Source: Acidobacteriota bacterium
GTDB taxonomy: Bacteria > Acidobacteriota > UBA6911
Assembly (NCBI GenBank): GCA_963664705.1
Contig: OY761556.1
Span: forward strand, 1,632,001-1,696,000
DNA length: 64,000 bases
Reading direction: 5' to 3'
Part shown: positions 1 to 64,000 of the stretch, piece by piece
Layout: every line of letters begins with the position of its first letter
Numbering within the stretch: position 1 is the first letter of the stretch
The notes under the pieces: generated by a model
What the model saw: the letters and a program-made list of their open reading frames with translations, nothing else
The model's database searches: none
What the model was told of the DNA's origin: nothing
Position numbers and translations under genes: made by a program

Positions 1-613
1 CCTCTGAATCGTCCGGATATAAAGCTTTCTCCCAGAGAGAAATGTGCGGCTCGATTTCTCCCGGGACATACCCAAACAGGCGAAACCATTGATCATTCAC
101 CTTCACGGCACTGGTTTCGATATTCCAGTCAAAAAGGGCCTGGTTGCTGGCATCGAGCGCAAAGCGCAGTTGCTCTTCGCTTTCCCGAAGCAATAGTTCC
201 GTTCGCCTGCGTTCCGTAATGTCGGTAAACGAAGTGATAACCAAAAAGGGCCGGCTCCCATTATTTTCAAAAACCGGCTCGGCATTCATGCTGATCCATT
301 TTTCGGAGTCATCCGGAAGATGCAACCCCATGATAACGTTGCGGCAGGGTATTCCTGTTTGAAGGCTTACCATTGCCGGGTGCTCCATGGAAGGGAAGGG
401 GGTTCCATCCTCCCGCGTGGACTTCCCTTCGGCATCAAAGGTATCTCTGCCCAGCATTTGGTCGCGCGTCAAACCGAGAATTCTTTCCGCGGCCCTGTTG
501 CAATCAATGATCATGCCGTCAGAAGAATGGAGAATGACTCCCTCCGCCATCGAGGCCAGGATGGATCGAGGGATTGCATCCAGCACGGATTTCAGTTTTT
601 GTTTTAGGGCCAT
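1..613 (-). CDS. PAS-domain sensor protein, N-terminal part (runs off left edge)
   Basis: Not in ORF track. Manual translation from ATG at 613 stays open to position 1: MALKQKLKSVL...EGVILHSSDGMIIDCNRAAERILG...WISMNAEP...FTDITERRRTELLLRESEEQLRFALDASNQALFDWNIE (PAS/PAC followed by a second PAS). Confidence 0.85.
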   Translation of the reverse strand, partial: MALKQKLKSVLDAIPRSILASMAEGVILHSSDGMIIDCNRAAERILGLTRDQMLGRDTFDAEGKSTREDGTPFPSMEHPAMVSLQTGIPCRNVIMGLHLPDDSEKWISMNAEPVFENNGSRPFLVITSFTDITERRRTELLLRESEEQLRFALDASNQALFDWNIETSAVKVNDQWFRLFGYVPGEIEPHISLWEKALYPDDSE

Positions 614-830
614 GTTGCATCCTGGAATATAGGATCGGTTTTGAATACACCTATCCTATATAAGTAGACTGATCCCGTTGCGGGAACGCTCCAATGCATA
701 CACCTTTGACTCATAGGTCATAGGATGTGTTTAATACGCGCGAGCAATGCAGGAAAAATCCTATTCCTGAAATGAACTTATGAGTCGGGAAGCATCCTAC
801 TCCATTTGCGCGACTAATGCACGCATAAGT

Positions 831-848
831 GTGTCATAAGTATGACAC
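831..848. promoter_or_regulatory. Perfect 8-bp inverted repeat, candidate transcription-factor operator
   Basis: GTGTCATA-AG-TATGACAC, ~220 bp upstream of the PAS gene start. Confidence 0.3.
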
Positions 849-1016
849 GATGCTAGAACGTAAGGGGATCCTGCGGGAGAACCGCCATTGGAGCCATTTG
901 GCCTGCGAAATGCCCAATCCCGCATATTTTATTTCTCTGCGTTTTGAGGACAGCATCCTCGTGAAGCAGATATCGAGGGCGGGCGATCCCGCCCCCGATT
1001 GGAGAAAATCAACCTA

Positions 1017-4000
1017 TCACATGTGGTTGATAATGTAGTTGGCATCGGCAATCAAGATATCGGCTGCCTGGGCAGTAATAGCTTTTCCTCTTTGAGCTAG
1101 AACCGCGTTAATAAAACTGAGCAACTGGTTCTTGGCCGTTTTTGTTTTGCCCGAATCAAAGGAGGCTTTGGCGGCATTGAGTTGCTGGAGAAGGTTATCT
1201 TTCAAGTCCTTCTTGCTGATTTTCCCTTCAGTGTAGAACTTGTTTACAAGAGCGATCAGGCTCTGGAAGCTATCGATAACCTGGAAAGTGACGGTTTGGG
1301 TCGCTGAATTGCCATAGTAATCCGTGGCGATGACCAGCACTGTGTGAGAACCGACGGACAGGTTATACAATTCCATTGTCTGTCCGTTGGAAATCGCTGT
1401 CCCATCCAGTGTGGCCACAAGGCTCTTTACGCGGGAAGGGGGTGCGAAGCCAGGGGTGGTGCCGCCGGCGCCGTCCACGGCAGAGAAACTAAAGGTCATC
1501 GAATCCGAATGCATATAGTTGGTTGCGGCCGGAACATTGATGGAGACTATCGGTGCGACCGTATCCCCATAGAGCAACCGGCCTTCGACCTTTGGCGAGA
1601 TGGTTCCCTTGGCGGTGATGTAATCGATCGCAGCATCGCGCACATAATATTGTGTGTCGTGGACGATTTGATTTAGAGGCCATAGACTGACACCGCCATC
1701 GTTGAAGTTGCAATTGCCGGCGGCCAGGTCACTAATGGTCGATATATTGTAGTACTTGCTGCTGTCGGTGAAGTTCACCGGATTTCCGTTTATGAGCAAA
1801 GCAACGACATTGTTGCCGTCAGGCAGCGCCGGGCTTGTGTCTTTGTAATAAACACGGGCAACTGAATTTGGCACAGGCGTACACATCGTATAATAGGCAT
1901 ACCCGCCGTACCCGGGCACATACTTGTAGTAATAATAATTTCTATAGGCGCGTTCCAGGACAGCCTTGAGCTGAGGCCCGTTCATTTTGATGACAACGAG
2001 AGAATCCTCATAGGGCATGCCTGCAAACATATCCGATATCTTAAGGCTCACGGGAGCGGCTACTGTCGCACCGGAGGCCATGAGCTTGTTTGTCATGGCG
2101 CCGGCGAGATGGACATCGACATCGGTGATTCCATGCTGCGCCAATTCCCAGACGGACGAATCCGCCTGAAGGGTGGCTCCATTGGTCTCTTCCGTGAAAC
2201 CATTCAGCGTGTCGATCGGCTCGGTCGTTTTCCCGACTACCTTGTTGTTATAGGCATTCAGTTGGGCAACATAGGGATCCACGATGGCCTTGGTGGCTGC
2301 ATCCTCGGGAGTGAACGAGTTGACCGAGAAATACTGGCCGGTGGCCGAAACAACTTCGTATCCTCCACCCGTTTTAGGCCGAACGCCGAGGACCACTTCA
2401 CCCAGGCTGTTGTTATAGCGATACGCCTGGTTTACCAGAACAGGCGTGTCATTCGGACTTTCAACGATGGTCGGGAGAAACTTATAGGGAGCTTCCGGGC
2501 TGGCCGGATTGCTGTGGCTGTGGCCGCCGATAATGGCATCAAGCCCGTGAACCTGGGCCGCCATTGCCGTATCAACATTAGCGTCAACCTCAACGCTTTT
2601 CGGATTTGTCGTGAAGCCGATATGAGTCAGCGCCACGACAACATCGTCCTGAGCTTTCAACTGAGTTGCATATTGCTGGGCTACAGTCAGCGGATTGCCG
2701 AATGTCAAGCCAACGATGTTACTGGGCAGTTCAAAATTGGGCACGCGATGGTTTGTAATGCCCAAGACGGCAACCTTTATGCCCCCGAGGTCCTTCTCAA
2801 TATAAGGGAGTACTCCTGCTCCGCCGTTGGCGACGGAAAGCCCGTAGCTGCCATTGTCCGCCACGTTGGCTCCTAAAATCGGGAATTGGGATTGGGCGAG
2901 AATACCTTTGAAGACATCCGCCCCAAAATTGAACTCGTGGTTGCCCAGGACCATGGCGTCATAATCCAGTGCATTCATGACGGCCATCATTGGATGGGTT
3001 TTCAAGGCATCCGGAAGGGGAGTCCCATCCGCCGCAAACCCGGTGGGAGCGGTTTTGAAATAGTACATCATTGCATCACCCTGAATCTGGTCGCCGGCAT
3101 TCAGCAGCAGAGTACGCGTCGGATTATGAGCCCGTTCCTGTTTTATCAAACTGGCTAACTGCGTATAGCCAACGTAGGTTCCTTTTGCCAGGCTGCCATG
3201 GGAATCGTTGTGATGCAGGATTGTTATGGGTCTGATGGTTCCGCTGTCCAGCGCGTCCCCACCATCCCGAATGATTCTGTCGTCCAGAGTTCCATCGCCG
3301 TTAGGTCCCCGGTATGCGGCAGCCGGCGAGCCGTGATGAGCGGAAACATAGGCATCGACGGCATTCAGCATGTCGCCCCAATAGGTGATATTGGTCATGT
3401 ACTTGAATGCGGCATATCCATCTCCCCCGGCCGGCGCCAGAAATTCGTTGGTGCCGACGCTATAGGTTTTTGCCATATCCAGGGGATCGCATGCATGCGT
3501 GGCCTTATTGACAACGCAATAATCAAAGGCTCCCCAGGCATAGGGCTGCGGCTCAGAATCCTTGTAGCCGTAATATTTATATTTGAGCCCGGCCGGTTGG
3601 ATGACTCCATTACTGACCATGGGAGCCTGGTTGAGAACCTGCAGAATCTGCGCGCCCGTCATTTGGCCGACGACCGTAGCGTTGCCGAATGGAAGGATCA
3701 TGAACATATTCCCGTAGGTCAGGAGCGCGGGATCATGCGTCCCGGATGCGCAGCCTGAACTCATCCACGCAGTCCCGTTCCAGCACCAATCCGTCCGAAT
3801 TCCTCCTGCATTGTTAAAGAAGATGTCGACATCGTTGCCAGGATCCGTATCCGTATTCAGATAGTTATAGATGGCATCATCGACAAAAGCGGCCATCATA
3901 TTGTCGACTGTTCCACCCTTCCGCGCCAGGTCGACCGCAGAATAGCCGATGGGCTGGTTCACGAGCGAGAGATACGACGGATCCGTGGCATAAGCGTCGA

Positions 4001-4961
4001 TGACACTCTTTACATCGGGATCTTCTGGGCCTGTTGTACTGACCGTGAGCTTCTGCCAGGCCACCGTCACCGCCTTGGTGGCCGGATCAAAAGTCAGATC
4101 GGCGCGGCCGACTTGCCTGCCGTTGTAGTAAGCCTGAGCAATTGTCGTAACGCCATGGATTACAGGCGCTGGTATGGAGACATTTGTGTGGCTGTGCCCG
4201 CCGATGATGAGCGGAACAGGCTTCCCGGCCTGGTACAGCTTTTCGGCCAGAGTCTGATCCCCGTAGACAGGTATCCCATAGCCATAGCCTCCGTCGGTGA
4301 ATCCGATATGGCTTAGAACCACGATGACATCGGCACCGGCTTTTACTGTGTCGTAGTAATGAACAATGGAATCGGCAGGATCCTTGAAACACAATCCCTG
4401 GGTTGCCGAGGCAGTGGTGATGATCGGCGTCTCCGTGGTGCTGACTCCGATAAAGGCCACGTTTATTCCGGCCACCGATCGGATTTCGTACGGTTTTGTG
4501 AAAGCTGGCGCGGTCCACCCGGCTGTGGCGCAGCTTCCCGTGTCATTGACAACAATATTGGCGGCAATGAATGGGAAGGTTGCCTGGGCCGCGCGATCCG
4601 TGAGTATGCTCTGCCCCCAGTCAAATTCATGGTTCCCGAGGGTGGATACGTTGTAGCCCATTTTATTGAATGCAGCAATCGTGGGAACTCCCTTTTGCAG
4701 ATTTGAGAGCATGGAGCCTTGCATTCCGTCTCCGGCATCTGCGAGAAGAACATTGCCGGCTCCGACCGATGAGCGCACGCCATTCACGACGGCAGCAACG
4801 CGCGCCAAACCCGGGTTGCTGCCCGATGCCTGCAGCTGGCCATGAAAATCATTGGTGTGTAGAATTGTAAAAGATACGGTCCCTGCTGAATAGGAGGCAG
4901 GGACGGCCAGAACGCTCAATATCAGAAGCAACAAAAGCAGTTTCGATGGCTTATTAGGCAT
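1017..4961 (-). CDS. Secreted tandem 5'-nucleotidase/metallophosphoesterase (two UshA-like modules) with Ig-like and FIMAH-like C-terminus
   Basis: Signal peptide. Motifs HTNDFHG / DAGD / GNHEFD / GGHSH occur again as HHNDSHG / NAGD / GNHEFN / GGHSH. Helical tail ...AKNQLLSFINAVLAQRGKAITAQAADILIADANYI. Confidence 0.9.
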   Translation of the reverse strand: MPNKPSKLLLLLLILSVLAVPASYSAGTVSFTILHTNDFHGQLQASGSNPGLARVAAVVNGVRSSVGAGNVLLADAGDGMQGSMLSNLQKGVPTIAAFNKMGYNVSTLGNHEFDWGQSILTDRAAQATFPFIAANIVVNDTGSCATAGWTAPAFTKPYEIRSVAGINVAFIGVSTTETPIITTASATQGLCFKDPADSIVHYYDTVKAGADVIVVLSHIGFTDGGYGYGIPVYGDQTLAEKLYQAGKPVPLIIGGHSHTNVSIPAPVIHGVTTIAQAYYNGRQVGRADLTFDPATKAVTVAWQKLTVSTTGPEDPDVKSVIDAYATDPSYLSLVNQPIGYSAVDLARKGGTVDNMMAAFVDDAIYNYLNTDTDPGNDVDIFFNNAGGIRTDWCWNGTAWMSSGCASGTHDPALLTYGNMFMILPFGNATVVGQMTGAQILQVLNQAPMVSNGVIQPAGLKYKYYGYKDSEPQPYAWGAFDYCVVNKATHACDPLDMAKTYSVGTNEFLAPAGGDGYAAFKYMTNITYWGDMLNAVDAYVSAHHGSPAAAYRGPNGDGTLDDRIIRDGGDALDSGTIRPITILHHNDSHGSLAKGTYVGYTQLASLIKQERAHNPTRTLLLNAGDQIQGDAMMYYFKTAPTGFAADGTPLPDALKTHPMMAVMNALDYDAMVLGNHEFNFGADVFKGILAQSQFPILGANVADNGSYGLSVANGGAGVLPYIEKDLGGIKVAVLGITNHRVPNFELPSNIVGLTFGNPLTVAQQYATQLKAQDDVVVALTHIGFTTNPKSVEVDANVDTAMAAQVHGLDAIIGGHSHSNPASPEAPYKFLPTIVESPNDTPVLVNQAYRYNNSLGEVVLGVRPKTGGGYEVVSATGQYFSVNSFTPEDAATKAIVDPYVAQLNAYNNKVVGKTTEPIDTLNGFTEETNGATLQADSSVWELAQHGITDVDVHLAGAMTNKLMASGATVAAPVSLKISDMFAGMPYEDSLVVIKMNGPQLKAVLERAYRNYYYYKYVPGYGGYAYYTMCTPVPNSVARVYYKDTSPALPDGNNVVALLINGNPVNFTDSSKYYNISTISDLAAGNCNFNDGGVSLWPLNQIVHDTQYYVRDAAIDYITAKGTISPKVEGRLLYGDTVAPIVSINVPAATNYMHSDSMTFSFSAVDGAGGTTPGFAPPSRVKSLVATLDGTAISNGQTMELYNLSVGSHTVLVIATDYYGNSATQTVTFQVIDSFQSLIALVNKFYTEGKISKKDLKDNLLQQLNAAKASFDSGKTKTAKNQLLSFINAVLAQRGKAITAQAADILIADANYIINHM

Positions 4962-5470
4962 AGCTTTTCTCCATTCTGGATAGTGTGCGCGCGTGGTTTT
5001 GGGGACAAATCGCTACCGGACATTTTCCGGCCGTTCGAAATCGTGAAATGCCATTCCTCAGCCAAGGCATATGCGACCGCCCTGAGGTAGCGGAAATCTA
5101 TTTCCTGTATGAAAGCGAAATTGTAGCTATCGAATACGCAAGCAATTAAGGAACCTACACGGGTCGAAAGCAGGGTTGCATCGGTAAGCGATTACATTAG
5201 AAGGTCTTAACGCATTATAAATAAGTATAAGAGGAACTCATTGTTGCCTGGTTTTGTAAAGAAGATCGACAGGCGCAGATGAAGAGATGGGACAACAAAG
5301 CGTTAAGTTGTTGGGTGTCAACAAGATCGTTTGGGCTGTGTGAAATGTAATGAGCAGCGACAGTTGGTTTACATTTTTTGCCGCTTGTTTATGAAGCGGC
5401 GCTGCTGGTGCGATCGGGAGATTATGTGCTCGACTTGACAATACCTCGCTCATCAATATGATTGGCAGGC

Positions 5471-6982
5471 ATGATCCTGATAAACCCTCCCATCTCAAAA
5501 CCGTGCGAACCTCCGGCCGGCCTTGCCAGGCTTGTGGGAGCCGTCGGAGGTCCCAATCGATCCTTATCTGCTATCGATGCAAATCTGGACGGCATTCTAC
5601 GCGCCCTCAGTGAACCTGTCCGCGCCACTGATACCTGGACTCGTCGCGCCGCCAAAAATCTTCAGCCGAACCTCGATTACGTGCGCAGCGCCAAACAGAG
5701 ATGGGCCATCAGCAAATATACGAGAGCGGTAATGGATATCCATCGCGTTCTGGCCAAATCCACTGAATCGGCTGGTACGCGAGTGAGCCTCAGCGATTAC
5801 CAGGACGATACATTATCCCCGGTCAGGAGCAGCGATCTATTGCGAGCTGCGGAGTATCCGGAGAAAAATCCCTTTTATCCTTATTTTCCGAATTGGCTAA
5901 TCCCGGGTTCATCGGCAGAGCAGGATCAGTACGTTGGAATTTCGCTAAATTACCTAAGCCAGGCGCTGACTGCTTTTTCCATGATGGGGCATATACGGAA
6001 GCGGAATCCCATGGCCAAAATCATTTTGGGCGGGGGGCTGGTCACATCCTGGCTGAAGCGACCGGAATGGCGGAATCCTTTTGAGGGCCTGATCGATGCT
6101 ATCGTGGCAGGCCCGGGCGAGTCTTACCTGCGGACGCTGTTTGGCATGGATGCATGCGAACGACACACAAGGCCGAGGTATGACCTGTTTCCGCTGGACC
6201 GGTATTTTTCTCCTGGGCTAATTCTTCCCTATAGCGCCTCCAGTGGATGCTATTGGCGAAAATGCCTCTTTTGCCCGGAGATGGCGGAAGGTAATTGCTA
6301 TGTGCCGCTATCGGTCGATAGCGTTCTGGATGATCTTTCCGCGCTGATCGAGACTCATCGCCCGGTCATGGTGCATTTTCTGGATAATGCCATGAGCCCG
6401 GCCTTATTGAAGGGGTTGATTACCAGGCCGCTGAATACACCGTGGTATGGATTTGCGCGCATGACAGATCATTTTAAAGATCCCGGTTTTTGCTTTGAAT
6501 TGAAAAAGTCGGGATGTGTCATGCTGAAAATTGGAATTGAGTCGGGGGATCAGGGAGTATTGGATAACCTGCAGAAGGGAATTGACCTCGAGACGGCGTC
6601 CGTTTCCCTGCACAACATCAAAAGGGCCGGTATCGGTACTTATTTGTATTTTCTCTTCGGGACACCGGCCGAAGGACGCTCGGAGGCAATCCATACGCTG
6701 GATTTTGTGCAAAAGCACAGCAGGGTAATTGACTTTCTGAATCTCGCTATCTTCAACATGCCTACCAATGGCCCCGGAATCGAGAGATTCAATGTTCAAA
6801 AGATCTACGAAGGGGATTTATCCCTTTATTCAAATTTTGAACATCCAAAAGGATGGAATCGGGACAAAGTTAGGTCCTTCGTGGAAAGTGAATTCAAAAC
6901 GGATCCTGCCGTGCGGAGCATTATTCAGAGGAATCCGCCTTTTTTTACATCCAATCATGCGGCGTTTTTTCTGAACGGTTGA
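5471..6982 (+). CDS. B12-binding radical SAM protein
   Basis: GCYWRKCLFC (CxxxCxxC), VGISL...IILGG cobalamin-binding-like segment, GIESG motif; ATG at 5471 preferred as start. Confidence 0.85.
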   Translation: MILINPPISKPCEPPAGLARLVGAVGGPNRSLSAIDANLDGILRALSEPVRATDTWTRRAAKNLQPNLDYVRSAKQRWAISKYTRAVMDIHRVLAKSTESAGTRVSLSDYQDDTLSPVRSSDLLRAAEYPEKNPFYPYFPNWLIPGSSAEQDQYVGISLNYLSQALTAFSMMGHIRKRNPMAKIILGGGLVTSWLKRPEWRNPFEGLIDAIVAGPGESYLRTLFGMDACERHTRPRYDLFPLDRYFSPGLILPYSASSGCYWRKCLFCPEMAEGNCYVPLSVDSVLDDLSALIETHRPVMVHFLDNAMSPALLKGLITRPLNTPWYGFARMTDHFKDPGFCFELKKSGCVMLKIGIESGDQGVLDNLQKGIDLETASVSLHNIKRAGIGTYLYFLFGTPAEGRSEAIHTLDFVQKHSRVIDFLNLAIFNMPTNGPGIERFNVQKIYEGDLSLYSNFEHPKGWNRDKVRSFVESEFKTDPAVRSIIQRNPPFFTSNHAAFFLNG

Positions 6983-7056
6983 GTGCATGAGCGGGCAGAC
7001 AGACTGCTCCGCCCCTGCCAGGCAAAATCAATGCGGTGATTTAGGGAGCGAACAGT

Positions 7057-7281
7057 ATGGAGCAAGAGAACGACGAGAGTATTCAAATCAAGCTCGAATC
7101 CAAGATTGCTTTCCAGGAGAAGGCCATTGCGGATCTCAACGACGCTTTGATCAGCCAGACTCGGGCGATGATCGATCTGCAGCGACGTGTGGAGTCGCTC
7201 GAGAGAATGGTGCGCGGAATGAACCAGCGTCTTGAGGAGAAGATGGATCCGCTGCCTTATGAGAAGCCGCCGCACTACTGA
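7057..7281 (+). CDS. slyX: SlyX family protein
   Basis: LESKIAFQEKAIADLNDAL...EKPPHY signature. Confidence 0.9.
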   Translation: MEQENDESIQIKLESKIAFQEKAIADLNDALISQTRAMIDLQRRVESLERMVRGMNQRLEEKMDPLPYEKPPHY

Positions 7282-7314
7282 TCGGATAGCCGCCGCCATC
7301 AGGGCTCATTTGCA

Positions 7315-8322
7315 TTAATCGCCCTGAGGTTTTCGTGGTGCTGCAATGACAACTGATCCGCAAGTATCGGGGATGGGAACCATAACCTCGGGCCTGCCTT
7401 TCATGAATGTGTCGACAGCATTTCTTGCTCCCAGTCGCGAATTGTAATCATGAACCACAATTCTTCCGCCGGGTGAAAGCCGCGGCAGAAAAAAGGCCAG
7501 ACCTTCATAGGTCGGCTCATACAGATCTGCATCCAGATGAACAAAGGCGAATGATTCTCCCTTCAGTTCGGGAGGGATTGTGTCTGGAAAGTATCCCCTG
7601 TGGAATAGGACATTATCGGAGAGAGGCTCAATAACGCGGCGTGCCAAATCAATGGATGTGTTATTGAAATCATCTTTGGAAACAATGGAGCCGGTAAGCT
7701 TCTGTTCTGCTTCAGCACCGCGGGCGGAGAAGCCCTCAAATGTGTCGAACAGGTGCAAGGGCCGATCCGGCGCATAGTGGTGCATGATTCTTGCCGTTTC
7801 TCCCATATAGACTCCCACTTCGGCAAATCGCCCGGGAACCGCGTCCTCCACGATGCAGCGCAATTGGAGCCACAGCATCAGTTGCCGCGTGCGGTCAAAG
7901 GGTGCATAGAAGGGAAATTCCGGCGGATTTGAGCCGGCACGACACTTAGGAAGGAGCCCTCCGGTAGCCTCTACCACGTCGGCTTTGTATCGATGAGCGC
8001 CTGGCTGGATATCCATCTTCCATTGAAGGAAAAAGGGAAAATCCCGATTCAGCAGCCTTGCCATGGGAACGCTATGGAACGGCCCTATTTTCAGGATGGA
8101 ATCGCGCACCTCCACGGCCTGTGTCATGACGCATATCAGAATCAGGGTGTCTTCGGGGTTCAGGCTGCCGAGAACCTTCTTGGGATCTTCGATTACCAGA
8201 CCATTTTTGGTTTTCCCCCATTTGGCAGGGTCCGAATCCACCAGTCGATCAATAACCCCATCGAGTGGGTAGTGAATGATCTGATCCAAAGCAACGCCGG
8301 CACCCCATGCGACAATATTCAT
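7315..8322 (-). CDS. TylF/MycF (macrocin O-methyltransferase) family protein with N-terminal Rossmann-like extension
   Basis: PGRFAEVGVYMG, LFDTFEGF, GYFPDT, VHLDADLYEPT, HDY. Confidence 0.85.
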   Translation of the reverse strand: MNIVAWGAGVALDQIIHYPLDGVIDRLVDSDPAKWGKTKNGLVIEDPKKVLGSLNPEDTLILICVMTQAVEVRDSILKIGPFHSVPMARLLNRDFPFFLQWKMDIQPGAHRYKADVVEATGGLLPKCRAGSNPPEFPFYAPFDRTRQLMLWLQLRCIVEDAVPGRFAEVGVYMGETARIMHHYAPDRPLHLFDTFEGFSARGAEAEQKLTGSIVSKDDFNNTSIDLARRVIEPLSDNVLFHRGYFPDTIPPELKGESFAFVHLDADLYEPTYEGLAFFLPRLSPGGRIVVHDYNSRLGARNAVDTFMKGRPEVMVPIPDTCGSVVIAAPRKPQGD

Positions 8323-8679
8323 AGACTCTCCGTTGAAGGGGCTCTATTAGTCATTCATTGAGTAATTCAGCCCCATGCTTGTACCCTGCCTTTCTATAAG
8401 CAGTTCGTCAGAAACGGTTATATTCGTTAGAGATTTCCTGAATTCAGGATTTGCCGGGCAGGAGTGGGGGATGGCAACAATCACTCAGTGAACGAGAGAA
8501 ATCGGGCGAAATTTTGCCGAATTTGCCCGATATGCCAGTGTTGCCGCCCTCTTGGAGTCGCCGGTTTCCGCAGGGCACGAATCCGAACGTCCGGACGCTG
8601 CCGGAATCATGTTCTTTCAGAATTGAATTTACTGTAACATCGCCCTAATCGCATTTAACCTCGCCTCAAGGAGGCCGCT

Positions 8680-9345
8680 ATGGCAGGCAAAGCTCTTTCC
8701 GGTTGGTACGATATTTCTGTTCCGCTCAAACAAGGGATGAATTATTTGCCCATCGATCCTGTGGCGCCCAAAATATACCGATTCAGCGATGTTGATCTCG
8801 GTGCGAAGGTTACCATGTCCATGCTGGAAATAATTTCTCATACCGGCACGCACATTGATGCGCCGCGCCATTTTATACCCGGCGGGTCGACGATCTCGGA
8901 TATGCCCCTGGATGCAACCATCGGGCGGGCGCGCGTTATCGACATCAAAGATCCACAATCCATTAAAGTGGCAGAGCTGAAGAAGCACAACATAAGGAAG
9001 GGTGAGCGTATCCTCTGCAAAACGCGGAACTCGCCGATTGTTTACGAATCGCCGAAATTCGTGGAAGACTATGTTTACCTGGATTCTGATGCGGCCACCT
9101 ATCTTGCGGAAAGGAAGATCATTCTTTTCGGCCTGGACTGCATCACCATCGGGGATATTCGCAATGAAGAAAGTGTGATGAAAACCCATCAAACTCTGCT
9201 TCAGGCCGGAATCTATATTCTGGAGGATTGTGCATTGGGAGGCGTGCCTGCCGGAGAATATGAGCTGCTATGTCTGCCTCTGTTGATGTATAAGGGAGAT
9301 GCAGGACCATGCCGGGCGATACTTCGCCCCCTGGATTCCAAGTAG
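8680..9345 (+). CDS. Cyclase / kynurenine formamidase family metal-dependent hydrolase
   Basis: HTGTHIDAPRH motif, H..LL......E, C-terminal G.AGPCRA. Confidence 0.9.
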   Translation: MAGKALSGWYDISVPLKQGMNYLPIDPVAPKIYRFSDVDLGAKVTMSMLEIISHTGTHIDAPRHFIPGGSTISDMPLDATIGRARVIDIKDPQSIKVAELKKHNIRKGERILCKTRNSPIVYESPKFVEDYVYLDSDAATYLAERKIILFGLDCITIGDIRNEESVMKTHQTLLQAGIYILEDCALGGVPAGEYELLCLPLLMYKGDAGPCRAILRPLDSK

Positions 9346-9396
9346 ACAAGTAAAACCGGCGGTTTGAACAGGGTTGGAAAGATAGGGAGAATAGGG

Positions 9397-11421
9397 ATGG
9401 CTAACGGATATACCGGGAAAATATTGCGAATCAATCTGACCAGCAGGGAAATCAGTACGATGGATACCGCCAAGTACGAGGAATTTGGCGGTGGCTATGG
9501 TATTGGCACGGCAATCTTCTGGGACCTGGCGGTCGCCCCGGGCCAATGGAATCTGAAGGATGCCTATGATCCCCAGAATGTCATTCCGCTAATGTCGGGC
9601 CCTTTAGCTGCAACCGGAGTGCCGAGTGCCGGTCGGACCAGTGTTTGCGGGCTGTCACCGGAAACTTTTCCTACCTGCGAATTCTGGCGGGGTAATTTCG
9701 GCGGGCGTTTTGGCACCATGATGAAGCTGGCCGGTTGGGATGGCGTCGTGGTCGAGGGCCGGGCGGAAAAGCCGGTCTGGATCAATGTCATGAACGATCA
9801 GGTGAAAATTGAAGACGCCAAAGAGCTTTGGGGGCTGGACACCTATGAGACTCAAACCAGAATTACATCCATGGTGGGTGGAAGAACACGCTTTGGCGAA
9901 GAGTGGCAGTCGATAGGCAGTGACTATACCACCGCACGGCCGCAGATTGTCTGCATCGGTCCGGCGGGCGAGACAAAATCCCGGCTCGCCTCCCTGATTA
10001 CCGGCAGCGGGATTAATGCGCGAATCGGCGGATACGGTGCGGTCTTCGGAGCAAAAAACCTGAAGGCCATCAGCGTTATCGGGACCGGCGGAGTGCGGGT
10101 CGCCGATCCCAAGGGGATCGTAGATGCCAGACTGCAGCATATGCGTGCCCCGGCATTTGGAGCCATTCCTTATTCGCAGCAACCGGGAGCGGCTTCCTGC
10201 TCGCCATGTCTGCGATGCGACCGGCGCAGAAGCAATTATTATGGTGGCGAGACCATGTGTGCCGATACGGGCTGGTTTTCAGGCGGCAAAGGGCCGGCGG
10301 ATAGAGACCTGGCATGTGAAGCTTTGATAAAGCATGGCGTCAGCAGCTGGTCCGCTCACTTCCATGCAATGTCGGTAAAAATTGCCGGCGCACCCGCGTT
10401 TTTCCATGGAGAGGTGCCGACAGACTCTGGCCTTGGCTGGTATCTCCAATACCTCACCGAGCAGGGGCTGCTTGGTCCGGGGAAGCAGATTGATTCCGCG
10501 CCGCTTCCTATGGATCAGCAGGGGGAGTTGAGCTTCCGATTGGCTTTGCTCGACGCGATTTCGCGGCGTGCAGGGATCGGCGATGCCTTGGCTGAAGGAC
10601 TGTGCCGGGCAGCCCAGAAATGGGGGAGACTGGAAAAGGATCGAGACAGCGGTGCCTTGCGTCTTCCGGCCTGGGGCGCTGCAAGCCATTGGACCATGCC
10701 CTTTGTTGAGTGGGCCTATGCTTACATCCTTGGCGCGGGAGATCCAACCTGGCACGGACTCATGGCCCCTACGGGAGTTCCGCGCGACGGCACTTCTTTG
10801 GAGAGTTCGCTGGAGAAATTATCCAAAAGAACCATTCCCTATACCGATGATCTTTTTATGTTCAACTACGCCTGGAAAGGGGAGGAAGCCTGGAAGACCG
10901 GTATCTACTCCCCGCATAAAGCCAAGCAGGTGGCCTGGTGCCGACACTATTCGACTTTCTGGAACGAATCCATGGCGTTCTGCGAAATGCTTTTCCCGGA
11001 GTTGGGCAGCTATAGTCCTGAGATGGAAATCATGTACTACAAAGCGGTAACAGGGAAAAAGGATTCATTTGCCGACACAATGCGAATCGGCCAGAAAATC
11101 TGGACCCTGGAACGAGCCATCCGCGTGATGCATGGAAGGAGCCGTCAGACAGAGGATTTCTTCCCTTATATGTATATGCCGGGAGCATCCGGCTTTGCCG
11201 TCTACGGCGGAGTGCCGATATACGAGAACGGCAAGTGGCGCAACGACCAGGCTCCGGATATGTATCTAGACCGGAAAGGAGTGGATGATTTTAAGAGTCA
11301 CTACTATGCGCTGGAAGGTTGGGATAACGAGCACGGCTGGCCGACACGGAAGACCTTGGAAGGATTCGGACTAAAAAGGGTAGCGGACACACTGGCCGCC
11401 AAGAATAAGCTGGGCGCTTAA
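9397..11421 (+). CDS. Aldehyde:ferredoxin oxidoreductase family (tungstopterin) enzyme
   Basis: GYTGKILRINL, GG.FG..MKLAGWDG...EG, CIGPAGE, GAVFGAKNLKAI, YY...GWD...G.PTRKTL. Confidence 0.9.
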   Translation: MANGYTGKILRINLTSREISTMDTAKYEEFGGGYGIGTAIFWDLAVAPGQWNLKDAYDPQNVIPLMSGPLAATGVPSAGRTSVCGLSPETFPTCEFWRGNFGGRFGTMMKLAGWDGVVVEGRAEKPVWINVMNDQVKIEDAKELWGLDTYETQTRITSMVGGRTRFGEEWQSIGSDYTTARPQIVCIGPAGETKSRLASLITGSGINARIGGYGAVFGAKNLKAISVIGTGGVRVADPKGIVDARLQHMRAPAFGAIPYSQQPGAASCSPCLRCDRRRSNYYGGETMCADTGWFSGGKGPADRDLACEALIKHGVSSWSAHFHAMSVKIAGAPAFFHGEVPTDSGLGWYLQYLTEQGLLGPGKQIDSAPLPMDQQGELSFRLALLDAISRRAGIGDALAEGLCRAAQKWGRLEKDRDSGALRLPAWGAASHWTMPFVEWAYAYILGAGDPTWHGLMAPTGVPRDGTSLESSLEKLSKRTIPYTDDLFMFNYAWKGEEAWKTGIYSPHKAKQVAWCRHYSTFWNESMAFCEMLFPELGSYSPEMEIMYYKAVTGKKDSFADTMRIGQKIWTLERAIRVMHGRSRQTEDFFPYMYMPGASGFAVYGGVPIYENGKWRNDQAPDMYLDRKGVDDFKSHYYALEGWDNEHGWPTRKTLEGFGLKRVADTLAAKNKLGA

Positions 11422-11453
11422 ATCGGTGAGGTTTCCGATTTAAGGAGAGTTTT

Positions 11454-12143
11454 ATGAAAGCACTCGGATTGATCGGTGGTACCAGCTGGGTTTCCACGAT
11501 TGATTACTATAAGCTCATCAACGAGATTATCAACGAGCGATTGGGTGGCGTTAATGCCGCAACCCTTCTTCTATACTCGGTCAATTTTGCCGAATTCCTG
11601 CCTCCAGCGGATGAAGCCGGCTGGCAATATTTTGCATCCCGATTCATCGCAATCGCCCGCAAACTCGAAGCGGCGGGAGCCGAGGCGCTCGTTTTATGCG
11701 CCAACACGCCGCACAAGGTCGCCCCGGAAATCGCGGCGGCCATAGCCATTCCTCTCATCCATATTGCCGAGGCTACTGCCAGGGAAGTTAAATGTCACAA
11801 GCACTCCACGGTTGGCCTTCTTGGTACACGATTTACAATGCAGGAATCGTTTTATCACGAGACTCTGGCAAAATATGGGATCAATGCTCTCATACCCGAA
11901 AAATCCGACCGAGAATATATCCATGGAACGATTCTGGGCGATTTTGCCAGGAACGTGTTTACGCCGGAGCATAAGGCTCATTATCTGGGAATTATCGATA
12001 AACTCGAGAAGGCTGGGGCGGAGGCGATCATTCTGGGGTGCACTGAGATTCCGCTTTTGATTAAGCCGCAGGATTGCCGGCTTCCGCTGTTCGATACAAC
12101 AGTCATTCATGCCCGTGCTGCAGTTGATTTTGCGCTTGCATAA
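11454..12143 (+). CDS. Aspartate/glutamate racemase family protein
   Basis: GLIGG.SW.ST, LCANTPH, LGTRFTM, ILGCTEI (both catalytic Cys present). Confidence 0.92.
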   Translation: MKALGLIGGTSWVSTIDYYKLINEIINERLGGVNAATLLLYSVNFAEFLPPADEAGWQYFASRFIAIARKLEAAGAEALVLCANTPHKVAPEIAAAIAIPLIHIAEATAREVKCHKHSTVGLLGTRFTMQESFYHETLAKYGINALIPEKSDREYIHGTILGDFARNVFTPEHKAHYLGIIDKLEKAGAEAIILGCTEIPLLIKPQDCRLPLFDTTVIHARAAVDFALA

Positions 12144-12163
12144 CCACAGGGAGCGAAGCTTCC

Positions 12164-12235
12164 GGAGTGCGGTGGCTTGCCACCGCCTTCTATCTTTTAT
12201 GATTTTCGAAGGCAGCAACAAGCCGTACCGCTCCC
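12164..12235. repeat. REP/REPIN-like palindromic element, family A, copy 1
   Basis: GGAGTGCGGTGGCTTGCCACCGC...TTTATGATTTTCGAAGGCAGCAACAAGC...GCTCCC between convergent genes; similar copy at 33990-34059. Confidence 0.7.
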
Positions 12236-12252
12236 GGATACTCCCGAGCAAT

Positions 12253-13310
12253 TCACGGTTGGAATACGGCGATAACCCCCGCATGGTCGGAGGCATGAGT
12301 CGGAAATCCAAGTCCGAAAGATGCCGGGATGATCAGCTGCTTTGCACTTATGATGTCCATTCCTTTTGCGAAGAACAAATCAATGCGTTCAAACGGAGGA
12401 ATGGGTCCCAGATAAAAGGAGGGAGGCATCTGGTCCTCCAGATATAAGGGCCAGGTAGCTCCAGGATCCAGCGGATTGGCATTCTGCCATACTTCCGCGT
12501 ATCCGGCTTCTTGGAGCATGGCCACGGTAGCCGTGTTGTCCGGTCCTCCTCCCGCAATCCCAAGAATCGCATCCGAGTTGAAGTCTCCTGCAAGAATGAC
12601 TGGAACCGTTACATTGCGCAATTCGTGGATTAGTTGGATGGCTTGCGCTGTCTGAACCTCCGTTGCTGCCGGAAACCCAGGGACAGGGCTCTGCAGATGG
12701 GTGGTAACGAATTGGAAGTGGCGATTGCCGGTGTGAATGCTTGCTGATATCCATCCGGCGGGGATTATCAACGAGTTGAAGTCGAGCGCTGCGTCAAAGA
12801 TCCTGGAATGAACATCGGAAATGTGGAAAGCCGGCGGGCGCAATGAAGCTCGAACCAGCAGTGTGTCCCGATCGGTGAAACGGACCGCTCCAATGCTTCC
12901 GGGCAATGCAATATCCATGATGGTGTTGACTGCAACGATGTCGTAGGGCTCTCCCTTTTGATTAAGAGCAGCCAATAGCAGTTGGAGTTGGTCGCAGATG
13001 ACATTGGTCGCGGTTTCAACCGTTGGTCCGTTGCGCCAGAGTGTGACCTCCTGCAGGGCACAAGGTCCGGTTTCTCTTCGGCAATTTTTTCAGCGAGCAA
13101 GCCGGCACGTTCAGGAATTTTTCCATTCAGTATTTCGGCCAGGGTCAGGTCAACTCCGTCTGGAACTCCGAGACCGACGATGAATGCCAAATCTGTTCCG
13201 GCATCCATGTTTTGAGTCAGGATCTTGATGGTTGAGGGATTGCCGCCGTCTTTCGCCCAGGCGGAGACTGCAAGCAGAAGCAAAATGAGGAATAGGCATT
13301 TTCTAATCAT
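12253..13310 (-). pseudogene. Secreted endonuclease/exonuclease/phosphatase family protein, frameshifted near 13059 (pseudogene or sequencing error)
   Basis: Signal peptide, TQNM and KPDLV lie in one frame; LQEV...THL...AGDFNS...RID...SDH lie in another. One base is missing at CTT GTG [G]CC CTG CAG GAG (PDLVALQE). Confidence 0.8.
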
Positions 13311-13664
13311 GGGACCTCCAATGAGATAGAACCTGCAAATTCTGCTAAATCGAAAGGCTGTGTTTGTGTCCGGCCCTTCCGCGGTCTGAAGCCGCGGTCG
13401 GCGATCAATGAAGCTGACTTGGGCAAATAGGCTGTTCTTAATGCTAATCAGGCGGAAGCCGGCTGGCAAGAGCTTACAGATTTGAAGCGCAAAAAAGCAC
13501 CTCAATTGAATGGGCCGAGGATTATTGAAAAACTCATCTGAATGCAAACTTCCTTTTGTAGTACGATAGAAAAATTCAACACGATTGTGAGCAGGTTCAA
13601 CCAGCAGGCCTTAATCGCGGCATGAATTATTGTGCCTAGGGATCGGTGTCAGGAGGATTTCACG

Positions 13665-14546
13665 ATGAAAAGCATTTTGCGAGGGTCATTATTGGGTGGA
13701 GCCATTTTGTTTTTGTTAGCGGTAAGTAGTACTGCAGGGATAGCGCAGTCAGGCGGCCAGACCTGTACGCGCGAAGGACTCGACGCCATCACCGGCAAAT
13801 TTTTTGCAGCGCTGGAAGCACACAGTCCATCGGGCGTACCGCTTGCTGCCGGGGTGAAATACACGGAAAACGGCCAGGCCGTTGCGGTTGGAAAAGGAGC
13901 CTGGACAACTGCGGGCAAGACGACATTTAAGCGAAAAATGATCGATACTCAAAAATGCGGGACCCATACACAAGCCATTATTGATGAAAATGGCAAGCCT
14001 ATGCTTTACGGCGTTCGACTCAAGATTGACAAGGAGAAGGTCTCCGAGATTGAAGCTATCGTGGTGCGAGGAAAGGAAGTGCTCGATGTCCAGGCAATCC
14101 TGGATACCAGGGATCAGGATTGGGAAGGCATTCTTCCGCTGGAGCAGCGAAGTTCGCGCCTGTCCATGATGGCTGTGGCGGATGATTATTTCGAACTGTT
14201 CGTCAAAGAGCAAAAGCCGAAGGTCTCGGTTCTTCCGTTTGCCAAAATCTGCGATCGCTGGGAAAACGGCATGCAGACGACCAAAGGAGGAACCAACCAG
14301 GGTGTAACGATGCCCGCTCACAATTGCTCGCCCAAAGGCTTCGCCGATATGACCCATAGTCCCCGGCGGTTTTTGGTGGATGTGGAGACCGGTGTCGTGG
14401 TGGCTTACACGCTTTTTAACAATACATGGCCTGATTTTCACATGTTCAAGATCAGGAATGGCCAGGTGGATTGGATCCAGGCTTATTTTGAATATGCGAA
14501 GCAGTACAAGTCGATAGGCTGGCCCTCGGAACCGGCATGCAAATAG
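13665..14546 (+). CDS. Secreted hypothetical protein, paralog of 54544-55518
   Basis: Signal peptide. Shared motifs C.R..L, P.A..V.(Y/F)TEN, G.G.W.TA, C.R.ENG..T, FKIR.GQ. Confidence 0.75.
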   Translation: MKSILRGSLLGGAILFLLAVSSTAGIAQSGGQTCTREGLDAITGKFFAALEAHSPSGVPLAAGVKYTENGQAVAVGKGAWTTAGKTTFKRKMIDTQKCGTHTQAIIDENGKPMLYGVRLKIDKEKVSEIEAIVVRGKEVLDVQAILDTRDQDWEGILPLEQRSSRLSMMAVADDYFELFVKEQKPKVSVLPFAKICDRWENGMQTTKGGTNQGVTMPAHNCSPKGFADMTHSPRRFLVDVETGVVVAYTLFNNTWPDFHMFKIRNGQVDWIQAYFEYAKQYKSIGWPSEPACK

Positions 14547-14607
14547 CGATCGGGAGCGCCGGACAACGTCATCGCGAAGACTGGCGCTCCTGGTTTTTGT
14601 CTCGTGC

Positions 14608-14922
14608 CTATTTTGCGTACGAGCAGCAGTAATCCACGATTGTCCTGACCTGAAGCTTGAATCGGGAATCGCCGGGAACGTCAAATTTTGCCCCGGTTGT
14701 ATAGGTTTTCCAGACTGTTTCCCCGGGCAACTGCACATTCAGGTCTCCGCTCAAAATCTCCATTCTTTCGCTCACGCCGGTCCCAAACTCGTAGTCTCCA
14801 GGAAGCATAATTCCGAGTGTTTTCATGCTGCCGTCCGCGAAAAAAACGGTTCGGCTGGTTACCTTTCCCTCAAAATAAACGTTGGCCTTTTTCACCACCG
14901 ATACATTTTCGAACTTATCCAT
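14608..14922 (-). CDS. ppnP: Pyrimidine/purine nucleoside phosphorylase
   Basis: [12 protein letters not shown]...[15 protein letters not shown]...ERMEILSG...DYCCSY. Confidence 0.92.
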
Positions 14923-15159
14923 AAGCCTTGCGGTCCTTTTTGAATTTTGGAAATCAGCCGGCAGGTGTTTGCCCTGGCGGCGTCATTCGAGTTCCCACAG
15001 GATGAAAGCATATCGTTTTGTGCTGCAGCGGAGCAAATGAATATGAGCGATGGCCTGTGTTTATGCTATTGATACAGAAATTTATCGGGACGTCTTGAAG
15101 CCCTTCTCCGCGGGACATATACTCGAAACATTTGGTGTATCTAAAAAGATGAAAGGGGA

Positions 15160-16377
15160 ATGTGTATGCGCCGCTTAGGACGGTCTGGGTGCTGCTGGAT
15201 AGCCCTGTGTGCAATATTGACCATTCTGTCTCCCTCGATGGAGGCGGCCAATTTTTCGGTAACGCTATTTACGGATGCAAACTCAGGAGGAGTGGCCGGG
15301 ACGGGCGTTGGAGTAGCAGGAGATCTGCGATCGGCGATCCTGGCTGCGAATGCTTCAGGGGGAACGGATGCAATATCCTTTGCCTGTGGAACTCCGCCCT
15401 GCACGATCACATTGACCGGGCCTTTGCCCCCAATAACCGAGAGCCTCACGATTGACGGGGGCACTTTGGGCAACATCATCGTGAGTGGCGCGAATGCCTA
15501 CCGGGTCTTCTTTGTTGATACCGGCACCGTCACCATTCAAAACATGATGATCCAAAACGGACGCGCACAAGGGGGCGCCGGTGGCAATGGCGATGGTGGC
15601 GGCGGCGGTGGCGCCGGCCTTGGTGGTGGACTCTTTGTCAACCAGGCGGGTGCGGCTGTAACCTTGACTAATGTTCGATTTGCCAGTTGTTCTGCAATCG
15701 GAGGTGCCGGCGGCAAGTTCGTTGCCCATGCCTATGCGGGTGGTGGCGGCGGGGGTATGGCGTTTCGCGGAGGCAATTCCACGATCAACGCCGGCGGAGC
15801 TGGCGGCGGGGGCATGCTGGGTGCCGGAACGGATGTTGCCGCGCTGGCAACTGGCGGCGATGGCGGTGCGGGTGGTGGTGGCGGCGGTGGCACTGGTAAT
15901 GTGGGAGCGGGTGGAAATGGCGGAGCTGGCGGCGGCGGTGGTGGGGCTGATGGTGGTACGAGGGGAACCGGCGGGTCTTTGGGATCCGCGATGAAGGGTG
16001 GGGATGCAGGAACCGGTGGTGGTGGCGGCGGTGGTGGCGGTGCCGCAGCTGGACCAGCCGTGTTTGTCAATGCCGGGACCTTGACAGTGTCTAACGTTTT
16101 GGCGAGCGACTCGGTGGCAACCGCGGGCGCTGGAGGTACTGGAGACTTGAGCCGGAATGGTTCCGCTGGAACGGCCAATGCAACGCATCTCTTCAACTAT
16201 GCCGGAGCTGTCAATACCTCGCCGACGACCGGTCCACTTGGACTTTTGGACCCGCCGGTGGCGGTGCCTGCACTTTCAACCGCAGGGTGGATCTGCCTGG
16301 TGCTTGGGATTGCCCTCGCGGCATGGTTTGCGATGTCGCATAAGCGACGCACGCCTACGGCTGGCAGCCCGCTCTAG
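15160..16377 (+). CDS. Gly-rich secreted surface protein with IPTL-CTERM-like sorting signal
   Basis: Signal peptide, GDLRSAI..AN, LP.IT.SLTIDG, RVF.V, poly-Gly blocks; C-terminus VPALSTAGW + TM helix + KRR. Confidence 0.8.
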   Translation: MCMRRLGRSGCCWIALCAILTILSPSMEAANFSVTLFTDANSGGVAGTGVGVAGDLRSAILAANASGGTDAISFACGTPPCTITLTGPLPPITESLTIDGGTLGNIIVSGANAYRVFFVDTGTVTIQNMMIQNGRAQGGAGGNGDGGGGGGAGLGGGLFVNQAGAAVTLTNVRFASCSAIGGAGGKFVAHAYAGGGGGGMAFRGGNSTINAGGAGGGGMLGAGTDVAALATGGDGGAGGGGGGGTGNVGAGGNGGAGGGGGGADGGTRGTGGSLGSAMKGGDAGTGGGGGGGGGAAAGPAVFVNAGTLTVSNVLASDSVATAGAGGTGDLSRNGSAGTANATHLFNYAGAVNTSPTTGPLGLLDPPVAVPALSTAGWICLVLGIALAAWFAMSHKRRTPTAGSPL

Positions 16378-16407
16378 CCGGCTGCGCTGTAGAGAAACTG
16401 TTGTTCG

Positions 16408-16447
16408 GTGAAATTCGTGGCAGATGAAAAGTTGCCACGAATTTCAC
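16408..16447. repeat. Palindromic element family B, copy 1 (possible terminator or mRNA stabiliser)
   Basis: GTGAAATTCGTGGC-N12-GCCACGAATTTCAC. Confidence 0.65.
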
Positions 16448-16510
16448 TGGTTTGCCCGGTTTTGACTTGCCCAATTACTGCGGATCTTCATCCGCTTCAA
16501 ACGACAGAAC

Positions 16511-17059
16511 ATGCAACGGAGGGCTGCCCCGCTGAAGAAGCAATCAGACAAGCGGATTTCCGGATCCTTTTCGATTGGCAGGTTTATAGCATTCTATGTG
16601 CTTTATATTGCAGGAATGATGATTTTTCTGGCTGATCCCGTCGCCGGCTGGCTGAACCTGGATAAGGGATTCAGCATCGGCGAGGCGGTCACATCCGCGC
16701 AATTCCTGAGATGGCTGGGGATTCAGTGCCACTGCGATGGGCGCGTTCTTCAAATGCAAGGAGCCAGCCTGTCCATCGAATTCGGTTGTAACGGGCTCGA
16801 GGCCATTATGATTCTTGCTGCTGGAATCCTGGCCTATCCCGGGAGTTGGAAACGAAAAGGCTGGGGATTGCTGACCGGTTTTATTCTGCTGCAGATATTG
16901 AACTGGATGAGGATTGTGCTGTTGGCGGCCGCGTCTCAATACAGCCCGGCAATATTCGAAATTCTTCATGTTTATGTGGCCCAGGGAGTCATGATTGTCC
17001 TGGCCTTGCTTTGTTTCATCATTTATGTTCAAAAGGCCCCCGCATCCGATGGCGGCTAA
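16511..17059 (+). CDS. xrtH: Exosortase H-like protein
   Basis: Membrane protein with GCNGLEA (Cys), NWMRI (Arg), ILHVY (His) triad; adjacent to an IPTL-CTERM-type substrate. Confidence 0.8.
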   Translation: MQRRAAPLKKQSDKRISGSFSIGRFIAFYVLYIAGMMIFLADPVAGWLNLDKGFSIGEAVTSAQFLRWLGIQCHCDGRVLQMQGASLSIEFGCNGLEAIMILAAGILAYPGSWKRKGWGLLTGFILLQILNWMRIVLLAAASQYSPAIFEILHVYVAQGVMIVLALLCFIIYVQKAPASDGG

Positions 17060-17642
17060 ACCAGGAATCACACTTGGAAAATTTGCGCTGATCTTGTTCG
17101 GCGCATACATCGTTTGTCTTATGCTGTGGCTGCCGCTGAAAAGCTACTATGCTGCTGCAATTTCCTATGGAGCCGCTCAGCTGACTTCCGTTTTTCAGGA
17201 AGTCAGCTATCAAAAGATGGAGGTCAGGCGAGATTCCACTGTCGTTACTTTTGACTTTCATCATTCCCTCCGAACCAGCTCCGGATCCTATACCATCAAT
17301 ACCTCTGCCTATGATTTCAGCATGCCGCTAATTCTTGCGCTGTTGCCGACGTTCGCTCCCTTTTTGACAACGAAATGCAGACCGCTGCTGATCATTGCGA
17401 GCGTGACGATCGGGATTCATCTTTTGTACATGGTGCTCTCCCAGTGTAACGCCATCAACCTGGCGCTGGCGCGCGAGGGATTTGGCTGCGGAGGGAAGGG
17501 CATGATTTCCTTCATGCGGGAGTGGATTGGATTACTCGTCTTGAGGTTTTTGCCTTTCCTGTGCGGCTTTTATTTGGCCGTAAATACGTCCTTTTGGGGG
17601 GAGTGGCGCAAAAGGCGTACCAGGAAGGACGGGATTCGCTAA
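17049..17642 (+). CDS. Probable exosortase H-associated membrane protein
   Basis: Overlaps the exosortase stop codon; several hydrophobic helices; Y...PL.LAL motif. Confidence 0.6.
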   Translation: MAAKPGITLGKFALILFGAYIVCLMLWLPLKSYYAAAISYGAAQLTSVFQEVSYQKMEVRRDSTVVTFDFHHSLRTSSGSYTINTSAYDFSMPLILALLPTFAPFLTTKCRPLLIIASVTIGIHLLYMVLSQCNAINLALAREGFGCGGKGMISFMREWIGLLVLRFLPFLCGFYLAVNTSFWGEWRKRRTRKDGIR

Positions 17643-17900
17643 GGCCTGAATTCAAAATTCCAGATCTCAGATTCCAGAGTTCAGAGCAAGCCGGCATCGT
17701 CGCGCGCAGTGTGATCTCAATTCCCACAAACATAATTAAGACAGGAATCGGCAGACAGCCGATAAGGTCAGTTTGGCCCGGCCAATGCTTTCTGGCTTAA
17801 GGCTTTATCAAATGCCGGTCATCGGAACCAATAGTGGCACCAAAGCAATGCGAAAAACCGACGCGATCAAGAATGGCTCGAATCGCAACTTTTCAATGAG

Positions 17901-19250
17901 GTGATCATGTTCCAGAGATTCGTAGTAGTCCTTTTCATCTTTGCTTGCATTATTCCAGCTTGCATGGTCCAGAATGCACCGGCCGGCGACTGGCTGAGTG
18001 TTGGGACCGGGGATTGTCCTGGCCGGGATGTTGCCGGATCCACCGGGCCGAACCCGGATCCCGGCAGGTGCAACGGGCAGTTTTCAGGATACACAGCTGT
18101 ATGTTGGAACAATAACTGCACCTATAAAAATGTAGCGACTGCAAGCTGCACTGGCGGATCGAATCCGGGACGGATGTACACCTGTGGCAACTCCGTTGTT
18201 CCTACGCAATCGGTAGGCACCTGGCTGAGTGTTGGGACGGGGGACTGTCCTGGACGGGATGTCGCCGGATCCACCGGGCCGAACCCGGATCCCGGCAAGT
18301 GCAACGGGCAGTTTTCGGGATACACAGCCGTGTGTTGGAACAACAACTGCACCTATAAAAATGTAGCAACTGCAAGCTGCACCGGCGGATCGAACCCGGG
18401 ACGAATGTATACCTGCGGTTCAAGTTCGATGCCGGCCAGCACACCGGTTGTCCCGGCGGCCTCGACTGGCAACTGGATCAATGTCGGGACGGGGGACTGT
18501 CCCGGCCGGGATGTCGCGGGATCCACCGGGCCGAACCCGGATCCCGGCAAGTGCAACGGGCAGTTTTCAGGATACACAGCCGTATGTTGGAACAATAACT
18601 GCACCTATAAAAATGTTGCGACCGCAAGCTGCACCGGCGGATCGAACCCGGGACGAATGTATACCTGCGGTTCAAGTTCTATGCCGGCCAGCACACCGGT
18701 TGTGCCGGCGGCCTCGACTGGCAACTGGATCAATGTCGGGACGGGGGACTGTCCCGGCCGGGATGTCGCGGGATCCACCGGGCCAAACCCGGATCCCGGC
18801 AAGTGCAACGGGCAGTTTTCGGGATACACCGCGGTCTGCTGGAACAATAACTGCACCTATAAAAATGTTGCGACTGCAAGCTGCACCGGCGGGTCGAATC
18901 CGGGACGAATGTATACCTGCGGTTCAGCGTCGACAACACCGGCAGCGCCTGCCGCATCTGCGCTTTCCGGTCGATGGACGCTCAACGCGAATGGCTTTGT
19001 TTTCCGTGCAGATGTGATCCAGAGGGATCGCCTTGTTACGGGAACAATGACTCCAATAAATCACCAGGGATCCACTAGTACCATAGATGGAAGTTTCGAT
19101 GGCCGTGAACTGAATTTCACTCGTTCGACCCCAGGTTCCGGTTCTCAGCAATACCACGGATTCCTTTTCCTGGGTATTGAATCAGGCAACGGGATTGGCG
19201 GCACATTCAGAAGCGGTGGGTTGGATTATGGTTGGTACGCTACCAAATAG
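17901..19250 (+). CDS. Secreted protein with four near-identical 66-aa six-Cys repeats and a beta-rich C-terminal domain
   Basis: Signal peptide; repeat W.SVGTGDCPGRDV...C...CWNNNCTYKN...C...MYTCG. Confidence 0.85.
   Translation: MIMFQRFVVVLFIFACIIPACMVQNAPAGDWLSVGTGDCPGRDVAGSTGPNPDPGRCNGQFSGYTAVCWNNNCTYKNVATASCTGGSNPGRMYTCGNSVVPTQSVGTWLSVGTGDCPGRDVAGSTGPNPDPGKCNGQFSGYTAVCWNNNCTYKNVATASCTGGSNPGRMYTCGSSSMPASTPVVPAASTGNWINVGTGDCPGRDVAGSTGPNPDPGKCNGQFSGYTAVCWNNNCTYKNVATASCTGGSNPGRMYTCGSSSMPASTPVVPAASTGNWINVGTGDCPGRDVAGSTGPNPDPGKCNGQFSGYTAVCWNNNCTYKNVATASCTGGSNPGRMYTCGSASTTPAAPAASALSGRWTLNANGFVFRADVIQRDRLVTGTMTPINHQGSTSTIDGSFDGRELNFTRSTPGSGSQQYHGFLFLGIESGNGIGGTFRSGGLDYGWYATK
17991..18923 (+). 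repeat. Intragenic tandem repeat, 4 x 198-bp core
   Basis: Cores start at 17991, 18222, 18474 and 18726 (periods 231/252/252 bp); differences are mostly synonymous. Confidence 0.95.
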
Positions 19251-19350
19251 GATCGTTGAGCCTGAAATATCCGGTGAAGGATAGCAGGACAAAAGCGAAT
19301 TTAGAGGACTCCCGCCTGCTCTTGTGATGAGTCTATAGACTGCATGAAAT

Positions 19351-19403
19351 GGGTGAAATTCGAGGCGAAAGAAATGCCCGCGGGGCAGCCACGAATTTCA
19401 CCC
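19351..19403. repeat. Palindromic element family B, copy 2
   Basis: GGGTGAAATTCGAGGC...GCCACGAATTTCACCC (1 mismatch). Confidence 0.6.
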
Positions 19404-19611
19404 TTGCCTCCTCGACTTGATAACCCTGCCATTGCCTGTCAATAAAATAAGAATCGCTAAATCTTAAATCGGGATTAGTATTTCTAATGATATGATCGGT
19501 TACACTCAAAGAGTACGCATTCTCCGGCGTGTGCGAACCTTTTCACGAAACCGCGTTGGGCGGCGATGGCTTTGCTCGTGTTCGTAGATACCACAATGTA
19601 GTTATATACTT

Positions 19612-21231
19612 ATGGAATTGCTCGGGACTTTTTCTGCAAGCCTGCAACAGGAAAAGAGGGCTGCCATGGATAAGGTGGAACAACGGAATTTTTTGCATCG
19701 TCCCACGGTCAAAAGTTGCGCCAGAGGGCTTTGCCTTAAGAATCCCAATCTCTGCGAGAGTGTCATTTGCCAGGGGCTGCCGACACGAGCCAGGCCGGAA
19801 ATTGGCCGGATTCTTGTTACCGGGGCGTCGGGGTATGTTGGGGGGCGGCTGGTCGTTGAGCTTTTGAATCGGGGGTACCAGGTGCGCGCCATGGTGCGCA
19901 GGAAACTGACTGTATATGAGCAGCGTTGGCCGGGAGCGGAAATTGTGGAAGGGGATGCGCTTCGACCGGATACGCTCCGTAGCGCTTTGGAAGGAACCCG
20001 AGTAGCCTATTATTTGATTCACTCCATGATGCTGGGTCCCCGATCGTTCTCGGATTCGGATCTGCAGGCCGCCCGGAACTTCGCGGAGGCCGCACACACA
20101 GCAAATATCGAGCGCATCGTCTACCTTGGAGGCCTGGGCGAGCGCCATGCCAACCTTTCAGAACATTTGCGCAACCGCATGGAGGTGGCAGAGGTATTGT
20201 GTGCCGGAAAAGTTCCGGTGACCATTCTACGTGCTGCCATTATCCTGGGTTCGGGGAGTGCTTCGTACGAGATTATGCAGCACCTGGTGTCGGTTTTGCG
20301 TGTGATCTTTGTTCCCAAATGGGCAAATAGCAAGTGTCAACCTATTGCGGTTCGTGACGTCATGAAATACCTGATCGGAACCATTGAGGTTCCGGGTACT
20401 GCAAATGGAGAATTCGACATCGGCGGCGTTGAGATCATGAGTTACCGGCAAATGCTCGAGCGGCTTGCACGACTGCTGGGGCGCCGAATATTCCTGGTGC
20501 GCGCGCCGGTCAGTGAGCCCAAGCTATATGGATATTTTGTCAGTCTTCTGACTCCCGTTCCCGCCCCGATTGTCAGCTGCCTGATGGGGAGCCTGAAAAA
20601 TGACGTTACTTGCCAGGACACGCTCATTCGCTCCTTCCTGCCTTTCAAACCCATGCCTTTTGATGAGGCAATCAACGCAGCGGTTGCCAAACTCCAAACC
20701 GATACGGTGGAGACGCGTTGGTCCGATGCCTATCCACCGGGACATGATGTCGTGCCGCAGCTGGATGAACTCACAGAGCGTCCGCGGTTCAGCGCCACCT
20801 ACAGCCTGGTGACGGAGAAATCCCCCTCCGCGCTGTTTCGGTCTTTCTGCCGTGTCGGCGGTCGGAATGGCTGGTTCCGCAATAACTGGATGTGGCGGAT
20901 TCGGGGACTCATCGACCGCATATTGATGGGGGTCGGGAATGCGCGTGGACGCAAACATCATTCATTTGTTGAACTCGGTGAAGTCATCGATTTCTGGCGC
21001 GTGGAAGATTTGAGTGAGGATCAGCGACTCCTGCTCCGGGCGGAAATGAAGATACCGGGCCAAGCATGGCTGGAATTCAAAATCGTGCCTGCCGATCGAA
21101 AAAGAGGATTGGTTGTGTGTGCCTACTTCGCCCCGCGCGGTTTTCTGGGGAGTTACTACTGGTACCTTTTCCTGCCTTTCCACCGGGTAATATTCAAGAA
21201 CCTGATTGAGCAGATTGCTGCCCGTGCCTAA
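19612..21231 (+). CDS. NAD(P)-binding SDR with DUF2867 C-terminal domain (YbjT-like); start uncertain
   Basis: ILVTGASGYVG, AYYLIHSM, GSGSASYE, QPIA, GG..GW, DFWRVE, LRAEMK.PG.AWLEF. Confidence 0.9.
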   Translation: MELLGTFSASLQQEKRAAMDKVEQRNFLHRPTVKSCARGLCLKNPNLCESVICQGLPTRARPEIGRILVTGASGYVGGRLVVELLNRGYQVRAMVRRKLTVYEQRWPGAEIVEGDALRPDTLRSALEGTRVAYYLIHSMMLGPRSFSDSDLQAARNFAEAAHTANIERIVYLGGLGERHANLSEHLRNRMEVAEVLCAGKVPVTILRAAIILGSGSASYEIMQHLVSVLRVIFVPKWANSKCQPIAVRDVMKYLIGTIEVPGTANGEFDIGGVEIMSYRQMLERLARLLGRRIFLVRAPVSEPKLYGYFVSLLTPVPAPIVSCLMGSLKNDVTCQDTLIRSFLPFKPMPFDEAINAAVAKLQTDTVETRWSDAYPPGHDVVPQLDELTERPRFSATYSLVTEKSPSALFRSFCRVGGRNGWFRNNWMWRIRGLIDRILMGVGNARGRKHHSFVELGEVIDFWRVEDLSEDQRLLLRAEMKIPGQAWLEFKIVPADRKRGLVVCAYFAPRGFLGSYYWYLFLPFHRVIFKNLIEQIAARA

Positions 21232-21813
21232 CCCGACTAAATTGGGCGGATAAAAGAATATCTTCTGATTTTCCACAAACTTGACGAAAAGCTTAATGTG
21301 GCAATGCAATTGCATGTCAGCCCTGAGGTTTGAGCCGTTCTGCAACCAAGGCTTGGGATTATCGTTAAGCATGAATGATAGCATTTGGGTTGGAGATGGA
21401 CGCCCGTTGCCTGATCCGATCTTTGGGTACTTGCCTGCTACCGGGGTTTTTTCTCGCCTGAGTCGGACGCCTTCCCGGAGGCAAATGATCGTGTTCGCGC
21501 ATAGAAATCTTTGCATCGGCGGCTCCGCCAAACCCTTTAGGGCCTGCCTGGTTTTTGGTTGAAGGTTTTTCCGGGATCCGCCGGCCGCTCCCAACAGATT
21601 TAAGCCTGGAGTCCATTGTTCAGGAAAATATGATGAAGCATCGATCAATATTGACAATATTTAGCTTTCTTGCCAATAATAAGCCGCGGGGAATCAGGGC
21701 CTGCAACAGGCCTCAGTACTTTCCACGGATATGGTTTCGTCTAATTCCCCAGTTCCTACGGATGGATTGTTCTTCAACTACAAACGAGAATAGCATTTCT
21801 AGGATTCCCAGGT

Positions 21814-23271
21814 ATGTATTCTGAATCACAAATCGGCAATTTTGCAATGCGGACGGCTAAGTCCTTTAGGGCCAATAGCGTCCGAAATCTGTTTATTTTC
21901 ATTCTACTTGTCGGTTGTGCGGCGGCGAATCTTTTTGCCGGCAAACACCCGGTTCCTCTCGCGGCGGATATCGATGCAGCCAAGTGTATCGAATGCCACG
22001 AGAACAAGACGAAGGAAAAGTCCATTCACACCGCGGTCAAAGGCGGCTGTTTTTCCTGCCACGAGGTGCGTGTTCGAGGTGAGGTCACACGCGTCAACCT
22101 GACAACGACAACGATTCTCCCGCTTTGCCTGAAATGCCACACGGACAAGACAGCAGCTCCCGGGCAGGGACTGTTGCATCCCCCGGTGGCAAAGGATTGT
22201 ACCATGTGCCATGATCCGCACGATTCTCCGAACAAGGATCATCTGGTAAAGACGCTTTCGGGCGACAGCAAAGAGAACCTTTGCCTCCGGTGCCATAACA
22301 AAGGATTAGATGTCTCGGCCAACGGGAGCCGGCATGCGCCCCTCGACATGGGATGCGATACCTGCCACGTTATTCACAAAAAAGGTGTGCGCGGAAATCC
22401 GGAATCCAATCTGCATCTGAGCGCCGATCCGCACACATTATGTGTCGGCTGCCATGATGTGAAAAACGAGTCGCTGGTCAAGGCGCACCAGGGGCAGCCT
22501 TTTGAAAAAGCGGATTGCCTGGCCTGTCATGCGGTGCATCAGTCCGATGGACCCAAGCTGATCCAGAAATATGCCCATACTCCGTATGCGAGCAAATCGT
22601 GCGATGCCTGTCACCAGGCGCCGAAGGACGGAAAAGTAGTCCTGACCAAAGCGGATTCCAAAGCGCTTTGCCTTGACTGCCATGCGGATACCAACAACAA
22701 GATCCAGGGTGCGAAGGTGCAGCATGCAGGGGCAATGGGCGAGTGTGTGGATTGTCACGATCCGCATGCATCCAGGAAGCCCGGATATGTACGTCCAGAC
22801 CCGGTAAGTGCGTGTCTCAAGTGCCACAGCGCTCAGTCCAAGCTTCAAAGCACCAAGACGATTCTGCACAAGGCTGCTTTCAGGGACGGGTGTGCCACCT
22901 GTCATGAGCCGCATGGTGGGAGTCGCCCAAAGCTGCTTCGTGCCGATACCAACGAATTATGCCTGTCCTGCCACGGCACCAATGTAAAGCCGCAGAAGGT
23001 GGAAGGCCAGAAACTGGTCTCCATTTTTGGCGGCGCGGTCCGGCTTCCGGAAAACTATTTCGATTCGGTGCCTCGCGTAGCATTGAAATGGGGCCTGGGG
23101 CATCCGATTGACAAGCACCCGGTTGGAGACTATGCGGATCCGCTGGATCCCAAAAAAGAGAGGAAGCTTTCCTGCCTGTCGTGCCATCAGGCGCACGCCG
23201 GCAATGCCAAGGCGATGCTGATTACGGATCAGCCGCAATCGCTGTCATTCTGCAGCCAATGTCACAAGTGA
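21814..23271 (+). CDS. 16-heme cytochrome c (paired-CxxCH type), exported
   Basis: 16 CxxCH motifs counted; signal peptide; true start may be the downstream ATG. Confidence 0.92.
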   Translation: MYSESQIGNFAMRTAKSFRANSVRNLFIFILLVGCAAANLFAGKHPVPLAADIDAAKCIECHENKTKEKSIHTAVKGGCFSCHEVRVRGEVTRVNLTTTTILPLCLKCHTDKTAAPGQGLLHPPVAKDCTMCHDPHDSPNKDHLVKTLSGDSKENLCLRCHNKGLDVSANGSRHAPLDMGCDTCHVIHKKGVRGNPESNLHLSADPHTLCVGCHDVKNESLVKAHQGQPFEKADCLACHAVHQSDGPKLIQKYAHTPYASKSCDACHQAPKDGKVVLTKADSKALCLDCHADTNNKIQGAKVQHAGAMGECVDCHDPHASRKPGYVRPDPVSACLKCHSAQSKLQSTKTILHKAAFRDGCATCHEPHGGSRPKLLRADTNELCLSCHGTNVKPQKVEGQKLVSIFGGAVRLPENYFDSVPRVALKWGLGHPIDKHPVGDYADPLDPKKERKLSCLSCHQAHAGNAKAMLITDQPQSLSFCSQCHK

Positions 23272-23293
23272 TGGGAGACTGTGGGAGCTATTT

Positions 23294-24661
23294 ATGACGC
23301 GACAAATGGATCAGGCCGATAAGGTCATGGTAAGTGAAGGCAGACATAGAGATATGGGTATCCAGAAGGTGGGAGGAGCAAACAAGATGTCGGCAGTTCG
23401 GAACAACTCGGTTTCTTGCCGGATTACGCGCCGGACACTGTTAACCGTACTGATGATTGCGCTGGCCCTCATCACGACGTATTCGCTGTTCGCCAAGGGA
23501 GAAAAGAAAAAGAAGAGCCCCAAGGAAGATGAATCAACCGCCGCATCGCTGGATAACCGGAAGCTTTGGGAAAGTCTTGATCTCTCCAAGTTTGTCTGGC
23601 CGAATCCGCCGGCAATTACCCGGATCCGGTATTTGAACTATTGGTCCGGCGAAAAGTTCGTCGAGAAAAAGCAGGCAAAAAAGGCCAGCTGGATGGAGCG
23701 CGTTTCGGGAATTGCCACCGGCTCTACTCCCAGCGATGCAAAGGTTCGTTGGCAATTGATTTCTCCGAATGGGATCGCGGTGGATTCCAAAAACCTCGTC
23801 TATATTGCCGACAGTAAAGTTCGGGCCATATTCATCGTTAACATTGAGACCGGCGAATATTCGATGATCAAGAACGGTTCCAATGCCAAATTCCAGTGGC
23901 TCATTGGCCTGGCAATTGATGACACCGACCGGTTGTTTGCGGCCGACAGCGCCCTTCGACATGTGGCTGTTTTTGATAAGGACCATAAGTATGAAGGGTC
24001 GATTTCCGAAGGTCTCTATGCACCCGGGGGCGTTGCTGTCGACAACGAAAACCGTTTGCTCTACGTCACCGATGCGGAACAGGACCTGGTGCTTGTATAC
24101 GATGCCGATCCGCCGTTCAAGCTCATCCGGAAGCTAGGCAAGGCCGGAACGGAGCACACCTCGACTTTGCCGGGCGAATTTGCCAAGCCGGTGGGCGTGG
24201 CGGTGGACCAGGACGGAAATGTGTATATATCCGACACCTGGAATAACCGGGTCGAGGTCTTTAACGCCGATGGTACGTTCATAAGAACGTTCGGCGAAGC
24301 AGGGGATGGCCCGGGGTATTTCGCGCGGCCCAAGGGCATTTCCATTGATGGAGATGGCCATGTCTGGGTTGCTGATGGCATGCAGGACCGTGTCCAGGTG
24401 TTTACGCCTGATGGGCGGCTGCTGATTTACATGGGAGAGCATGGTTTGCTGCCGGGTCAATTTCAGAGCCTCACCAATGTGATGGTTGACAAAAAAAACC
24501 GAGTCTTTACCACGGAGCTGTATCCGGGCCGGTTACAGGCGTTTCAGTATTACACGAATTCTGAAGCAAAGGCAGAACTGGATCGACGCAATGCGGAGAG
24601 CAAGAAGAAGGCGGATCAACTGAAGCCGGGATCTTCATCCACTCCCGCGCCGAAAAATTAG
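23294..24661 (+). CDS. NHL-repeat beta-propeller with N-terminal membrane anchor/signal
   Basis: P.GIAVD, FAKPVGVAVD, FARPKGISID repeats; WPNPP...RI.Y N-terminal motif; start uncertain. Confidence 0.9.
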   Translation: MTRQMDQADKVMVSEGRHRDMGIQKVGGANKMSAVRNNSVSCRITRRTLLTVLMIALALITTYSLFAKGEKKKKSPKEDESTAASLDNRKLWESLDLSKFVWPNPPAITRIRYLNYWSGEKFVEKKQAKKASWMERVSGIATGSTPSDAKVRWQLISPNGIAVDSKNLVYIADSKVRAIFIVNIETGEYSMIKNGSNAKFQWLIGLAIDDTDRLFAADSALRHVAVFDKDHKYEGSISEGLYAPGGVAVDNENRLLYVTDAEQDLVLVYDADPPFKLIRKLGKAGTEHTSTLPGEFAKPVGVAVDQDGNVYISDTWNNRVEVFNADGTFIRTFGEAGDGPGYFARPKGISIDGDGHVWVADGMQDRVQVFTPDGRLLIYMGEHGLLPGQFQSLTNVMVDKKNRVFTTELYPGRLQAFQYYTNSEAKAELDRRNAESKKKADQLKPGSSSTPAPKN

Positions 24662-24799
24662 TTTGCCACAACGGGTTTGGCTGCCGGCTCAATCTGGCGG
24701 CCAGGATCGGGTCGGGGTTCACTGCGGCCCGGGAAGTAAAAGTGCAATGCAGGTTAAAACCTTAGTTAAGTTGGATCCCTTATCAGGAGGCTTTAGTTC

Positions 24800-25861
24800 A
24801 TGAAGAAAATTATGATTTTCGCCCTCGCCGTGTTGGTTTGCACCAGCGTGGCCATGGCCCAGTCGTATGTCCGTGGTACCGGTATCACGGGTATCGACAA
24901 ATTAGGCGCTCACCAGAACGGTGGACGCGGTTGCGTTGGATGCCACGCCCCGCACAGCGGAGTCCGCGGCAACGGCGGTGCTCTCACCGCGAGTTCCGTT
25001 CTTACGTCCACGGCCAACACACACAATGCCACTGGTTCTCAGTATTCCTGGTCGAACCAGTCCACAATCAAAGGCGATGTTGGTGATGAAACGCTGTGGG
25101 GACAGGATATCGGTCCCATCGTCACAATGACCATCCGTACGGGTGCGGATGGTGGCTTTGCTGCGGACCTGTCGACGTCGGCAACAAGAGAGCGCGTCAA
25201 AACCGGTATCGTTTATTGCCTCAGCTGCCATGACGGCAACGTGGCCAAGGGTGCCATGATGACGAACCAGTCTTTCGAGCAGAGCGCGGGGCTTTTGCCT
25301 TCGAGCTACGGCTCTCAGCCGATCCCGACCCTGTTGGGCGCGGATGGCGGCTCCGGCGGCAACTATGAGAACGATCATCCGATCGGGCCGAACGCCAAAC
25401 TCAGCCTCCTCGGCACATCCTCGGTTTCAAAGTACGTGGACCTCGACAACGCCAGCAACCCGACCAAGCTGATCCTGAAGTCCAGCCAGCCGGATGCCCT
25501 GTATACAACGTTTCAATCCAATTATGGCTTGCCGACGATTACCGGAGCTCGCGCAGGTGCCGGTTTTGCGGTGGAAAAGGGCATGACAACCGCGGGTGAT
25601 GCATATGTAGTCTGCACAACCTGCCATACGCCGCACAGCATGTACACGGCATCCGCCAGCGGCACGAATCCTATCGGCGGCTTGACCTCCGGTACTTTCC
25701 CCAGCTACTTCTTCATCGCGGCTCCCTACAACCCGGGCGCAAACACTGCCAACGGAACGAAGGCCTCATCCGCCACTCAGTTCTGCCGTCAGTGCCACTT
25801 CACGGGTGCAGGTGGTTCGAACGAAGGAAGCAATATCCTGACTATTCAGACCGCTTTCTAG
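24800..25861 (+). CDS. Tetraheme cytochrome c, enlarged OmcE-like (candidate filament subunit)
   Basis: Strong RBS CAGGAGG and signal peptide. Motif order H..CVGCHAPH..LW..CLSCHDG..NDHPIG..CTTCHTPH..FF..CRQCH. Confidence 0.75.
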   Translation: MKKIMIFALAVLVCTSVAMAQSYVRGTGITGIDKLGAHQNGGRGCVGCHAPHSGVRGNGGALTASSVLTSTANTHNATGSQYSWSNQSTIKGDVGDETLWGQDIGPIVTMTIRTGADGGFAADLSTSATRERVKTGIVYCLSCHDGNVAKGAMMTNQSFEQSAGLLPSSYGSQPIPTLLGADGGSGGNYENDHPIGPNAKLSLLGTSSVSKYVDLDNASNPTKLILKSSQPDALYTTFQSNYGLPTITGARAGAGFAVEKGMTTAGDAYVVCTTCHTPHSMYTASASGTNPIGGLTSGTFPSYFFIAAPYNPGANTANGTKASSATQFCRQCHFTGAGGSNEGSNILTIQTAF

Positions 25862-25873
25862 CTGGCATTTTCC

Positions 25874-25898
25874 AGGGGGGGGAGTATTCCTCCCCCCT
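25874..25898 (+). terminator. GC hairpin immediately after the tetraheme gene (internal terminator or stabiliser)
   Basis: AGGGGGGGGAGTATTCCTCCCCCCT. Confidence 0.6.
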
Positions 25899-25927
25899 AA
25901 TCTGGTTATCGTTTGTTGAGAGGATTT

Positions 25928-26941
25928 ATGAATTTCCGGTTGTGCGCGATTGCTGCGGGCCTGCTCTACAGTTCCATGGCCTTTGGGCAGTCGCCGTTGG
26001 CTTCGGCACACACTTCCACTACCAGCAAAGCGGCCGCAAGTACTGAAAGCGAAGCGACAAAGCCGGCCGTGCGAGTCAATGGCTCTGTGTTGACGGAAGC
26101 CGATGTGATTCGCGAAATGTATACGATTTTTCCCTACGCGCGCCAACACGGCGGTTTTCCGAAGGCAATGGAAGGGGATATTCGGAAGGGCGCCATCGAA
26201 ATGATTGTTTTTGAGGAATTGGTTTACCAGGAAGCCAAAAGGTTGAAGGTTCCTATTGCACCGGAACGGTTGAGCCGCGCGGAGGCGGAGTTTATCCAGC
26301 AGCTTGGTTCCAGCGCCTATGAGCAGTTTTTGCGCACGGAATGCCAGGGCTCCAAGACGGTATTGCGTGAGAAAATCCGGCGTTCATTGCTGATCGAGAA
26401 GATGCTGCGAACTGAGGTCGAACAGAAGTCGATCGTTACCCCTGTTGCGGCCAAAGCCTATTATGACAAGAATCCAAAGCAATTCGAAAAATCGGAGAGT
26501 TTGCGGATTCAGACGATTTCGATCATCCCGCCCCAGCGTGGTACAGATTTGGACAAGGAGGCGCGCCGGCGCGCTGATGAAGCTTTCAAACTGGCTCAGG
26601 CGGCAAAAAGCTATCAGGACTTCGGACTTCTCGCGGAGAAGGTGTCGGATGATGATTGGCACGTAAGCATGGGCGACCGCAAGTTGGTTGAGGCATCGAA
26701 ACTTCCTCCTCCGGTTGTACAAGCGGCAGCAGAAATGAAACCGGGCGAGGTCAGCAAACTGATTCAGCTGGGAAACGCCTATACCATTTTCCGCCTGGTT
26801 GAGCATCAGCCTGCCGGACTAACGCCGTTTGAAAAAGTGAAGGCACAATTGCAGTCAGATCTGCAAAAACAAAGGCGCGTGGATCTGCGTGCGGCACTGA
26901 ATAAGAAGCTGCGGGAGAACGCAAAAGTTGAAGTGTTTTAA
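25928..26941 (+). CDS. SurA/PrsA-like chaperone with parvulin (PpiC) domain
   Basis: Signal peptide, VRVNG..LTE, L.YQEA, F..LAEK.SDD, MKPGEVS.LI, PFEKVK. Confidence 0.85.
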   Translation: MNFRLCAIAAGLLYSSMAFGQSPLASAHTSTTSKAAASTESEATKPAVRVNGSVLTEADVIREMYTIFPYARQHGGFPKAMEGDIRKGAIEMIVFEELVYQEAKRLKVPIAPERLSRAEAEFIQQLGSSAYEQFLRTECQGSKTVLREKIRRSLLIEKMLRTEVEQKSIVTPVAAKAYYDKNPKQFEKSESLRIQTISIIPPQRGTDLDKEARRRADEAFKLAQAAKSYQDFGLLAEKVSDDDWHVSMGDRKLVEASKLPPPVVQAAAEMKPGEVSKLIQLGNAYTIFRLVEHQPAGLTPFEKVKAQLQSDLQKQRRVDLRAALNKKLRENAKVEVF

Positions 26942-26948
26942 GATTGCA

Positions 26949-28781
26949 ATGATTGACCCAAAGACAAAATCAGGCAGAATTCCCACGGCAATTGCGATAT
27001 GCCTTTTGCTCTCGTTTGCGGCAGCGGCAAATGCGCAGACAACGGTCGGGGATAATCTCCACATGACCATGAATGGAAGCCTGGGCGCCAGCTACGAAGG
27101 CAGCTATGGGGATTCCATCGGCTCCAACCATGGCCTCGGCTTTGGGGTAAATGGCGATTTGAACGGCTATTATTTTGATCCCAATTTTCTCAATTTTCGC
27201 GTGCGCCCCTATTATGACCGGATACAATCCAATGCGGAGTCGCAGTCGGTCACGCGCGGTACCGGCATCGAGGGTTCGGTGGGCGTGTTTGGTGGCAGCC
27301 ATTTCCCTGGATCGATTTCCTATGGAAAAGATTTCAGCCGAAACAGCGAATTCCGCTTTGCCGGCGTCCCTTCGGTCCTGGGAAATTCAACCGGAAGCAA
27401 CATCGACATTGCCTGGAGTGCATTGTTTGAAAATCGGCCCACGCTTCATGCCAACTATCTGATTGCTGATTCCACCGCAACGCTGCTTGGCACGGAAAGC
27501 CAAAGCAAGAGTTCCTCCCGCAGCCTGAGCCTGAATTCTGATTACAAGGCCGGCGGGTTCAGCCTTCATGGCATCCTGAACCATTACAACACGGAATTTG
27601 TATCTCCAAGCTTTGTGACCGGGGAAACGATCGGCAACTCTTCATCAAGCACGAATTACGGAGCAACCGCTGTGCGCCGGTTGCCGCTATCGGGGAGTCT
27701 TGCCCTGGGATGGTCTCGTTCCACCTCGGAAAATGGAGCCAGCGATTCTTCAAACAATTCCTACTCGGCATCGGCGATCTTTTCGCCCTGGGAGCGATTG
27801 GTCATCAGTCAGAGCTGGAACTATACAACCAACGTGATTGCCGCGCTGGCAGAGAGCCTTGGCGGAGACGTCAATTCCGCAATCTTCGGATCCAAGGACG
27901 GCTGGAGCGCGATGTACATGAGCACCACGGGAACGCTCATGTTGGGCAATGGCCTCACGGTCTCCGGCCACTTGAACCATCGGATTCAGCATTTTGATGG
28001 TAGCAATCTGGGCGATACGCAGTACGGCGGCAACGTAACCTTCCGCCGGGCCAGTCATCTTTTCGGTTTTCTACACTTCTCCGTCGGCATCGTAGACACG
28101 GCAACCAAAGAAGGAAATACCGGCATTGGGCTTGTGGGAGATCTCAGTATGACGCGAAAATTTGGCCGTTGGGACACTGCGGCTGATTTCAGTTTTTCGC
28201 AGGATACGCAAACGCTCTATTCCGTCGCTACCACAAACAATTATGGTTTTGGTGGCTCACTCCGGCGCAAAATCAACTCGTCAACATACTGGAGCGGCAG
28301 TTACAGGGAAACGCGCAGTGGATTGACTACGCAGGACGGCAACAACAACCGGTCCAAGGGAGTCGCGACCAGCTTTTCCTGGAGCCGATTCGCTTTCGCC
28401 GGCAACTACTCACGATCGAGCGGTGCCGCGGTATTGTTGGTTGACGGTTCGCTAACCGCAACTCCGGTTGGTTCCATTATCAGCGATTATTTTCTGACTT
28501 TTAATGCCCGCAGCATCGGCATAAACTCTAGGACGAGGTTGCTTCGTGTGCTTAGCCTGTTCGGTGGCTATACGAAGGTTTCCAGCAACAGCACGCAGAA
28601 TGAATTGGGCACGTTTAACAACGGCAAGCGCTTCAATGCCCGTCTCGAATTGAGGATGCGGCGCTTGAACATCTTTGCCGGATACGATCGCGCGGTTCAG
28701 GACTCCAGTGCAGTACCAGGTGGACCGAAAGTGGTTAACTCCTATTATGTGAGTCTATCAAGATGGTTCAACGTGTTTTAA
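26949..28781 (+). CDS. Outer-membrane beta-barrel protein
   Basis: Signal peptide; Ser/Gly/Tyr-rich amphipathic strands; GYYFDPNF motif; C-terminal YVSLSRWFNVF ending in Phe; no CxxCH. Confidence 0.75.
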   Translation: MIDPKTKSGRIPTAIAICLLLSFAAAANAQTTVGDNLHMTMNGSLGASYEGSYGDSIGSNHGLGFGVNGDLNGYYFDPNFLNFRVRPYYDRIQSNAESQSVTRGTGIEGSVGVFGGSHFPGSISYGKDFSRNSEFRFAGVPSVLGNSTGSNIDIAWSALFENRPTLHANYLIADSTATLLGTESQSKSSSRSLSLNSDYKAGGFSLHGILNHYNTEFVSPSFVTGETIGNSSSSTNYGATAVRRLPLSGSLALGWSRSTSENGASDSSNNSYSASAIFSPWERLVISQSWNYTTNVIAALAESLGGDVNSAIFGSKDGWSAMYMSTTGTLMLGNGLTVSGHLNHRIQHFDGSNLGDTQYGGNVTFRRASHLFGFLHFSVGIVDTATKEGNTGIGLVGDLSMTRKFGRWDTAADFSFSQDTQTLYSVATTNNYGFGGSLRRKINSSTYWSGSYRETRSGLTTQDGNNNRSKGVATSFSWSRFAFAGNYSRSSGAAVLLVDGSLTATPVGSIISDYFLTFNARSIGINSRTRLLRVLSLFGGYTKVSSNSTQNELGTFNNGKRFNARLELRMRRLNIFAGYDRAVQDSSAVPGGPKVVNSYYVSLSRWFNVF

Positions 28782-29854
28782 TCCGGGCGCGCGGCGTATG
28801 GATCGCTCTGCTGCTGGGTATTCTTGTACTTCCTTTCTCCTCTGCATTTGCCTTTAAGCAATCGAAGACCCCGGCGGAAAAGCCCTGGCCTGAACTCCTT
28901 CTTGAGGCCGGACGGAAGCTGAGCTACCAGCAATCGATCAAATCCGAACGGGATGTGGGCGGGAAGCAGGGTTTCTGGTCCAAGTTTGCGAATATTGTGG
29001 CGGGTGCGCCCGAGTTCCGTGAAATGGTGCGTCCGTATGGAATCGCGGTCGATTCCCATGGCCGTGTGATCGTTACCGATCCAGCCATTGCTTCTGTGCA
29101 TATTTTCGATTTTGCGGGGCGCAAGTATAAGCTGATCGATCGGTGGGAAAAAAACCGGGACCCGATGGTCGCGCCTCAATGCGTGGCTGTGGATGAGAAG
29201 GACAACATTTATGTGACGGACTCGGAAGCGGGCAAAATATTTGTTTTCGATCCGCAGGGCAAGACGCGCAAAGTTTTTGGCAGCCTGAAACGGGGTGAAG
29301 GCTTTTTCAAGCGGCCCACGGGCATTGCCATCGATAGGGAGACGCATCGTGTCTACGTGACCGATACGCTGTCTGATCGAGTTTACATTCTTGATGCCGA
29401 GGGGACGGTACTGCGCAGCTTTGGCCAACGCGGCGGGGAAAGAGGCGAATTCAACTTTCCGGTCGAAGTGCAGGTGAAGGATGGTGTGGTCGCGGTGGTC
29501 GATGCCATGAATTTCCGCGTCCAGTTATTTGATCGTGATGGCAACTTCCAGGCTCAGATTGGAACCAGCGGTGATCCGGCCGGCGGTATCTACCGCCCCA
29601 GAGGCGTCGGGATCGACTCAGAAAATCATATTTACATTGTGGACAGCGAGTGGGGAATGGTGCAGGTATTTGATCTCAGAGGTCGCCTGCTTTACCGTTT
29701 CGGGAATGGCACCAACTTTGGCCAGTTCCTGCTCCCCGCCGGATTGTTCATAGATCGGAATGATCGCGTTTACCTGGTGGACTCCTACAATCGTCGAGTG
29801 CAGGTCTTCCAGTATCGTGCCATTCAGCGATCCACGACTGGAGTGCCGCAATGA
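28763..29854 (+). CDS. NHL-repeat beta-propeller, exported
   Basis: RPYGIAVD, FKRPTGIAID, GEFNFP, RPRGVGID, GQFLLPAG.FID, DSYNRRVQVF. Confidence 0.9.
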   Translation: MVQRVLIRARGVWIALLLGILVLPFSSAFAFKQSKTPAEKPWPELLLEAGRKLSYQQSIKSERDVGGKQGFWSKFANIVAGAPEFREMVRPYGIAVDSHGRVIVTDPAIASVHIFDFAGRKYKLIDRWEKNRDPMVAPQCVAVDEKDNIYVTDSEAGKIFVFDPQGKTRKVFGSLKRGEGFFKRPTGIAIDRETHRVYVTDTLSDRVYILDAEGTVLRSFGQRGGERGEFNFPVEVQVKDGVVAVVDAMNFRVQLFDRDGNFQAQIGTSGDPAGGIYRPRGVGIDSENHIYIVDSEWGMVQVFDLRGRLLYRFGNGTNFGQFLLPAGLFIDRNDRVYLVDSYNRRVQVFQYRAIQRSTTGVPQ

Positions 29855-31716
29855 CCTGGACACGCATGGTGCCGGCCGGAGCGCTCGCCTGTGTGCTGCT
29901 GTTTGCGGCACTCGCGGGAGCTCAAACCAATCCTTCTCCGACGACCGATGTGCTGGGAGTGCATGATCTGAGTTCGGGGAGTTCTCCCCTGCATGGGCCG
30001 AATGCCAACGCCTGTATCTACTGTCACGCTCCGCATAATGCCCTATCTTCACCCGGACTCTGGAACCAGACGCTTTCGACGAGCGAGTATGTTCTGTTCC
30101 CGGATTCAACCAGCGCCCCCTCCGCTCCGACCAAGGTCGGGACTGCGAGTATGCGCTGTCTAAGCTGCCATGATGGCAGCGTAGGTGTTGGGCACACGGT
30201 GGCTATTGGTTCGCTGCAAATGACGGGAACGCTGCGCTCGAATCTGGGGACAAAGCTGGCTGGCTCGCATCCCTTCAGCATGCAGCCGCAGCTGAAGGAC
30301 CATGCCTCGCTTGCGGCAGGCCTGGTCGCCTCGCACAGCACCAAAGACAAAGCGGTTATTCTGGTAGAGAACAACATAGAATGTCCTACCTGCCATGATG
30401 TCCACAATCAATACAAAGATCTGAATTCTCCTAAATTCCTGGCTCGCGACAACACTGGGAGTCGTTTGTGTTTTGCATGCCATGATGTGGGCGCCCGCAC
30501 GGTAGGTGGAGTCAATAATTCGCTTACGGCCTGGCCCAATAGCGCCCATGCGCAGTCGTCTGTTGCAGTGGCGCGGAAAGCAGGTTTGGGCGGATACGCG
30601 ACGGTGAAGGAATTCGGCTGTTCCAGTTGCCATAGATCGCATGACGCGCTGGGCACGGCACTGCTGCGTAAGAATCCGGATGCACCCGCGAATATTGACG
30701 AGACCGCGCAGGCCTGTTTTACCTGCCATGACGGCAGCGATAACCTGTCTCAGCCGCTCCTCAATGTGATCGAGGCGTTCAACGGGCAGCGCGGGCATCC
30801 GTTCTCGGATTCAAACAATGTGCACGGGATGAATGAACCGGTTGTCCTGGATCGGAATCGACATGCCACGTGCGCGGATTGTCACAATCCCCATGCTTCG
30901 CAGGCGACAGTATCCTTTTCGGCCAAGCCGGATCTGCGGCCATCCCAGGCTGGAGTAGCCGGTCTGACAAAGGATGGCGCGGTGGTTGCCAATGCAACCT
31001 ATCAATATGAGAACTGCCTGCGATGTCACGGCACCAGCCAGAATAAGCAGAGCCTTGCTGTTTATGGCTACATGCCGGCGCGCGCTCTTTTTTCGGGAGA
31101 TACGCTGGATATATCTCGCGAGTTTGCACGGGGTGCCACTTCATCTCACCCCGTAATGCGTGAGGCTGGAAATCTGGCCCGCCCCAGCCTGCTCAAGGCG
31201 TCGAGAAGCATCGGTTCCAGGGTCAGGGTTCGAGGCCGGCTTATCAATTCGCGGATTCTTTGCACTGACTGTCACAATAACGACAATGCCCGCGAGGCTG
31301 GCGGCACTGGGCCCAATGGGCCCCACGGATCCAAATACGATCACATCCTGGAACGCCAGTATTTAATGAGCCAGGTTGGGACCGGTTCGGCTCCCGGCAG
31401 CATGATTGTGAATCTCAATCCGAAGCCCATTTTGAGCTCGGCTCCTGCATCGCCGTATGCACTGTGCGCCAAGTGTCACGATCTGGATTACGTCAATTCC
31501 GGTCAGAGTTGGAGTGAGCATGGCCGGCATATTCAGAAGGGGTTTTCCTGCTCCGTGTGCCACAGTGCGCATGGCGTACCGGCGGGAACAGCGAGCGTCA
31601 GCGGCAGTGGCCTGGTGAGCTTCGATATGAATGTCGTGGGAAGCAATAACGGTCTGCCGGTTTCCTACAACGGGTCGTCTTGCACATTGAGATGCCACGA
31701 GAAGTCCCATAAATGA
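29851..31716 (+). CDS. 12-heme cytochrome c with OmcE-like N-terminal tetraheme domain
   Basis: 11 CxxCH + CTLRCH. N-terminus HDL..CIYCHAPH..LWN..CLSCHDG..GT.L..SHPF..CPTCHDVH..FL.R.N..S.LCFACH. Confidence 0.88.
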   Translation: MTWTRMVPAGALACVLLFAALAGAQTNPSPTTDVLGVHDLSSGSSPLHGPNANACIYCHAPHNALSSPGLWNQTLSTSEYVLFPDSTSAPSAPTKVGTASMRCLSCHDGSVGVGHTVAIGSLQMTGTLRSNLGTKLAGSHPFSMQPQLKDHASLAAGLVASHSTKDKAVILVENNIECPTCHDVHNQYKDLNSPKFLARDNTGSRLCFACHDVGARTVGGVNNSLTAWPNSAHAQSSVAVARKAGLGGYATVKEFGCSSCHRSHDALGTALLRKNPDAPANIDETAQACFTCHDGSDNLSQPLLNVIEAFNGQRGHPFSDSNNVHGMNEPVVLDRNRHATCADCHNPHASQATVSFSAKPDLRPSQAGVAGLTKDGAVVANATYQYENCLRCHGTSQNKQSLAVYGYMPARALFSGDTLDISREFARGATSSHPVMREAGNLARPSLLKASRSIGSRVRVRGRLINSRILCTDCHNNDNAREAGGTGPNGPHGSKYDHILERQYLMSQVGTGSAPGSMIVNLNPKPILSSAPASPYALCAKCHDLDYVNSGQSWSEHGRHIQKGFSCSVCHSAHGVPAGTASVSGSGLVSFDMNVVGSNNGLPVSYNGSSCTLRCHEKSHK

Positions 31717-31823
31717 GTGCACGTGCATTCTGCCAGAACACGATCCTATAGCGCGATGGATGAGACTCCCCATGCCTCCATTGGAAATTGCGGCGTATGC
31801 CGGCTGGTTATTGAGGGAAGCTG

Positions 31824-32465
31824 ATGGTGGAAAATGAAGCAGTGGTAAGGCCGCGCAGCAGCATCCGGCTTTATGGAATTATCATTGTCTGTCTTGGCGC
31901 GTGCCTCGGCATTGCCTTTCTAATCCACAAGGCACTCCAGGAAGGTGACGCCAAAGGGCTCGCAGGAAAAGCTGCGGCTGCGCACCGACCCGGCGTTCAA
32001 ATGGCATCGGATTCGTTGAAAAGAGAGCCGGACACACTGGCTCAACCATTGTTGGCCCGCTTGCAGAAATCGCCGGACGACCCTGTTTTGCTGGCGGAAA
32101 TAGGCAAGATCTATTATCAAGCCCGACAGTTCCACACTGCGGCGGAATATTATAAGAACTCTGTGAGGGTGAAGCCGGATACGGGGACGCTGGTAAAGCT
32201 TGGAGGCGCCCATCATTTTGATGGCGATGACGATGCGGCCCTCGGTGCCTGGAATCGCGCGCTGCAACTCGATCCCACTAACGCCGATGCACTGTTTAAT
32301 ATCGGTTTTGTTCAATGGCAGGAGCGGGGCAACCGGAAAGAAGCGATTGCCGCCTGGCAGAAGTTGCTTAGGACAAATCCGAACCATCCGAAACGGGCTC
32401 AAGTGGAGGAGCTTCTCACGCAGGCAAAGCGACACGCGGAAATTCCTGCAAGTGGGAGCGACTAG
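31824..32465 (+). CDS. Membrane-anchored TPR protein (CycH/CcmI-like, possible cytochrome maturation factor)
   Basis: N-terminal TM helix; TPRs (ALQLDPTNADALFNIG, AIAAWQKLL..NP). Confidence 0.75.
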   Translation: MVENEAVVRPRSSIRLYGIIIVCLGACLGIAFLIHKALQEGDAKGLAGKAAAAHRPGVQMASDSLKREPDTLAQPLLARLQKSPDDPVLLAEIGKIYYQARQFHTAAEYYKNSVRVKPDTGTLVKLGGAHHFDGDDDAALGAWNRALQLDPTNADALFNIGFVQWQERGNRKEAIAAWQKLLRTNPNHPKRAQVEELLTQAKRHAEIPASGSD

Positions 32466-32559
32466 CGCGCGCAAGTGCCCTGTATAGGCTTTGCGGTCGA
32501 GAGTACAATTTGGTAAAGCGGAATTTGTTTGCGCGGCCGCCCGCGGAGGAGGGAGCACT

Positions 32560-33918
32560 ATGCGATCATTGATAAGGGTCGGATCGATCCTGTGCATTAC
32601 AGTTGGGCTGGAAATGCTGATGATGGGCAACGCCGCAGATCGCAAGCCGAGCAAGCCCAAGACTGTCCCCCAGCAGTTCTGGCAGACCTCCACCTGCAGA
32701 GGATGCCACGATGAAATCGTCGAACAACACCTGGCGTCCTCCCATGAGATGTCTTTCACTAATCCCGCATTCCAGGCTCAATATAGAAAGGACCTGCTGC
32801 CCAAAGCCGGGACAGATCCGCAACTGAATGCGGATGCGCGCGAATGTATTGCCTGCCATGAACCGATCGCCTATGCCACAAATGGCCCAAAGTCGGTGTC
32901 ACTCCTGGAAATCGACCCGAAAATGAATGGAGTGACATGCGATGTCTGTCACACCATGACCGGATTCCGCGATGGCAAGGCGCAAAACGGCAACTATATC
33001 CTGGAGCCGGGCGACAGAAAGTTTGGTCCCTTTAAGGGACCGGGAGATTGGCACCATATTTATTCAGAACTCCAGACCAAAAGCGAAATTTGCGCCGTCT
33101 GCCATGAAGCGGTCAACCGGTACGGGCTCAGGATCAAATCTACTTTTGCGGAATGGCAGGAGAGCACCTTTGCCCAACAAGGGGTGCAATGCCAAGATTG
33201 CCATATGAACGTTGACGGATTCCTTACGGCAGGAAAACCCCGGTTCGCTTCCGGCAAAGCGGCAGCCATGACTCTTGGAAGCGCTCCGCAGCGGGACCGG
33301 CTGTATACGCACCAGTTTCCCGGTGCTCATTCCAAGACGCAAATCGAGGGCGCTATCACTCTGGATATTGAAGCGGATGCCCGCAACAGCCAACCGGATC
33401 ATGCGCTTGCTCTGAGCGTCACGGTCGATAACTCGCGCACGGGACACAGCATGCCATCCGGCAGCGCGGATCTCCGGTTGCTGTGGATGGAGGTGGTGGT
33501 ACGGATCGGGAACGACCCTGGAAAGCCTGCCGTCATCATAGATCCCGAGGGACAGGACGAATCGAAGGCGTACTCTCTCGCAGGGCGCGGGAAGTTTGAT
33601 TCCATGCTTCTGGGATCGGAGGTTCCGAAGGGAAGCCGCATCTATCGCGCCATTTTCACTGATGGTACCGGGCAAGCTACGCTCGATTCATACACGGCCG
33701 TGGCCAAGCTGTTCGATAACCGGTTGAAAGCTGCGGAGAAGCGTAAGGAATCCTACCGATTTGCCGTGCCGGAAGGAGCAAAGGGGGATATTACGGTCAA
33801 AGCAACGCTGAAGTATCTGCCCTATTCCAGCATATTCACTCGGCGATTTGGGTTGCCTCTCCCTGAGGCAGTCATCGTCGCGCAGCGGGAGATTCATTTG
33901 GCTGCACAGGACCGCTGA
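32560..33918 (+). CDS. Pentaheme cytochrome c (c554-like N-terminus) with beta-sandwich C-terminus
   Basis: CRGCH, CIACH, CDVCH, CAVCH, CQDCHM; H.FPG; GHSMPSG..DLR..W; RBS GGAGG before ATG 32560. Confidence 0.85.
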   Translation: MRSLIRVGSILCITVGLEMLMMGNAADRKPSKPKTVPQQFWQTSTCRGCHDEIVEQHLASSHEMSFTNPAFQAQYRKDLLPKAGTDPQLNADARECIACHEPIAYATNGPKSVSLLEIDPKMNGVTCDVCHTMTGFRDGKAQNGNYILEPGDRKFGPFKGPGDWHHIYSELQTKSEICAVCHEAVNRYGLRIKSTFAEWQESTFAQQGVQCQDCHMNVDGFLTAGKPRFASGKAAAMTLGSAPQRDRLYTHQFPGAHSKTQIEGAITLDIEADARNSQPDHALALSVTVDNSRTGHSMPSGSADLRLLWMEVVVRIGNDPGKPAVIIDPEGQDESKAYSLAGRGKFDSMLLGSEVPKGSRIYRAIFTDGTGQATLDSYTAVAKLFDNRLKAAEKRKESYRFAVPEGAKGDITVKATLKYLPYSSIFTRRFGLPLPEAVIVAQREIHLAAQDR

Positions 33919-33989
33919 CGGGGCGCCTCGCTGGATGCACCGGCGTTCCGGCTAATGCCACATACGATTTGTCGAGAGTGAAGCCCATG

Positions 33990-34059
33990 GGAGTGCGGTG
34001 GCTTGCTACCGCACTCGGCGTTTATAATTTTCAAAGGCGGCGGCAAGCTGCCGCGCTCC
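33990..34059. repeat. REP/REPIN-like palindromic element, family A, copy 2
   Basis: GGAGTGCGGTGGCTTGCTACCGC...TTTATAATTTTCAAAGGCGGCGGCAAGCTGCCGCGCTCC. Confidence 0.7.
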
Positions 34060-34312
34060 ATGGCGCCCATTCGGGGGCGCCTTTTTTATCCCATCGCCCG
34101 GCAGCAAAATGAGCCAAAAAAATCTTTGTGGTCTTCGAGGTCTTCGAGGTTAATGGGGTTACCAATTCGCTCAAGTCAGGTTCGAAGACGCCGGCGCTCC
34201 CAGTGAGCCCCGGCATCATTCCGCATCGAGCCGAAGAGCTTCTTTACCTAACCCGCAAAATTCACTAAAGCAGGACTTGGTTGTTCAAAACCAGGTCGGC
34301 AGTTCGCTTCAC

Positions 34313-35707
34313 TTACATGTCGTGACACTTTTGGCAGGTCGCCTCTTTATTGTTGGTCAGCAATTTGGGCCCCGTCGAAGTCGAATGAGAGGCATGACAG
34401 GTGATGCAATTTAGCTCTGCCTTATCCGCCGTTGCAGCCACCCAAACGGGGTGTCTCGAGGTCGGATGCCCCAGTCTCTCATTGATAAGATTCAGTACCA
34501 CCAGTTTTTCAAATGACTTTGGGGGGACGCTGACTTTGCCGTCGAAGAGAGGATAGGGCTCACTGCTTCGAAACATCCTGGCGCCGTTCGAACCGTGGCA
34601 GGCAAGACAAAGATCCGTCACAGGTGCATATAGCTCCGTGGGGTTGTCCGAAGCGTGCGCATCGTGGCAGAAGGCGCACGATTGATTAACAGGCTCATGA
34701 ACATACTTGCCTGTGAGTTCAAATCGGGACAGCTTTGCAAAGGTCTTGGGAGGGAGGCTTACAAGACCGTTGAACAGAGGAAATGGTTGGCTGCTCTGAA
34801 CGATCTTCTCGGCGTTGGGACCATGGCAATTCATACAGATATCCCGCAACGAGACCCGCAGTTCCTTGGGAAAATCCGAGGCATGTGCATCGTGACAGAT
34901 AAGGCAGGATTTTTTTGCAGGCTCGTGTACATATTTTGAAGACAGTTTCAGATATTCCATCTTTGAGGATTCATTGTCCGTCGAAGGCTTGCCGGCTTTT
35001 GTCGTCTGCTTGGGCTGTTCAACGTGACAACCCAGGCAAAGATCCTGGGCAGGTTTTTTCAGGTGATATTCCTGGTTGGCGGCATGAGGGTCGTGACATT
35101 CCATGCAGGAGTGATCGCTCTGCGATAAAAGCTTATGCCGGCTTCCAGCGCCCGCCATTTTTGCCTTGAATTGGGTATGGCATTCATAGCAGAGCGAGTC
35201 CACCGTTGCCGCCGTCAGTCCAACCTTTCCGTTTACCGAGGCCGGGTGGCAGGCTGCGCATAAGCGCGCGGCGTAAGGACCATGCGAGTATTGGAGCAAC
35301 AGCTTTGGTTTGTCGGAAGAATGAGGATCGTGGCAGCCGGTACACCTCGATTTTCCAAGCGGCTGATTGTCATGGGCGGGAGAAAGATTTTTGCCCGCAG
35401 AATGGCATTCCATACAGAGTTCGGGCTCTTTTGCTTTCAGATAAAACTCGGGCGGCTCTTTCAGATTGGCCGGAGTAAGGCGGTTGCAGTCCAGGTGGCA
35501 GGCAACACAACCGCTTTTTTCGATTGCCGGCTCTCTGTATTTTTTCAGAGGCTCGATACTTTTAGGATCCTGGTATTTGGAGCAGCCATCCTTGATCGCG
35601 GCGTCCTGCAGAGAGCCTGCGTGTGCGGATTCAAAACAAGCCAGGATGATCAGGATACGTGCGGATTGCCTGACTAAACTCCAAGATCTGTGGACATCCA
35701 TTTTCAT
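34313..35707 (-). CDS. 13-heme cytochrome c, paralog of 21814-23271
   Basis: 13 CxxCH; signal peptide; shared H..QP..K..C..CH, H.PYA, LF.G.V.LP, GHP..HPV blocks. Confidence 0.9.
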   Translation of the reverse strand: MKMDVHRSWSLVRQSARILIILACFESAHAGSLQDAAIKDGCSKYQDPKSIEPLKKYREPAIEKSGCVACHLDCNRLTPANLKEPPEFYLKAKEPELCMECHSAGKNLSPAHDNQPLGKSRCTGCHDPHSSDKPKLLLQYSHGPYAARLCAACHPASVNGKVGLTAATVDSLCYECHTQFKAKMAGAGSRHKLLSQSDHSCMECHDPHAANQEYHLKKPAQDLCLGCHVEQPKQTTKAGKPSTDNESSKMEYLKLSSKYVHEPAKKSCLICHDAHASDFPKELRVSLRDICMNCHGPNAEKIVQSSQPFPLFNGLVSLPPKTFAKLSRFELTGKYVHEPVNQSCAFCHDAHASDNPTELYAPVTDLCLACHGSNGARMFRSSEPYPLFDGKVSVPPKSFEKLVVLNLINERLGHPTSRHPVWVAATADKAELNCITCHASHSTSTGPKLLTNNKEATCQKCHDM

Positions 35708-35773
35708 AATTTACATCCGCATATTTGACGGAATTGAGTTTGAGCCCTGCGTACAGACGGCATGCACGGCCTT

Positions 35774-37078
35774 TTACTGTTTTCCCGTTTTTGCTGATTG
35801 GCGGTCGTATTTCTGAACCGCATGGCAACCCGGTGCACAACTGCCTCCGGTATCGCTCTTCTCGAATTTTATCGGTAGCTTCCATGTTCCAAACGGTACC
35901 GTGGTTCCAATAAGCTGAGGAGTTGCACTGGCGTGAACCTCATGACACGAACGGCAAGTTCTGCCATGAGACGTTCGGTTGACATGAACAAAATGAAGAT
36001 TGCGGTCGCCGTCACGGAACTGGGTTGCGCTTGTCGTATGCTCTTCCGTTGCCAGAGGCGTCTCGTGACAGCGGAAGCAAAGATCATAATTTGAAATGAA
36101 GAACGGTGCGTAAAAGTTCTGTGTGTATTGATCGGTCAGCAGTCGAAAGTAGGGCGAGCCATGCGGGTTGTGGCAAGCCGAACAATTCCTGTTTTGAATC
36201 GGACCGTGCTGGTTCGGGTTTGCCGCCAGCAGTTGTTTCATATCCGCGAATTCCTGGGTTTCCGTTTTCACCGGCTTGTCGTGGCACTTAAGGCAGATAT
36301 TGAGTCCGTCGGCAAGCAACAGGTTGTTTTCCTGCGCTGCATGTGGATCGTGGCAGTTCATGCAGGCTGCATCTTCCTTGACCGGCGAATGCTTTACCAC
36401 CGCCGTCTGCTGATCGCGGAGTGTCTTTTCGTGACATTTTCCGCAAAGCCCGGGGAATGGTGCGGTCAGCATATATCGCTGATCGGACATGTGAGGAGAA
36501 TGACAATCCAGGCAGTCGGTGGAGGCTGCTTTATGCTTGAATCTCGCATTGGTGAACCGCGCCCCCATGTCTTTATGACATTCCATGCACATTTGCTGGC
36601 CGGCAACCCGAAGCATCCCCGGATTGTTGCCGCCGTGGGGATCGTGGCAGGTAATGCAAGCTCCGGCAGCAAATGGTCCATGAACATAGCTGCCTTTGAA
36701 CTGGTCCTTTTTATGACACTTGAAACAAAGCGGTTCCTTTGCTTCCACAAGGCGGGAAGGTCCTCCGTCCGGCGGGACCTGGTGACAGAAATCGCAAAGG
36801 TCCTCTTTTGCCAGCAGGCAATTTACTTTGGATGACACTACGCGCTGATGGCACTGCGTGCAGCCCTTTCCCCCCAACGGATCGTGTGGCTTGGTCGCCG
36901 GAATCGGTTTCGCAGGAGGCTTCTGCTCCTGGGCAGGAAGCGAACCGGACGATCCCAGCAGTCCAAGCAAAAAAACAGAAAGTACCAACGAGCCTGCCAT
37001 CCAGAGGTTGATATGCCGGGCGCGGCAGGAACCACGATTCGACTTCGGCTTGAATCTTAATAACGAGAAATTTTGCAT
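35774..37078 (-). CDS. 13-heme cytochrome c
   Basis: 12 CxxCH + CAPGCH; F..G..NLH..HV and GGSC..CH C-terminus. Confidence 0.9.
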   Translation of the reverse strand: MQNFSLLRFKPKSNRGSCRARHINLWMAGSLVLSVFLLGLLGSSGSLPAQEQKPPAKPIPATKPHDPLGGKGCTQCHQRVVSSKVNCLLAKEDLCDFCHQVPPDGGPSRLVEAKEPLCFKCHKKDQFKGSYVHGPFAAGACITCHDPHGGNNPGMLRVAGQQMCMECHKDMGARFTNARFKHKAASTDCLDCHSPHMSDQRYMLTAPFPGLCGKCHEKTLRDQQTAVVKHSPVKEDAACMNCHDPHAAQENNLLLADGLNICLKCHDKPVKTETQEFADMKQLLAANPNQHGPIQNRNCSACHNPHGSPYFRLLTDQYTQNFYAPFFISNYDLCFRCHETPLATEEHTTSATQFRDGDRNLHFVHVNRTSHGRTCRSCHEVHASATPQLIGTTVPFGTWKLPIKFEKSDTGGSCAPGCHAVQKYDRQSAKTGKQ

Positions 37079-37165
37079 AGCAAAAATGACTGGATCAAAT
37101 ACTGCTCATATCATGACTAAATCACACAAAAACCTGGCCGATTTGTCCCGGGCTCAACGAAATTT

Positions 37166-38548
37166 CTATTGAGCATTGAGTTTCACCGGGTTGACACGGT
37201 CATAGGAATATTCACCATGGCATTCCGCAAGGCAGCTTCCTCCGGTCTTGGTTTTATTAAATCGGAACGAAGCCGTCCAGTTTCCAAACTGCCCTTTATC
37301 GAGAATAAGGTTGGGCTGGTTTCCGGCATGCGCTCCGTGGCAAGCCCGGCATGTCTGGCCACTTTTTTCCTTATTTACATGAAGGTAATGCAGATTGAGC
37401 CGACCGTTGCGAAAATCCGTATCTCTGTTTGTGTAATGCTCCCCCGCGATCCTCTCGGTATGGCATGAAAAGCACACGGCATATCTGGCCGGGTCGTAGG
37501 GCAGAGAAGTATCGGTCGGATAATCCGCAAACAGCAGGTTCGCATATTTTGAACCGTGAGGGATGTGGCATGAGTTACAGCTTTTGTCCGCCACCGGCCG
37601 ATGCTTGTATTTTGCCGCATCAATCTGAGCCTGGAATTTGTCATGGCATGTAACACAAAGTTCGTTCGCCGGTTTGCTGAGCAGGCGGCCATTTTTGTTG
37701 TCATGCGCTTTGTGACACTCGACGCAGGCCATTCCCTTGGTCATTGCTTCGTGCTTGAACTGGCTGGATTCCAGATTTTCTTTTATCTCTTTATGACATC
37801 CATCCAGACACAGTTCGCGCGGGGATCGGGTCAGCAACCCGGGAATACTGGAATCATGGGAGCGGTGGCACTTGGAACAATCCTCGCCGGTCAGGTGCAG
37901 CTTCTGCTCCCTGCCTCCCACAATGACAGGGCGCATTTTTTCGTGACACTGCTGGAGGCAAAGCTTGCTTCCCGTCGCGTCGAGCAGATTCTTGGCCTTG
38001 TTGCCATGGGGCCGATGGCAGGCCAGGCAATCGCCGCGGGCAGCCGGTTTATGGACATATTTTTTTGTAATCACCGGCTTTTTGTTATGGCACTCATTGC
38101 ATAGCAAGGATGCGGGCGTCTTGCGGACCTGGTACTTTTCTTCAGAGCCGTGGGGATCGTGGCACCCAAGGCACTTACCTTTTGCAACCGGGTCGTGCAG
38201 CATGTATCCCTTGGTATCCACACGCTTGTGGCATTGCAGACAGAGATTTGCTTCAGTTGCCACGATCTTGAATTTGTGGTCTGTACCCGGGAGCGGCAGA
38301 TGGCAAACGGTACATTGTCCAATCTGCAGCGGTCCATGAAGATATTTGTGCTTTATTACTGCGGGATGGCATTCTGCCGAGACACAGCTTTTAGTGGGAT
38401 CGGAGTGCTTTTGTTCTTTGGCGTGGGTCATGCCGGGCGCACAAAAGCCTCCAACCAGCAGGAAAAGCAGAACTCTAATGGCGCACAGCATTCTGCCGGG
38501 TGCAAGCCGTCCACCGTTTTCGCGAAATCCCCTATGCTTTTCCAACAC
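37166..38548 (-). CDS. Up to 15-heme cytochrome c, paralog of 35774-37078
   Basis: 11 CxxCH + CVSAECH, CLQQCH, CLDGCH, CLAECH. Confidence 0.9.
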   Translation of the reverse strand: MLEKHRGFRENGGRLAPGRMLCAIRVLLFLLVGGFCAPGMTHAKEQKHSDPTKSCVSAECHPAVIKHKYLHGPLQIGQCTVCHLPLPGTDHKFKIVATEANLCLQCHKRVDTKGYMLHDPVAKGKCLGCHDPHGSEEKYQVRKTPASLLCNECHNKKPVITKKYVHKPAARGDCLACHRPHGNKAKNLLDATGSKLCLQQCHEKMRPVIVGGREQKLHLTGEDCSKCHRSHDSSIPGLLTRSPRELCLDGCHKEIKENLESSQFKHEAMTKGMACVECHKAHDNKNGRLLSKPANELCVTCHDKFQAQIDAAKYKHRPVADKSCNSCHIPHGSKYANLLFADYPTDTSLPYDPARYAVCFSCHTERIAGEHYTNRDTDFRNGRLNLHYLHVNKEKSGQTCRACHGAHAGNQPNLILDKGQFGNWTASFRFNKTKTGGSCLAECHGEYSYDRVNPVKLNAQ

Positions 38549-38560
38549 GAAAGCCGTTCC

Positions 38561-40012
38561 TCACTGTTCTTTATGAACCATGAAATCAAACAAGGGCGGT
38601 TTCTCTTCCTTGAGCGCCAGTATAGTGTGGCACAGCCGACAATCGGCACGGACCGCCTTTCCCGCACCATTGATGTGATTGTTGCCATGACATCGCAGGC
38701 ATCCCGGATTGGCTGTAGTGTGTCCGATGTGATTGGGATAGGTTCCCCAGCTGATGTTCATTCGGGGCCAGACATTCCGGCTGTAGATTTCCTGGACTCG
38801 ATCTGCCGCCCGACTCAGCAGCGCACGATCGGGATTTTCTTCCGGATGGCCGAGGTACCAATCCAGCAGAGCTGCGCGCGCTGCCTTGTCTTGGATTGCC
38901 GCATCGTCAAACTTCCTCGCCAGCACCTCTCCAGAAGCCTTCCTCAAATACGGGACCCGCTGTAATGCGGGATCCTGATTGAACATGTCATCCAATTCGC
39001 CTTCGGCCGTACGGTAGATGTGGGTGGGTCGATTATGACAATCGACGCATTCCATTGTCCTTTTGGGAGCCGCCGCGATTTGTTCGTTTGAAAGCCGAAG
39101 CCCGGTAAAACGGTATTCTACCGGCGGGGAAGAGCCTTTCTCAAGCCTTACCCAAGGGATATCCCTGCGATCTCCTTTTTCCGATATGAAAGTCACGCGG
39201 TTCCCCTGGCTAACGTGCCAGTGAATTCCACCGGCCCTTCCTCCCTCGGCGCCCGGACCTCCCACTTTAAGCAGCAGGGCCGTGTATCGTTTTGTGTTAT
39301 TGCGATCAGTGTCGTAGTGGGCAATGATCTTGAGCTTATCCCCGGCAAACTTTTCCGGCCAGTGGCACTGTTCGCAGGTTTCCCGTGAAGGCCGCAGATG
39401 TTCAATCGGCGTCGGAATCGGCCGGCTATAGGTCCCGAAAGTCACGGCATAGACCTGGCGCAGTCCGGATATTTTGGAGCGCACGAACCAGGATGCACCG
39501 GGACCAATGTGGCAGTCGACGCAAACAACACGTGCGTGCGGTGACCGCGTATATAGAACATATTCCGGTTCCATTACTTTGTGGCAGAGCAGCCCGCAGA
39601 AGCTGGCAGAATCCATGTATTCAAAACCAGCGATGACAATAATCAATGTCAGTACGACGTTCGCAATACTGAAAAGGATAAATGCAATGATCCGGTTGCG
39701 AACATCCTCTTCACCGGAGAGACGTCGCAGGATCTCGGCAATGGATTTTTCCCGGAGGCTCGGGTCCTCAATGCACTGTTTTTTGAACGCGAGGTAAACA
39801 CCGATCGGAATGAGAGCCAGGCCACCAAAAAAGAAGGAGGGCACAAGTATCAGGAAGAGAATTCCGGCGTAGGCACTGTCCGTGCGCGCAAAAATGGTGG
39901 CACCGGTATAGATGACGGCTGATATGGTCCCGAAGGTGACCATATAGCCCCCCAATTTGGCAAGGGGATGGCAAGTAATGACCCCAACAAGCAGCCGGTA
40001 CAAACGCCACAT
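38561..40012 (-). CDS. ImcH-like NapC/NirT family inner-membrane quinol-oxidising cytochrome
   Basis: 3 N-terminal TM helices; FCGLLCH.VMEPEY, SPHARV.CVDCHIG, RPIPTP, CEQCHWPEKF, GIHWH, CVDCHNRPTH, WGTYPNHIGH, CLRCH, CRLCH. Confidence 0.88.
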   Translation of the reverse strand: MWRLYRLLVGVITCHPLAKLGGYMVTFGTISAVIYTGATIFARTDSAYAGILFLILVPSFFFGGLALIPIGVYLAFKKQCIEDPSLREKSIAEILRRLSGEEDVRNRIIAFILFSIANVVLTLIIVIAGFEYMDSASFCGLLCHKVMEPEYVLYTRSPHARVVCVDCHIGPGASWFVRSKISGLRQVYAVTFGTYSRPIPTPIEHLRPSRETCEQCHWPEKFAGDKLKIIAHYDTDRNNTKRYTALLLKVGGPGAEGGRAGGIHWHVSQGNRVTFISEKGDRRDIPWVRLEKGSSPPVEYRFTGLRLSNEQIAAAPKRTMECVDCHNRPTHIYRTAEGELDDMFNQDPALQRVPYLRKASGEVLARKFDDAAIQDKAARAALLDWYLGHPEENPDRALLSRAADRVQEIYSRNVWPRMNISWGTYPNHIGHTTANPGCLRCHGNNHINGAGKAVRADCRLCHTILALKEEKPPLFDFMVHKEQ

Positions 40013-40197
40013 GCGGTTCTCCTTTAGTAAATCAACTCATGCCTGCACGCCGCTTGAGTGTCGGCGTCACTCGATTCAAGGCCTCGCTGTCCGATCGGAG
40101 CGACGGAATGAATGCACTGCATTTCTTTTTTTTCTTAACGACCCGAAAAATCAAATATTCCAACCGGCATTGCGCGCCTGGGGAGACATAGCTCCCA

Positions 40198-42348
40198 TTA
40201 TTCGCGGGGCGCAACACTGGCAGGAGGGCGTTGAGAGCGCTGCCATTGTTTCCAACGCTCCCGGTCCGACCCAAAATCTTCCCGTGTGATCCGCTTCAGC
40301 GCCCACACAGCTTCAATGCGAACGGTCTCGCGTCTGTCTTCCAGGGCGGCGATGAGCAAGCCGACCGGACCCGGAGAAGCCATTTTCCCAAGAACCCGTA
40401 CGGCAGACAGCCGAACATCCTCGTCCGGGTCTTCCAAGGCTGCGCCAAGAACGGACACGATGCGCGCGTCGTCGATAGACCCCAAGGCACGAATGACCAT
40501 CTGGCGTATCAATGGATCTTTATCCTTGAGGGCAGCGGCAAGGGGTTCCACAAGTCTGGAATCCCTGAACTGAGTGGCTGCCTCGATTAAGCCGATCCGG
40601 ACGCGTGGCACCGGGTTCTTCAGCGCCGCCCCCAGTAGATTCACAGTCTGTGGATCCTTGCTGTTTTTCAGCGCCTGGAGCGCGCTGTTACGGGCCCGGG
40701 CATTGTCATCGTTCAGTGCGGCAATCAGCGAAGGCAGAACCTGCGGACCTCCGATTTGTCCCAAGGCAAGGATGACGGCTTCACGGACGTCGGGGTCCGG
40801 ATCCTTCTGAAGAGCGATTAGGGGTTCGATCGCACGAAGATCCTGAATCTGCCCCAGTGTTTGAATCACTACTCTGCGTGTGACGGGATTGTTTTCTTTC
40901 AAAATCAGGAGGAGCCGGTCCACCGCTCGCCGGTCTCGGACTTGGCCCAAAGACTGAATGATCCCGTCGCGTCGGCGCCCGGTACTATCCTTCAATGCGG
41001 CAAGCAGGAGGTCGATAATGCGGGGATCATCTAAAGTTCCCAACGCCACAATCGCACCGCTGCGTGTCTGCGGATTCTCGTCATCCAAAACGGTGATGAG
41101 CGCTTCCGCAAGTCGGCGGTCTTTGACGGGAGGCAATGCTTGCACAACCGACTTTTTGGGTCCGGCATCGCCATTTTTCAAAACAGCGACCAGGGACTCC
41201 ACGGCCGGTTCACCCATTCTCGCCAGGGTTTCAGCGGCCTCGGCGGCTGGTGAAACGGTTATGATCTGGCGCGGAATGCCACTATCCACATAAATCTGTT
41301 TGTCGATCCTTGGATCGTAAAGAGCTTCCAGGAGCGCTAATACCGCTCCCTGCGCGGATGATCCTGATTTCCTGAGCATAACAGCGGCGTCGGCTTTTGC
41401 ACTTGCGTCGCTGTTCCTGAGCTTTTTGATCTGCGCCCGCACCACTGCCGGTGCCGCGTTCTCCCATTCCGTCAAGTGTTTTTTCAGTTGTGGAGAGCTT
41501 CTGAATAAAGATTCATCTCCGAGGGGTTTGATTTCCCTGGAGTCCTTGACTTCAAGCATCCTGGCGCCCAGTTTTCGAGCATCCACATTCTGGTTTGCAG
41601 AATCGGAGCTGTGAGCGTCGCGAATGTGTGCCAGGGCGATGGTGGCATGGCTGCGGACCTGGCTGTTTTGATCTTTCAGCAGGCTGCCAAGCGGATCGAC
41701 AGCGCGCGGATCTTGAATATTTCCCAAAGCTTCGGCCGCATTGGAGCGGACATCGTCATTCGGGCTTTTTAATGCGGAGATAAGAGGGGCAACGGCTGCC
41801 GAGCCCAGTTTCGCCAATGCCGTAGCCGCAATTTTCTGAAGCAGCGGATTGGTGTCTTGCAATGCAGCCATGAGGGGATCGACGGCGCGCGGATCCTTGA
41901 ATTCGCCGAGGGCCTCCGCGGCTCCATAGCTGACAAGCGAATCTTTGATTCTGAGAGCGGCAATCAGCGAGTCTATGGCACGGGGATCCCGAATATCCTT
42001 CAGCGCTATTGCCGCGCGGAAGCTTACGGTGGGATCTTCATCCTTCACTGCCGTGATGAGGGAGTCGACGGCGCGCGGATCCTTGATCCGGCCAAGAACG
42101 ACTGCCGCCTCCCGGCGAGCATTCACATTCCGGCTCTTCAATGCACTAACCAAAGGATCGACCGCTGCGGAACCCGCTTTCAGCAGGGAATCGGCGGCCT
42201 CTGCGCGCACAGCTCGATCCTCGTCCTTTAACCCATCCAGCAGGGTGGTGATTGGAATGTCCTGACTGTGACCAATGCATAAGCATCCCTGTGCAAATGC
42301 ATACAGAAACAGCATGCCCAAAACCCGGATTTGAATTTGCGCTTTCAT
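40198..42348 (-). CDS. HEAT/PBS-lyase repeat protein with signal peptide
   Basis: Many AA.ALG.I.DPRAV.PL..AL.D repeats; hydrophobic N-terminus. Confidence 0.9.
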   Translation of the reverse strand: MKAQIQIRVLGMLFLYAFAQGCLCIGHSQDIPITTLLDGLKDEDRAVRAEAADSLLKAGSAAVDPLVSALKSRNVNARREAAVVLGRIKDPRAVDSLITAVKDEDPTVSFRAAIALKDIRDPRAIDSLIAALRIKDSLVSYGAAEALGEFKDPRAVDPLMAALQDTNPLLQKIAATALAKLGSAAVAPLISALKSPNDDVRSNAAEALGNIQDPRAVDPLGSLLKDQNSQVRSHATIALAHIRDAHSSDSANQNVDARKLGARMLEVKDSREIKPLGDESLFRSSPQLKKHLTEWENAAPAVVRAQIKKLRNSDASAKADAAVMLRKSGSSAQGAVLALLEALYDPRIDKQIYVDSGIPRQIITVSPAAEAAETLARMGEPAVESLVAVLKNGDAGPKKSVVQALPPVKDRRLAEALITVLDDENPQTRSGAIVALGTLDDPRIIDLLLAALKDSTGRRRDGIIQSLGQVRDRRAVDRLLLILKENNPVTRRVVIQTLGQIQDLRAIEPLIALQKDPDPDVREAVILALGQIGGPQVLPSLIAALNDDNARARNSALQALKNSKDPQTVNLLGAALKNPVPRVRIGLIEAATQFRDSRLVEPLAAALKDKDPLIRQMVIRALGSIDDARIVSVLGAALEDPDEDVRLSAVRVLGKMASPGPVGLLIAALEDRRETVRIEAVWALKRITREDFGSDRERWKQWQRSQRPPASVAPRE

Positions 42349-42629
42349 TTTTCTCTACAATACATGAACATAGCCCGCTCAGCCAGCGATTTGTGCAACA
42401 TTGTGGCACAATCCCCACAATCGGTCTCACATGTCCTGCCATGCATTTTATCAGACGACCGGAGAAATGGTATGGTTCCGATGTAGGGGCAGGAAAGCGA
42501 GATCAGCGGTTTGTCGCCCGGGAGTGCCGGAGGCCCGGCGGGGGCACCCAAACTCTCCTTCTCATAAAGAGCTTCTTCGTATATTGTTAAGAAAAATCGT
42601 GTGAGTCGCTCCGCAAAACAAAAAAGGTT

Positions 42630-43658
42630 ATGAGAGATCGGCTAACGGAAGACAATGAGAATCCCCCTCGGCGATTCTCTTACGGTTCAGGATGGGCTTT
42701 GAGCCTGAAGGTCTTGCTTGCCTTCGTCCTGGCTTGTGGCGTCATCGCCGGGTTTTATAACTTTATTAAGTCAACATATATCGACCGACGGATTTCACGG
42801 TTTGTTCCGCATACATGGGTAAATCTTGAAGAGCGGGATAAGGCTGCGCCGGAAGTGACCGATCCTGTGGAGAGCGCGGTATTCAGAGTTGCGATCGCTC
42901 CCATGGTTTCGCCTGAAAAGTCGCACGAAATGTACCAGGGCCTTATCGACTACGTTGCAGAGAAACTGGGGCGAAAGCCTGTGTCACTTTACAGGCCGAC
43001 ATATTCGGAAACCAACGACCTTGTCCGCTATCAAAGGTGCGATATTGCAGTTGTCTGTACCTATCCCTTTATCCGGGGTGAGCGCGAATTCGGGATGCAG
43101 GCGCTGGTGGTACCCCAAATAAAGGGGGAGACCACGTACCAGTCTTTTATCATTGTGCCTCAATCCAGCCCGGCCAGGTCGCTGTCGGATCTTCGGGGGA
43201 TGCGATTTGCCGCCGCGGACATCGTTTCGACAACAGGTTGGCTATTTCCCGCCATGAGCATCATGAGCGCGGGGGAAAATCCAAATCACTATTTCGGGAA
43301 TCTGGTGCTTACCGGCAGTCATGACAAGTCGATTCAAGCGGTCCTGGATGGATTTGTTGACGGCGCCGCCGTTCATGGAATCGTCTATGATCAAATGCTT
43401 GCCGATAATCCTTCAATTCCGAAGAAGATAAAGATAATCAGCAAATCCCCTCCTTTTGGCATCCCTCCGGTTGTGGCACACCCGGGGATGGATCCAAATC
43501 TCAAGAAGGCAGTCGTTTCGATACTTCTGGATATGCACAATAATGAGCGTGGCAGAAAGATATTGAATACGCTTCAGATAGAAAGATTCGTTGTCCCCGA
43601 AAGGGGGCTCTTTGGCGACCTCCGGCAGGCAATCGGAAAGCTGGAAGGATGGAAGTGA
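42630..43658 (+). CDS. PhnD-like (phosphate/phosphite/phosphonate-type) substrate-binding protein, membrane anchored
   Basis: TY.E..DL, YQS.IIV, S.TGWLFP, GSHDKSIQAV, VDGAAV, SPPFGIPP. Confidence 0.85.
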   Translation: MRDRLTEDNENPPRRFSYGSGWALSLKVLLAFVLACGVIAGFYNFIKSTYIDRRISRFVPHTWVNLEERDKAAPEVTDPVESAVFRVAIAPMVSPEKSHEMYQGLIDYVAEKLGRKPVSLYRPTYSETNDLVRYQRCDIAVVCTYPFIRGEREFGMQALVVPQIKGETTYQSFIIVPQSSPARSLSDLRGMRFAAADIVSTTGWLFPAMSIMSAGENPNHYFGNLVLTGSHDKSIQAVLDGFVDGAAVHGIVYDQMLADNPSIPKKIKIISKSPPFGIPPVVAHPGMDPNLKKAVVSILLDMHNNERGRKILNTLQIERFVVPERGLFGDLRQAIGKLEGWK

Positions 43659-45130
43659 TGCTGCGGAGGTTTTTAAAGGCATTCTCCTGGCGAGTTCTTT
43701 CGATTCCCATTTTCTATAAAATTGTGGGAATTGGTCTGCTGACGGCTGTTCTGTTCGGAGCGGTAACGCTTCTGCAAACGCGCGCTAGCACCTCCCAGAT
43801 TTTATATCAACTGCTCGAGCAAAGGGCCATTTCCATTGGCCGATCGCTTACCGATGCCATAGAGCGTCCAGCCAGTACCGGCGATTTTTTCGCGGTTAGG
43901 CAGCATTTGAACCAGGCAAAGAAAACCTCGCCTGAAATTCGATACATCATAGTTCGCGATCGGGATGGAAAGGTGGTCGCCTCCACCTTTGAAAAGAGCG
44001 TTCCCGCAGATCTCTCCAGGATAGGCAACAAGACCTGTCCTCCGGAGTGCACGGCGCAGACGCTTGCGAGCACGGAAGGGCTTATCATGGATGTCCGATT
44101 TCCGGTGGTTGGAGGCTATGCCGGAACCATCCAGTTGGGCGTACTCGACAGAATGATTAACCGTGAATTGGGCATCCTGACCAAGATGGTGGTCTGGGGC
44201 CTGATTCTATGCGCCGCCGTCGGCCTTTGCCTGGCTTTGTGGCTCACCGGAATCCTGACCCATCCTATTCGGCACCTTGTTGATTCGGCCAATCGAATCA
44301 GGGAAGGGGCATTTGAGACAAGGGCGCAAGTATATGCCAGTGACGAGATTGGCCACCTCGCCGTTGCTTTCAACCAGATGGCTGAAGCCCTGATGCTTTA
44401 CCGACAGGAGGTGGAAGCAAAAGAGAAGGCACGTCTTTCGCTGATTGAGAGAATCGTGCAGGTTCAAGAGGATGAGAGAAAGAGCATTTCCCGGGAGTTG
44501 CATGATCATTTGGGGCAATCGCTTCTCGCGCTGCTTCTCCAGGTGCAGGCCGGATGCCAGTGCCGTTCCGATGCATGCCAGCATGCCAATCAACCGGGTT
44601 CGCTATGCTGGAATGCCGAGAAGACGATACGGCAGATCATCGAAGATGTACACCGGTTGGCGTGGGGAATGCGCCCCTCGATCCTGGATGATTATGGACT
44701 TGATTCCGCGCTCGCCCGCCACATCGAGGAAGTCGGCAAAACCGCCGGGTTCGAGATCGATTATCAATGCACCTCTCCGGAGGGTTTGGACCGCCTGCCA
44801 AGCCGCATTGAGGTGCCGCTGTTCCGTATTGCGCAGGAAGCCATCACGAATATGATCCGGCATGCAAAAGCGGCTCATGCAAGCGTGATAGTCCTGCGGC
44901 AGCTCAACGACATTACCATGATTGTCGAAGATGACGGGCAGGGCTTTGATATGGCCGTGGTTAAGGAAAAAGGGGACGGATGCCTTGGGCTTGTGGGGAT
45001 GGAAGAACGGGTAAACCTGTTGGGCGGCAGTTTTGTTGTGGAGTCCATTCCCGGGGAAGGCACAACCATCCGGGTACGAATACCCTTAAGCGAGGAGCAC
45101 GATGCCCATAAGAGTCTTCATAGCCGATGA
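43658..45130 (+). CDS. HAMP + HisKA_3 sensor histidine kinase
   Basis: Two TM helices, DEIG.LA.AFNQM, QEDERK.ISRELHD..GQ, FRIAQEAITN..RHA, DDGQGF, GL.GMEER. Confidence 0.93.
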   Translation: MLRRFLKAFSWRVLSIPIFYKIVGIGLLTAVLFGAVTLLQTRASTSQILYQLLEQRAISIGRSLTDAIERPASTGDFFAVRQHLNQAKKTSPEIRYIIVRDRDGKVVASTFEKSVPADLSRIGNKTCPPECTAQTLASTEGLIMDVRFPVVGGYAGTIQLGVLDRMINRELGILTKMVVWGLILCAAVGLCLALWLTGILTHPIRHLVDSANRIREGAFETRAQVYASDEIGHLAVAFNQMAEALMLYRQEVEAKEKARLSLIERIVQVQEDERKSISRELHDHLGQSLLALLLQVQAGCQCRSDACQHANQPGSLCWNAEKTIRQIIEDVHRLAWGMRPSILDDYGLDSALARHIEEVGKTAGFEIDYQCTSPEGLDRLPSRIEVPLFRIAQEAITNMIRHAKAAHASVIVLRQLNDITMIVEDDGQGFDMAVVKEKGDGCLGLVGMEERVNLLGGSFVVESIPGEGTTIRVRIPLSEEHDAHKSLHSR

Positions 45131-45755
45131 TCATGCGGTATTCCGAAGCGGCCTGCGTGCCTTGCTGGAAAAGGAATCGGACATTGAAGTGGTCGGCGAA
45201 ACCGGGAACGGGTTTGATACGATCCGGGCCGTAGTCGAAGCGAATCTGGACGTCCTGCTTCTGGATGTAACGATGCCGGGCCTTCCCGGACCGAAGGTCG
45301 CCAAGGCCGTCCTGAAGGAAAAACCCCAGTTGGCCATCGTTGTCTTGACCATGCATGAAGATGAATATTATTTACAGGAGCTTTTCCGGCTCGGAGTGCG
45401 TGCCTATGTGCTGAAAAAATCAACGGGTACTGATGTGGTGCAGGCAATCCGGGCAGCGCGAAAAGGCGAACAGTACATCGATCCCGCACTTACCGGACTT
45501 GTTATATCCTCGTACGTTGGGAGGCAACCAAAGAAGCTGAAAACAGACCGCCTGGATCTTATGACGCCCCGGGAACTTGAAGTCATGACTCTTCTGGCCT
45601 ACGGGCACACGAATGCCGAAATTGCAGATAAATTGTGTATCTCCGAACGCACGGTGGAGAGCCATCGCAACAATATCATGTCAAAGCTGGAGTTTAAGAG
45701 CCGGGCCGAATTGGTCCGCTTTGCCATTGAAAACGATATGCTGAAGCTGAGCTGA
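45102..45755 (+). CDS. NarL/LuxR family response regulator
   Basis: ADDH, LLDVTMP, YVLK, TPRELEV...TNAEIA.KL.ISERTVESHR. Confidence 0.95.
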   Translation: MPIRVFIADDHAVFRSGLRALLEKESDIEVVGETGNGFDTIRAVVEANLDVLLLDVTMPGLPGPKVAKAVLKEKPQLAIVVLTMHEDEYYLQELFRLGVRAYVLKKSTGTDVVQAIRAARKGEQYIDPALTGLVISSYVGRQPKKLKTDRLDLMTPRELEVMTLLAYGHTNAEIADKLCISERTVESHRNNIMSKLEFKSRAELVRFAIENDMLKLS

Positions 45756-45771
45756 CTGGCTATGCCCGGGC

Positions 45772-45814
45772 TGTTGAATTCGTGGCGGGCTGAATCGCCG
45801 CCACGAATTCAACA
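45772..45814. terminator. Perfect 17-bp hairpin between convergent genes (family B variant)
   Basis: TGTTGAATTCGTGGCGG-N9-CCGCCACGAATTCAACA. Confidence 0.75.
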
Positions 45815-45820
45815 AAAGCA

Positions 45821-46912
45821 CTAAGGCTTCAGTTTTTTGATCGCCTTCGCCACCTTCTTCCAGCGCTCTTTTTCAACCCAGCTTGCGCTATGGGCGCTTT
45901 TCAGTTCGATATAGGATGCTTCCTTGCGAATCTTGAAGTAATTCGCCAGCCGATGTGCTTCAAGGTTTCCCTGCAGGATTGCCGCCTGGACCTGACAGCC
46001 AGGCTCATTCTCATGCCGGCAGTCCCGGAACCGGCAGCCTTCCGCAAGCGACGTGATATCTTCGAAGGCAGTATCAATCCCCGAATCCACCGATAAAACC
46101 TGCAGTTCGCGCATTCCCGGCGTATCCATGATCAGGCCGCCGGATGGAAGTAGAAAAAGCTGCCGGGCGGAAGTGGTGTGGACGCCGCGTCCAGTATGCG
46201 CGTCTGTCTCTTGAATTCGCTGGTCGGAACGTCCCAGCAGTTGGTTTACAATGGATGATTTGCCGACTCCGGAAGATCCCAGGAATGCAACAGTCTGGCC
46301 CGGGCCGAGATAATTCAGGATATCATCGATACCAAATCCGGCGGTTGCACTGACTGCCAGCACGGGTATCCCGGGAGCCAGGGATCTTACCTTTCTGATG
46401 CTGGCATGAACATCAAGGCATACATCAGCCTTATTCAGGACTATGACCGGGCTTGCGCCGCTTTCGCCGGCTATGACGAGATAACGTTCAATTCGACGTG
46501 GGTTGAAATCGGAGTCAAGTCCGCTTACCAGGCATACGGTGTCCACATTTGCCGCGATTACCTGTTGGTCCATCCCGGTTCCAGCCTGCTTTCTCGAAAA
46601 GGCAGTGAGTCGAGGCAGCAGATGCCGGATAATTGTTCGATCGCTGTTTTCAGGCCGATCGGCAAGCACCCAATCCCCACATGCGGGAAGATCGCCGGAA
46701 CTTTGGCCGGCATATCGCAGAGCTCCGCTGATTTCCGCCCACACCTCCCCGTCCTCAGACAGAAGTCGATACATTCCTCGGCCCTGGAAGGACACTCGTG
46801 CCGGAATAATAGTGTCATTTTGATGTCTGGTATGGTGATTCTCGAAAAAAGAGTTCCAACCAAAATCCTCTAGATTCAATGGAATATCCTCTATGAAACA
46901 GGCAGGCTGCAT
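45821..46912 (-). CDS. rsgA: Ribosome small subunit-dependent GTPase A
   Basis: NKAD, GSSGVGKS, G.HTT, DTPGMRE, CRFRDC.H..EPGC. Confidence 0.95.
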   Translation of the reverse strand: MQPACFIEDIPLNLEDFGWNSFFENHHTRHQNDTIIPARVSFQGRGMYRLLSEDGEVWAEISGALRYAGQSSGDLPACGDWVLADRPENSDRTIIRHLLPRLTAFSRKQAGTGMDQQVIAANVDTVCLVSGLDSDFNPRRIERYLVIAGESGASPVIVLNKADVCLDVHASIRKVRSLAPGIPVLAVSATAGFGIDDILNYLGPGQTVAFLGSSGVGKSSIVNQLLGRSDQRIQETDAHTGRGVHTTSARQLFLLPSGGLIMDTPGMRELQVLSVDSGIDTAFEDITSLAEGCRFRDCRHENEPGCQVQAAILQGNLEAHRLANYFKIRKEASYIELKSAHSASWVEKERWKKVAKAIKKLKP

Positions 46913-47119
46913 GAACCCAGGCTAATCCTGAGCAAAAAAGGCAGTGAATGAGAGAAGGCAGTCTGCGCTGATAGACGAGCGGGAGTGCACACAAATACCT
47001 GAAAAAGTTCCAGGTCATGCACTGGTTCAACGCACTGAATCTAGAAGACAATCATAAGCTAACCGCTGGCATGCTAGCACTATCCTGTTCCGTTCACAAG
47101 CGGGATTAGGCAGGATGTT

Positions 47120-50100
47120 TTACCTCGACAGGGTGTTGGATCGCAGGGCCACGACGTGGCTGTTATTTTCCGGTCTTCGATCAATCATCTTGTGAAACGG
47201 ATCCAGGGCCACAATTCCCGGTTTGCTCAAGGTGCGAATGGTTAATGTCTGTTTGCCGCTGTGAAGCAGATGCTTCGAGATGGAGAGCGGCGCAACTCCC
47301 TCAAGCGGCTCATCGGTTTCTGGAAACAATGCCACATCGAACCATGTGTCGAGCGATTCCTCGGTTTCTTTGCCATGGGCATCTGCTTCGAACTGCCTGG
47401 CCGTGATCTCGATAGTGGTTTCAAATCCGTCGCTGATTTTTCGTGCTTCAGCAGCATCCGCCTGAAGATCATAAAGCACGATTCTCTCGAATAAATCCGT
47501 GATTAGCTGTTGATACTCGGGGCCAGCCTCATCGCGGAGAGCATTGACAACATCCCTTGACGTTGGGGGTGGCGATGTCCGGAAGGAGTAATCCTGCAAA
47601 AAACGACGCAGGGCATGATGGAGCTTTTCCTTGCCGAGTATATCTTGCAGCGCATACATGACCAACGGACCCTTGCCTCTGAGATAGGCATGATTTTCGG
47701 TGTACATGGCGGGTACTTCGGCTTCGTCCTCTGCTTTCCTGCCATTGAGGTAGCCATTATGTAAACCACGCGCAATCTGATTGGCATAGATCGGCGAGTA
47801 ATATTCCTTAAACAACATCAGCCTGCAATATTCTGCCATGCTTTCAGTCAGCATCCATCGGCCCTGGATTTGAGCTCCTGAGATCCGGTCAGCCCACCAC
47901 ATGTGTGCAAGTTCGTGCATGACGCCCGAATCCGCATTTTGTACGGCTCGCAGGTTGGTGACGAAACCGATGGCTTCAGAATAGGGAATAATGCCCGGCT
48001 GGAATTGCGCTGCCGTGCGATAGCGCGCATACTCCAGGATGCGCAGGTAGGAGTACTGATAGGGCGCAAATTCCCGGGAATAATACTCCAATGCGCGTTT
48101 GGCTGTCTCCATCATAGCGGGGATGTTGAATGGGTGTTTGGGGTCGTAATAGATTTCCAGTAATACGTCCTTCCATTTGTCGCGTGCAATACGGTAACGC
48201 GCCGAGCAGAACGAGAGGTTTGGAAGAATCGGCTGCTCAGCCCTGTAGTGAAAATAATGCCGCCCTCCCTGATACCATTCGCGCAGCAAGGCTCCCGGAG
48301 CCACTGCAATCTGATCGCCGCTGGTGCTGAGAACAATCTGGAATGCGCTACGGCTGTCGATTCCCATGGCCAAACTATCCGAGTGGGCCGGATCTCCCAG
48401 TCGTGGCACGCGAGGCGTCGGGGGCAAGCCGTATTTGCGACGCTGCGCATTGTCGGTCATCTTGCGAAAATTGTCATAGCCTGGGATCGGCATTGCGCGA
48501 AAGCCGCTTACGTATGTGCCATTGGCCACAATTTCATTGTCGGGATTGGCCGTAAATCCGTCGTTCCTTCGGGATACATTCCAAGTAAGCTTAATGGAGC
48601 TACCAGGTGGTAATGCAGTGTTGAGCCTGTAGAGATAGAATCCCTGGGCTTTGTCGGATCGCACCATGGATGCATCCGCTAGCTGGATCTGATTTACTCG
48701 CAGCCCCGGGTCGATAGACAAAACAAACTCATTGATGGGCGTTTTCTTGTGATTTCCCAGCATTGCACTGCCTCGCGATTCGAGCCGACGCTCTTCTGGG
48801 AAGATATCGATGGCCATATCGATGCTGTCAAAGGACGGTGCGGGTAAGTTTTCATAGCGACCGTATTCCTTTTCATAATCGGCTCGATACCGCAGTTGCT
48901 GATTAGGGGTCTTGTACTCATTGAGGATGTCGGTGTTGTAAAAGATCCAGCCACCAAGGGCAATGAAGGCGGCTGCTGCGAAACCCGCAAGGAGGCAAAC
49001 ACCGGACCGTACTCGGGATTTTGCATCATGCAGCCTTTCACGAATTGTGGAATAGCTGCTGCATGGGTAGAGCAGGTGTCCGGCAACCACGCAAAGGACA
49101 CAGAAGGCTCCCAAGTAACCGATCCGCATGAAAGCGGGCTTGGCGAAATGGCCAAAGCCATTCATATCGGAATAGATGACGGGGATGGTGAAGTTGCACA
49201 GAATGTGGTCGAAGCCGAGTGGCGCCAGGCTCAACAGCGCGATATAGGTGCACAGTGTCAGAAGCATCCCCACCCATCTGTTTGCTGAGATGGCCTGAAT
49301 AACGACAGCCAGAGTGCAGAGCATGCAGAAGTAAATGCCGCTATAAATAAATGCGGATTGAAAGTATAAACCAAGTTCAAAGTGGGTATAGCCTGCCGAG
49401 GCCTGCAGAACCACTAACGTTAGTACCGCCGTAAGCATCAGCGCATGGACAACAATACACGTAGCTCCGATTTTGGAAAGGAGCATTAGCCAATCTGGGC
49501 AAGGCGACGCGCTGACAATTTCGAAAACTCCGGAGGTACGCTCGCGATGGATCAATTCTGCGGAATACCAAAGGCCGACAAGCAGGATGAACTGAATTGA
49601 CTCACCCAGGAAGGGGAGCATAAGGCTGGTCAGCGGATACAGCGGATAGTCTATAAAAAAGTGCTGAACATTGCCTCGAAATTCACTGATCAGCATCGCG
49701 ATCTGGAGGACCAGAATGATGTAAATGAGTGGGTTCTTGAACACGCAAGATAAATCCATTTTCGTCTGTGAGATGAATTTCCGGAATGGACCTTGCGCAG
49801 AGAATCCGGATATTGGAATGATCGGTTGAATTGCAGGCACATGAACTCGATGCGGTGTGGCAGATCCATGCGTTCGTCGCTTGAAATAAAGTGGGACCCC
49901 ATCTTTCAGGGCCAGATTGAACCGCAGCGTTGTCAGCAACAGGATGAGCATTGCCGCGATCAGCCAGAGAAGGCGATTCTGGGGCAGCAGTCCAATCGGA
50001 AGACTTGCGTTGAGTTCGGTGGGTGTCCAGAATCGCGTCTCCGCTGCAACGGTAAGTCTGGCCACCGGATCAGCCAGGGAAGCCCATGTCCCGGTTTCGA

Positions 50101-50695
50101 GCCTTGCATAACCATTCAGGAAGAGATCGGCCACGAAAAAGGCCATGGCTGCGCCATAGGTTACGGCAAAAGAACGGGTCAACGCGGCAACGCTGAAAAA
50201 TATGGCGCATAAAACGGCTGTATTAGGCAGGAGGATGACAAAAAAAATGTAGGCCCAGGGAAGCGGAGAAAAGGGAATGATGCGAGCCTGATCCAGCCAG
50301 GGCATAAAGGTGCCGATCATAGTGCCCAGAAGTCCCGCGAGACTGATAAGTATCGACAAAAATAGAGCTCCGAAAAATCTTCCCAGCACAAAACTCTTGG
50401 GTGGGATCGGTGCGGCATAGACAAGTGGAGCGGTTGCATGTTCGAAATCGCGCGTGATGGCTGTGGTGACAAACGCCAGGATGGGCAGCATGCCAAATAT
50501 AAAAAGCAGCAGTTCAGTCTGCAGCAGGACATAAATGCCATTGAGAGCCAGCTGGTTGCCGAAGTCAAGGTTGATGCCCGTGCCGGTAATCGACAGAAAG
50601 TGAATGAGCGCAAATATCAGCAGTGCGCCGAGGAAGAATGGAGAGCGGAGCTGGTAACCAATCTCGAACCGCGTGATTTCCAGAATTGTGCGCAT
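47120..50695 (-). CDS. ABC-2 permease / M1 aminopeptidase fusion
   Basis: ~12 TM helices, YSDMNGFG, IPYSEAIGF, HELAHMWW-x-E (HEXXH..E), Y..G..VMYAL. Confidence 0.9.
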   Translation of the reverse strand: MRTILEITRFEIGYQLRSPFFLGALLIFALIHFLSITGTGINLDFGNQLALNGIYVLLQTELLLFIFGMLPILAFVTTAITRDFEHATAPLVYAAPIPPKSFVLGRFFGALFLSILISLAGLLGTMIGTFMPWLDQARIIPFSPLPWAYIFFVILLPNTAVLCAIFFSVAALTRSFAVTYGAAMAFFVADLFLNGYARLETGTWASLADPVARLTVAAETRFWTPTELNASLPIGLLPQNRLLWLIAAMLILLLTTLRFNLALKDGVPLYFKRRTHGSATPHRVHVPAIQPIIPISGFSAQGPFRKFISQTKMDLSCVFKNPLIYIILVLQIAMLISEFRGNVQHFFIDYPLYPLTSLMLPFLGESIQFILLVGLWYSAELIHRERTSGVFEIVSASPCPDWLMLLSKIGATCIVVHALMLTAVLTLVVLQASAGYTHFELGLYFQSAFIYSGIYFCMLCTLAVVIQAISANRWVGMLLTLCTYIALLSLAPLGFDHILCNFTIPVIYSDMNGFGHFAKPAFMRIGYLGAFCVLCVVAGHLLYPCSSYSTIRERLHDAKSRVRSGVCLLAGFAAAAFIALGGWIFYNTDILNEYKTPNQQLRYRADYEKEYGRYENLPAPSFDSIDMAIDIFPEERRLESRGSAMLGNHKKTPINEFVLSIDPGLRVNQIQLADASMVRSDKAQGFYLYRLNTALPPGSSIKLTWNVSRRNDGFTANPDNEIVANGTYVSGFRAMPIPGYDNFRKMTDNAQRRKYGLPPTPRVPRLGDPAHSDSLAMGIDSRSAFQIVLSTSGDQIAVAPGALLREWYQGGRHYFHYRAEQPILPNLSFCSARYRIARDKWKDVLLEIYYDPKHPFNIPAMMETAKRALEYYSREFAPYQYSYLRILEYARYRTAAQFQPGIIPYSEAIGFVTNLRAVQNADSGVMHELAHMWWADRISGAQIQGRWMLTESMAEYCRLMLFKEYYSPIYANQIARGLHNGYLNGRKAEDEAEVPAMYTENHAYLRGKGPLVMYALQDILGKEKLHHALRRFLQDYSFRTSPPPTSRDVVNALRDEAGPEYQQLITDLFERIVLYDLQADAAEARKISDGFETTIEITARQFEADAHGKETEESLDTWFDVALFPETDEPLEGVAPLSISKHLLHSGKQTLTIRTLSKPGIVALDPFHKMIDRRPENNSHVVALRSNTLSR

Positions 50696-50700
50696 TCGTT

Positions 50701-51582
50701 CTACTCCAGATTGTCCTTCAGATTGTGTGCAATCAAGGTGTCGAAGTAGACATCTTCCAGTTCTGGCTCGGCAGGTTGCATTCCCGCGGGATGCATGTCG
50801 GAGATTACTCGAATTTCAATGAAGCCGGCTTTGAGACGTGTGGATAGAACTGTGTGGCGGGTTCGAATCGCGGCAACTTCTTCGCGGTTGATCGTCTGCG
50901 TCCACAATCTGCCGCGCATTTCGCGAATCATTTGCACTGGCTCGCCTACTTTCAGAATACGTCCCCGTCCCATGATAGCGACAAGCGAGCAGAGTTCTTC
51001 GACGTCGTCGACAATATGAGTCGAGAGAATCACCACCCTCTCTTGGCCAACCTCTGACAGTACATTCAGGAAACGTCGCCGCTCTGCCGGATCCAGCCCT
51101 GCGGTCGGTTCATCGACAATCAGAAGCGCAGGGTTGCCCAATAAGGCCTGGGCAATTCCATAACGCTGCTTCATCCCTCCCGAAAACTTGTCAATGCTCT
51201 TGTTTCGGGCATCCCAAAGATTGGTTTTGATTAGCAGGTCTTCTACAGTTTGACGCTGCTGATCGCCATGAATGCCTTTCAAAGCCGCAAAGTGATTGAG
51301 CATTGTAAGTGCAGAAGTGCGTGGATAGGCGCCGAACTCCTGTGGCAGGTAACCAAGCTGGCGGCGCAGGGCGAGCTTGTCCTGCATAACATCGATTCCA
51401 TTGAATCGGATGGAACCGCAGTCGGGTTGCTGCAGTGTGGCGAGCGTTCGGATCAGCGTTGATTTGCCTGCGCCGTTTGGGCCAAGCAGTCCGAACATCC
51501 CTCTTGGTATATCAAGGTGAACATCCTGAAGCGCATGCACTCCGCCTGGATAGGTTTTTGATATTCCGATCAGATTCAGCAT
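50701..51582 (-). CDS. ABC transporter ATP-binding protein
   Basis: GPNGAGKST, FSGGMKQR, IVDEPTAGLD, LSTH. Confidence 0.95.
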   Translation of the reverse strand: MLNLIGISKTYPGGVHALQDVHLDIPRGMFGLLGPNGAGKSTLIRTLATLQQPDCGSIRFNGIDVMQDKLALRRQLGYLPQEFGAYPRTSALTMLNHFAALKGIHGDQQRQTVEDLLIKTNLWDARNKSIDKFSGGMKQRYGIAQALLGNPALLIVDEPTAGLDPAERRRFLNVLSEVGQERVVILSTHIVDDVEELCSLVAIMGRGRILKVGEPVQMIREMRGRLWTQTINREEVAAIRTRHTVLSTRLKAGFIEIRVISDMHPAGMQPAEPELEDVYFDTLIAHNLKDNLE

Positions 51583-51909
51583 ATTTCACCATTACGGATA
51601 ATCGGTTTCAGTGCACCATTGCCAAAAAAGGAATGCATGAGGTTGATGGCCCGAGAAGAGGATCCGAATCAACTGCAAATGATCGGAAACCACGCGCAAC
51701 ATAGGCCAAATCTATAAGACGTGGGAGGCCTCAAAATATTACAGCTTCAGGTAAGTAATATTTAAGCCATACCTGTGATATATAGAAACGCACCGGAATA
51801 TATTTTCCGAAAGACTCACACGGATATCCGATGACAGCTGGATGGCGGACTTCACCGCGCATCTTGGGCGCGTTGCCAAACCAATTATTGAGATGAAACG
51901 AGGGATGGT

Positions 51910-53613
51910 ATGCGTAAATGGACTATTGCGCTTTTCATAGGGAGCCTTATTGTCCTGGCAAGTTTCAATCCTTGCCTGGCTCAATCGGGCAGGAAGGTTG
52001 CGGAGCCTCGGTTCAGGGTGCTCAACCCATGGGCGGAGGTGGACCCGATCGCACAGCGTGGAATCTCTCCAAGGCTGGATACGCTGGCGGGTAAGAAGAT
52101 AGGGCTCTTTTCCAACTTCAAGCGGGCGGCCCGACCCATTGTCGTGGAAGTTGAAAAGAGATTGAAGGCAATGTACCCGGACAGCGAAATCAGTTTCTTT
52201 GAGTCCCGTGGCGCCAATGTTGTGGAAACCGAAACAAAGAACCGCGAGCAGTTCAGCGCATGGGCAAAGCGTGTTGATGCCGTTGTCCTGGCGGTTGGCG
52301 ATTGAGGGTCCTGCACAAAGTTCCTCGTATATAACGGAATTGCTATCGAGGACTTTGGCCGGCCGGTTGTGCTACTGGCCAACAGGGGTTTTGTTACGGA
52401 TGCTCATTCAGCGGCATCGAGCCGAGGAATGGGCGGAATCCGCGTTCTGGGTACATCCATCCCATGCGAAACAAATGTAAAATCCGAAATTGAAGCAGGT
52501 GTTGCCGCCGCCATGCCTCGCATCGTCGAAGGATTGACCAGCGCGCTGACATCCGAAGAGAAATTTCCCAAACAGCAGATTGCCGTATCCCCGCGCATTG
52601 CATTTGTCGGAAGCTACGCGGAAGTGAACCGTTTCTTCTATAAAAATGGCTGGACCGATGGCCTTGCTATTGCGCCGCCGACGGAAACGGCCGTTGCAGA
52701 GATGATGACGGGGACGGATTTGCCACCAGGCCACATCGTAGGGAAGCTGATACCAAGGTTAGGAAAGGTCACGATTGAAAAAATTGCTATCAATGCGGTA
52801 ATGGCCGGCGCGCTTCCCACGCATATGCCGGTACTGATAGCGGCGGTGCAGGCGATGATGGATCAGCGGTCAAGGTTTGATACATTCGAAGTAAGTACTG
52901 GATCCTGGGCACCGTTCTTTGTCATCAATGGACCGATTCGGAATGATATCCATGTCAACTGTAGTTCCGGTGCACTAAGCCCCGGCAACATCGCAAATGC
53001 ATCCATTGGACGCGCCTTGGGTCTGATCGCAAAGAATATCGGCGGCGCGCGAAAAGGCGTGGAAGACATGGGTGTTTTTGGAAACCCGGGAAAATACAGT
53101 CTGGTTCTTGGAGAGTACGAGGAGGAAAGTCCGTGGGATCCGCTCCATGTCGATGGTGGTTTTAAAAAGGAAGATAGCACGTTGACATTTTTCCTGCCCA
53201 ATACGTATATCCAGACCATCCCGCGCGATACCAATGCCAAGGGTTTCGTCGAGACATATGCAAGTCTGAATCCTGGCAGCATGTCCTGCCTGCTGATCGT
53301 TCCATCTCATGCCAAAGTGCTGGCAAGCGAAGGTTGGACAAAAAAGAAAATCAAAGAATATATCCTGGAAAATTCGGCGCCGCCCTTTCCGACGGTTCAG
53401 GGCGGGCAGGGAACTCCAATCCAGCCGACCAAACTCAGCGCGGATGATCTTATGATTGTGGTGGCCGGCGGACCCGGCGCCTGGATCGGATTGTTGCGTA
53501 GTGCCGGTGGCTGGGAAAATAGTTTTGTCACAAAGAAGATACAGCTTCCGCGTGACTGGGACAAATTGGTATCCAAGTACAAAAATATTGTTCCTAACTA
53601 CGTAGGTTACTGA
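51910..53613 (+). CDS. UGSC-family selenoprotein (567 aa, Sec132 at TGA 52303-52305) with signal peptide
   Basis: ORFs 51910-52305 and 52369-53613 are in one frame, joined by GTT GGC GAT TGA GGG TCC TGC (VGD-U-GSC) with no other stop. C-terminal part has GWTDGL...PPT, KIAINAVMAG, ANASIGRA, GNPGKY, EEESPW. Confidence 0.85.
52316..52357 (+). promoter_or_regulatory. Putative bacterial SECIS element
   Basis: Stem CAAAGT(T)CCTCG...CGAGGACTTTG with G-containing apical region, separated from the UGA by 10 nt. Confidence 0.6.
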
Positions 53614-53872
53614 CTATTTGCCTTTATTCCCTTTTGGGGGGCGAACCCAATTGCGGTGAAATTTGATTTTTTTCGGGGTCCGACCTCAGGGTTCTGTGAT
53701 AGCATCGGCGCAAGTACAAAGGCAAAAACATAAAACATCTTATCCGGGCGGCCGGGAATTGCTCGATAGGAGATGGCTTTAAAACCTGGCCATTATTCTT
53801 CCCGCCAGCCTAGATTGCGCTTTAACTGTATTAGATCGTTCGCGAACGTAAACAGAAGGAGGCGAGATCCAA

Positions 53873-54364
53873 ATGGCCGAAACCAAGTATGGGAAGTACA
53901 TTATCAAGGAACCTATGGAAAAGGGGCGGATGGCGCCATCGATCCATATATGTGCTGAGGATGGATGCCTTGGTGCACCTTTTTCCGGGTTTCCGGTTGA
54001 AGTTCAGTTGCTTACGATTACCGAACCGCTCTCATTTCCGCATCCCCCGCATATGCACGATGCCGATGAGCTCTTTTTCATCTTTGGGAGTAATCCCAAG
54101 AACTACTACGATTTCGATGCTGAGATCGAGATTTATTTCGGCGAGGAGAGAGAAAAGCATATCGTAAACTCCACCTCCATTGTCTACGTTCCCAAAGGCG
54201 TGTTGCACAGCCCGATTGCCATTACCAAGGTGAACAAGCCCTTCCAGTGGATGCATGTTCTCTTTACCCCCAAATATGACATGGCAAAGGGTGATGTAAC
54301 GCAGCATCCCTCTCATCCTCGTGAGAAATATACGATTGAGGAAATTAAGAATCTAAAGGGTTGA
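53873..54364 (+). CDS. Cupin-fold protein
   Basis: PH.HDADE..F.G.NP, VYVPKGVLHSP. Confidence 0.75.
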   Translation: MAETKYGKYIIKEPMEKGRMAPSIHICAEDGCLGAPFSGFPVEVQLLTITEPLSFPHPPHMHDADELFFIFGSNPKNYYDFDAEIEIYFGEEREKHIVNSTSIVYVPKGVLHSPIAITKVNKPFQWMHVLFTPKYDMAKGDVTQHPSHPREKYTIEEIKNLKG

Positions 54365-54543
54365 TGGACTTCGGAACCGGAGAAGACTGAACCCAGATCT
54401 CACGCGCGAGGGCTCAAATCCAGACTCGATTTTTGGGCCTTCGCGTTGATTTGCCCGCCCTGTTTTATCTTGACAAAGACCCGCCCGGATAGCGTTATAT
54501 CTGACGCAAGAAGCAAACAACCAATCAATTGGGAGTCATTGGA

Positions 54544-55518
54544 ATGAAAGTCAAAATTTTACTTATGCTTACTGCGGTCATCGGAATGATCGCCTTATCT
54601 GGAACGGCTGCCCCGGCCCAATGCGATCGTCAATGTTTGGAAAAGATGATGAAAGATTACGTTGCGGCCATGGTGAAGCACGATCCTTCATCGCTTCCAT
54701 TTGCAGGCAATGTAAGGTTTACCGAGAATTCAGAAAAGACCATCGACGTACTGCCTATCGGGAAAGGGCTCTGGCAAACCGCTTCGTCAGGTCCGGACAG
54801 TTTTCAGATTTATGCCGCCGATCCGGTGGAACATGCAGCCGCCTGTCTTGCCATGATGAAAGAAAACGGCAAGGATATTTATTTCGGAGCCCGGATCAAA
54901 CTGAGTGAGGACGGCAAAATCACGGAAGTGGAACACATTGTTGTCCGGAATCAGCAATCGATGCCCACGCTTGTGAAGCCGCGCCCTGGCCTTTTGGAAG
55001 ATGTCTCCCCGGCCGAGCGGATGAAGCATTGGGATCTCGTTGGGATCGGGCTTTCCTATTATGATGCGCTGACCGGGGAAGACGGCACGCTGGCTCCATT
55101 CGCAAAAGGCTGTGAACGGCATGAAAACGGAATGATCACCGCTGGTGGCGCACCCGCTCCGAAAGATCAGACAATCCCTGGAGTCAAGCTCGATCCCGCA
55201 ATGGCGAAGATGCCGAGAGACTGCACGGGACAACTCAGCACCGGAACGTTCGCGTACATTACGGAAGTCAAGCCTCGACGCCTTGTCCTGGCCGATGTAC
55301 AGAAGGGAATCGCGGTCGGCTTTTCAATGTTCTATCACACCGGGGAATTGAAAACGATGAAGATCAAGGGAGTCCCCGGAGTTACCGAAATTCCGTCTTT
55401 TGATCAGCGATTTAATCTGCCCGCCATCCATTTCTTTAAGATCAGAAAGGGTCAGATTTATGAGATCGAGGCAGTTGGAACCATGATGCCTTATGGTATT
55501 TCGTCCAATTGGGAATAG
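54544..55518 (+). CDS. Secreted hypothetical protein, paralog of 13665-14546
   Basis: Signal peptide; CDRQCL, HDP, FTEN, GKGLWQTA, CERHENG, FKIRKGQIYEIEA. Confidence 0.75.
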   Translation: MKVKILLMLTAVIGMIALSGTAAPAQCDRQCLEKMMKDYVAAMVKHDPSSLPFAGNVRFTENSEKTIDVLPIGKGLWQTASSGPDSFQIYAADPVEHAAACLAMMKENGKDIYFGARIKLSEDGKITEVEHIVVRNQQSMPTLVKPRPGLLEDVSPAERMKHWDLVGIGLSYYDALTGEDGTLAPFAKGCERHENGMITAGGAPAPKDQTIPGVKLDPAMAKMPRDCTGQLSTGTFAYITEVKPRRLVLADVQKGIAVGFSMFYHTGELKTMKIKGVPGVTEIPSFDQRFNLPAIHFFKIRKGQIYEIEAVGTMMPYGISSNWE

Positions 55519-55544
55519 AACGGTTTTGAGCGTCTGGATTTCAA

Positions 55545-55579
55545 AACGCCACGGATTGGGATTCCCGGTCCGTGGCGTT
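55545..55579. terminator. Hairpin between convergent genes (probable bidirectional terminator)
   Basis: AACGCCACGGATTGGG-ATT-CCCGGTCCGTGGCGTT. Confidence 0.65.
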
Positions 55580-55593
55580 GCTGTTTTCGAAGC

Positions 55594-58500
55594 CTACGGA
55601 GTTTTTATGGAATACAGGCTGGAGGCGGTTAGAATGAAAAGAGTCTTCCGATCGCGCCCTCCAAATATGATCTGCAGCGGGCGTTCCGGTATGCGAACAG
55701 TTCCGATCAGTTTTCCCGCAGGATCGTATACAAATAGTTGGCCTGCTGCCAGCCAGACATTGCCATGTATGTCCTGGGAAAGGCTTTCTCCGCCCTGTTC
55801 TGCGAAAATCTCCAGACTGGAAAGTGTTCCATCAGGATTGACGGTGCCACGATAGGTTCTTTGTTCGGATTCATTCATTACGTAAAAGGGGCGCCCTGGA
55901 ACCGCCTCTACAAACCCAAACGTCTGAAGCGAGTGTTCCCATTTGTAGCCGAGATAAGACGGTCCCTGCACAAACACGTCGTCAACCGGAATGAAGGTTT
56001 TTCGGTCGGGCGAAACGTATTGGAAAGGAGTCCGTGTCGTCACCAATTTTCGGAACATGTCTTCAAGCGAGAGATACAGATAAGTGTTCGTGTCGAGCGT
56101 ATTGGTAAAATCCCCATTGACCCAAAAACTGGCAGGCAGAAGCGCGGTCATGCCCGGTCGTTCTGTTGCCGGTTCTCGTGTCAAAGGCGTGATCGCTTCC
56201 TCAGGGCCGTCCGGATGGAATGAGTAGACGGCCATGCCGGGCCCGCCGGACGACACAACCATCAGGTTGCCGCTCTTGTCGAAGGCCAGGTTTACGGGGC
56301 TTAGAGGATTATCCCGGACGACCGACAGTTGCCTGGTTTCGGGCGTCCAGCGATAAATTCGATGCCACCGGGTATCCACAAAATAGAGGCGTCCAACGGC
56401 ATCCACTGCTGCACCGGAAATGTTGAAGAAGCCGGAGGCCAGTTTCTCAGCCGCGACGCCGGCAAGCCCTTTCACGGCCGGCCACGTCAAGGTCGTTTTG
56501 CTCTCATTGCCGTTTACATCCAGGAATGCAAACTCCCGATCCCTGACCTCGAGGTTCCGCACAGGATCAAAGATGCAGGTGCTATAGGAAAATTTGCTGG
56601 ACCGGACATACTGCCTGCATTCGCCTGTTTCCGGACAGTAGGCCATGGAGCTGTTGCTGTCGACGTGGATATTGCGGAACCGGATATTGCTTGAGCCCTC
56701 AATAAGGATGGAGTAGGGAAAAGGGCGCAGACTTCTGACAACGCGGTAGCCATGGAAATTTGCAATCGTGATGTTTTTTGATGCCCTGATTTCGAGCGAT
56801 GAGGCCGCCTCGCTTTCCCACCGCTCTCCTTCCGTCTGCAGCGCATAAATTTCCCAATTTTCCACATGATCCAGTTTTGCCTCAGTCCTCACGTGATGCT
56901 CGCTCGAGATTTGATAAATTCGTCCCGGCGTGGATGTGTCAGAAATATAGAGGCCCGTGTGGGCAAAGGTGCTTGGTGTCCAGAGGTTGGCAAAGGTTCC
57001 GCCACCGCCGTGGGTAATCCAGAGACTCGGATATTGACTGTCCCACATGCGCCGCGGATCCGGATCTCCGGTCAGGTTGGTATTATAGGGGTTCTCGCGT
57101 TTGCCATTGGGGCCGTTTGTTCCGTGCCCTCCGAGGAACCGTACGTCGTCCATGGCCGACTCTTTCCCGGCCATCCACATGGCTCCAACCGCGCGGCTGT
57201 TGATGCCTCCGGTATAAAGCCCAATGCCTGTGACGATGTTCTTGCCATCGCGAGGTGCCAGCAATAGCGGTTTCGGCGATCCGACTCCCTGGAACCCCGG
57301 CGTAGAATCCAGCAAATCAATCTGCGTTTGATCCGGATGCAGGCCAATGAGGACGGTATCGGGCTTCAGTTCAATCGTGTCTTTGACCACATAATTTCCC
57401 ATTGGGAAGTAGAGGATCCGGTGCTCAGAGATGGCTTTTTTCAGTGCCGCGGTATCGTCGGACACGCCGTCCCCCTGCAGTCCCAGGGATCGCACATTGG
57501 TCCACAATTCACAGGGCGGCAGCCTGGGCATTCGGCCGAGAGAATCGGGCGGCAATAGTTTCGTCTGTGGCTGTGCACTGTAAACCGTTTCGATCTTTCC
57601 CATGGCGCCCATTTTCGAGAGCCTGAGACCATGCGACAGCATTTGAACGGAGTAGGAAGCGGCCGGGCCGTTCATCTGCCGGCCGCTCTCACGAAATCGT
57701 GCAAATACCGGGACAGCCCGACAATCGGCGTCTTCGATATTAATCTGTGTCAGGCGACTGTTTTCATTACTGATAACAATGGCTGCGCCGCTGAGGCTTT
57801 CAAAGCGGGAATCCTTTACCCACAACTGGTCGGAGTAATTGCGATCGATCACGATGGCATCGGGAAGATTTCGGAATTCACAATGGAGGACGGTGAGTTG
57901 AGCCTCGTTTTCGCGAATTGCTGCTTCCCTCTGCCCGTCAAATGTCGAGTCGATGAGGACGTAGGGCCATGCAGGCGAAGGTTTACGGGTCAATATTCCA
58001 TAGCGTCCGCCATGGAAGTGCAGGTCCTGCCCGAAATTTCCAATGTCATTGAGGGCTGCAAGGCCGGAGCCAATGTGAAAATCCATGTGGGCGAGATAGC
58101 CGTGCTGTGCAACATGGAAGCGCACGGCGACGGCGGCTGCATTGCCTTCCCCGATCTCGAAATCGATGTTGCTCATCGCAGAATAAAAGGTGCCCGAGTT
58201 CGCATCCGAGACGTTCGGTTTTGGCGGGTAGATACCGGGTGGAGGCGGCGGCAGGCGAAAGCTGCCTCCCTCACGCGTGCGTGCGCCCGCGAAAAAAAAC
58301 ATCGTTGCCATTCCCTGCTGAAACCCTGGTGTATGGCTCTGGAGAAGGAAAATGGGTCGTTTATTGCCGTAGCCGATTACCCGGATCCCAGGCCAGACAA
58401 AGATGGTTCGGGTAATCCGGTATTGCCCTTGCGGGACAAAGAGAATCCCCTCACCCATTGTTTCCTGTACGCGGTCTATTGCGTCCTGAATCCCCTGGCT

Positions 58501-58671
58501 GTCATCGTTTTGGCCATCGCCACGAACGGAAAAGCGCTCAGAAGTGAGGTATATAGCTTTGGGGTCGTCCAGGCGCATCGGATAAAAAGATCCGCCGCTC
58601 AGCGGGAGTGCAAGAGCAGTCAGAAAAGTGCCAAGGGTTGCGAGTTTCGATAGTATTTGCAATGTCATCAT
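55594..58671 (-). CDS. Secreted pectate-lyase-like beta-helix (GH55-like) protein fused to an SMP-30/gluconolactonase propeller
   Basis: Two GDG..DD...Q/K.AI motifs with P.G.Y; C-terminal GGES..D..GNV, PERP....FGG.D.KTLFI. Confidence 0.8.
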   Translation of the reverse strand: MMTLQILSKLATLGTFLTALALPLSGGSFYPMRLDDPKAIYLTSERFSVRGDGQNDDSQGIQDAIDRVQETMGEGILFVPQGQYRITRTIFVWPGIRVIGYGNKRPIFLLQSHTPGFQQGMATMFFFAGARTREGGSFRLPPPPPGIYPPKPNVSDANSGTFYSAMSNIDFEIGEGNAAAVAVRFHVAQHGYLAHMDFHIGSGLAALNDIGNFGQDLHFHGGRYGILTRKPSPAWPYVLIDSTFDGQREAAIRENEAQLTVLHCEFRNLPDAIVIDRNYSDQLWVKDSRFESLSGAAIVISNENSRLTQINIEDADCRAVPVFARFRESGRQMNGPAASYSVQMLSHGLRLSKMGAMGKIETVYSAQPQTKLLPPDSLGRMPRLPPCELWTNVRSLGLQGDGVSDDTAALKKAISEHRILYFPMGNYVVKDTIELKPDTVLIGLHPDQTQIDLLDSTPGFQGVGSPKPLLLAPRDGKNIVTGIGLYTGGINSRAVGAMWMAGKESAMDDVRFLGGHGTNGPNGKRENPYNTNLTGDPDPRRMWDSQYPSLWITHGGGGTFANLWTPSTFAHTGLYISDTSTPGRIYQISSEHHVRTEAKLDHVENWEIYALQTEGERWESEAASSLEIRASKNITIANFHGYRVVRSLRPFPYSILIEGSSNIRFRNIHVDSNSSMAYCPETGECRQYVRSSKFSYSTCIFDPVRNLEVRDREFAFLDVNGNESKTTLTWPAVKGLAGVAAEKLASGFFNISGAAVDAVGRLYFVDTRWHRIYRWTPETRQLSVVRDNPLSPVNLAFDKSGNLMVVSSGGPGMAVYSFHPDGPEEAITPLTREPATERPGMTALLPASFWVNGDFTNTLDTNTYLYLSLEDMFRKLVTTRTPFQYVSPDRKTFIPVDDVFVQGPSYLGYKWEHSLQTFGFVEAVPGRPFYVMNESEQRTYRGTVNPDGTLSSLEIFAEQGGESLSQDIHGNVWLAAGQLFVYDPAGKLIGTVRIPERPLQIIFGGRDRKTLFILTASSLYSIKTP

Positions 58672-58961
58672 TCACTCGGTCAAAAGTATTTCAGATTTGC
58701 CATGCTCTGACGATTCAGGGCCAGCTCCAGCGTACCTCATCCGGCTTTTTTCCGAAACTGGGATCACCCTAACCTGCGTTCTTTAATGGCAAGGGCCTGC
58801 CGCAGACATCAGGAAAAGTTGTTGCGCTTGACCGGATGGGTTATCCTTCTGCGTACGATTTTAAGTTTGTCGTACGATGGAAGCAAATACTGCTCTTTGG
58901 GGCTCGCTCCGAAATGAACACTCCTTTTGGCGAACCCGAGGCAAAACCGAAGGAGATCATT

Positions 58962-59456
58962 TTGGAAAAAGTAGAGAACGGGCATTACGTATCTGTGGAA
59001 TACACCGGCAAATTGGGAAATGGCGAGGTGTTTGATTCGAGCGAAGGCCGTATGCCGCTGGAAGTGCATATCGGAGCCGGTGAGATGATTAAGGGATTCG
59101 AGGCCCAGCTTCTGGGAATGGCAATTAATGAGAAAAAGGTGTTTACCATTGCACCAGAGGATGCCTACGGCGAAAAGAAACCAAACTTAACGCAGCATGT
59201 GCCCAGAGCTTCGGTTCCGCCAAGTCTGGATCCACAGCTCGGTATGGTCATTGGGCTCATGACTCCGCAGGGCGACCGCATTCCCGCAAAGATCGTTAAT
59301 ATGGATAACGAACAGATAACCCTGGATTTGAATCATCCCTTGGCGGGAGAGTCGCTGACGTTTGAAATCGAAGTAGTGGGAATTAGCGACGCGCCCACTC
59401 AGGAGTGCTCGGATTGTTCCTCCTGTGGATGCTCCGGCAGCTGCGGAGAGGAATAA
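58962..59456 (+). CDS. slyD: FKBP-type peptidyl-prolyl isomerase (SlyD-like) with Cys-rich tail
   Basis: YTGKL..GEVFDSS, GFE, PEDAYGE, DLNHPLAGE.L.F; tail CSDCSSCGCSGSC; AGGAG RBS before TTG 58962. Confidence 0.88.
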   Translation: MEKVENGHYVSVEYTGKLGNGEVFDSSEGRMPLEVHIGAGEMIKGFEAQLLGMAINEKKVFTIAPEDAYGEKKPNLTQHVPRASVPPSLDPQLGMVIGLMTPQGDRIPAKIVNMDNEQITLDLNHPLAGESLTFEIEVVGISDAPTQECSDCSSCGCSGSCGEE

Positions 59457-59663
59457 AATCGGGGCAGTTCCTCCGGTTCACAGATCCGTCCATCCCCATT
59501 CAAAATAGTGAAAATCGGGATTCAATCCCGATTTTCACTATTCTTGCCGGCCGCAGATTTTATCGACAATGACCGCATGTCAGGTCTTTCCGCCATGGGG
59601 CTTTTATCGTCGAGAGTCCTTGCTGCCCGGGCCAGCGAGCCGTTGACCAAGAAAGAATGGCGG

Positions 59664-60155
59664 CTAAAACATGCCGTTGGTATTGGCGCCCTTCTCCGGA
59701 ATGTCCTGAATTGCATCCCAGTGCTCCACAACCTTGCCGCTCTCATCAAACCGGAAACAATCAAAGATAGCGCGCCCGCGCGTGTTTGGAATGCGTACGG
59801 AATGCACATGAATAATCACATAGTTCCCGTCGGCAAAAACGCGCTTTACTTCGCTGTGCGCCTGGGGGAAGTCCTTTTTCAACATGGCAAGAAACGCCTT
59901 GAAGCCCTCTTTGCCATCGCCTACCAGCGGATTATGTTGTTTATAGCCGGCGCCGAGGTACTTGGATGCGGCTTCGTAATCCTTTTTGTTGATGGCGAAA
60001 TCATAGAATTCCAGAGCGGCTTTTTTGTTGCGTTCCATGACATCTCTTGAAGCAGGAGCAGGCGTGAAAGGTGTGTTGGTAGCCTGAGGGACTGCCTGCA
60101 GAATTCCCAGAATAGCCGGAATTAACAGGATCGAAATCAAAGCATATTTCCACAT
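59664..60155 (-). CDS. SnoaL/NTF2-like protein with signal peptide
   Basis: YKQHNP.VGDG.EGF, ADGNYV..H, FRFDE.GKVVEHWD.IQ. Confidence 0.88.
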   Translation of the reverse strand: MWKYALISILLIPAILGILQAVPQATNTPFTPAPASRDVMERNKKAALEFYDFAINKKDYEAASKYLGAGYKQHNPLVGDGKEGFKAFLAMLKKDFPQAHSEVKRVFADGNYVIIHVHSVRIPNTRGRAIFDCFRFDESGKVVEHWDAIQDIPEKGANTNGMF

Positions 60156-60265
60156 ATTCGACCTCTCGATATTGGGTTGATGAGGAAATCGGCCGGAATA
60201 AAATCCTGGCCGGGCAGATCCGCGGGGCTGTACGGAGCGCCGCGGGGTAGATCTACAACTGGAGC

Positions 60266-60907
60266 CTAGGCCGACTCTGCGGCCTTTTGCACCATCTGAG
60301 TTGTCTGAATGAGACGCTTCAGAGTTTTTTTGAGGCTGCGCATGCCTTCCGTATCTTCGATAATTCCCTCGGCCCCTTTGTCCTTTGACCAGAAAGTCGC
60401 GCCCAGGTTGGCGCCGAATGGGCCGCCGCCTACAGGAATCATCTCGTTAATGACATAGAAGTTTTGGATAGTCTGAATCGCCAGTTCCTGCCCGCCAATT
60501 CTGTCTCCGCCATCCGCAATGCCCATCCCGACTTTGTTTCGAAGCTGCCTGGCGCCCTTGGCCGCGATGGCCCGACAGCGATCCATGATCACCTTCGTCT
60601 GAGCGCTGATGGCTCCCTGGTAAACGGGAGTCCCGATAATCCAGGCATCAGCCCAGAGCATTCTCTCGTACAACTCCCCCGATATATCGTCTTTGTGGAC
60701 GCAGCCCTCCCTTGTCCTTATGCAGAAATCGCAGTGGATGCAAAAATTCAGAGTTTTGCCTTTTACGGAAAAGTAGTACGTGTCGGCGGAGCATTCCTCT
60801 TTGGCGATCCGAAGGGCTTCCTGGATGAGGAAATCTGTGGCCATCCTCCTCGGACTTCCGGATATCCCTAGAATTCGGATTGGCCTGGCTGTTGTTTCGG
60901 GAGTCAT
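60266..60907 (-). CDS. Iron-sulfur flavoprotein / flavodoxin family (NADPH-dependent FMN reductase fold)
   Basis: ISGSPR, CIHCDFC.....C...DD, GTPVY, GGQE. Confidence 0.9.
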   Translation of the reverse strand: MTPETTARPIRILGISGSPRRMATDFLIQEALRIAKEECSADTYYFSVKGKTLNFCIHCDFCIRTREGCVHKDDISGELYERMLWADAWIIGTPVYQGAISAQTKVIMDRCRAIAAKGARQLRNKVGMGIADGGDRIGGQELAIQTIQNFYVINEMIPVGGGPFGANLGATFWSKDKGAEGIIEDTEGMRSLKKTLKRLIQTTQMVQKAAESA

Positions 60908-61177
60908 AGCTCAGTTTTGAATTCTATGAATCTCCCTCGTTAAAAGCAAGGGCAACAGATGCGTGGGCTGGCGATCAGGATCATGGAGTCATGGATTTAT
61001 TGCGCGTTCGGCATGGCAGATAAACGCAGGATTCACGGCAAGCACCCGTGCTCGAGAGGGCGTCGTCCGAGGCTTGTACCAGGGAAATAATAAAGGTACA
61101 ATCAATTTCAATAACCATATAAGTGTTGAAGGCTTTAGTTATGCCTGAACACAATCACAACTGTCTCGGGAGAAAAC

Positions 61178-62254
61178 ATGATTAAAAAGCTTGTCGTGTT
61201 GGCGGTGTTTTGCCTGGCTATTACCCCCACGAGCCTGGCGTTGGCAACTCAATCGGAGCAGTCTTCCTCATCGTCGATGCAATCGTCTTCTCCGCCGAAG
61301 ATCCTTTGGATCTATCGGGAGGAGGTAAAGCCCGGGAGGGGGGCGTTGCATGAAAAAGTGGAGGGTGGCTATGCGCGCCTTTGGGAGAGGGCAGGGCTGC
61401 AGCCATATTTGGGATTTGACGCCCTTTCAGGCGACAATGAGTCGGTATTCATCTCCGGGTATGACTCGTTCGGTTCGCTGGAGCAGGATCAGAAAGTATT
61501 CAACGAAATCTCAAACGGGCCGCTGAAAAACGAATATAAGGAATTGGCGGGGCAGGAATCGGGGTTGGTGGATCGGATGAGGTCCTCCATTGCCGTTCTG
61601 CAGCCTGAACTCAGTTATCTGAGCGAGCGCTTTCATGGGCAACTGGCCAAATCCCGCTACATTCAGGTGGAGACCTTTAAGGTGCGCCTTGGCAAGGATG
61701 GTGGCTTTGCAGACGCAGCCAAGCTGTATCAGGAAGCATATCGAAAACTGAATATTGAGGATCCCTGGCTTGTATACCGAGTGACTTCGGGCAATGACGC
61801 CGGTACCTATTTGGTATTTGCTGCGATGAATTCGATGGCTGACATGGATGCTTTAGCCGGCAGAGAAATGCAGATTCATGAAGCGATGGGCGAGAAGATG
61901 AAGGGCATGATGGAAAATGCCGGCGATGTGTTTACATCCATGCAGACAAATCTATACCGGATCAACCCGATAACCAGTCACCCGCCCAAGGAGTTTGCCG
62001 CGGCAGACCCTGCCTTCTGGAACCAGCCAAAATCATCGATTGGGGCTCTTGCGAGAACTGATTTTCCTACGGACAGAGAATCGATACGCCGTCTTCAGGA
62101 AACGCTCAATTCGCTCGGATATCCCTGCGGATCTGCCGATGGCGTGGCGGGCTTTCAAACGAAATCCGCCTTGCGGCGTTTCCAGAAAGCGAACGGTCTG
62201 ATGGTGACCGGCGACATGGATGCTGAAACGTCGCATAAGTTGGGTATTCAGTAG
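61178..62254 (+). CDS. Secreted protein with C-terminal peptidoglycan-binding domain
   Basis: Signal peptide; LQ..LN.LGY.CG.ADG..G..T..ALRRFQ...GL.VTG..D. Confidence 0.8.
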   Translation: MIKKLVVLAVFCLAITPTSLALATQSEQSSSSSMQSSSPPKILWIYREEVKPGRGALHEKVEGGYARLWERAGLQPYLGFDALSGDNESVFISGYDSFGSLEQDQKVFNEISNGPLKNEYKELAGQESGLVDRMRSSIAVLQPELSYLSERFHGQLAKSRYIQVETFKVRLGKDGGFADAAKLYQEAYRKLNIEDPWLVYRVTSGNDAGTYLVFAAMNSMADMDALAGREMQIHEAMGEKMKGMMENAGDVFTSMQTNLYRINPITSHPPKEFAAADPAFWNQPKSSIGALARTDFPTDRESIRRLQETLNSLGYPCGSADGVAGFQTKSALRRFQKANGLMVTGDMDAETSHKLGIQ

Positions 62255-62286
62255 TAATTCTCCCCCCTACGGCTCTTCGCTGATTG

Positions 62287-63219
62287 TTACGCTTGAAAAG
62301 CCGCGCGTAAAGCAGCCGCTGCCTGGGACACCGCTTGCTTTCCCTGATCAATAAGGCCGCCCATGGCAAAGAAACCATGGATCATGCCGGCATAGCGTGT
62401 GAGCTGTACTGGAACCCCTGCCTGCTTCAGTCGTTCTGCATAGGCTTCGCCTTCGTCGCGAAGTGGATCAAATTCAGCGGTGATGACGAGTGCCGGCGGC
62501 AAGCCCAGAAAACTATGTGCATGCAGCGGCGATGCCATCGGATTGCCTGGATCGATATTATTTCCTATGTAATGAGTCCAGAACCAGCGCATAGCGTCTT
62601 TAGTAAGGAAATAGCCCTCGGCGTTTTGGCTGTAGGAAAGTGAGTTGCATGCGGCATCGGTGACCGGATAGATAAGCAGCTGATATTTCAGCGCCGGTCG
62701 ACCGCGATCGCGAGCGAGCTGGGCGATTACAGCTGCCAGGTTTCCGCCGGCACTGTCTCCGCCAACCGCAATGCGAGCGGCATCGCCGCCGAAACTGGAT
62801 GCATTTTCCCAAGCCCATAGAACAGCGGCATAGGAATCGTCAACGGCGGCGGGGAATGGATGCTCCGGTGCCAGTCGGTAATCAACCGAAATGACAATAC
62901 AATGGGCCGCATTGCAGAGTGTCCGGCAGAGCCCATCAGAGCTTGCGATGTCGCCGATTACCCAGCCGCCGCCATGGAAGTATACGAACACCGGAAGCGG
63001 CGCATCCCCTCCAGGCGAATAGAGACGAACGGGTATTGCGCCTGCCGGACCCGTCAGTTCGAGATCTTCGATATTTGCAACCGATTCCGGGCTTCCATGC
63101 ATAGCCGCCATGTCAACCGACTGGCTGCGTGCTTCGCTGACAGACAATTCATGTAGTGCCGGACCGCCGAGCGCGGCCATCTGATCAAGAACGGCACGGG
63201 CTTGAGGATCGAGAGCCAT
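62287..63219 (-). CDS. HSL-family alpha/beta hydrolase (esterase/lipase)
   Basis: HGGGW, YRLAPEH.FPA, GDSAGG, DPLRDEG, HGF; GGAGG RBS before ATG 63219. Confidence 0.95.
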   Translation of the reverse strand: MALDPQARAVLDQMAALGGPALHELSVSEARSQSVDMAAMHGSPESVANIEDLELTGPAGAIPVRLYSPGGDAPLPVFVYFHGGGWVIGDIASSDGLCRTLCNAAHCIVISVDYRLAPEHPFPAAVDDSYAAVLWAWENASSFGGDAARIAVGGDSAGGNLAAVIAQLARDRGRPALKYQLLIYPVTDAACNSLSYSQNAEGYFLTKDAMRWFWTHYIGNNIDPGNPMASPLHAHSFLGLPPALVITAEFDPLRDEGEAYAERLKQAGVPVQLTRYAGMIHGFFAMGGLIDQGKQAVSQAAAALRAAFQA

Positions 63220-63321
63220 GTGAACCTCCCAGTACTTCGTGGATTTGATCGTTTGGAGGATGACAGGCTCTTGCGCCCGGTGCAACAGGGAAACCATCGA
63301 TCTGAAAAAGGGATTTGGGTA

Positions 63322-64000
63322 TTACCACATGCCTCGAAACAGGCGATAGGGGGTTGCTTTCATATAGCGCCTGTAATCGTCGCCGCGTGCGGCAAGCATT
63401 TGACCCTCTTCTACCGGGATAAAGGCAATAAACGTTGTGCCAATCAAGAATGTCCAGAACAACTGGCCCGCATGGGGGTGCAGAATAAGCCCGCATAGCC
63501 CTGCGAGAATGGCCGATCGATACATGGGATGTCGCACTTGGGCATACGGTCCTTCCGTAAGCAGACGAGTCTCCGCTCCATGGGAATAGGCGCTCACTGA
63601 GCCCGGTACGCCCAGCAGTCCATCGATTGCTTCGAAGGATATTCCCTGGAAAAACATGAGCACACAAAAAATGAACCCGACTATTCCTGCAAAGCGAACC
63701 GGCTCGGGAATCGCCAAAGCGGGTCCGGGAACAGGCTGGTGCAGCCAACACAAGGCAAGCCATGTGACCACTGTTACCGTGATATAAAAACGCCGCTCGC
63801 GTGGTGTGCTGTAGGGCTGTCCCCACACTGCCCGCTTGAACCATGAGCGTGTCATGAGCAAATGAGGTCCAATGAAAGCCGCATAGAGTCCTAGGTTGAA
63901 CCCGTAGCCGCCGGAGGCATCGGACGCGTTATATCGAAAACCGTAGAGCATGATTCCAAACAGGGAGAACAGGCCAAAATAGGAGAAGGCTTTGTATGCC
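63322..64000 (-). CDS. Isoprenylcysteine carboxyl methyltransferase-family membrane protein (start beyond right edge)
   Basis: GPY..VRHPMY, EE..M....G..Y..Y; frame open to the window end. Confidence 0.8.
   Translation of the reverse strand, partial: AYKAFSYFGLFSLFGIMLYGFRYNASDASGGYGFNLGLYAAFIGPHLLMTRSWFKRAVWGQPYSTPRERRFYITVTVVTWLALCWLHQPVPGPALAIPEPVRFAGIVGFIFCVLMFFQGISFEAIDGLLGVPGSVSAYSHGAETRLLTEGPYAQVRHPMYRSAILAGLCGLILHPHAGQLFWTFLIGTTFIAFIPVEEGQMLAARGDDYRRYMKATPYRLFRGMW

Follow-up and report, generated by a model that had tools for sequence, protein, structure and literature searches.

How cytochrome nanowires start, how they stop and how they hand electrons over to an acceptor are open questions in the field, posed as such in the 2026 OmcE paper, which reports that OmcE operons show no candidate for a tip (PMC13712944). 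The sole anchor candidate of that paper, Dsoud_2415, is an OmcE-like protein with four hemes and nine His encoded outside the cluster (PMC13712944). The window analysed here, 64,000 nucleotides of an Acidobacteriota bacterium of the UBA6911 lineage (assembly GCA_963664705.1, contig OY761556.1, positions 1,632,001 to 1,696,000), raises the question of whether an end subunit could be encoded within the operon itself. It contains a 12-heme cytochrome, Q, in which an OmcE-like tetraheme domain (QN) is joined to an 8-heme domain (QC), and upstream of it a separate tetraheme cytochrome, T4 (Table 1). We put the chances at roughly two in three that Q is a minor, end-capping subunit of a T4 filament, at whichever position.

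Table 1. Features of the Q cluster, with positions in the window.
Feature	Position	Strand	Remark
Sigma-70-like promoter match, 11 of 12	21651..21680	+	upstream of cluster; consensus match only
16-heme MtrA/DmsE-like cytochrome	21814..23271	+	below family cut-off; moves as a module with NHL1
NHL1, NHL beta-propeller	23294..24661	+	
T4, divergent OmcE-like tetraheme, 353 aa	24800..25861	+	likely major filament subunit
Hairpin directly 3' of the T4 stop	25876..25898	+	strong fold here in 99% of 69 related loci
SurA/parvulin-type peptidyl-prolyl isomerase (PPIase)	25913..26941	+	
Barrel, likely large outer-membrane beta-barrel, 617 aa	26928..28781	+	no Pfam/NCBIfam family
NHL2, NHL beta-propeller	28763..29854	+	stop overlaps Q start (ATGA); absent wherever QN is absent
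Q, 12-heme cytochrome c, 621 aa	29851..31716	+	OmcE-like domain joined to 8-heme domain
Q signal peptide, likely Sec, residues 1-24	29851..29922	+	by eye
QN, OmcE-like tetraheme domain, residues 30-211	29938..30483	+	non-motif His38, 62, 140, 185
Q His62, CxxCHxxH after heme 1	30034..30036	+	predicted ligand donated to T4
QC, 8-heme domain, about residues 225-621	30523..31713	+	conserved His264, His325, His338, His557, His560

The Q translation holds eleven CxxCH motifs, at residues 55, 103, 178, 207, 257, 289, 341, 389, 471, 539 and 567, and a CTLRCH (CX3CH) at residue 611 as the twelfth heme motif; the heme tally of an earlier, sequence-only reading of this DNA and the motifs that it quoted are thus all found. 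Shuffled versions of the protein have a mean of 0.057 CxxCH and a maximum of 3 across 2000 shuffles. The four non-motif His of QN are kept, beside its four CxxCH, in 199-201 of 201 aligned rows, with the His62 column identical in 199. Across the whole protein, 15 non-motif His are present in at least 193 of the 201 rows, for 12 hemes, and they include His557 and His560, which precede the last heme pair (195 and 199 rows, respectively). A lipobox-like motif occurs in none of 69 Q homologs.

The whole OmcE subunit, as solved for Geobacter sulfurreducens (7TFS) and Desulfuromonas soudanensis (9YUQ; PMC13712944), aligns with residues 30-211 of Q, and in its four CxxCH, its four further His and its full-length similarity QN is OmcE-like at the sequence level. 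A phmmer search of the PDB with Q returns 7TFS as the single match (E 2.8e-14, residues 30-211), and the Q family profile finds only 9YUQ (E 2.6e-23) and 7TFS (9.8e-21), at profile positions 13-211, whereas the T4 profile finds only 9YUQ, with an E-value of 1.3e-6 and in pieces. Scored with an HMM built on 17 stand-alone OmcE-like proteins of other genomes, QN has a median of 110 bits, T4 of 38 and hemes 5-8 of Q of 21 (n = 60 each); no stretch of any other multiheme protein in the genome exceeds 23 bits. Both comparisons bear out the claim that the N-terminal part of Q is the more canonical OmcE of the two. As far as sequence comparison goes, the similarity to OmcE filaments is confined to the QN part of Q. 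Three tandem OmcE repeats can be dismissed, as nothing beyond short paired-CxxCH units is matched by hemes 5-8 and 9-12; searching the Atlas with QC likewise yielded generic paired-CxxCH clusters and no others. Whole Q, with 12 hemes and 15 conserved non-motif His, differs from the stand-alone OmcE subunit of four hemes and eight His, and it belongs to a different subunit family from the hexaheme OmcS, which the Q family profile does not match among PDB sequences at E 0.001. In heme-free AlphaFold2 models, Q has a mean pLDDT of 44, with 7TFS as its top structural row (Z 2.5, rmsd 3.6 over 64 residues); T4 has a pLDDT of 59.5, and for this weak, heme-free model 7TFS is the sole chain of 48,161 at Z of at least 2 (Z 2.0, rmsd 4.4 over 136 residues). 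Foldseek with the heme-free models of Q and T4 gave nothing at E 0.001, a blank that is uninformative on their folds.

The conserved His of T4 number exactly eight (82-84 of 84 rows), which gives it the four-heme, eight-His make-up of a stand-alone OmcE subunit. T4 is about 50% longer than OmcE and carries long insertions, whereas QN is compact and canonical. The T4 filament itself is assumed here, and the OmcE likeness of T4 is weak (E 1.3e-6; Z 2.0). A fold below -15 kcal/mol follows the T4 stop in 99% of 69 loci, codon bias is stronger in T4 than in Q in 67 of 69 loci, and in 75 of 80 the start of Q and the stop of the preceding gene overlap. The hairpin, the codon bias and the upstream coupling of Q support the assignment of T4 as the major and Q as the minor subunit, a pairing that the sequence-only reading had proposed and that these counts uphold.

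The conserved core of the cluster runs T4, SurA-like protein, barrel, NHL2 and then Q last, in 72 of 72 informative Acidobacteriota loci. Among loci with enough flank, Q is accompanied by NHL2 in 77/77, by the barrel in 76/76, by the PPIase in 73/73 and by T4 in 72/72, the last of these answering positively the co-occurrence check suggested earlier for Q and the tetraheme. The 16-heme gene is more loosely linked than the T4-barrel-Q core (upstream in 52 of 68 loci), and NHL1 travels with it (upstream in 53 of 70). A role of NHL1 as T4's own chaperone is weakened, since NHL1 moves with the 16-heme gene and not with T4. The 16-heme cytochrome scores 35 bits against TIGR03508 (MtrA/DmsE decaheme; cut-off 192) and thus stays well below that family's threshold. 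It has 17 His for 16 hemes, and the two His ahead of its last heme pair never vary (52/52), which leaves the idea that it caps the other filament end through an open heme unsupported.

The OmcE clusters contain the same kinds of genes, namely two multiheme cytochromes, two beta-propellers, a tetraheme and a large barrel, and, as in the definition used in PMC13712944, barrel and beta-propeller genes lie alongside QN, the barrel fold here being a sequence-based assignment. In OmcE clusters the propellers are lipoproteins, whereas no lipobox is evident in the propeller translations of the Q cluster. Compared with OmcE, Q has eight more hemes, surplus His and the marks of a minor subunit; the published OmcE survey covers five phyla, and Acidobacteriota are not among them. 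The osc cluster of OmcS, as summarised in PMC13194489, likewise encodes a filament subunit together with paralogs (OmcS, OmcT, OscC), a barrel (OscEFG) and helpers, and relies on His ligation between subunits. In peat Acidobacteriota, a 'porin-scaffold-cytochrome' cluster named EET1, transcribed in peat, has been described in a preprint (bioRxiv 10.64898/2026.05.27.727921). As described there, EET1 occurs in Terriglobales/UBA7540, combines a porin with cytochromes as the Q cluster does, and has OmcE-like proteins among models of 8-13 hemes; judging by the taxa and this description, EET1 is probably the Q cluster. The preprint reads EET1 as an Mtr-like conduit, and its main text proposes no filament, cap or tip. 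The cluster type has already been published.

A complex prediction for Q with T4, a check that the sequence-only reading had called for, scored 0.84, with 0.00 for the best of three controls, and passes the mark, which in calibration 116 of 157 solved complexes attained, as did 2 of 215 mismatched pairs. The set-up differs from that calibration, and only four hemes were supplied for the 10 CxxCH of the construct. The runs agree in at least 78% of contacts, with a partner pLDDT of at least 72. Residues 30-70 of Q face T4 Cys275 and T4 residues 311-352, and Q His62 lies beside T4 Asp192/His193. The N-terminal face of Q, His62 included, is thus predicted to dock head to tail on the last two T4 hemes, although resemblance to the solved OmcE filament may account for the pass.

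In OmcS and OmcE, one heme receives its His from an adjacent subunit (PMC9473688; PMC13712944), and in OmcS it is the penultimate heme that takes the neighbour's His (PMC6584659). We hypothesize that T4 polymerises like OmcE, with one His per subunit given to the open heme of a neighbour. Q, probably present once per filament, would donate His62 to T4. Its own equivalent heme would find its ligand in cis, in His264, and His557/His560 would close its far end, leaving no place for a subunit beyond Q. Partnered by NHL2, Q would load first at the barrel and present the first free His, T4 subunits would join from the periplasm, and the 16-heme cytochrome would feed the filament base. Carried to the distal tip, the eight extra hemes of Q could deliver electrons to minerals, humic matter or other cells. 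The proposed assignment of His to hemes follows the patterns of OmcS and small tetraheme cytochromes together with the model. That Q is specifically an initiator pushed out as the filament tip falls somewhat short of an even bet.

The amino acid composition bears on where Q ends up. Median K+R is 0.035 in T4, 0.048 in QN and 0.056-0.059 in QC, whereas the 16-heme protein has 0.131 and the propellers and PPIase have 0.11-0.16; QC of Q in this window has 0.099. Over 30 loci, one half of QC is nearer in composition to T4 than to the 16-heme protein in all 30, and the other half in 28. With this low charge, fused QC resembles T4 and the barrel and is unlike the 16-heme cytochrome, the propellers and the SurA-like protein, a soft clue to location that leans towards an extracellular position. 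Free QC proteins have a K+R of 0.12, close to that of MtrA-like proteins (0.136). Pairwise identity of QC (0.52-0.60) lies between that of T4 (0.46) and the 16-heme protein (0.65), and amino acid synthesis cost did not separate the cluster proteins.

The sequence-only reading held that Q primes or caps the filament and wires it to periplasmic cytochromes. The capping part is sustained by the 72/72 linkage and the predicted head-to-tail complex; the wiring is so far unsupported. It corresponds to a reading of Q as a last-added terminator or anchor, with QN at or in the barrel and the eight hemes reaching the periplasmic 16-heme cytochrome, the place that PapH holds as terminator and anchor of chaperone-usher pili. 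Such an arrangement would suit the His count, by which Q only donates and keeps no heme open to accept a ligand, the same reasoning as for the anchor in PMC13712944, as well as the coupling of the Q gene to NHL2 and the barrel and the compact, canonical QN beside a T4 with long insertions. Fused QC, however, is filament-like and not periplasm-like in composition, and the 16-heme gene is less tightly linked than the T4-barrel-Q core. We regard an anchor as unlikely, and the initiator or tip as the more likely of the two because of the filament-like composition of Q. The same composition would also fit a nucleator on the outer surface, at the filament base, with the 16-heme protein inside the barrel as MtrA is in MtrB, Q outside in the manner of MtrC, and T4 exported by another route to grow outward from His62. 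The MtrA-like 16-heme partner, the four secretin genes of the genome and the Mtr-like conduits modelled in the peat preprint (bioRxiv 10.64898/2026.05.27.727921) are in keeping with this; but the invariant core around the barrel contains T4 and not the 16-heme gene, and there is no lipobox (0/69) to hold Q on the surface, which makes a surface nucleator quite improbable.

Two further explanations dispense with an end cap. In one, which is possible though we doubt it, no long filament forms, and T4, Q, the barrel and the 16-heme protein make up a finite porin-cytochrome conduit in which Q is linked through an interface of the OmcE type to a single T4 or a small number of them. Proof of filaments is limited to the OmcE of Geobacter and Desulfuromonas, T4 is half as long again and weakly similar, and the preprint takes the Acidobacteriota clusters as conduits, the word 'nanowire' being absent from its main text (bioRxiv 10.64898/2026.05.27.727921). 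Against this, the 4+4 His count of T4 fits a self-polymerising subunit, T4 bears the sequence marks of much higher expression than its partners, and the cluster agrees with the published OmcE inventory. In the other, Q is an alternative building block, self-polymerising or inserted along the filament as a 'leaky' 12-heme unit. Although it retains the N-terminal donor face and a filament-like composition, it has more conserved His than hemes (His557 and His560 among them) and no obvious open heme, appears to be weakly expressed, and has hemes 5-12 that are unlike OmcE; we consider this very improbable.

In chaperone-usher pili, FimH is the tip adhesin, FimF/G are adaptors and PapH is the terminator. 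The Q cluster has a comparable layout, with the major subunit first and a hairpin behind it, the pore gene in the middle and the minor end subunit last, and both would assemble in a polar donor/acceptor fashion, except that the donor would be a His given to a heme and not a beta-strand; this is an analogy, and no homology is claimed. Chaperone-usher pili were also invoked as a comparison in PMC13712944. Dsoud_2415, the anchor candidate of that paper, and Q both have an OmcE-like domain with extra His and no heme left open; Dsoud_2415 has four hemes and is encoded outside the cluster, whereas Q has twelve, which places it beyond the anchor definition used there (OmcE-like, four hemes, nine His), and sits in the operon in all 72 informative loci. 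For QN, we infer that a ninth ligand comes from the fused domain, as His264. Generalising with the odds somewhat against us, we propose that OmcE-type nanowires are organised like chaperone-usher pili with His donation, and that the Q family is their end module, with QN as adaptor and QC as eight-heme terminal contact, occurring fused, split or as QC only, in-operon in hundreds of soil Acidobacteriota and with relatives in Desulfuromonadia and Proteobacteria. If this proposal holds, no tip or terminator of a cytochrome nanowire would have been identified before the Q family, and abundant soil Acidobacteriota would be nanowire producers. A cap module would also make it possible to set the length of engineered protein wires and the chemistry of their ends. 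As an in-operon candidate, Q offers a specific residue to examine, His62, together with a predicted polarity, and it exists naturally in fused, split and reduced forms.

Relatives of Q are found in at least 601 stretches of a one-genome-per-species collection, with Acidobacteriota in the title of 79 of the best 80 records. They also occur in Desulfuromonadia and Proteobacteria; named examples, at the sequence level, are Geobacter sp. AOG2, Geomonas oryzisoli, Oryzomonas sagensis and Malonomonas rubra. No match was found on plasmids or in the three same-genus and three same-family genomes sampled, and given these six the cluster is patchy near the source genome. Among 40 stretches from matching genomes, 24 have the fused Q, 5 a split pair and 7 QC alone, and 4 are uninformative. 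The split form consists of a dedicated second tetraheme and a separate 8-heme gene, the separate QC having its own apparent signal peptide. The seven clusters without QN also lack NHL2, and QN is therefore dispensable. In a held-out classification, 5/5 split tetrahemes and 14/14 fused domains were of the QN type, and 15/15 main tetrahemes were of the stand-alone type. In the tree, every QN falls apart from the tetraheme encoded in its own locus. The QN domains need two changes there, T4 sitting among them on a long branch, and a single QN clade is not rejected (p-AU 0.268). The tree and the classification rule out a recent in-cluster duplication of T4 as the source of QN, which represents an old, separate lineage.

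The 12-heme cytochrome Q consists of an OmcE-like tetraheme domain (QN, residues 30–211) and an 8-heme domain (QC), and shuffled versions contain at most three CxxCH motifs each. OmcE (7TFS) is its sole sequence match in the PDB, aligned over residues 30–211 only, and a profile of 70 Q homologs retrieves solely 9YUQ and 7TFS, again confined to this stretch. The neighbouring divergent OmcE-like tetraheme T4 gives a weak, fragmentary match to 9YUQ. With an independently built HMM (17 stand-alone OmcE-like proteins), median scores were 110 bits for QN, 38 for T4 and 21 for hemes 5–8 of Q (n = 60 each). The motif anatomy and OmcE-like front described in the sequence-only reading are thus borne out, and the likeness, as judged from sequence, exceeds a generic paired-CxxCH pattern. 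In structural searches 7TFS ranked top for T4 (Z 2.0) and Q (Z 2.5), values below superposition level from poor, heme-free AlphaFold2 models. Variants occur: the fused homologs of loci L096–L098 have ten CxxCH, with the sixth motif of L096 stretched to CX8CH, and P0313 (1400 aa, 16 hemes) carries four tandem OmcE-like domains of 113–132 bits each, apparently like a covalent filament stretch.

The cluster encodes, in order, a 16-heme MtrA-like cytochrome, the beta-propeller NHL1, T4, a SurA-like PPIase, a likely beta-barrel, the propeller NHL2 and Q. A scan with one genome per species returned at least 601 related stretches among at least 628 pattern matches. Among the best 80 of these stretches, record titles name Acidobacteriota in 79. 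Scored only in loci with sufficient flank, NHL2 (77/77), the barrel (76/76), the PPIase (73/73) and T4 (72/72) lie upstream of Q; the co-occurrence of Q and T4 supports the proposed pair of a major and a minor subunit. The 16-heme gene (52/68) and NHL1 (53/70) are a movable module. When the phylum was sampled evenly, 38 of 301 genomes matched at E 1e-20, related genomes not being independent. At protein level, full-length relatives with a named source are found in Desulfuromonas, Geobacter sp. AOG2, Geomonas, Oryzomonas, Malonomonas, Dissulfurirhabdus, Gammaproteobacteria and Rhodospirillales. The OmcE-like domain is present in 200 of 201 distant proteins of 520–700 aa bearing the C-terminal domain, a set that says nothing on the frequency of separate domains because it was gathered by fused queries and a length filter. 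A second T4-like tetraheme, possibly an alternative filament subunit, occurs in 14 of the best 80 loci, often on the opposite strand right behind Q (L011, L019, L020, L024, L030, L032, L036, L045, L068–L070 and others). Five-heme OmcE-like or T4-like proteins close to the clusters of L081, L082, L084, L085, L089, L090, L094, L096 and L097 recall the 'leaky' five-heme family put forward in PMC13712944.

Gene states were compared in 40 stretches from genomes matched in the phylum sample. Q is fused in 24; in 22 of these a stand-alone tetraheme precedes the barrel, and contig ends truncate the other two. A split form occurs in five (L101, L102, L107, L109, L115), where a second tetraheme gene comes before a distinct 8-heme gene that apparently encodes a signal peptide of its own. 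Seven (L099, L100, L104, L108, L111, L112, L114) have the 8-heme gene alone, NHL2 and QN both being absent; the QC match of these seven is weaker (51–108 bits) and six belong to one family. The remaining four are uninformative. Class HMMs built with the test proteins left out assigned 5/5 split tetrahemes and 14/14 fused domains to the QN type and 15/15 main tetrahemes to the stand-alone type. In a tree of 52 domains, 19 stand-alone proteins fall on one side of a branch (99/93), with T4 as a long-branch group within QN and a single QN clade neither rejected nor shown (p-AU 0.268). These sequence criteria thus set QN apart as an old, dedicated paralog.

In OmcE/OmcS-type ligation the donor is the histidine three residues past the first CxxCH. 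T4 has exactly eight conserved histidines, and Q has 15 non-motif histidines kept in at least 193 of 201 distant rows, against 12 hemes. On this pattern, His62 would be directed outward, His264 would close the third heme of QN from within Q and His557/His560 the last heme pair. Q would then act as a cap, a donor without an open heme. This assignment has no role for His325 and His338, which may form a metal site or serve as partner-heme ligands; of the eight free 8-heme proteins examined, only two have both here. Every free 8-heme protein examined has a histidine shortly before the first heme motif and a further one two or three residues past it, the same N-terminal face as in OmcE. According to PMC9473688 and PMC12954529, one heme ligand of OmcE and OmcS subunits is supplied by the neighbour, in OmcS at the penultimate heme (PMC6584659).

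The hetero-complex proposed earlier was modelled from Q residues 25–354, four hemes and mature T4, and its score of 0.84 (best of three controls, 0.00) is a pass that may show likeness rather than binding, because OmcE filaments have already been solved. Among solved complexes 116 of 157 reach the score mark, and among mismatched pairs 2 of 215; contacts agree by at least 78% between runs, with a partner pLDDT of at least 72. The predicted interface places Q 30–70 against the C-terminal end of T4, including Cys275 (heme 3) and Cys329 (heme 4), with His62 beside Asp192/His193, and has the polarity expected from the histidine count. The model supports an OmcE-type acceptor end on T4 despite its divergence.

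Sequence marks would suit T4 as a high-copy and Q as a low-copy protein. The T4 gene has a strong ribosome-binding site and a hairpin behind its stop; the folding energy of the 50 bases 3' of the stop is below -15 kcal/mol in 99% of 69 loci, compared with 0–42% for the other six cluster genes. Codon bias is higher in T4 than in Q in 67 of 69 loci, and the start of Q and the stop of NHL2 share bases in 75 of the best 80 of at least 601 loci.

T4, the barrel and Q make up the core that stays constant in the same best 80 stretches, which fits the barrel as export pore of T4; PMC13712944 favours a porin route, and PMC10954620 assumes that OmcS filaments begin in the periplasm. Fused Q shares a low content of charged residues with T4 and the barrel, in contrast to the 16-heme protein, the propellers and the PPIase, and this speaks against a periplasmic position of QC. 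In free QC proteins the charge is higher (K+R 0.12), and composition is a soft clue to location. Q is real, conserved and well placed. Of the original proposal, the capping of a putative T4 filament is supported by context, gene states, histidine count and predicted interface; composition leans against wiring to periplasmic cytochromes.

If a filament grows at its base and Q lies outside, Q would be the first subunit and end up as the tip; we give this initiator and tip role a probability of about 40%. A finite conduit without a filament is doubtful beside the marks of a high-copy T4; a peat preprint (10.64898/2026.05.27.727921) describes the expressed Acidobacteriota cluster EET1 as a conduit. 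Somewhat less probable than a finite conduit is a Q that terminates the filament at its base: it would share the capping logic and place QC in the periplasm, against the charge composition. That Q nucleates filaments at the outer face is improbable, and that it polymerizes with itself, OmcE-like front but closed hemes, is very improbable. EET1 is probably the Q cluster, and its figures or supplements may already include Q as an 'OmcE-like' cytochrome. PMC13712944 gives an OmcE cluster inventory and an anchor proposal, and states that OmcE operons contain no tip candidate. The OmcE–8-heme fusion is absent from the accessible parts of PMC13194489, PMC11492766, PMC1829397, PMC12133095, PMC7399161 and PMC12977616, and a full-text literature search, with most subscription papers outside its scope, did not find it in titles or abstract openings.

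Coordinates of Q, T4 and further features (window positions unless prefixed G000:C1, the source genome)
Feature	Position	Description
Q	29851-31716	621 aa; 11 CxxCH + terminal CX3CH
His325, His338 codons	30823-30825, 30862-30864	His325 kept in 193, His338 in 195 of 201 distant rows
T4	24800-25861	tetraheme
Further cytochromes	32491-40012	5-heme c554-like (+), then minus-strand block
Phosphonate-binding-like protein, histidine kinase, LuxR-type regulator in a row	42630-45752	adjoins cytochrome block
449-aa protein	17901-19250	likely signal peptide; four near-identical cysteine-rich repeats
Gly-rich protein, then exosortase-family gene	15160-17642	C-terminal sorting-like tail (by eye) on Gly-rich protein
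Multiheme ORFs	G000:C1 4817197-4820565 and 2504952-2509363	

The minus-strand cytochrome block encodes a NapC/NrfH-like membrane cytochrome and three paired-CxxCH proteins of 11–13 CxxCH; with the c554-like protein it is a plausible quinol-to-periplasm electron supply, found behind Q in L001 only among the best 80 of at least 601 loci. The adjoining signalling genes are a possible regulator. The cysteine-rich repeat protein matches no Pfam family above cut-off. Three or more CxxCH occur in 34 ORFs of the source genome, including proteins of 43, 28 and 26 motifs.

Follow-up and report, generated by a model that had tools for sequence, protein, structure and literature searches.

A distal G-U hairpin behind a spacer hairpin: a candidate two-part recoding signal in an acidobacterial UGSC-family selenoprotein gene

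Analysis of a 64,000-nt stretch of an Acidobacteriota bacterium genome (GCA_963664705.1, contig OY761556.1; hereafter the window) suggested that two adjacent open reading frames form a single selenocysteine (Sec) gene for a likely exported UGSC-family protein. Recoding of its UGA would rely on a signal in two parts, a hairpin close to the UGA (HP1) and a distal hairpin (HP2) on which SelB would bind. We give this reading a probability of about 0.55. What appears to be new here is the RNA element; the UGSC family and the fusion of UGSC with a domain named Unknown_1 have already been published. The features are collected in Table 1.

Table 1. Features of the UGSC gene, in window coordinates.
Feature	Position	Strand	Basis
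Shine-Dalgarno-like GAGGG	51900..51904	+	5 nt before ATG; from sequence
Whole CDS	51910..53613	+	567 aa with internal TGA read as Sec; relatives share this one-TGA frame
Predicted signal peptide, residues 1-24 (putative cleavage site)	51910..51981	+	Basic/hydrophobic/C-L-A pattern; hydropathy rule
UGSC domain, residues 37-210	52018..52539	+	PF24696, E 7.6e-30; predicted flavodoxin-like alpha/beta fold; putatively related, at a distance, to the Sec region of GrdB/PrdB
In-frame TGA, Sec132 of the U-G-S-C motif	52303..52305	+	Frame, TGA in relatives, Cys homologs
Cys135 of the U-G-S-C motif	52312-52314	+	
HP1: 11-bp stem, one bulge, variable 19-nt top; proposed spacer hairpin	52316..52357	+	Folding, relatives, recoding test
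HP2: 7-bp stem, 6-nt loop YGUGNU, G-U at 52369-52370; proposed SelB-binding hairpin	52361..52380	+	Conservation, covariation
C-terminal domain (Unknown_1 as drawn in PMC2398784 Fig. S1A)	52570..53610	+	No family hit, no clear solved-structure match; putative substrate-binding part

The frame holds exactly one internal stop, a TGA at codon 132 in the context AVGD-U-GSCTK. The initial annotation had proposed that this TGA, within VGD-U-GSC, joins two ORFs, and the single 567-codon frame with its sole internal stop at codon 132 bears this out. It had also found no convincing ribosome-binding site or ATG for the second ORF. Between the TGA and position 52440 the only in-frame starts are GTG 52369 and ATG 52429, and both are poor: the GTG sits in the HP2 loop with no Shine-Dalgarno-like motif within 16 nt on its 5′ side, and the ATG is abutted by a GAGGA with zero spacer. 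That ORF callers would split the gene was likewise anticipated, and the best 120 of 4,845 matching database proteins are all (120/120) C-terminal pieces of 384-429 aa. An Rfam scan of the gene gave no match, and a scan for promoters and terminators stayed at chance level.

The genome (6.89 Mb in one contig, 98% complete, contamination estimate 6.2%) contains the full Sec machinery, with two copies each of selA, selB and selD, every one above its cut-off, and two tRNA-Sec genes. Cysteine homologs, also named in the annotation as a check, do exist: of the 150 representatives listed, 60 cover this position, and Cys-x-x-Cys stands there in 26 of the 60, with close forms that read D-C-G-S-C-T-K-F among them. 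The TGA is kept in 80/80 metagenome loci; of 111 aligned sites in 79 loci of named genomes, 107 have it, and the remaining four are distant paralogs. A genome scan seeded with the Cys homologs returned zero TGC/TGT sites. The annotation had listed a genome lacking Sec machinery, or homologs failing to align with C or U through the UGA, as grounds against its proposal; the machinery is present and the homologs do align. Machinery, Cys homologs and conserved TGA thus support the proposed read-through, and we regard Sec insertion at the codon-132 UGA of this UGSC-family gene as nearly certain on comparative grounds.

Two other candidates were rejected along the way. A third tRNA with a UCA anticodon, which might have decoded UGA as another residue, is a 72-nt call with a broken acceptor stem that Rfam scores as a partial generic tRNA. 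The notion of two SelB types serving two SECIS types was prompted by the two selB genes of this genome, but 21 of 24 genus relatives gave a single selB match (two in 2, none in 1, which is 71% complete).

HP1 pairs nucleotides 14-25 with 45-55, numbered here and below from the U of the UGA. Its fold has an energy of -11.9 kcal/mol (z -3.5), and its 11 pairs all survive in 3.1% of 100,000 synonymous recodings with the protein fixed. The stem-loop described in the initial annotation is therefore real, none of 200 shuffles being as stable, but it is probably not the part that binds SelB, as its top is not conserved. Indeed, the apical loop adopts 25 different combinations of position and length among 126 distinct sequences, and is small with a G in 42 of the 126, all of HP2 type. 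Covariation in HP1 is thin, with one pair in the first alignment and one in a set of 66 sequences. A lower stem joining nucleotides 5-12 with 56-62, the first fold tried, was discarded: 4/6 of its pairs are each disrupted in 2-4 of the 28 sequences, and HP2, with which it competes, shows the better covariation.

Synonymous codons are constrained well past HP1. Over codons 133-150 the fraction of identical synonymous codons is 0.76, compared with a background of 0.45 +/- 0.04 (maximum 0.55) from 466 windows of 28 close orthologs and paralogs. Codons 133-139 and most of 146-156 are near-frozen, and codons 140 and 143-145 are not. This extension of the frozen codons beyond HP1 led to the search that revealed HP2. 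Synonymous identity is high in both stems and low at 4/6 codons of the HP1 top.

HP2 is a second hairpin that the initial annotation had missed, and it is better conserved than HP1. It pairs nucleotides 59-65 with 72-78 around a loop at 66-71, so that the loop begins 62 nt after the UGA and the G-U lies at 67-68. In the window it folds at -11.2 kcal/mol, and no other G-U-loop hairpin anywhere in the gene reaches both 5 bp and -6 kcal/mol. HP2 recurs in 26/28 orthologs, the next-best G-U-loop site recurring in 3, and the loop pattern YGUGNU is present in 122 of 126 distinct HP2-type sequences. On 29 genome sequences, 96.6% of the cells of HP2 alone are paired, with 10 double changes against 3.7 in shuffles. 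HP1 forms in all 36 HP2-type rows that were folded, in some of them with a shifted register.

Both stems were then considered together on 66 distinct sequences, 65 from metagenomes plus the window. Paired cells amounted to 98.4%, compared with 25-48% when the partners were slid out of register on the same sequences. Double-sided changes affected four pairs and 32 cells against 8.5 in shuffles, a value that 0/500 shuffles reach, a count not to be taken as a probability since the sequences are related; the outermost HP2 pair, itself open in 11/66, accounts for most of the double changes. Only 0.04% of 100,000 random recodings of the same peptide kept both stems. When nucleotides 1-13 are held single-stranded, both hairpins fold, at pair probabilities of at least 0.96 except for one pair at 0.5. 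When both are folded, 10 plus 3 unpaired nucleotides remain between the UGA and the HP2 stem. A degenerate pattern of the whole element matched 3 of 401 genomes from across the phylum, each a member of the same genus.

The accessible portions of PMC13188914 (Fig. 2A legend) and PMC4605307 give the consensus bacterial SECIS a stem of 4-16 bp capped by an apical loop of 3-9 nt, whose first two positions hold G and then G or U; in the former, the loop lies 16-37 nt from the UGA, and some putative bacterial elements are said to fall outside the model. The available text of PMC4605307 further places the conserved G ∼20 nt from the UGA and the hairpin near the mRNA entrance, with a linker of ∼13 nt and a hinge that tolerates spacing differences, and that of PMC4513850 has the lower SECIS unwinding in the tunnel. 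HP2 has the loop and stem of this model in 122/126 sequences and lies outside its linear range, at 62 nt. HP1 fits the model in the window's own fold, but in only 42/126 relatives.

The other UGSC genes of the genome offered an internal reference. Folding energies across nucleotides 12-36 are -4.5 to -12.4 kcal/mol for the 26 UGA paralogs outside the window gene's clade, compared with 0 to -1.4 kcal/mol for the five UGA paralogs within it. Among the 26, a G-U-loop hairpin whose G falls at nucleotides 20-25 was called for 22, and their G-U mostly lies at 20-26 with pairable flanking bases; a gene that we take, from its motif, to be formate-dehydrogenase-like has its G-U at 23-24. Among HP2-type sequences, 1/126 has a near G-U hairpin. 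Folding of HP1 takes out 42 nt and so brings the start of the HP2 loop to ∼20 nt from the UGA, and subtraction of HP1 (42 nt, or 45 with the flanking pair) puts the HP2 G-U at 22-25. The recoding hairpin is thus likely to stand about three times further from the UGA than usual.

The two forms of the element exclude each other. With thresholds for HP2 and the near hairpin that were set after viewing the sequences, 90 close homologs comprised 35 with the HP2 G-U loop, 44 with a near hairpin, none with both and 11 with neither. Predicted export follows the same division: by a hydropathy rule, an N-terminus resembling a signal peptide was called in 34/34 genes of HP2 type, 0/37 of near type and 1/9 of the others. 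The exported protein that the annotation had proposed is consistent with this, as the N-terminus here has the basic/hydrophobic/C-L-A pattern and is hydrophobic in all 34 genes of the same type.

A tree of the protein downstream of the element only (99 rows, those under 250 aa left out) set 41 HP2-type genes, together with a degenerate one, apart from the rest by a single branch (42 rows; SH-aLRT 97 by a quick method). Since the HP2 type is confined to one side of this branch, its exclusion of the near hairpin counts as one event and not as many. The HP2-type genes belong to Acidobacteriota, Thermodesulfobacteriota and records that carry the label Myxococcota; near-type genes are mostly from Chloroflexota. 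The two-part element apparently has a single origin, and outgroup paralogs lead us to infer that the near type is ancestral. To judge by the sequences, the signal peptide was gained on the same branch as the two-hairpin form, and the hairpins could accordingly serve something linked to export.

Two alternatives accept Sec insertion and differ on what the hairpins do. In one, the gene has an ordinary one-hairpin SECIS in which SelB binds HP1, through a G in its top or a G-U near the bulge, and HP2 has a secondary task, for instance slowing the ribosome or stabilising the mRNA. HP1 does begin where a SECIS usually would, 10 nt downstream of the UGA, with frozen codons in its stem; in the window it can form a 5-nt inner loop whose G lies 30 nt beyond the UGA, formally within the loose consensus and its 16-37 nt rule as worded in the available part of PMC13188914. 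A G at nucleotide 34 is found in 120/126 sequences, and G18-U19 is common to near-type and HP2-type genes. However, neither pairing nor loop is conserved in the HP1 top, the small loop with a G being restricted to the 42 sequences above; G34 is a first codon position and is missing in six; and G18 and U19 are paired within HP1. A single hairpin would also not account for conservation in HP2 that extends from its pairs to the nucleotides of its loop, nor for the match of these nucleotides to the ordinary SECIS loops of the genome, and we consider this explanation unlikely, though a serious one. In the other, the hairpins are mainly a device for regulation or quality control tied to export, by pausing or by protection of the mRNA once translation has terminated at the UGA, and SelB uses either of them loosely. 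The two-hairpin form and the signal peptide do fall on one branch, and stalling and quality control at UGA-SECIS sites are discussed in the accessible text of PMC4513850. Many other paralogs nevertheless combine signal-peptide-like N-termini with ordinary near hairpins, so export needs no two-hairpin form, which makes such a device improbable.

The GUG of the HP2 loop could be a regulated internal start for a C-terminal protein, with HP1 hiding the GAGGA. The conserved loop G-U-G does read as GTG in frame, and the 414-aa ORF was called from it; one ortholog has TTG at that position, and stand-alone C-domain proteins occur among the representatives. Yet the GAGGA ends 16 nt before the GTG, a longer distance than is usual between a Shine-Dalgarno-like motif and its start; the product would begin at residue 154, midway through the predicted UGSC fold, and have no signal peptide; and the stand-alone C-domains align only from about residue 225. 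We hold such a start to be very improbable. Still harder to credit is a TGA acting as a true stop, whether between two proteins, in a broken gene or through an assembly error. Databases do carry the gene as split pieces, but the same TGA and motif recur in hundreds of loci from several phyla, and the Cys homologs, the Sec machinery and a structural model that continues with high confidence across the site all argue against termination. The two-part signal, with SelB on HP2, is the reading retained below.

As a protein the gene is not exceptional, being one of 35 paralogs detected by tblastn in this genome, 31 of them with UGA. TGA occupies the same U-x-x-C motif in 30/35, a 31st was recovered after frame extension, and the other four are free of a stop at that site. 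UGSC matches number 9-34 per genome in each of the 24 genus relatives drawn, and occur in 2/16 other genomes of the class. Some N-termini of these proteins are identical in same-genus genomes and in named records, which points to a host in Acidobacteriota. The family placement made in the initial annotation stands: Pfam PF24696 matches at 104.7 bits against a gathering cut-off of 25, and the U-G-S-C motif is present. The NCBIfam UGSC_fam equivalog NF041046 scores 82.2 bits, below its curated cut-off of 125. The available text of PMC13188914 describes the function of the family as not known.

The architecture, a UGSC domain followed by an Unknown_1 C-domain, is already known from the fusion published in 2008 (PMC2398784, Fig. 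S1A). By eye, the C-domain carries the A-x-N-x-V-M-A-G ... N-G-P block of Unknown_1 as drawn in that figure, and these columns are at least 90% conserved in the alignment of relatives. The Cys that follows V-M-A-G in 108/147 aligned relatives is absent here, where the residue is Ala301. Conserved polar residues of the C-domain include D250, T258, T288, N295, N363, R368, N376, E402, E404 and W409.

AlphaFold2 with 148 sequences returned a single continuous model (pLDDT 94.9, pTM 0.94), in which the modelled Sec lies at the end of the third core strand, directly before a helix. The listed structural matches of the N-domain are flavodoxin/Rossmann-like at Z 8.6-11 with no standout, and other families may lie beyond those listed. 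Identification with 8s7v_H (Z 10.1, rmsd 4.6, 139 aligned) was rejected, this match being not above unrelated rows. The C-domain, modelled at pLDDT 93.8, was not assigned to a fold either: its best match has Z 5.5 over 84 residues, and class I fumarase gave a TM of about 0.25 and an rmsd above 14. Weak structural matches of a predicted domain are no proof of a new fold. A PDB sequence search with the protein gave no hits, and one with the profile gave weak hits only, the best being a designed protein; the ESM Atlas returned only clusters that are unnamed or automatically named.

Profile comparisons pointed to the Sec subunits GrdB and PrdB, using 30 sequences extracted from the listed PF07355 matches. 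By hhalign the protein matched a PrdB-like set (P 83.8%, E 7.9e-6) and one GrdB (P 89.2%, E 2.2e-6), both with U-x-x-C in register. In the other direction, a GrdB/PrdB profile ranked UGSC paralogs 1-8, and in 18 of the top 22 places, among 21,719 six-frame genome segments. The GrdB match spans 62-71 columns, and its 18-20 HMM bits are no higher than the best unrelated PDB hit of the whole-protein profile (19 bits). PF07355 gave no hit on the protein at E 0.01 and none in the genome, in a search in which no control genome matched either; another search found it in 49/201 genomes. The pyruvoyl partner subunit of these enzymes is GrdE/PrdA. Its family, PF09338, was found in a positive control genome and not in this one, and the C-domain did not match one GrdE sequence (P 0.2%). 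Together, model and profiles predict a flavodoxin-like Sec domain distantly related to GrdB/PrdB.

A redox role, also part of the initial annotation, is what we infer for the UGSC protein. A thioredoxin-reductase-like gene occurs in 14 of 139 UGSC loci, within about 210 nt of the end of the UGSC gene in 12 of them and always beside genes not of HP2 type; these neighbours suggest a U-x-x-C that alternates between a reduced and a Se-S form. Elsewhere in the genome there is a gene of the DsbD family. Neighbours in the exported clade include esterases, cupin-like proteins, glycyl-radical enzymes and arylsulfotransferases, with no fixed operon. By analogy, the mature protein has an even chance of being a selenolate reductase that acts on a small molecule bound by the C-domain.

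The steps of the proposed mechanism differ in strength. Translation would almost certainly read the UGA as Sec, and the N-terminal signal peptide would very probably direct the product to export. With the UGA in the A site and ∼10 nt in the mRNA channel, HP1 and HP2 would fold and SelB would bind the HP2 G-U, a step we find reasonably probable; here HP1 would act as a spacer, folding out 42 nt so that distal HP2 reaches the usual SelB position. In the enzyme, evenly balanced in our view, Sec132 of a GrdB/PrdB-like reductase would attack a substrate held by the C-domain, and Cys135 would resolve the adduct as Se-S. A disulfide-reducing system would then recycle the site, thioredoxin-reductase-like in cytoplasmic relatives and perhaps DsbD for the exported form. 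For the clade as a whole, the chances are about equal for and against an exchange of the near SECIS for a spacer hairpin, looping out 42-45 nt, plus a canonical SelB hairpin over 60 nt away, in genes for an exported, distantly GrdB/PrdB-type reductase present at ∼30 copies per genome, whose substrate-binding domain lacks a clear counterpart among solved structures.

The rule of a loop at 16-37 nt underlies bacterial selenoprotein prediction, and a natural 62-nt element bridged by folding would change how it is read. If the proposal is true, the distance rule for bacterial Sec is spatial and not linear, and SECIS searches miss a class of elements. The rule constrains the protein sequence after an engineered Sec, and engineers could then free the codons right after it. 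Two-part signals might likewise explain some of the putative elements outside the model mentioned in the accessible portion of PMC13188914. According to the available text of bioRxiv 10.1101/2022.07.06.499078, a SECIS server failed on several selenoproteins.

Compared with the published UGSC family and its Unknown_1 fusion, as far as the available parts of those sources describe them, the gene shares the U-G-S-C motif, the PF24696 domain and the C-terminal partner domain, and differs by its sub-cut-off NF041046 score, its signal peptide and the missing Unknown_1 Cys that was highlighted there. Its UGSC domain is predicted to be flavodoxin-like, whereas the accessible part of PMC2398784 suggests a thioredoxin-like fold for the UGSC protein. 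With GrdB/PrdB it has in common the region running from strand through U-x-x-C and helix to 'E..G.P.V', with U and C in register and reciprocal profile ranking; unlike them, it lacks a PF07355 hit and a GrdE/PrdA, resembles them over ∼60-70 residues, and has another partner domain and predicted export. No link between UGSC and GrdB is drawn in the accessible portions of literature that mentions both names. The two-part form is not described in the available portions of the PMC13188914 review, and literature on SECIS spacing and two-hairpin forms yielded no bacterial SECIS made of a spacer and a distal hairpin, within a coverage that leaves out most subscription journals, where it may have been described before. 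The element departs from the consensus SECIS in the 62 nt between its UGA and the HP2 loop and in the conserved HP1 in between, but HP2 itself resembles that consensus in its 6-7 bp stem, its 6-nt loop with G and then U among its first positions, and its pairable flanking bases, and its loop pattern is that of the other SECIS hairpins of this genome.

The fused UGSC family proved to be expanded in the source genome, where 35 copies were found, 31 of them with the UGA, and 9-34 matches were present in each of the 24 genus relatives (24/24). The copies carry motif variants including U-S-S-C, U-D-G-C, U-S-V-C, U-P-G-C and U-W-G-C. Judged from the sequences, this variety of U-x-x-C motifs suggests that the copies act on differing substrates. 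Architectures varied too: among proteins P0151, P0158, P0189 and P0230 we found tandem C-domains lacking a UGSC match as well as C-UGSC-C forms, the latter carrying an additional C-terminal domain alongside a C-G-C-G-L-C motif.

Genes adjoining UGSC loci were also compared (see table for coordinates). The 163-aa protein had no match in Pfam or NCBIfam; its His-rich motif is presumably cupin-like, and relatives occur at 26 of 139 UGSC loci. Relatives of the 329-aa protein, for which the family search gave no match, occur at 10/139. A signal-peptide protein of ~190 aa, without a Pfam match, directly adjoins UGSC genes at 14 loci (L013, L015, L021, L022, L028, L030, L033, L184, L188, L191, L194, L198, L201 and L209), mostly just 3′ of H-U-S-S-C-type copies, and is a candidate partner. 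At seven loci of Desulfatiglans-related genomes (L187, L188, L198, L209, L217, L218 and L219), the two-hairpin UGSC gene is followed within about 1 kb by a glycyl-radical enzyme gene, which often comes after the cupin-like gene. The divergent transporter-peptidase pair upstream showed no connection with the UGSC gene.

Features in the window, in loci L039 and L041, and on contig C1 of the source genome (G000)
Feature	Position	Strand	Remark
ABC ATPase + ABC-2 permease fused to M1 peptidase domain	window 47120-51582	-	divergent pair upstream of UGSC gene
163-aa protein	window 53873-54364	+	His-rich motif
329-aa protein	window 54529-55518	+	signal peptide
Second full Sec set	L039:4597-10306 = G000:C1 about 3,072,600-3,078,300		one cluster: selB, selA, selD, tRNA-Sec
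Methyltransferase-like ORF	L039:10481-11092	-	adjoins second tRNA-Sec; ends A-W-S-T at stop
72-nt tRNA-like sequence	L041:4652-4723 = G000:C1 1,625,651-1,625,722	-	TCA at anticodon position

Most genus relatives showed one selB; the source genome has two Sec sets, one with scattered genes, whereas the other is clustered and its selD bears a C-terminal extension. The cluster adjoins genes that we take to encode a corrinoid protein and uroporphyrinogen-decarboxylase-like methyltransferases, and is possibly a transferred island. From its sequence, the methyltransferase-like ORF may be a further read-through selenoprotein. Near G-U hairpins were detected at four other likely Sec codons (G000:C1 4,401,710; 4,399,622; 4,261,972; 4,604,377; all on the minus strand), in genes presumed from their motifs to be formate-dehydrogenase-like, hydrogenase-delta-like and thioredoxin-like, the fourth being left without a label. 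The tRNA-like sequence, in which the acceptor stem is broken and the loop atypical, is probably a tRNA remnant.

With respect to the glycine and D-proline reductases, three tested genomes carrying small PrdB-like U-x-x-C proteins gave no match to GrdE/PrdA, the partner subunit; such PrdB-like proteins were found in many genomes of the phylum (L261-L289).
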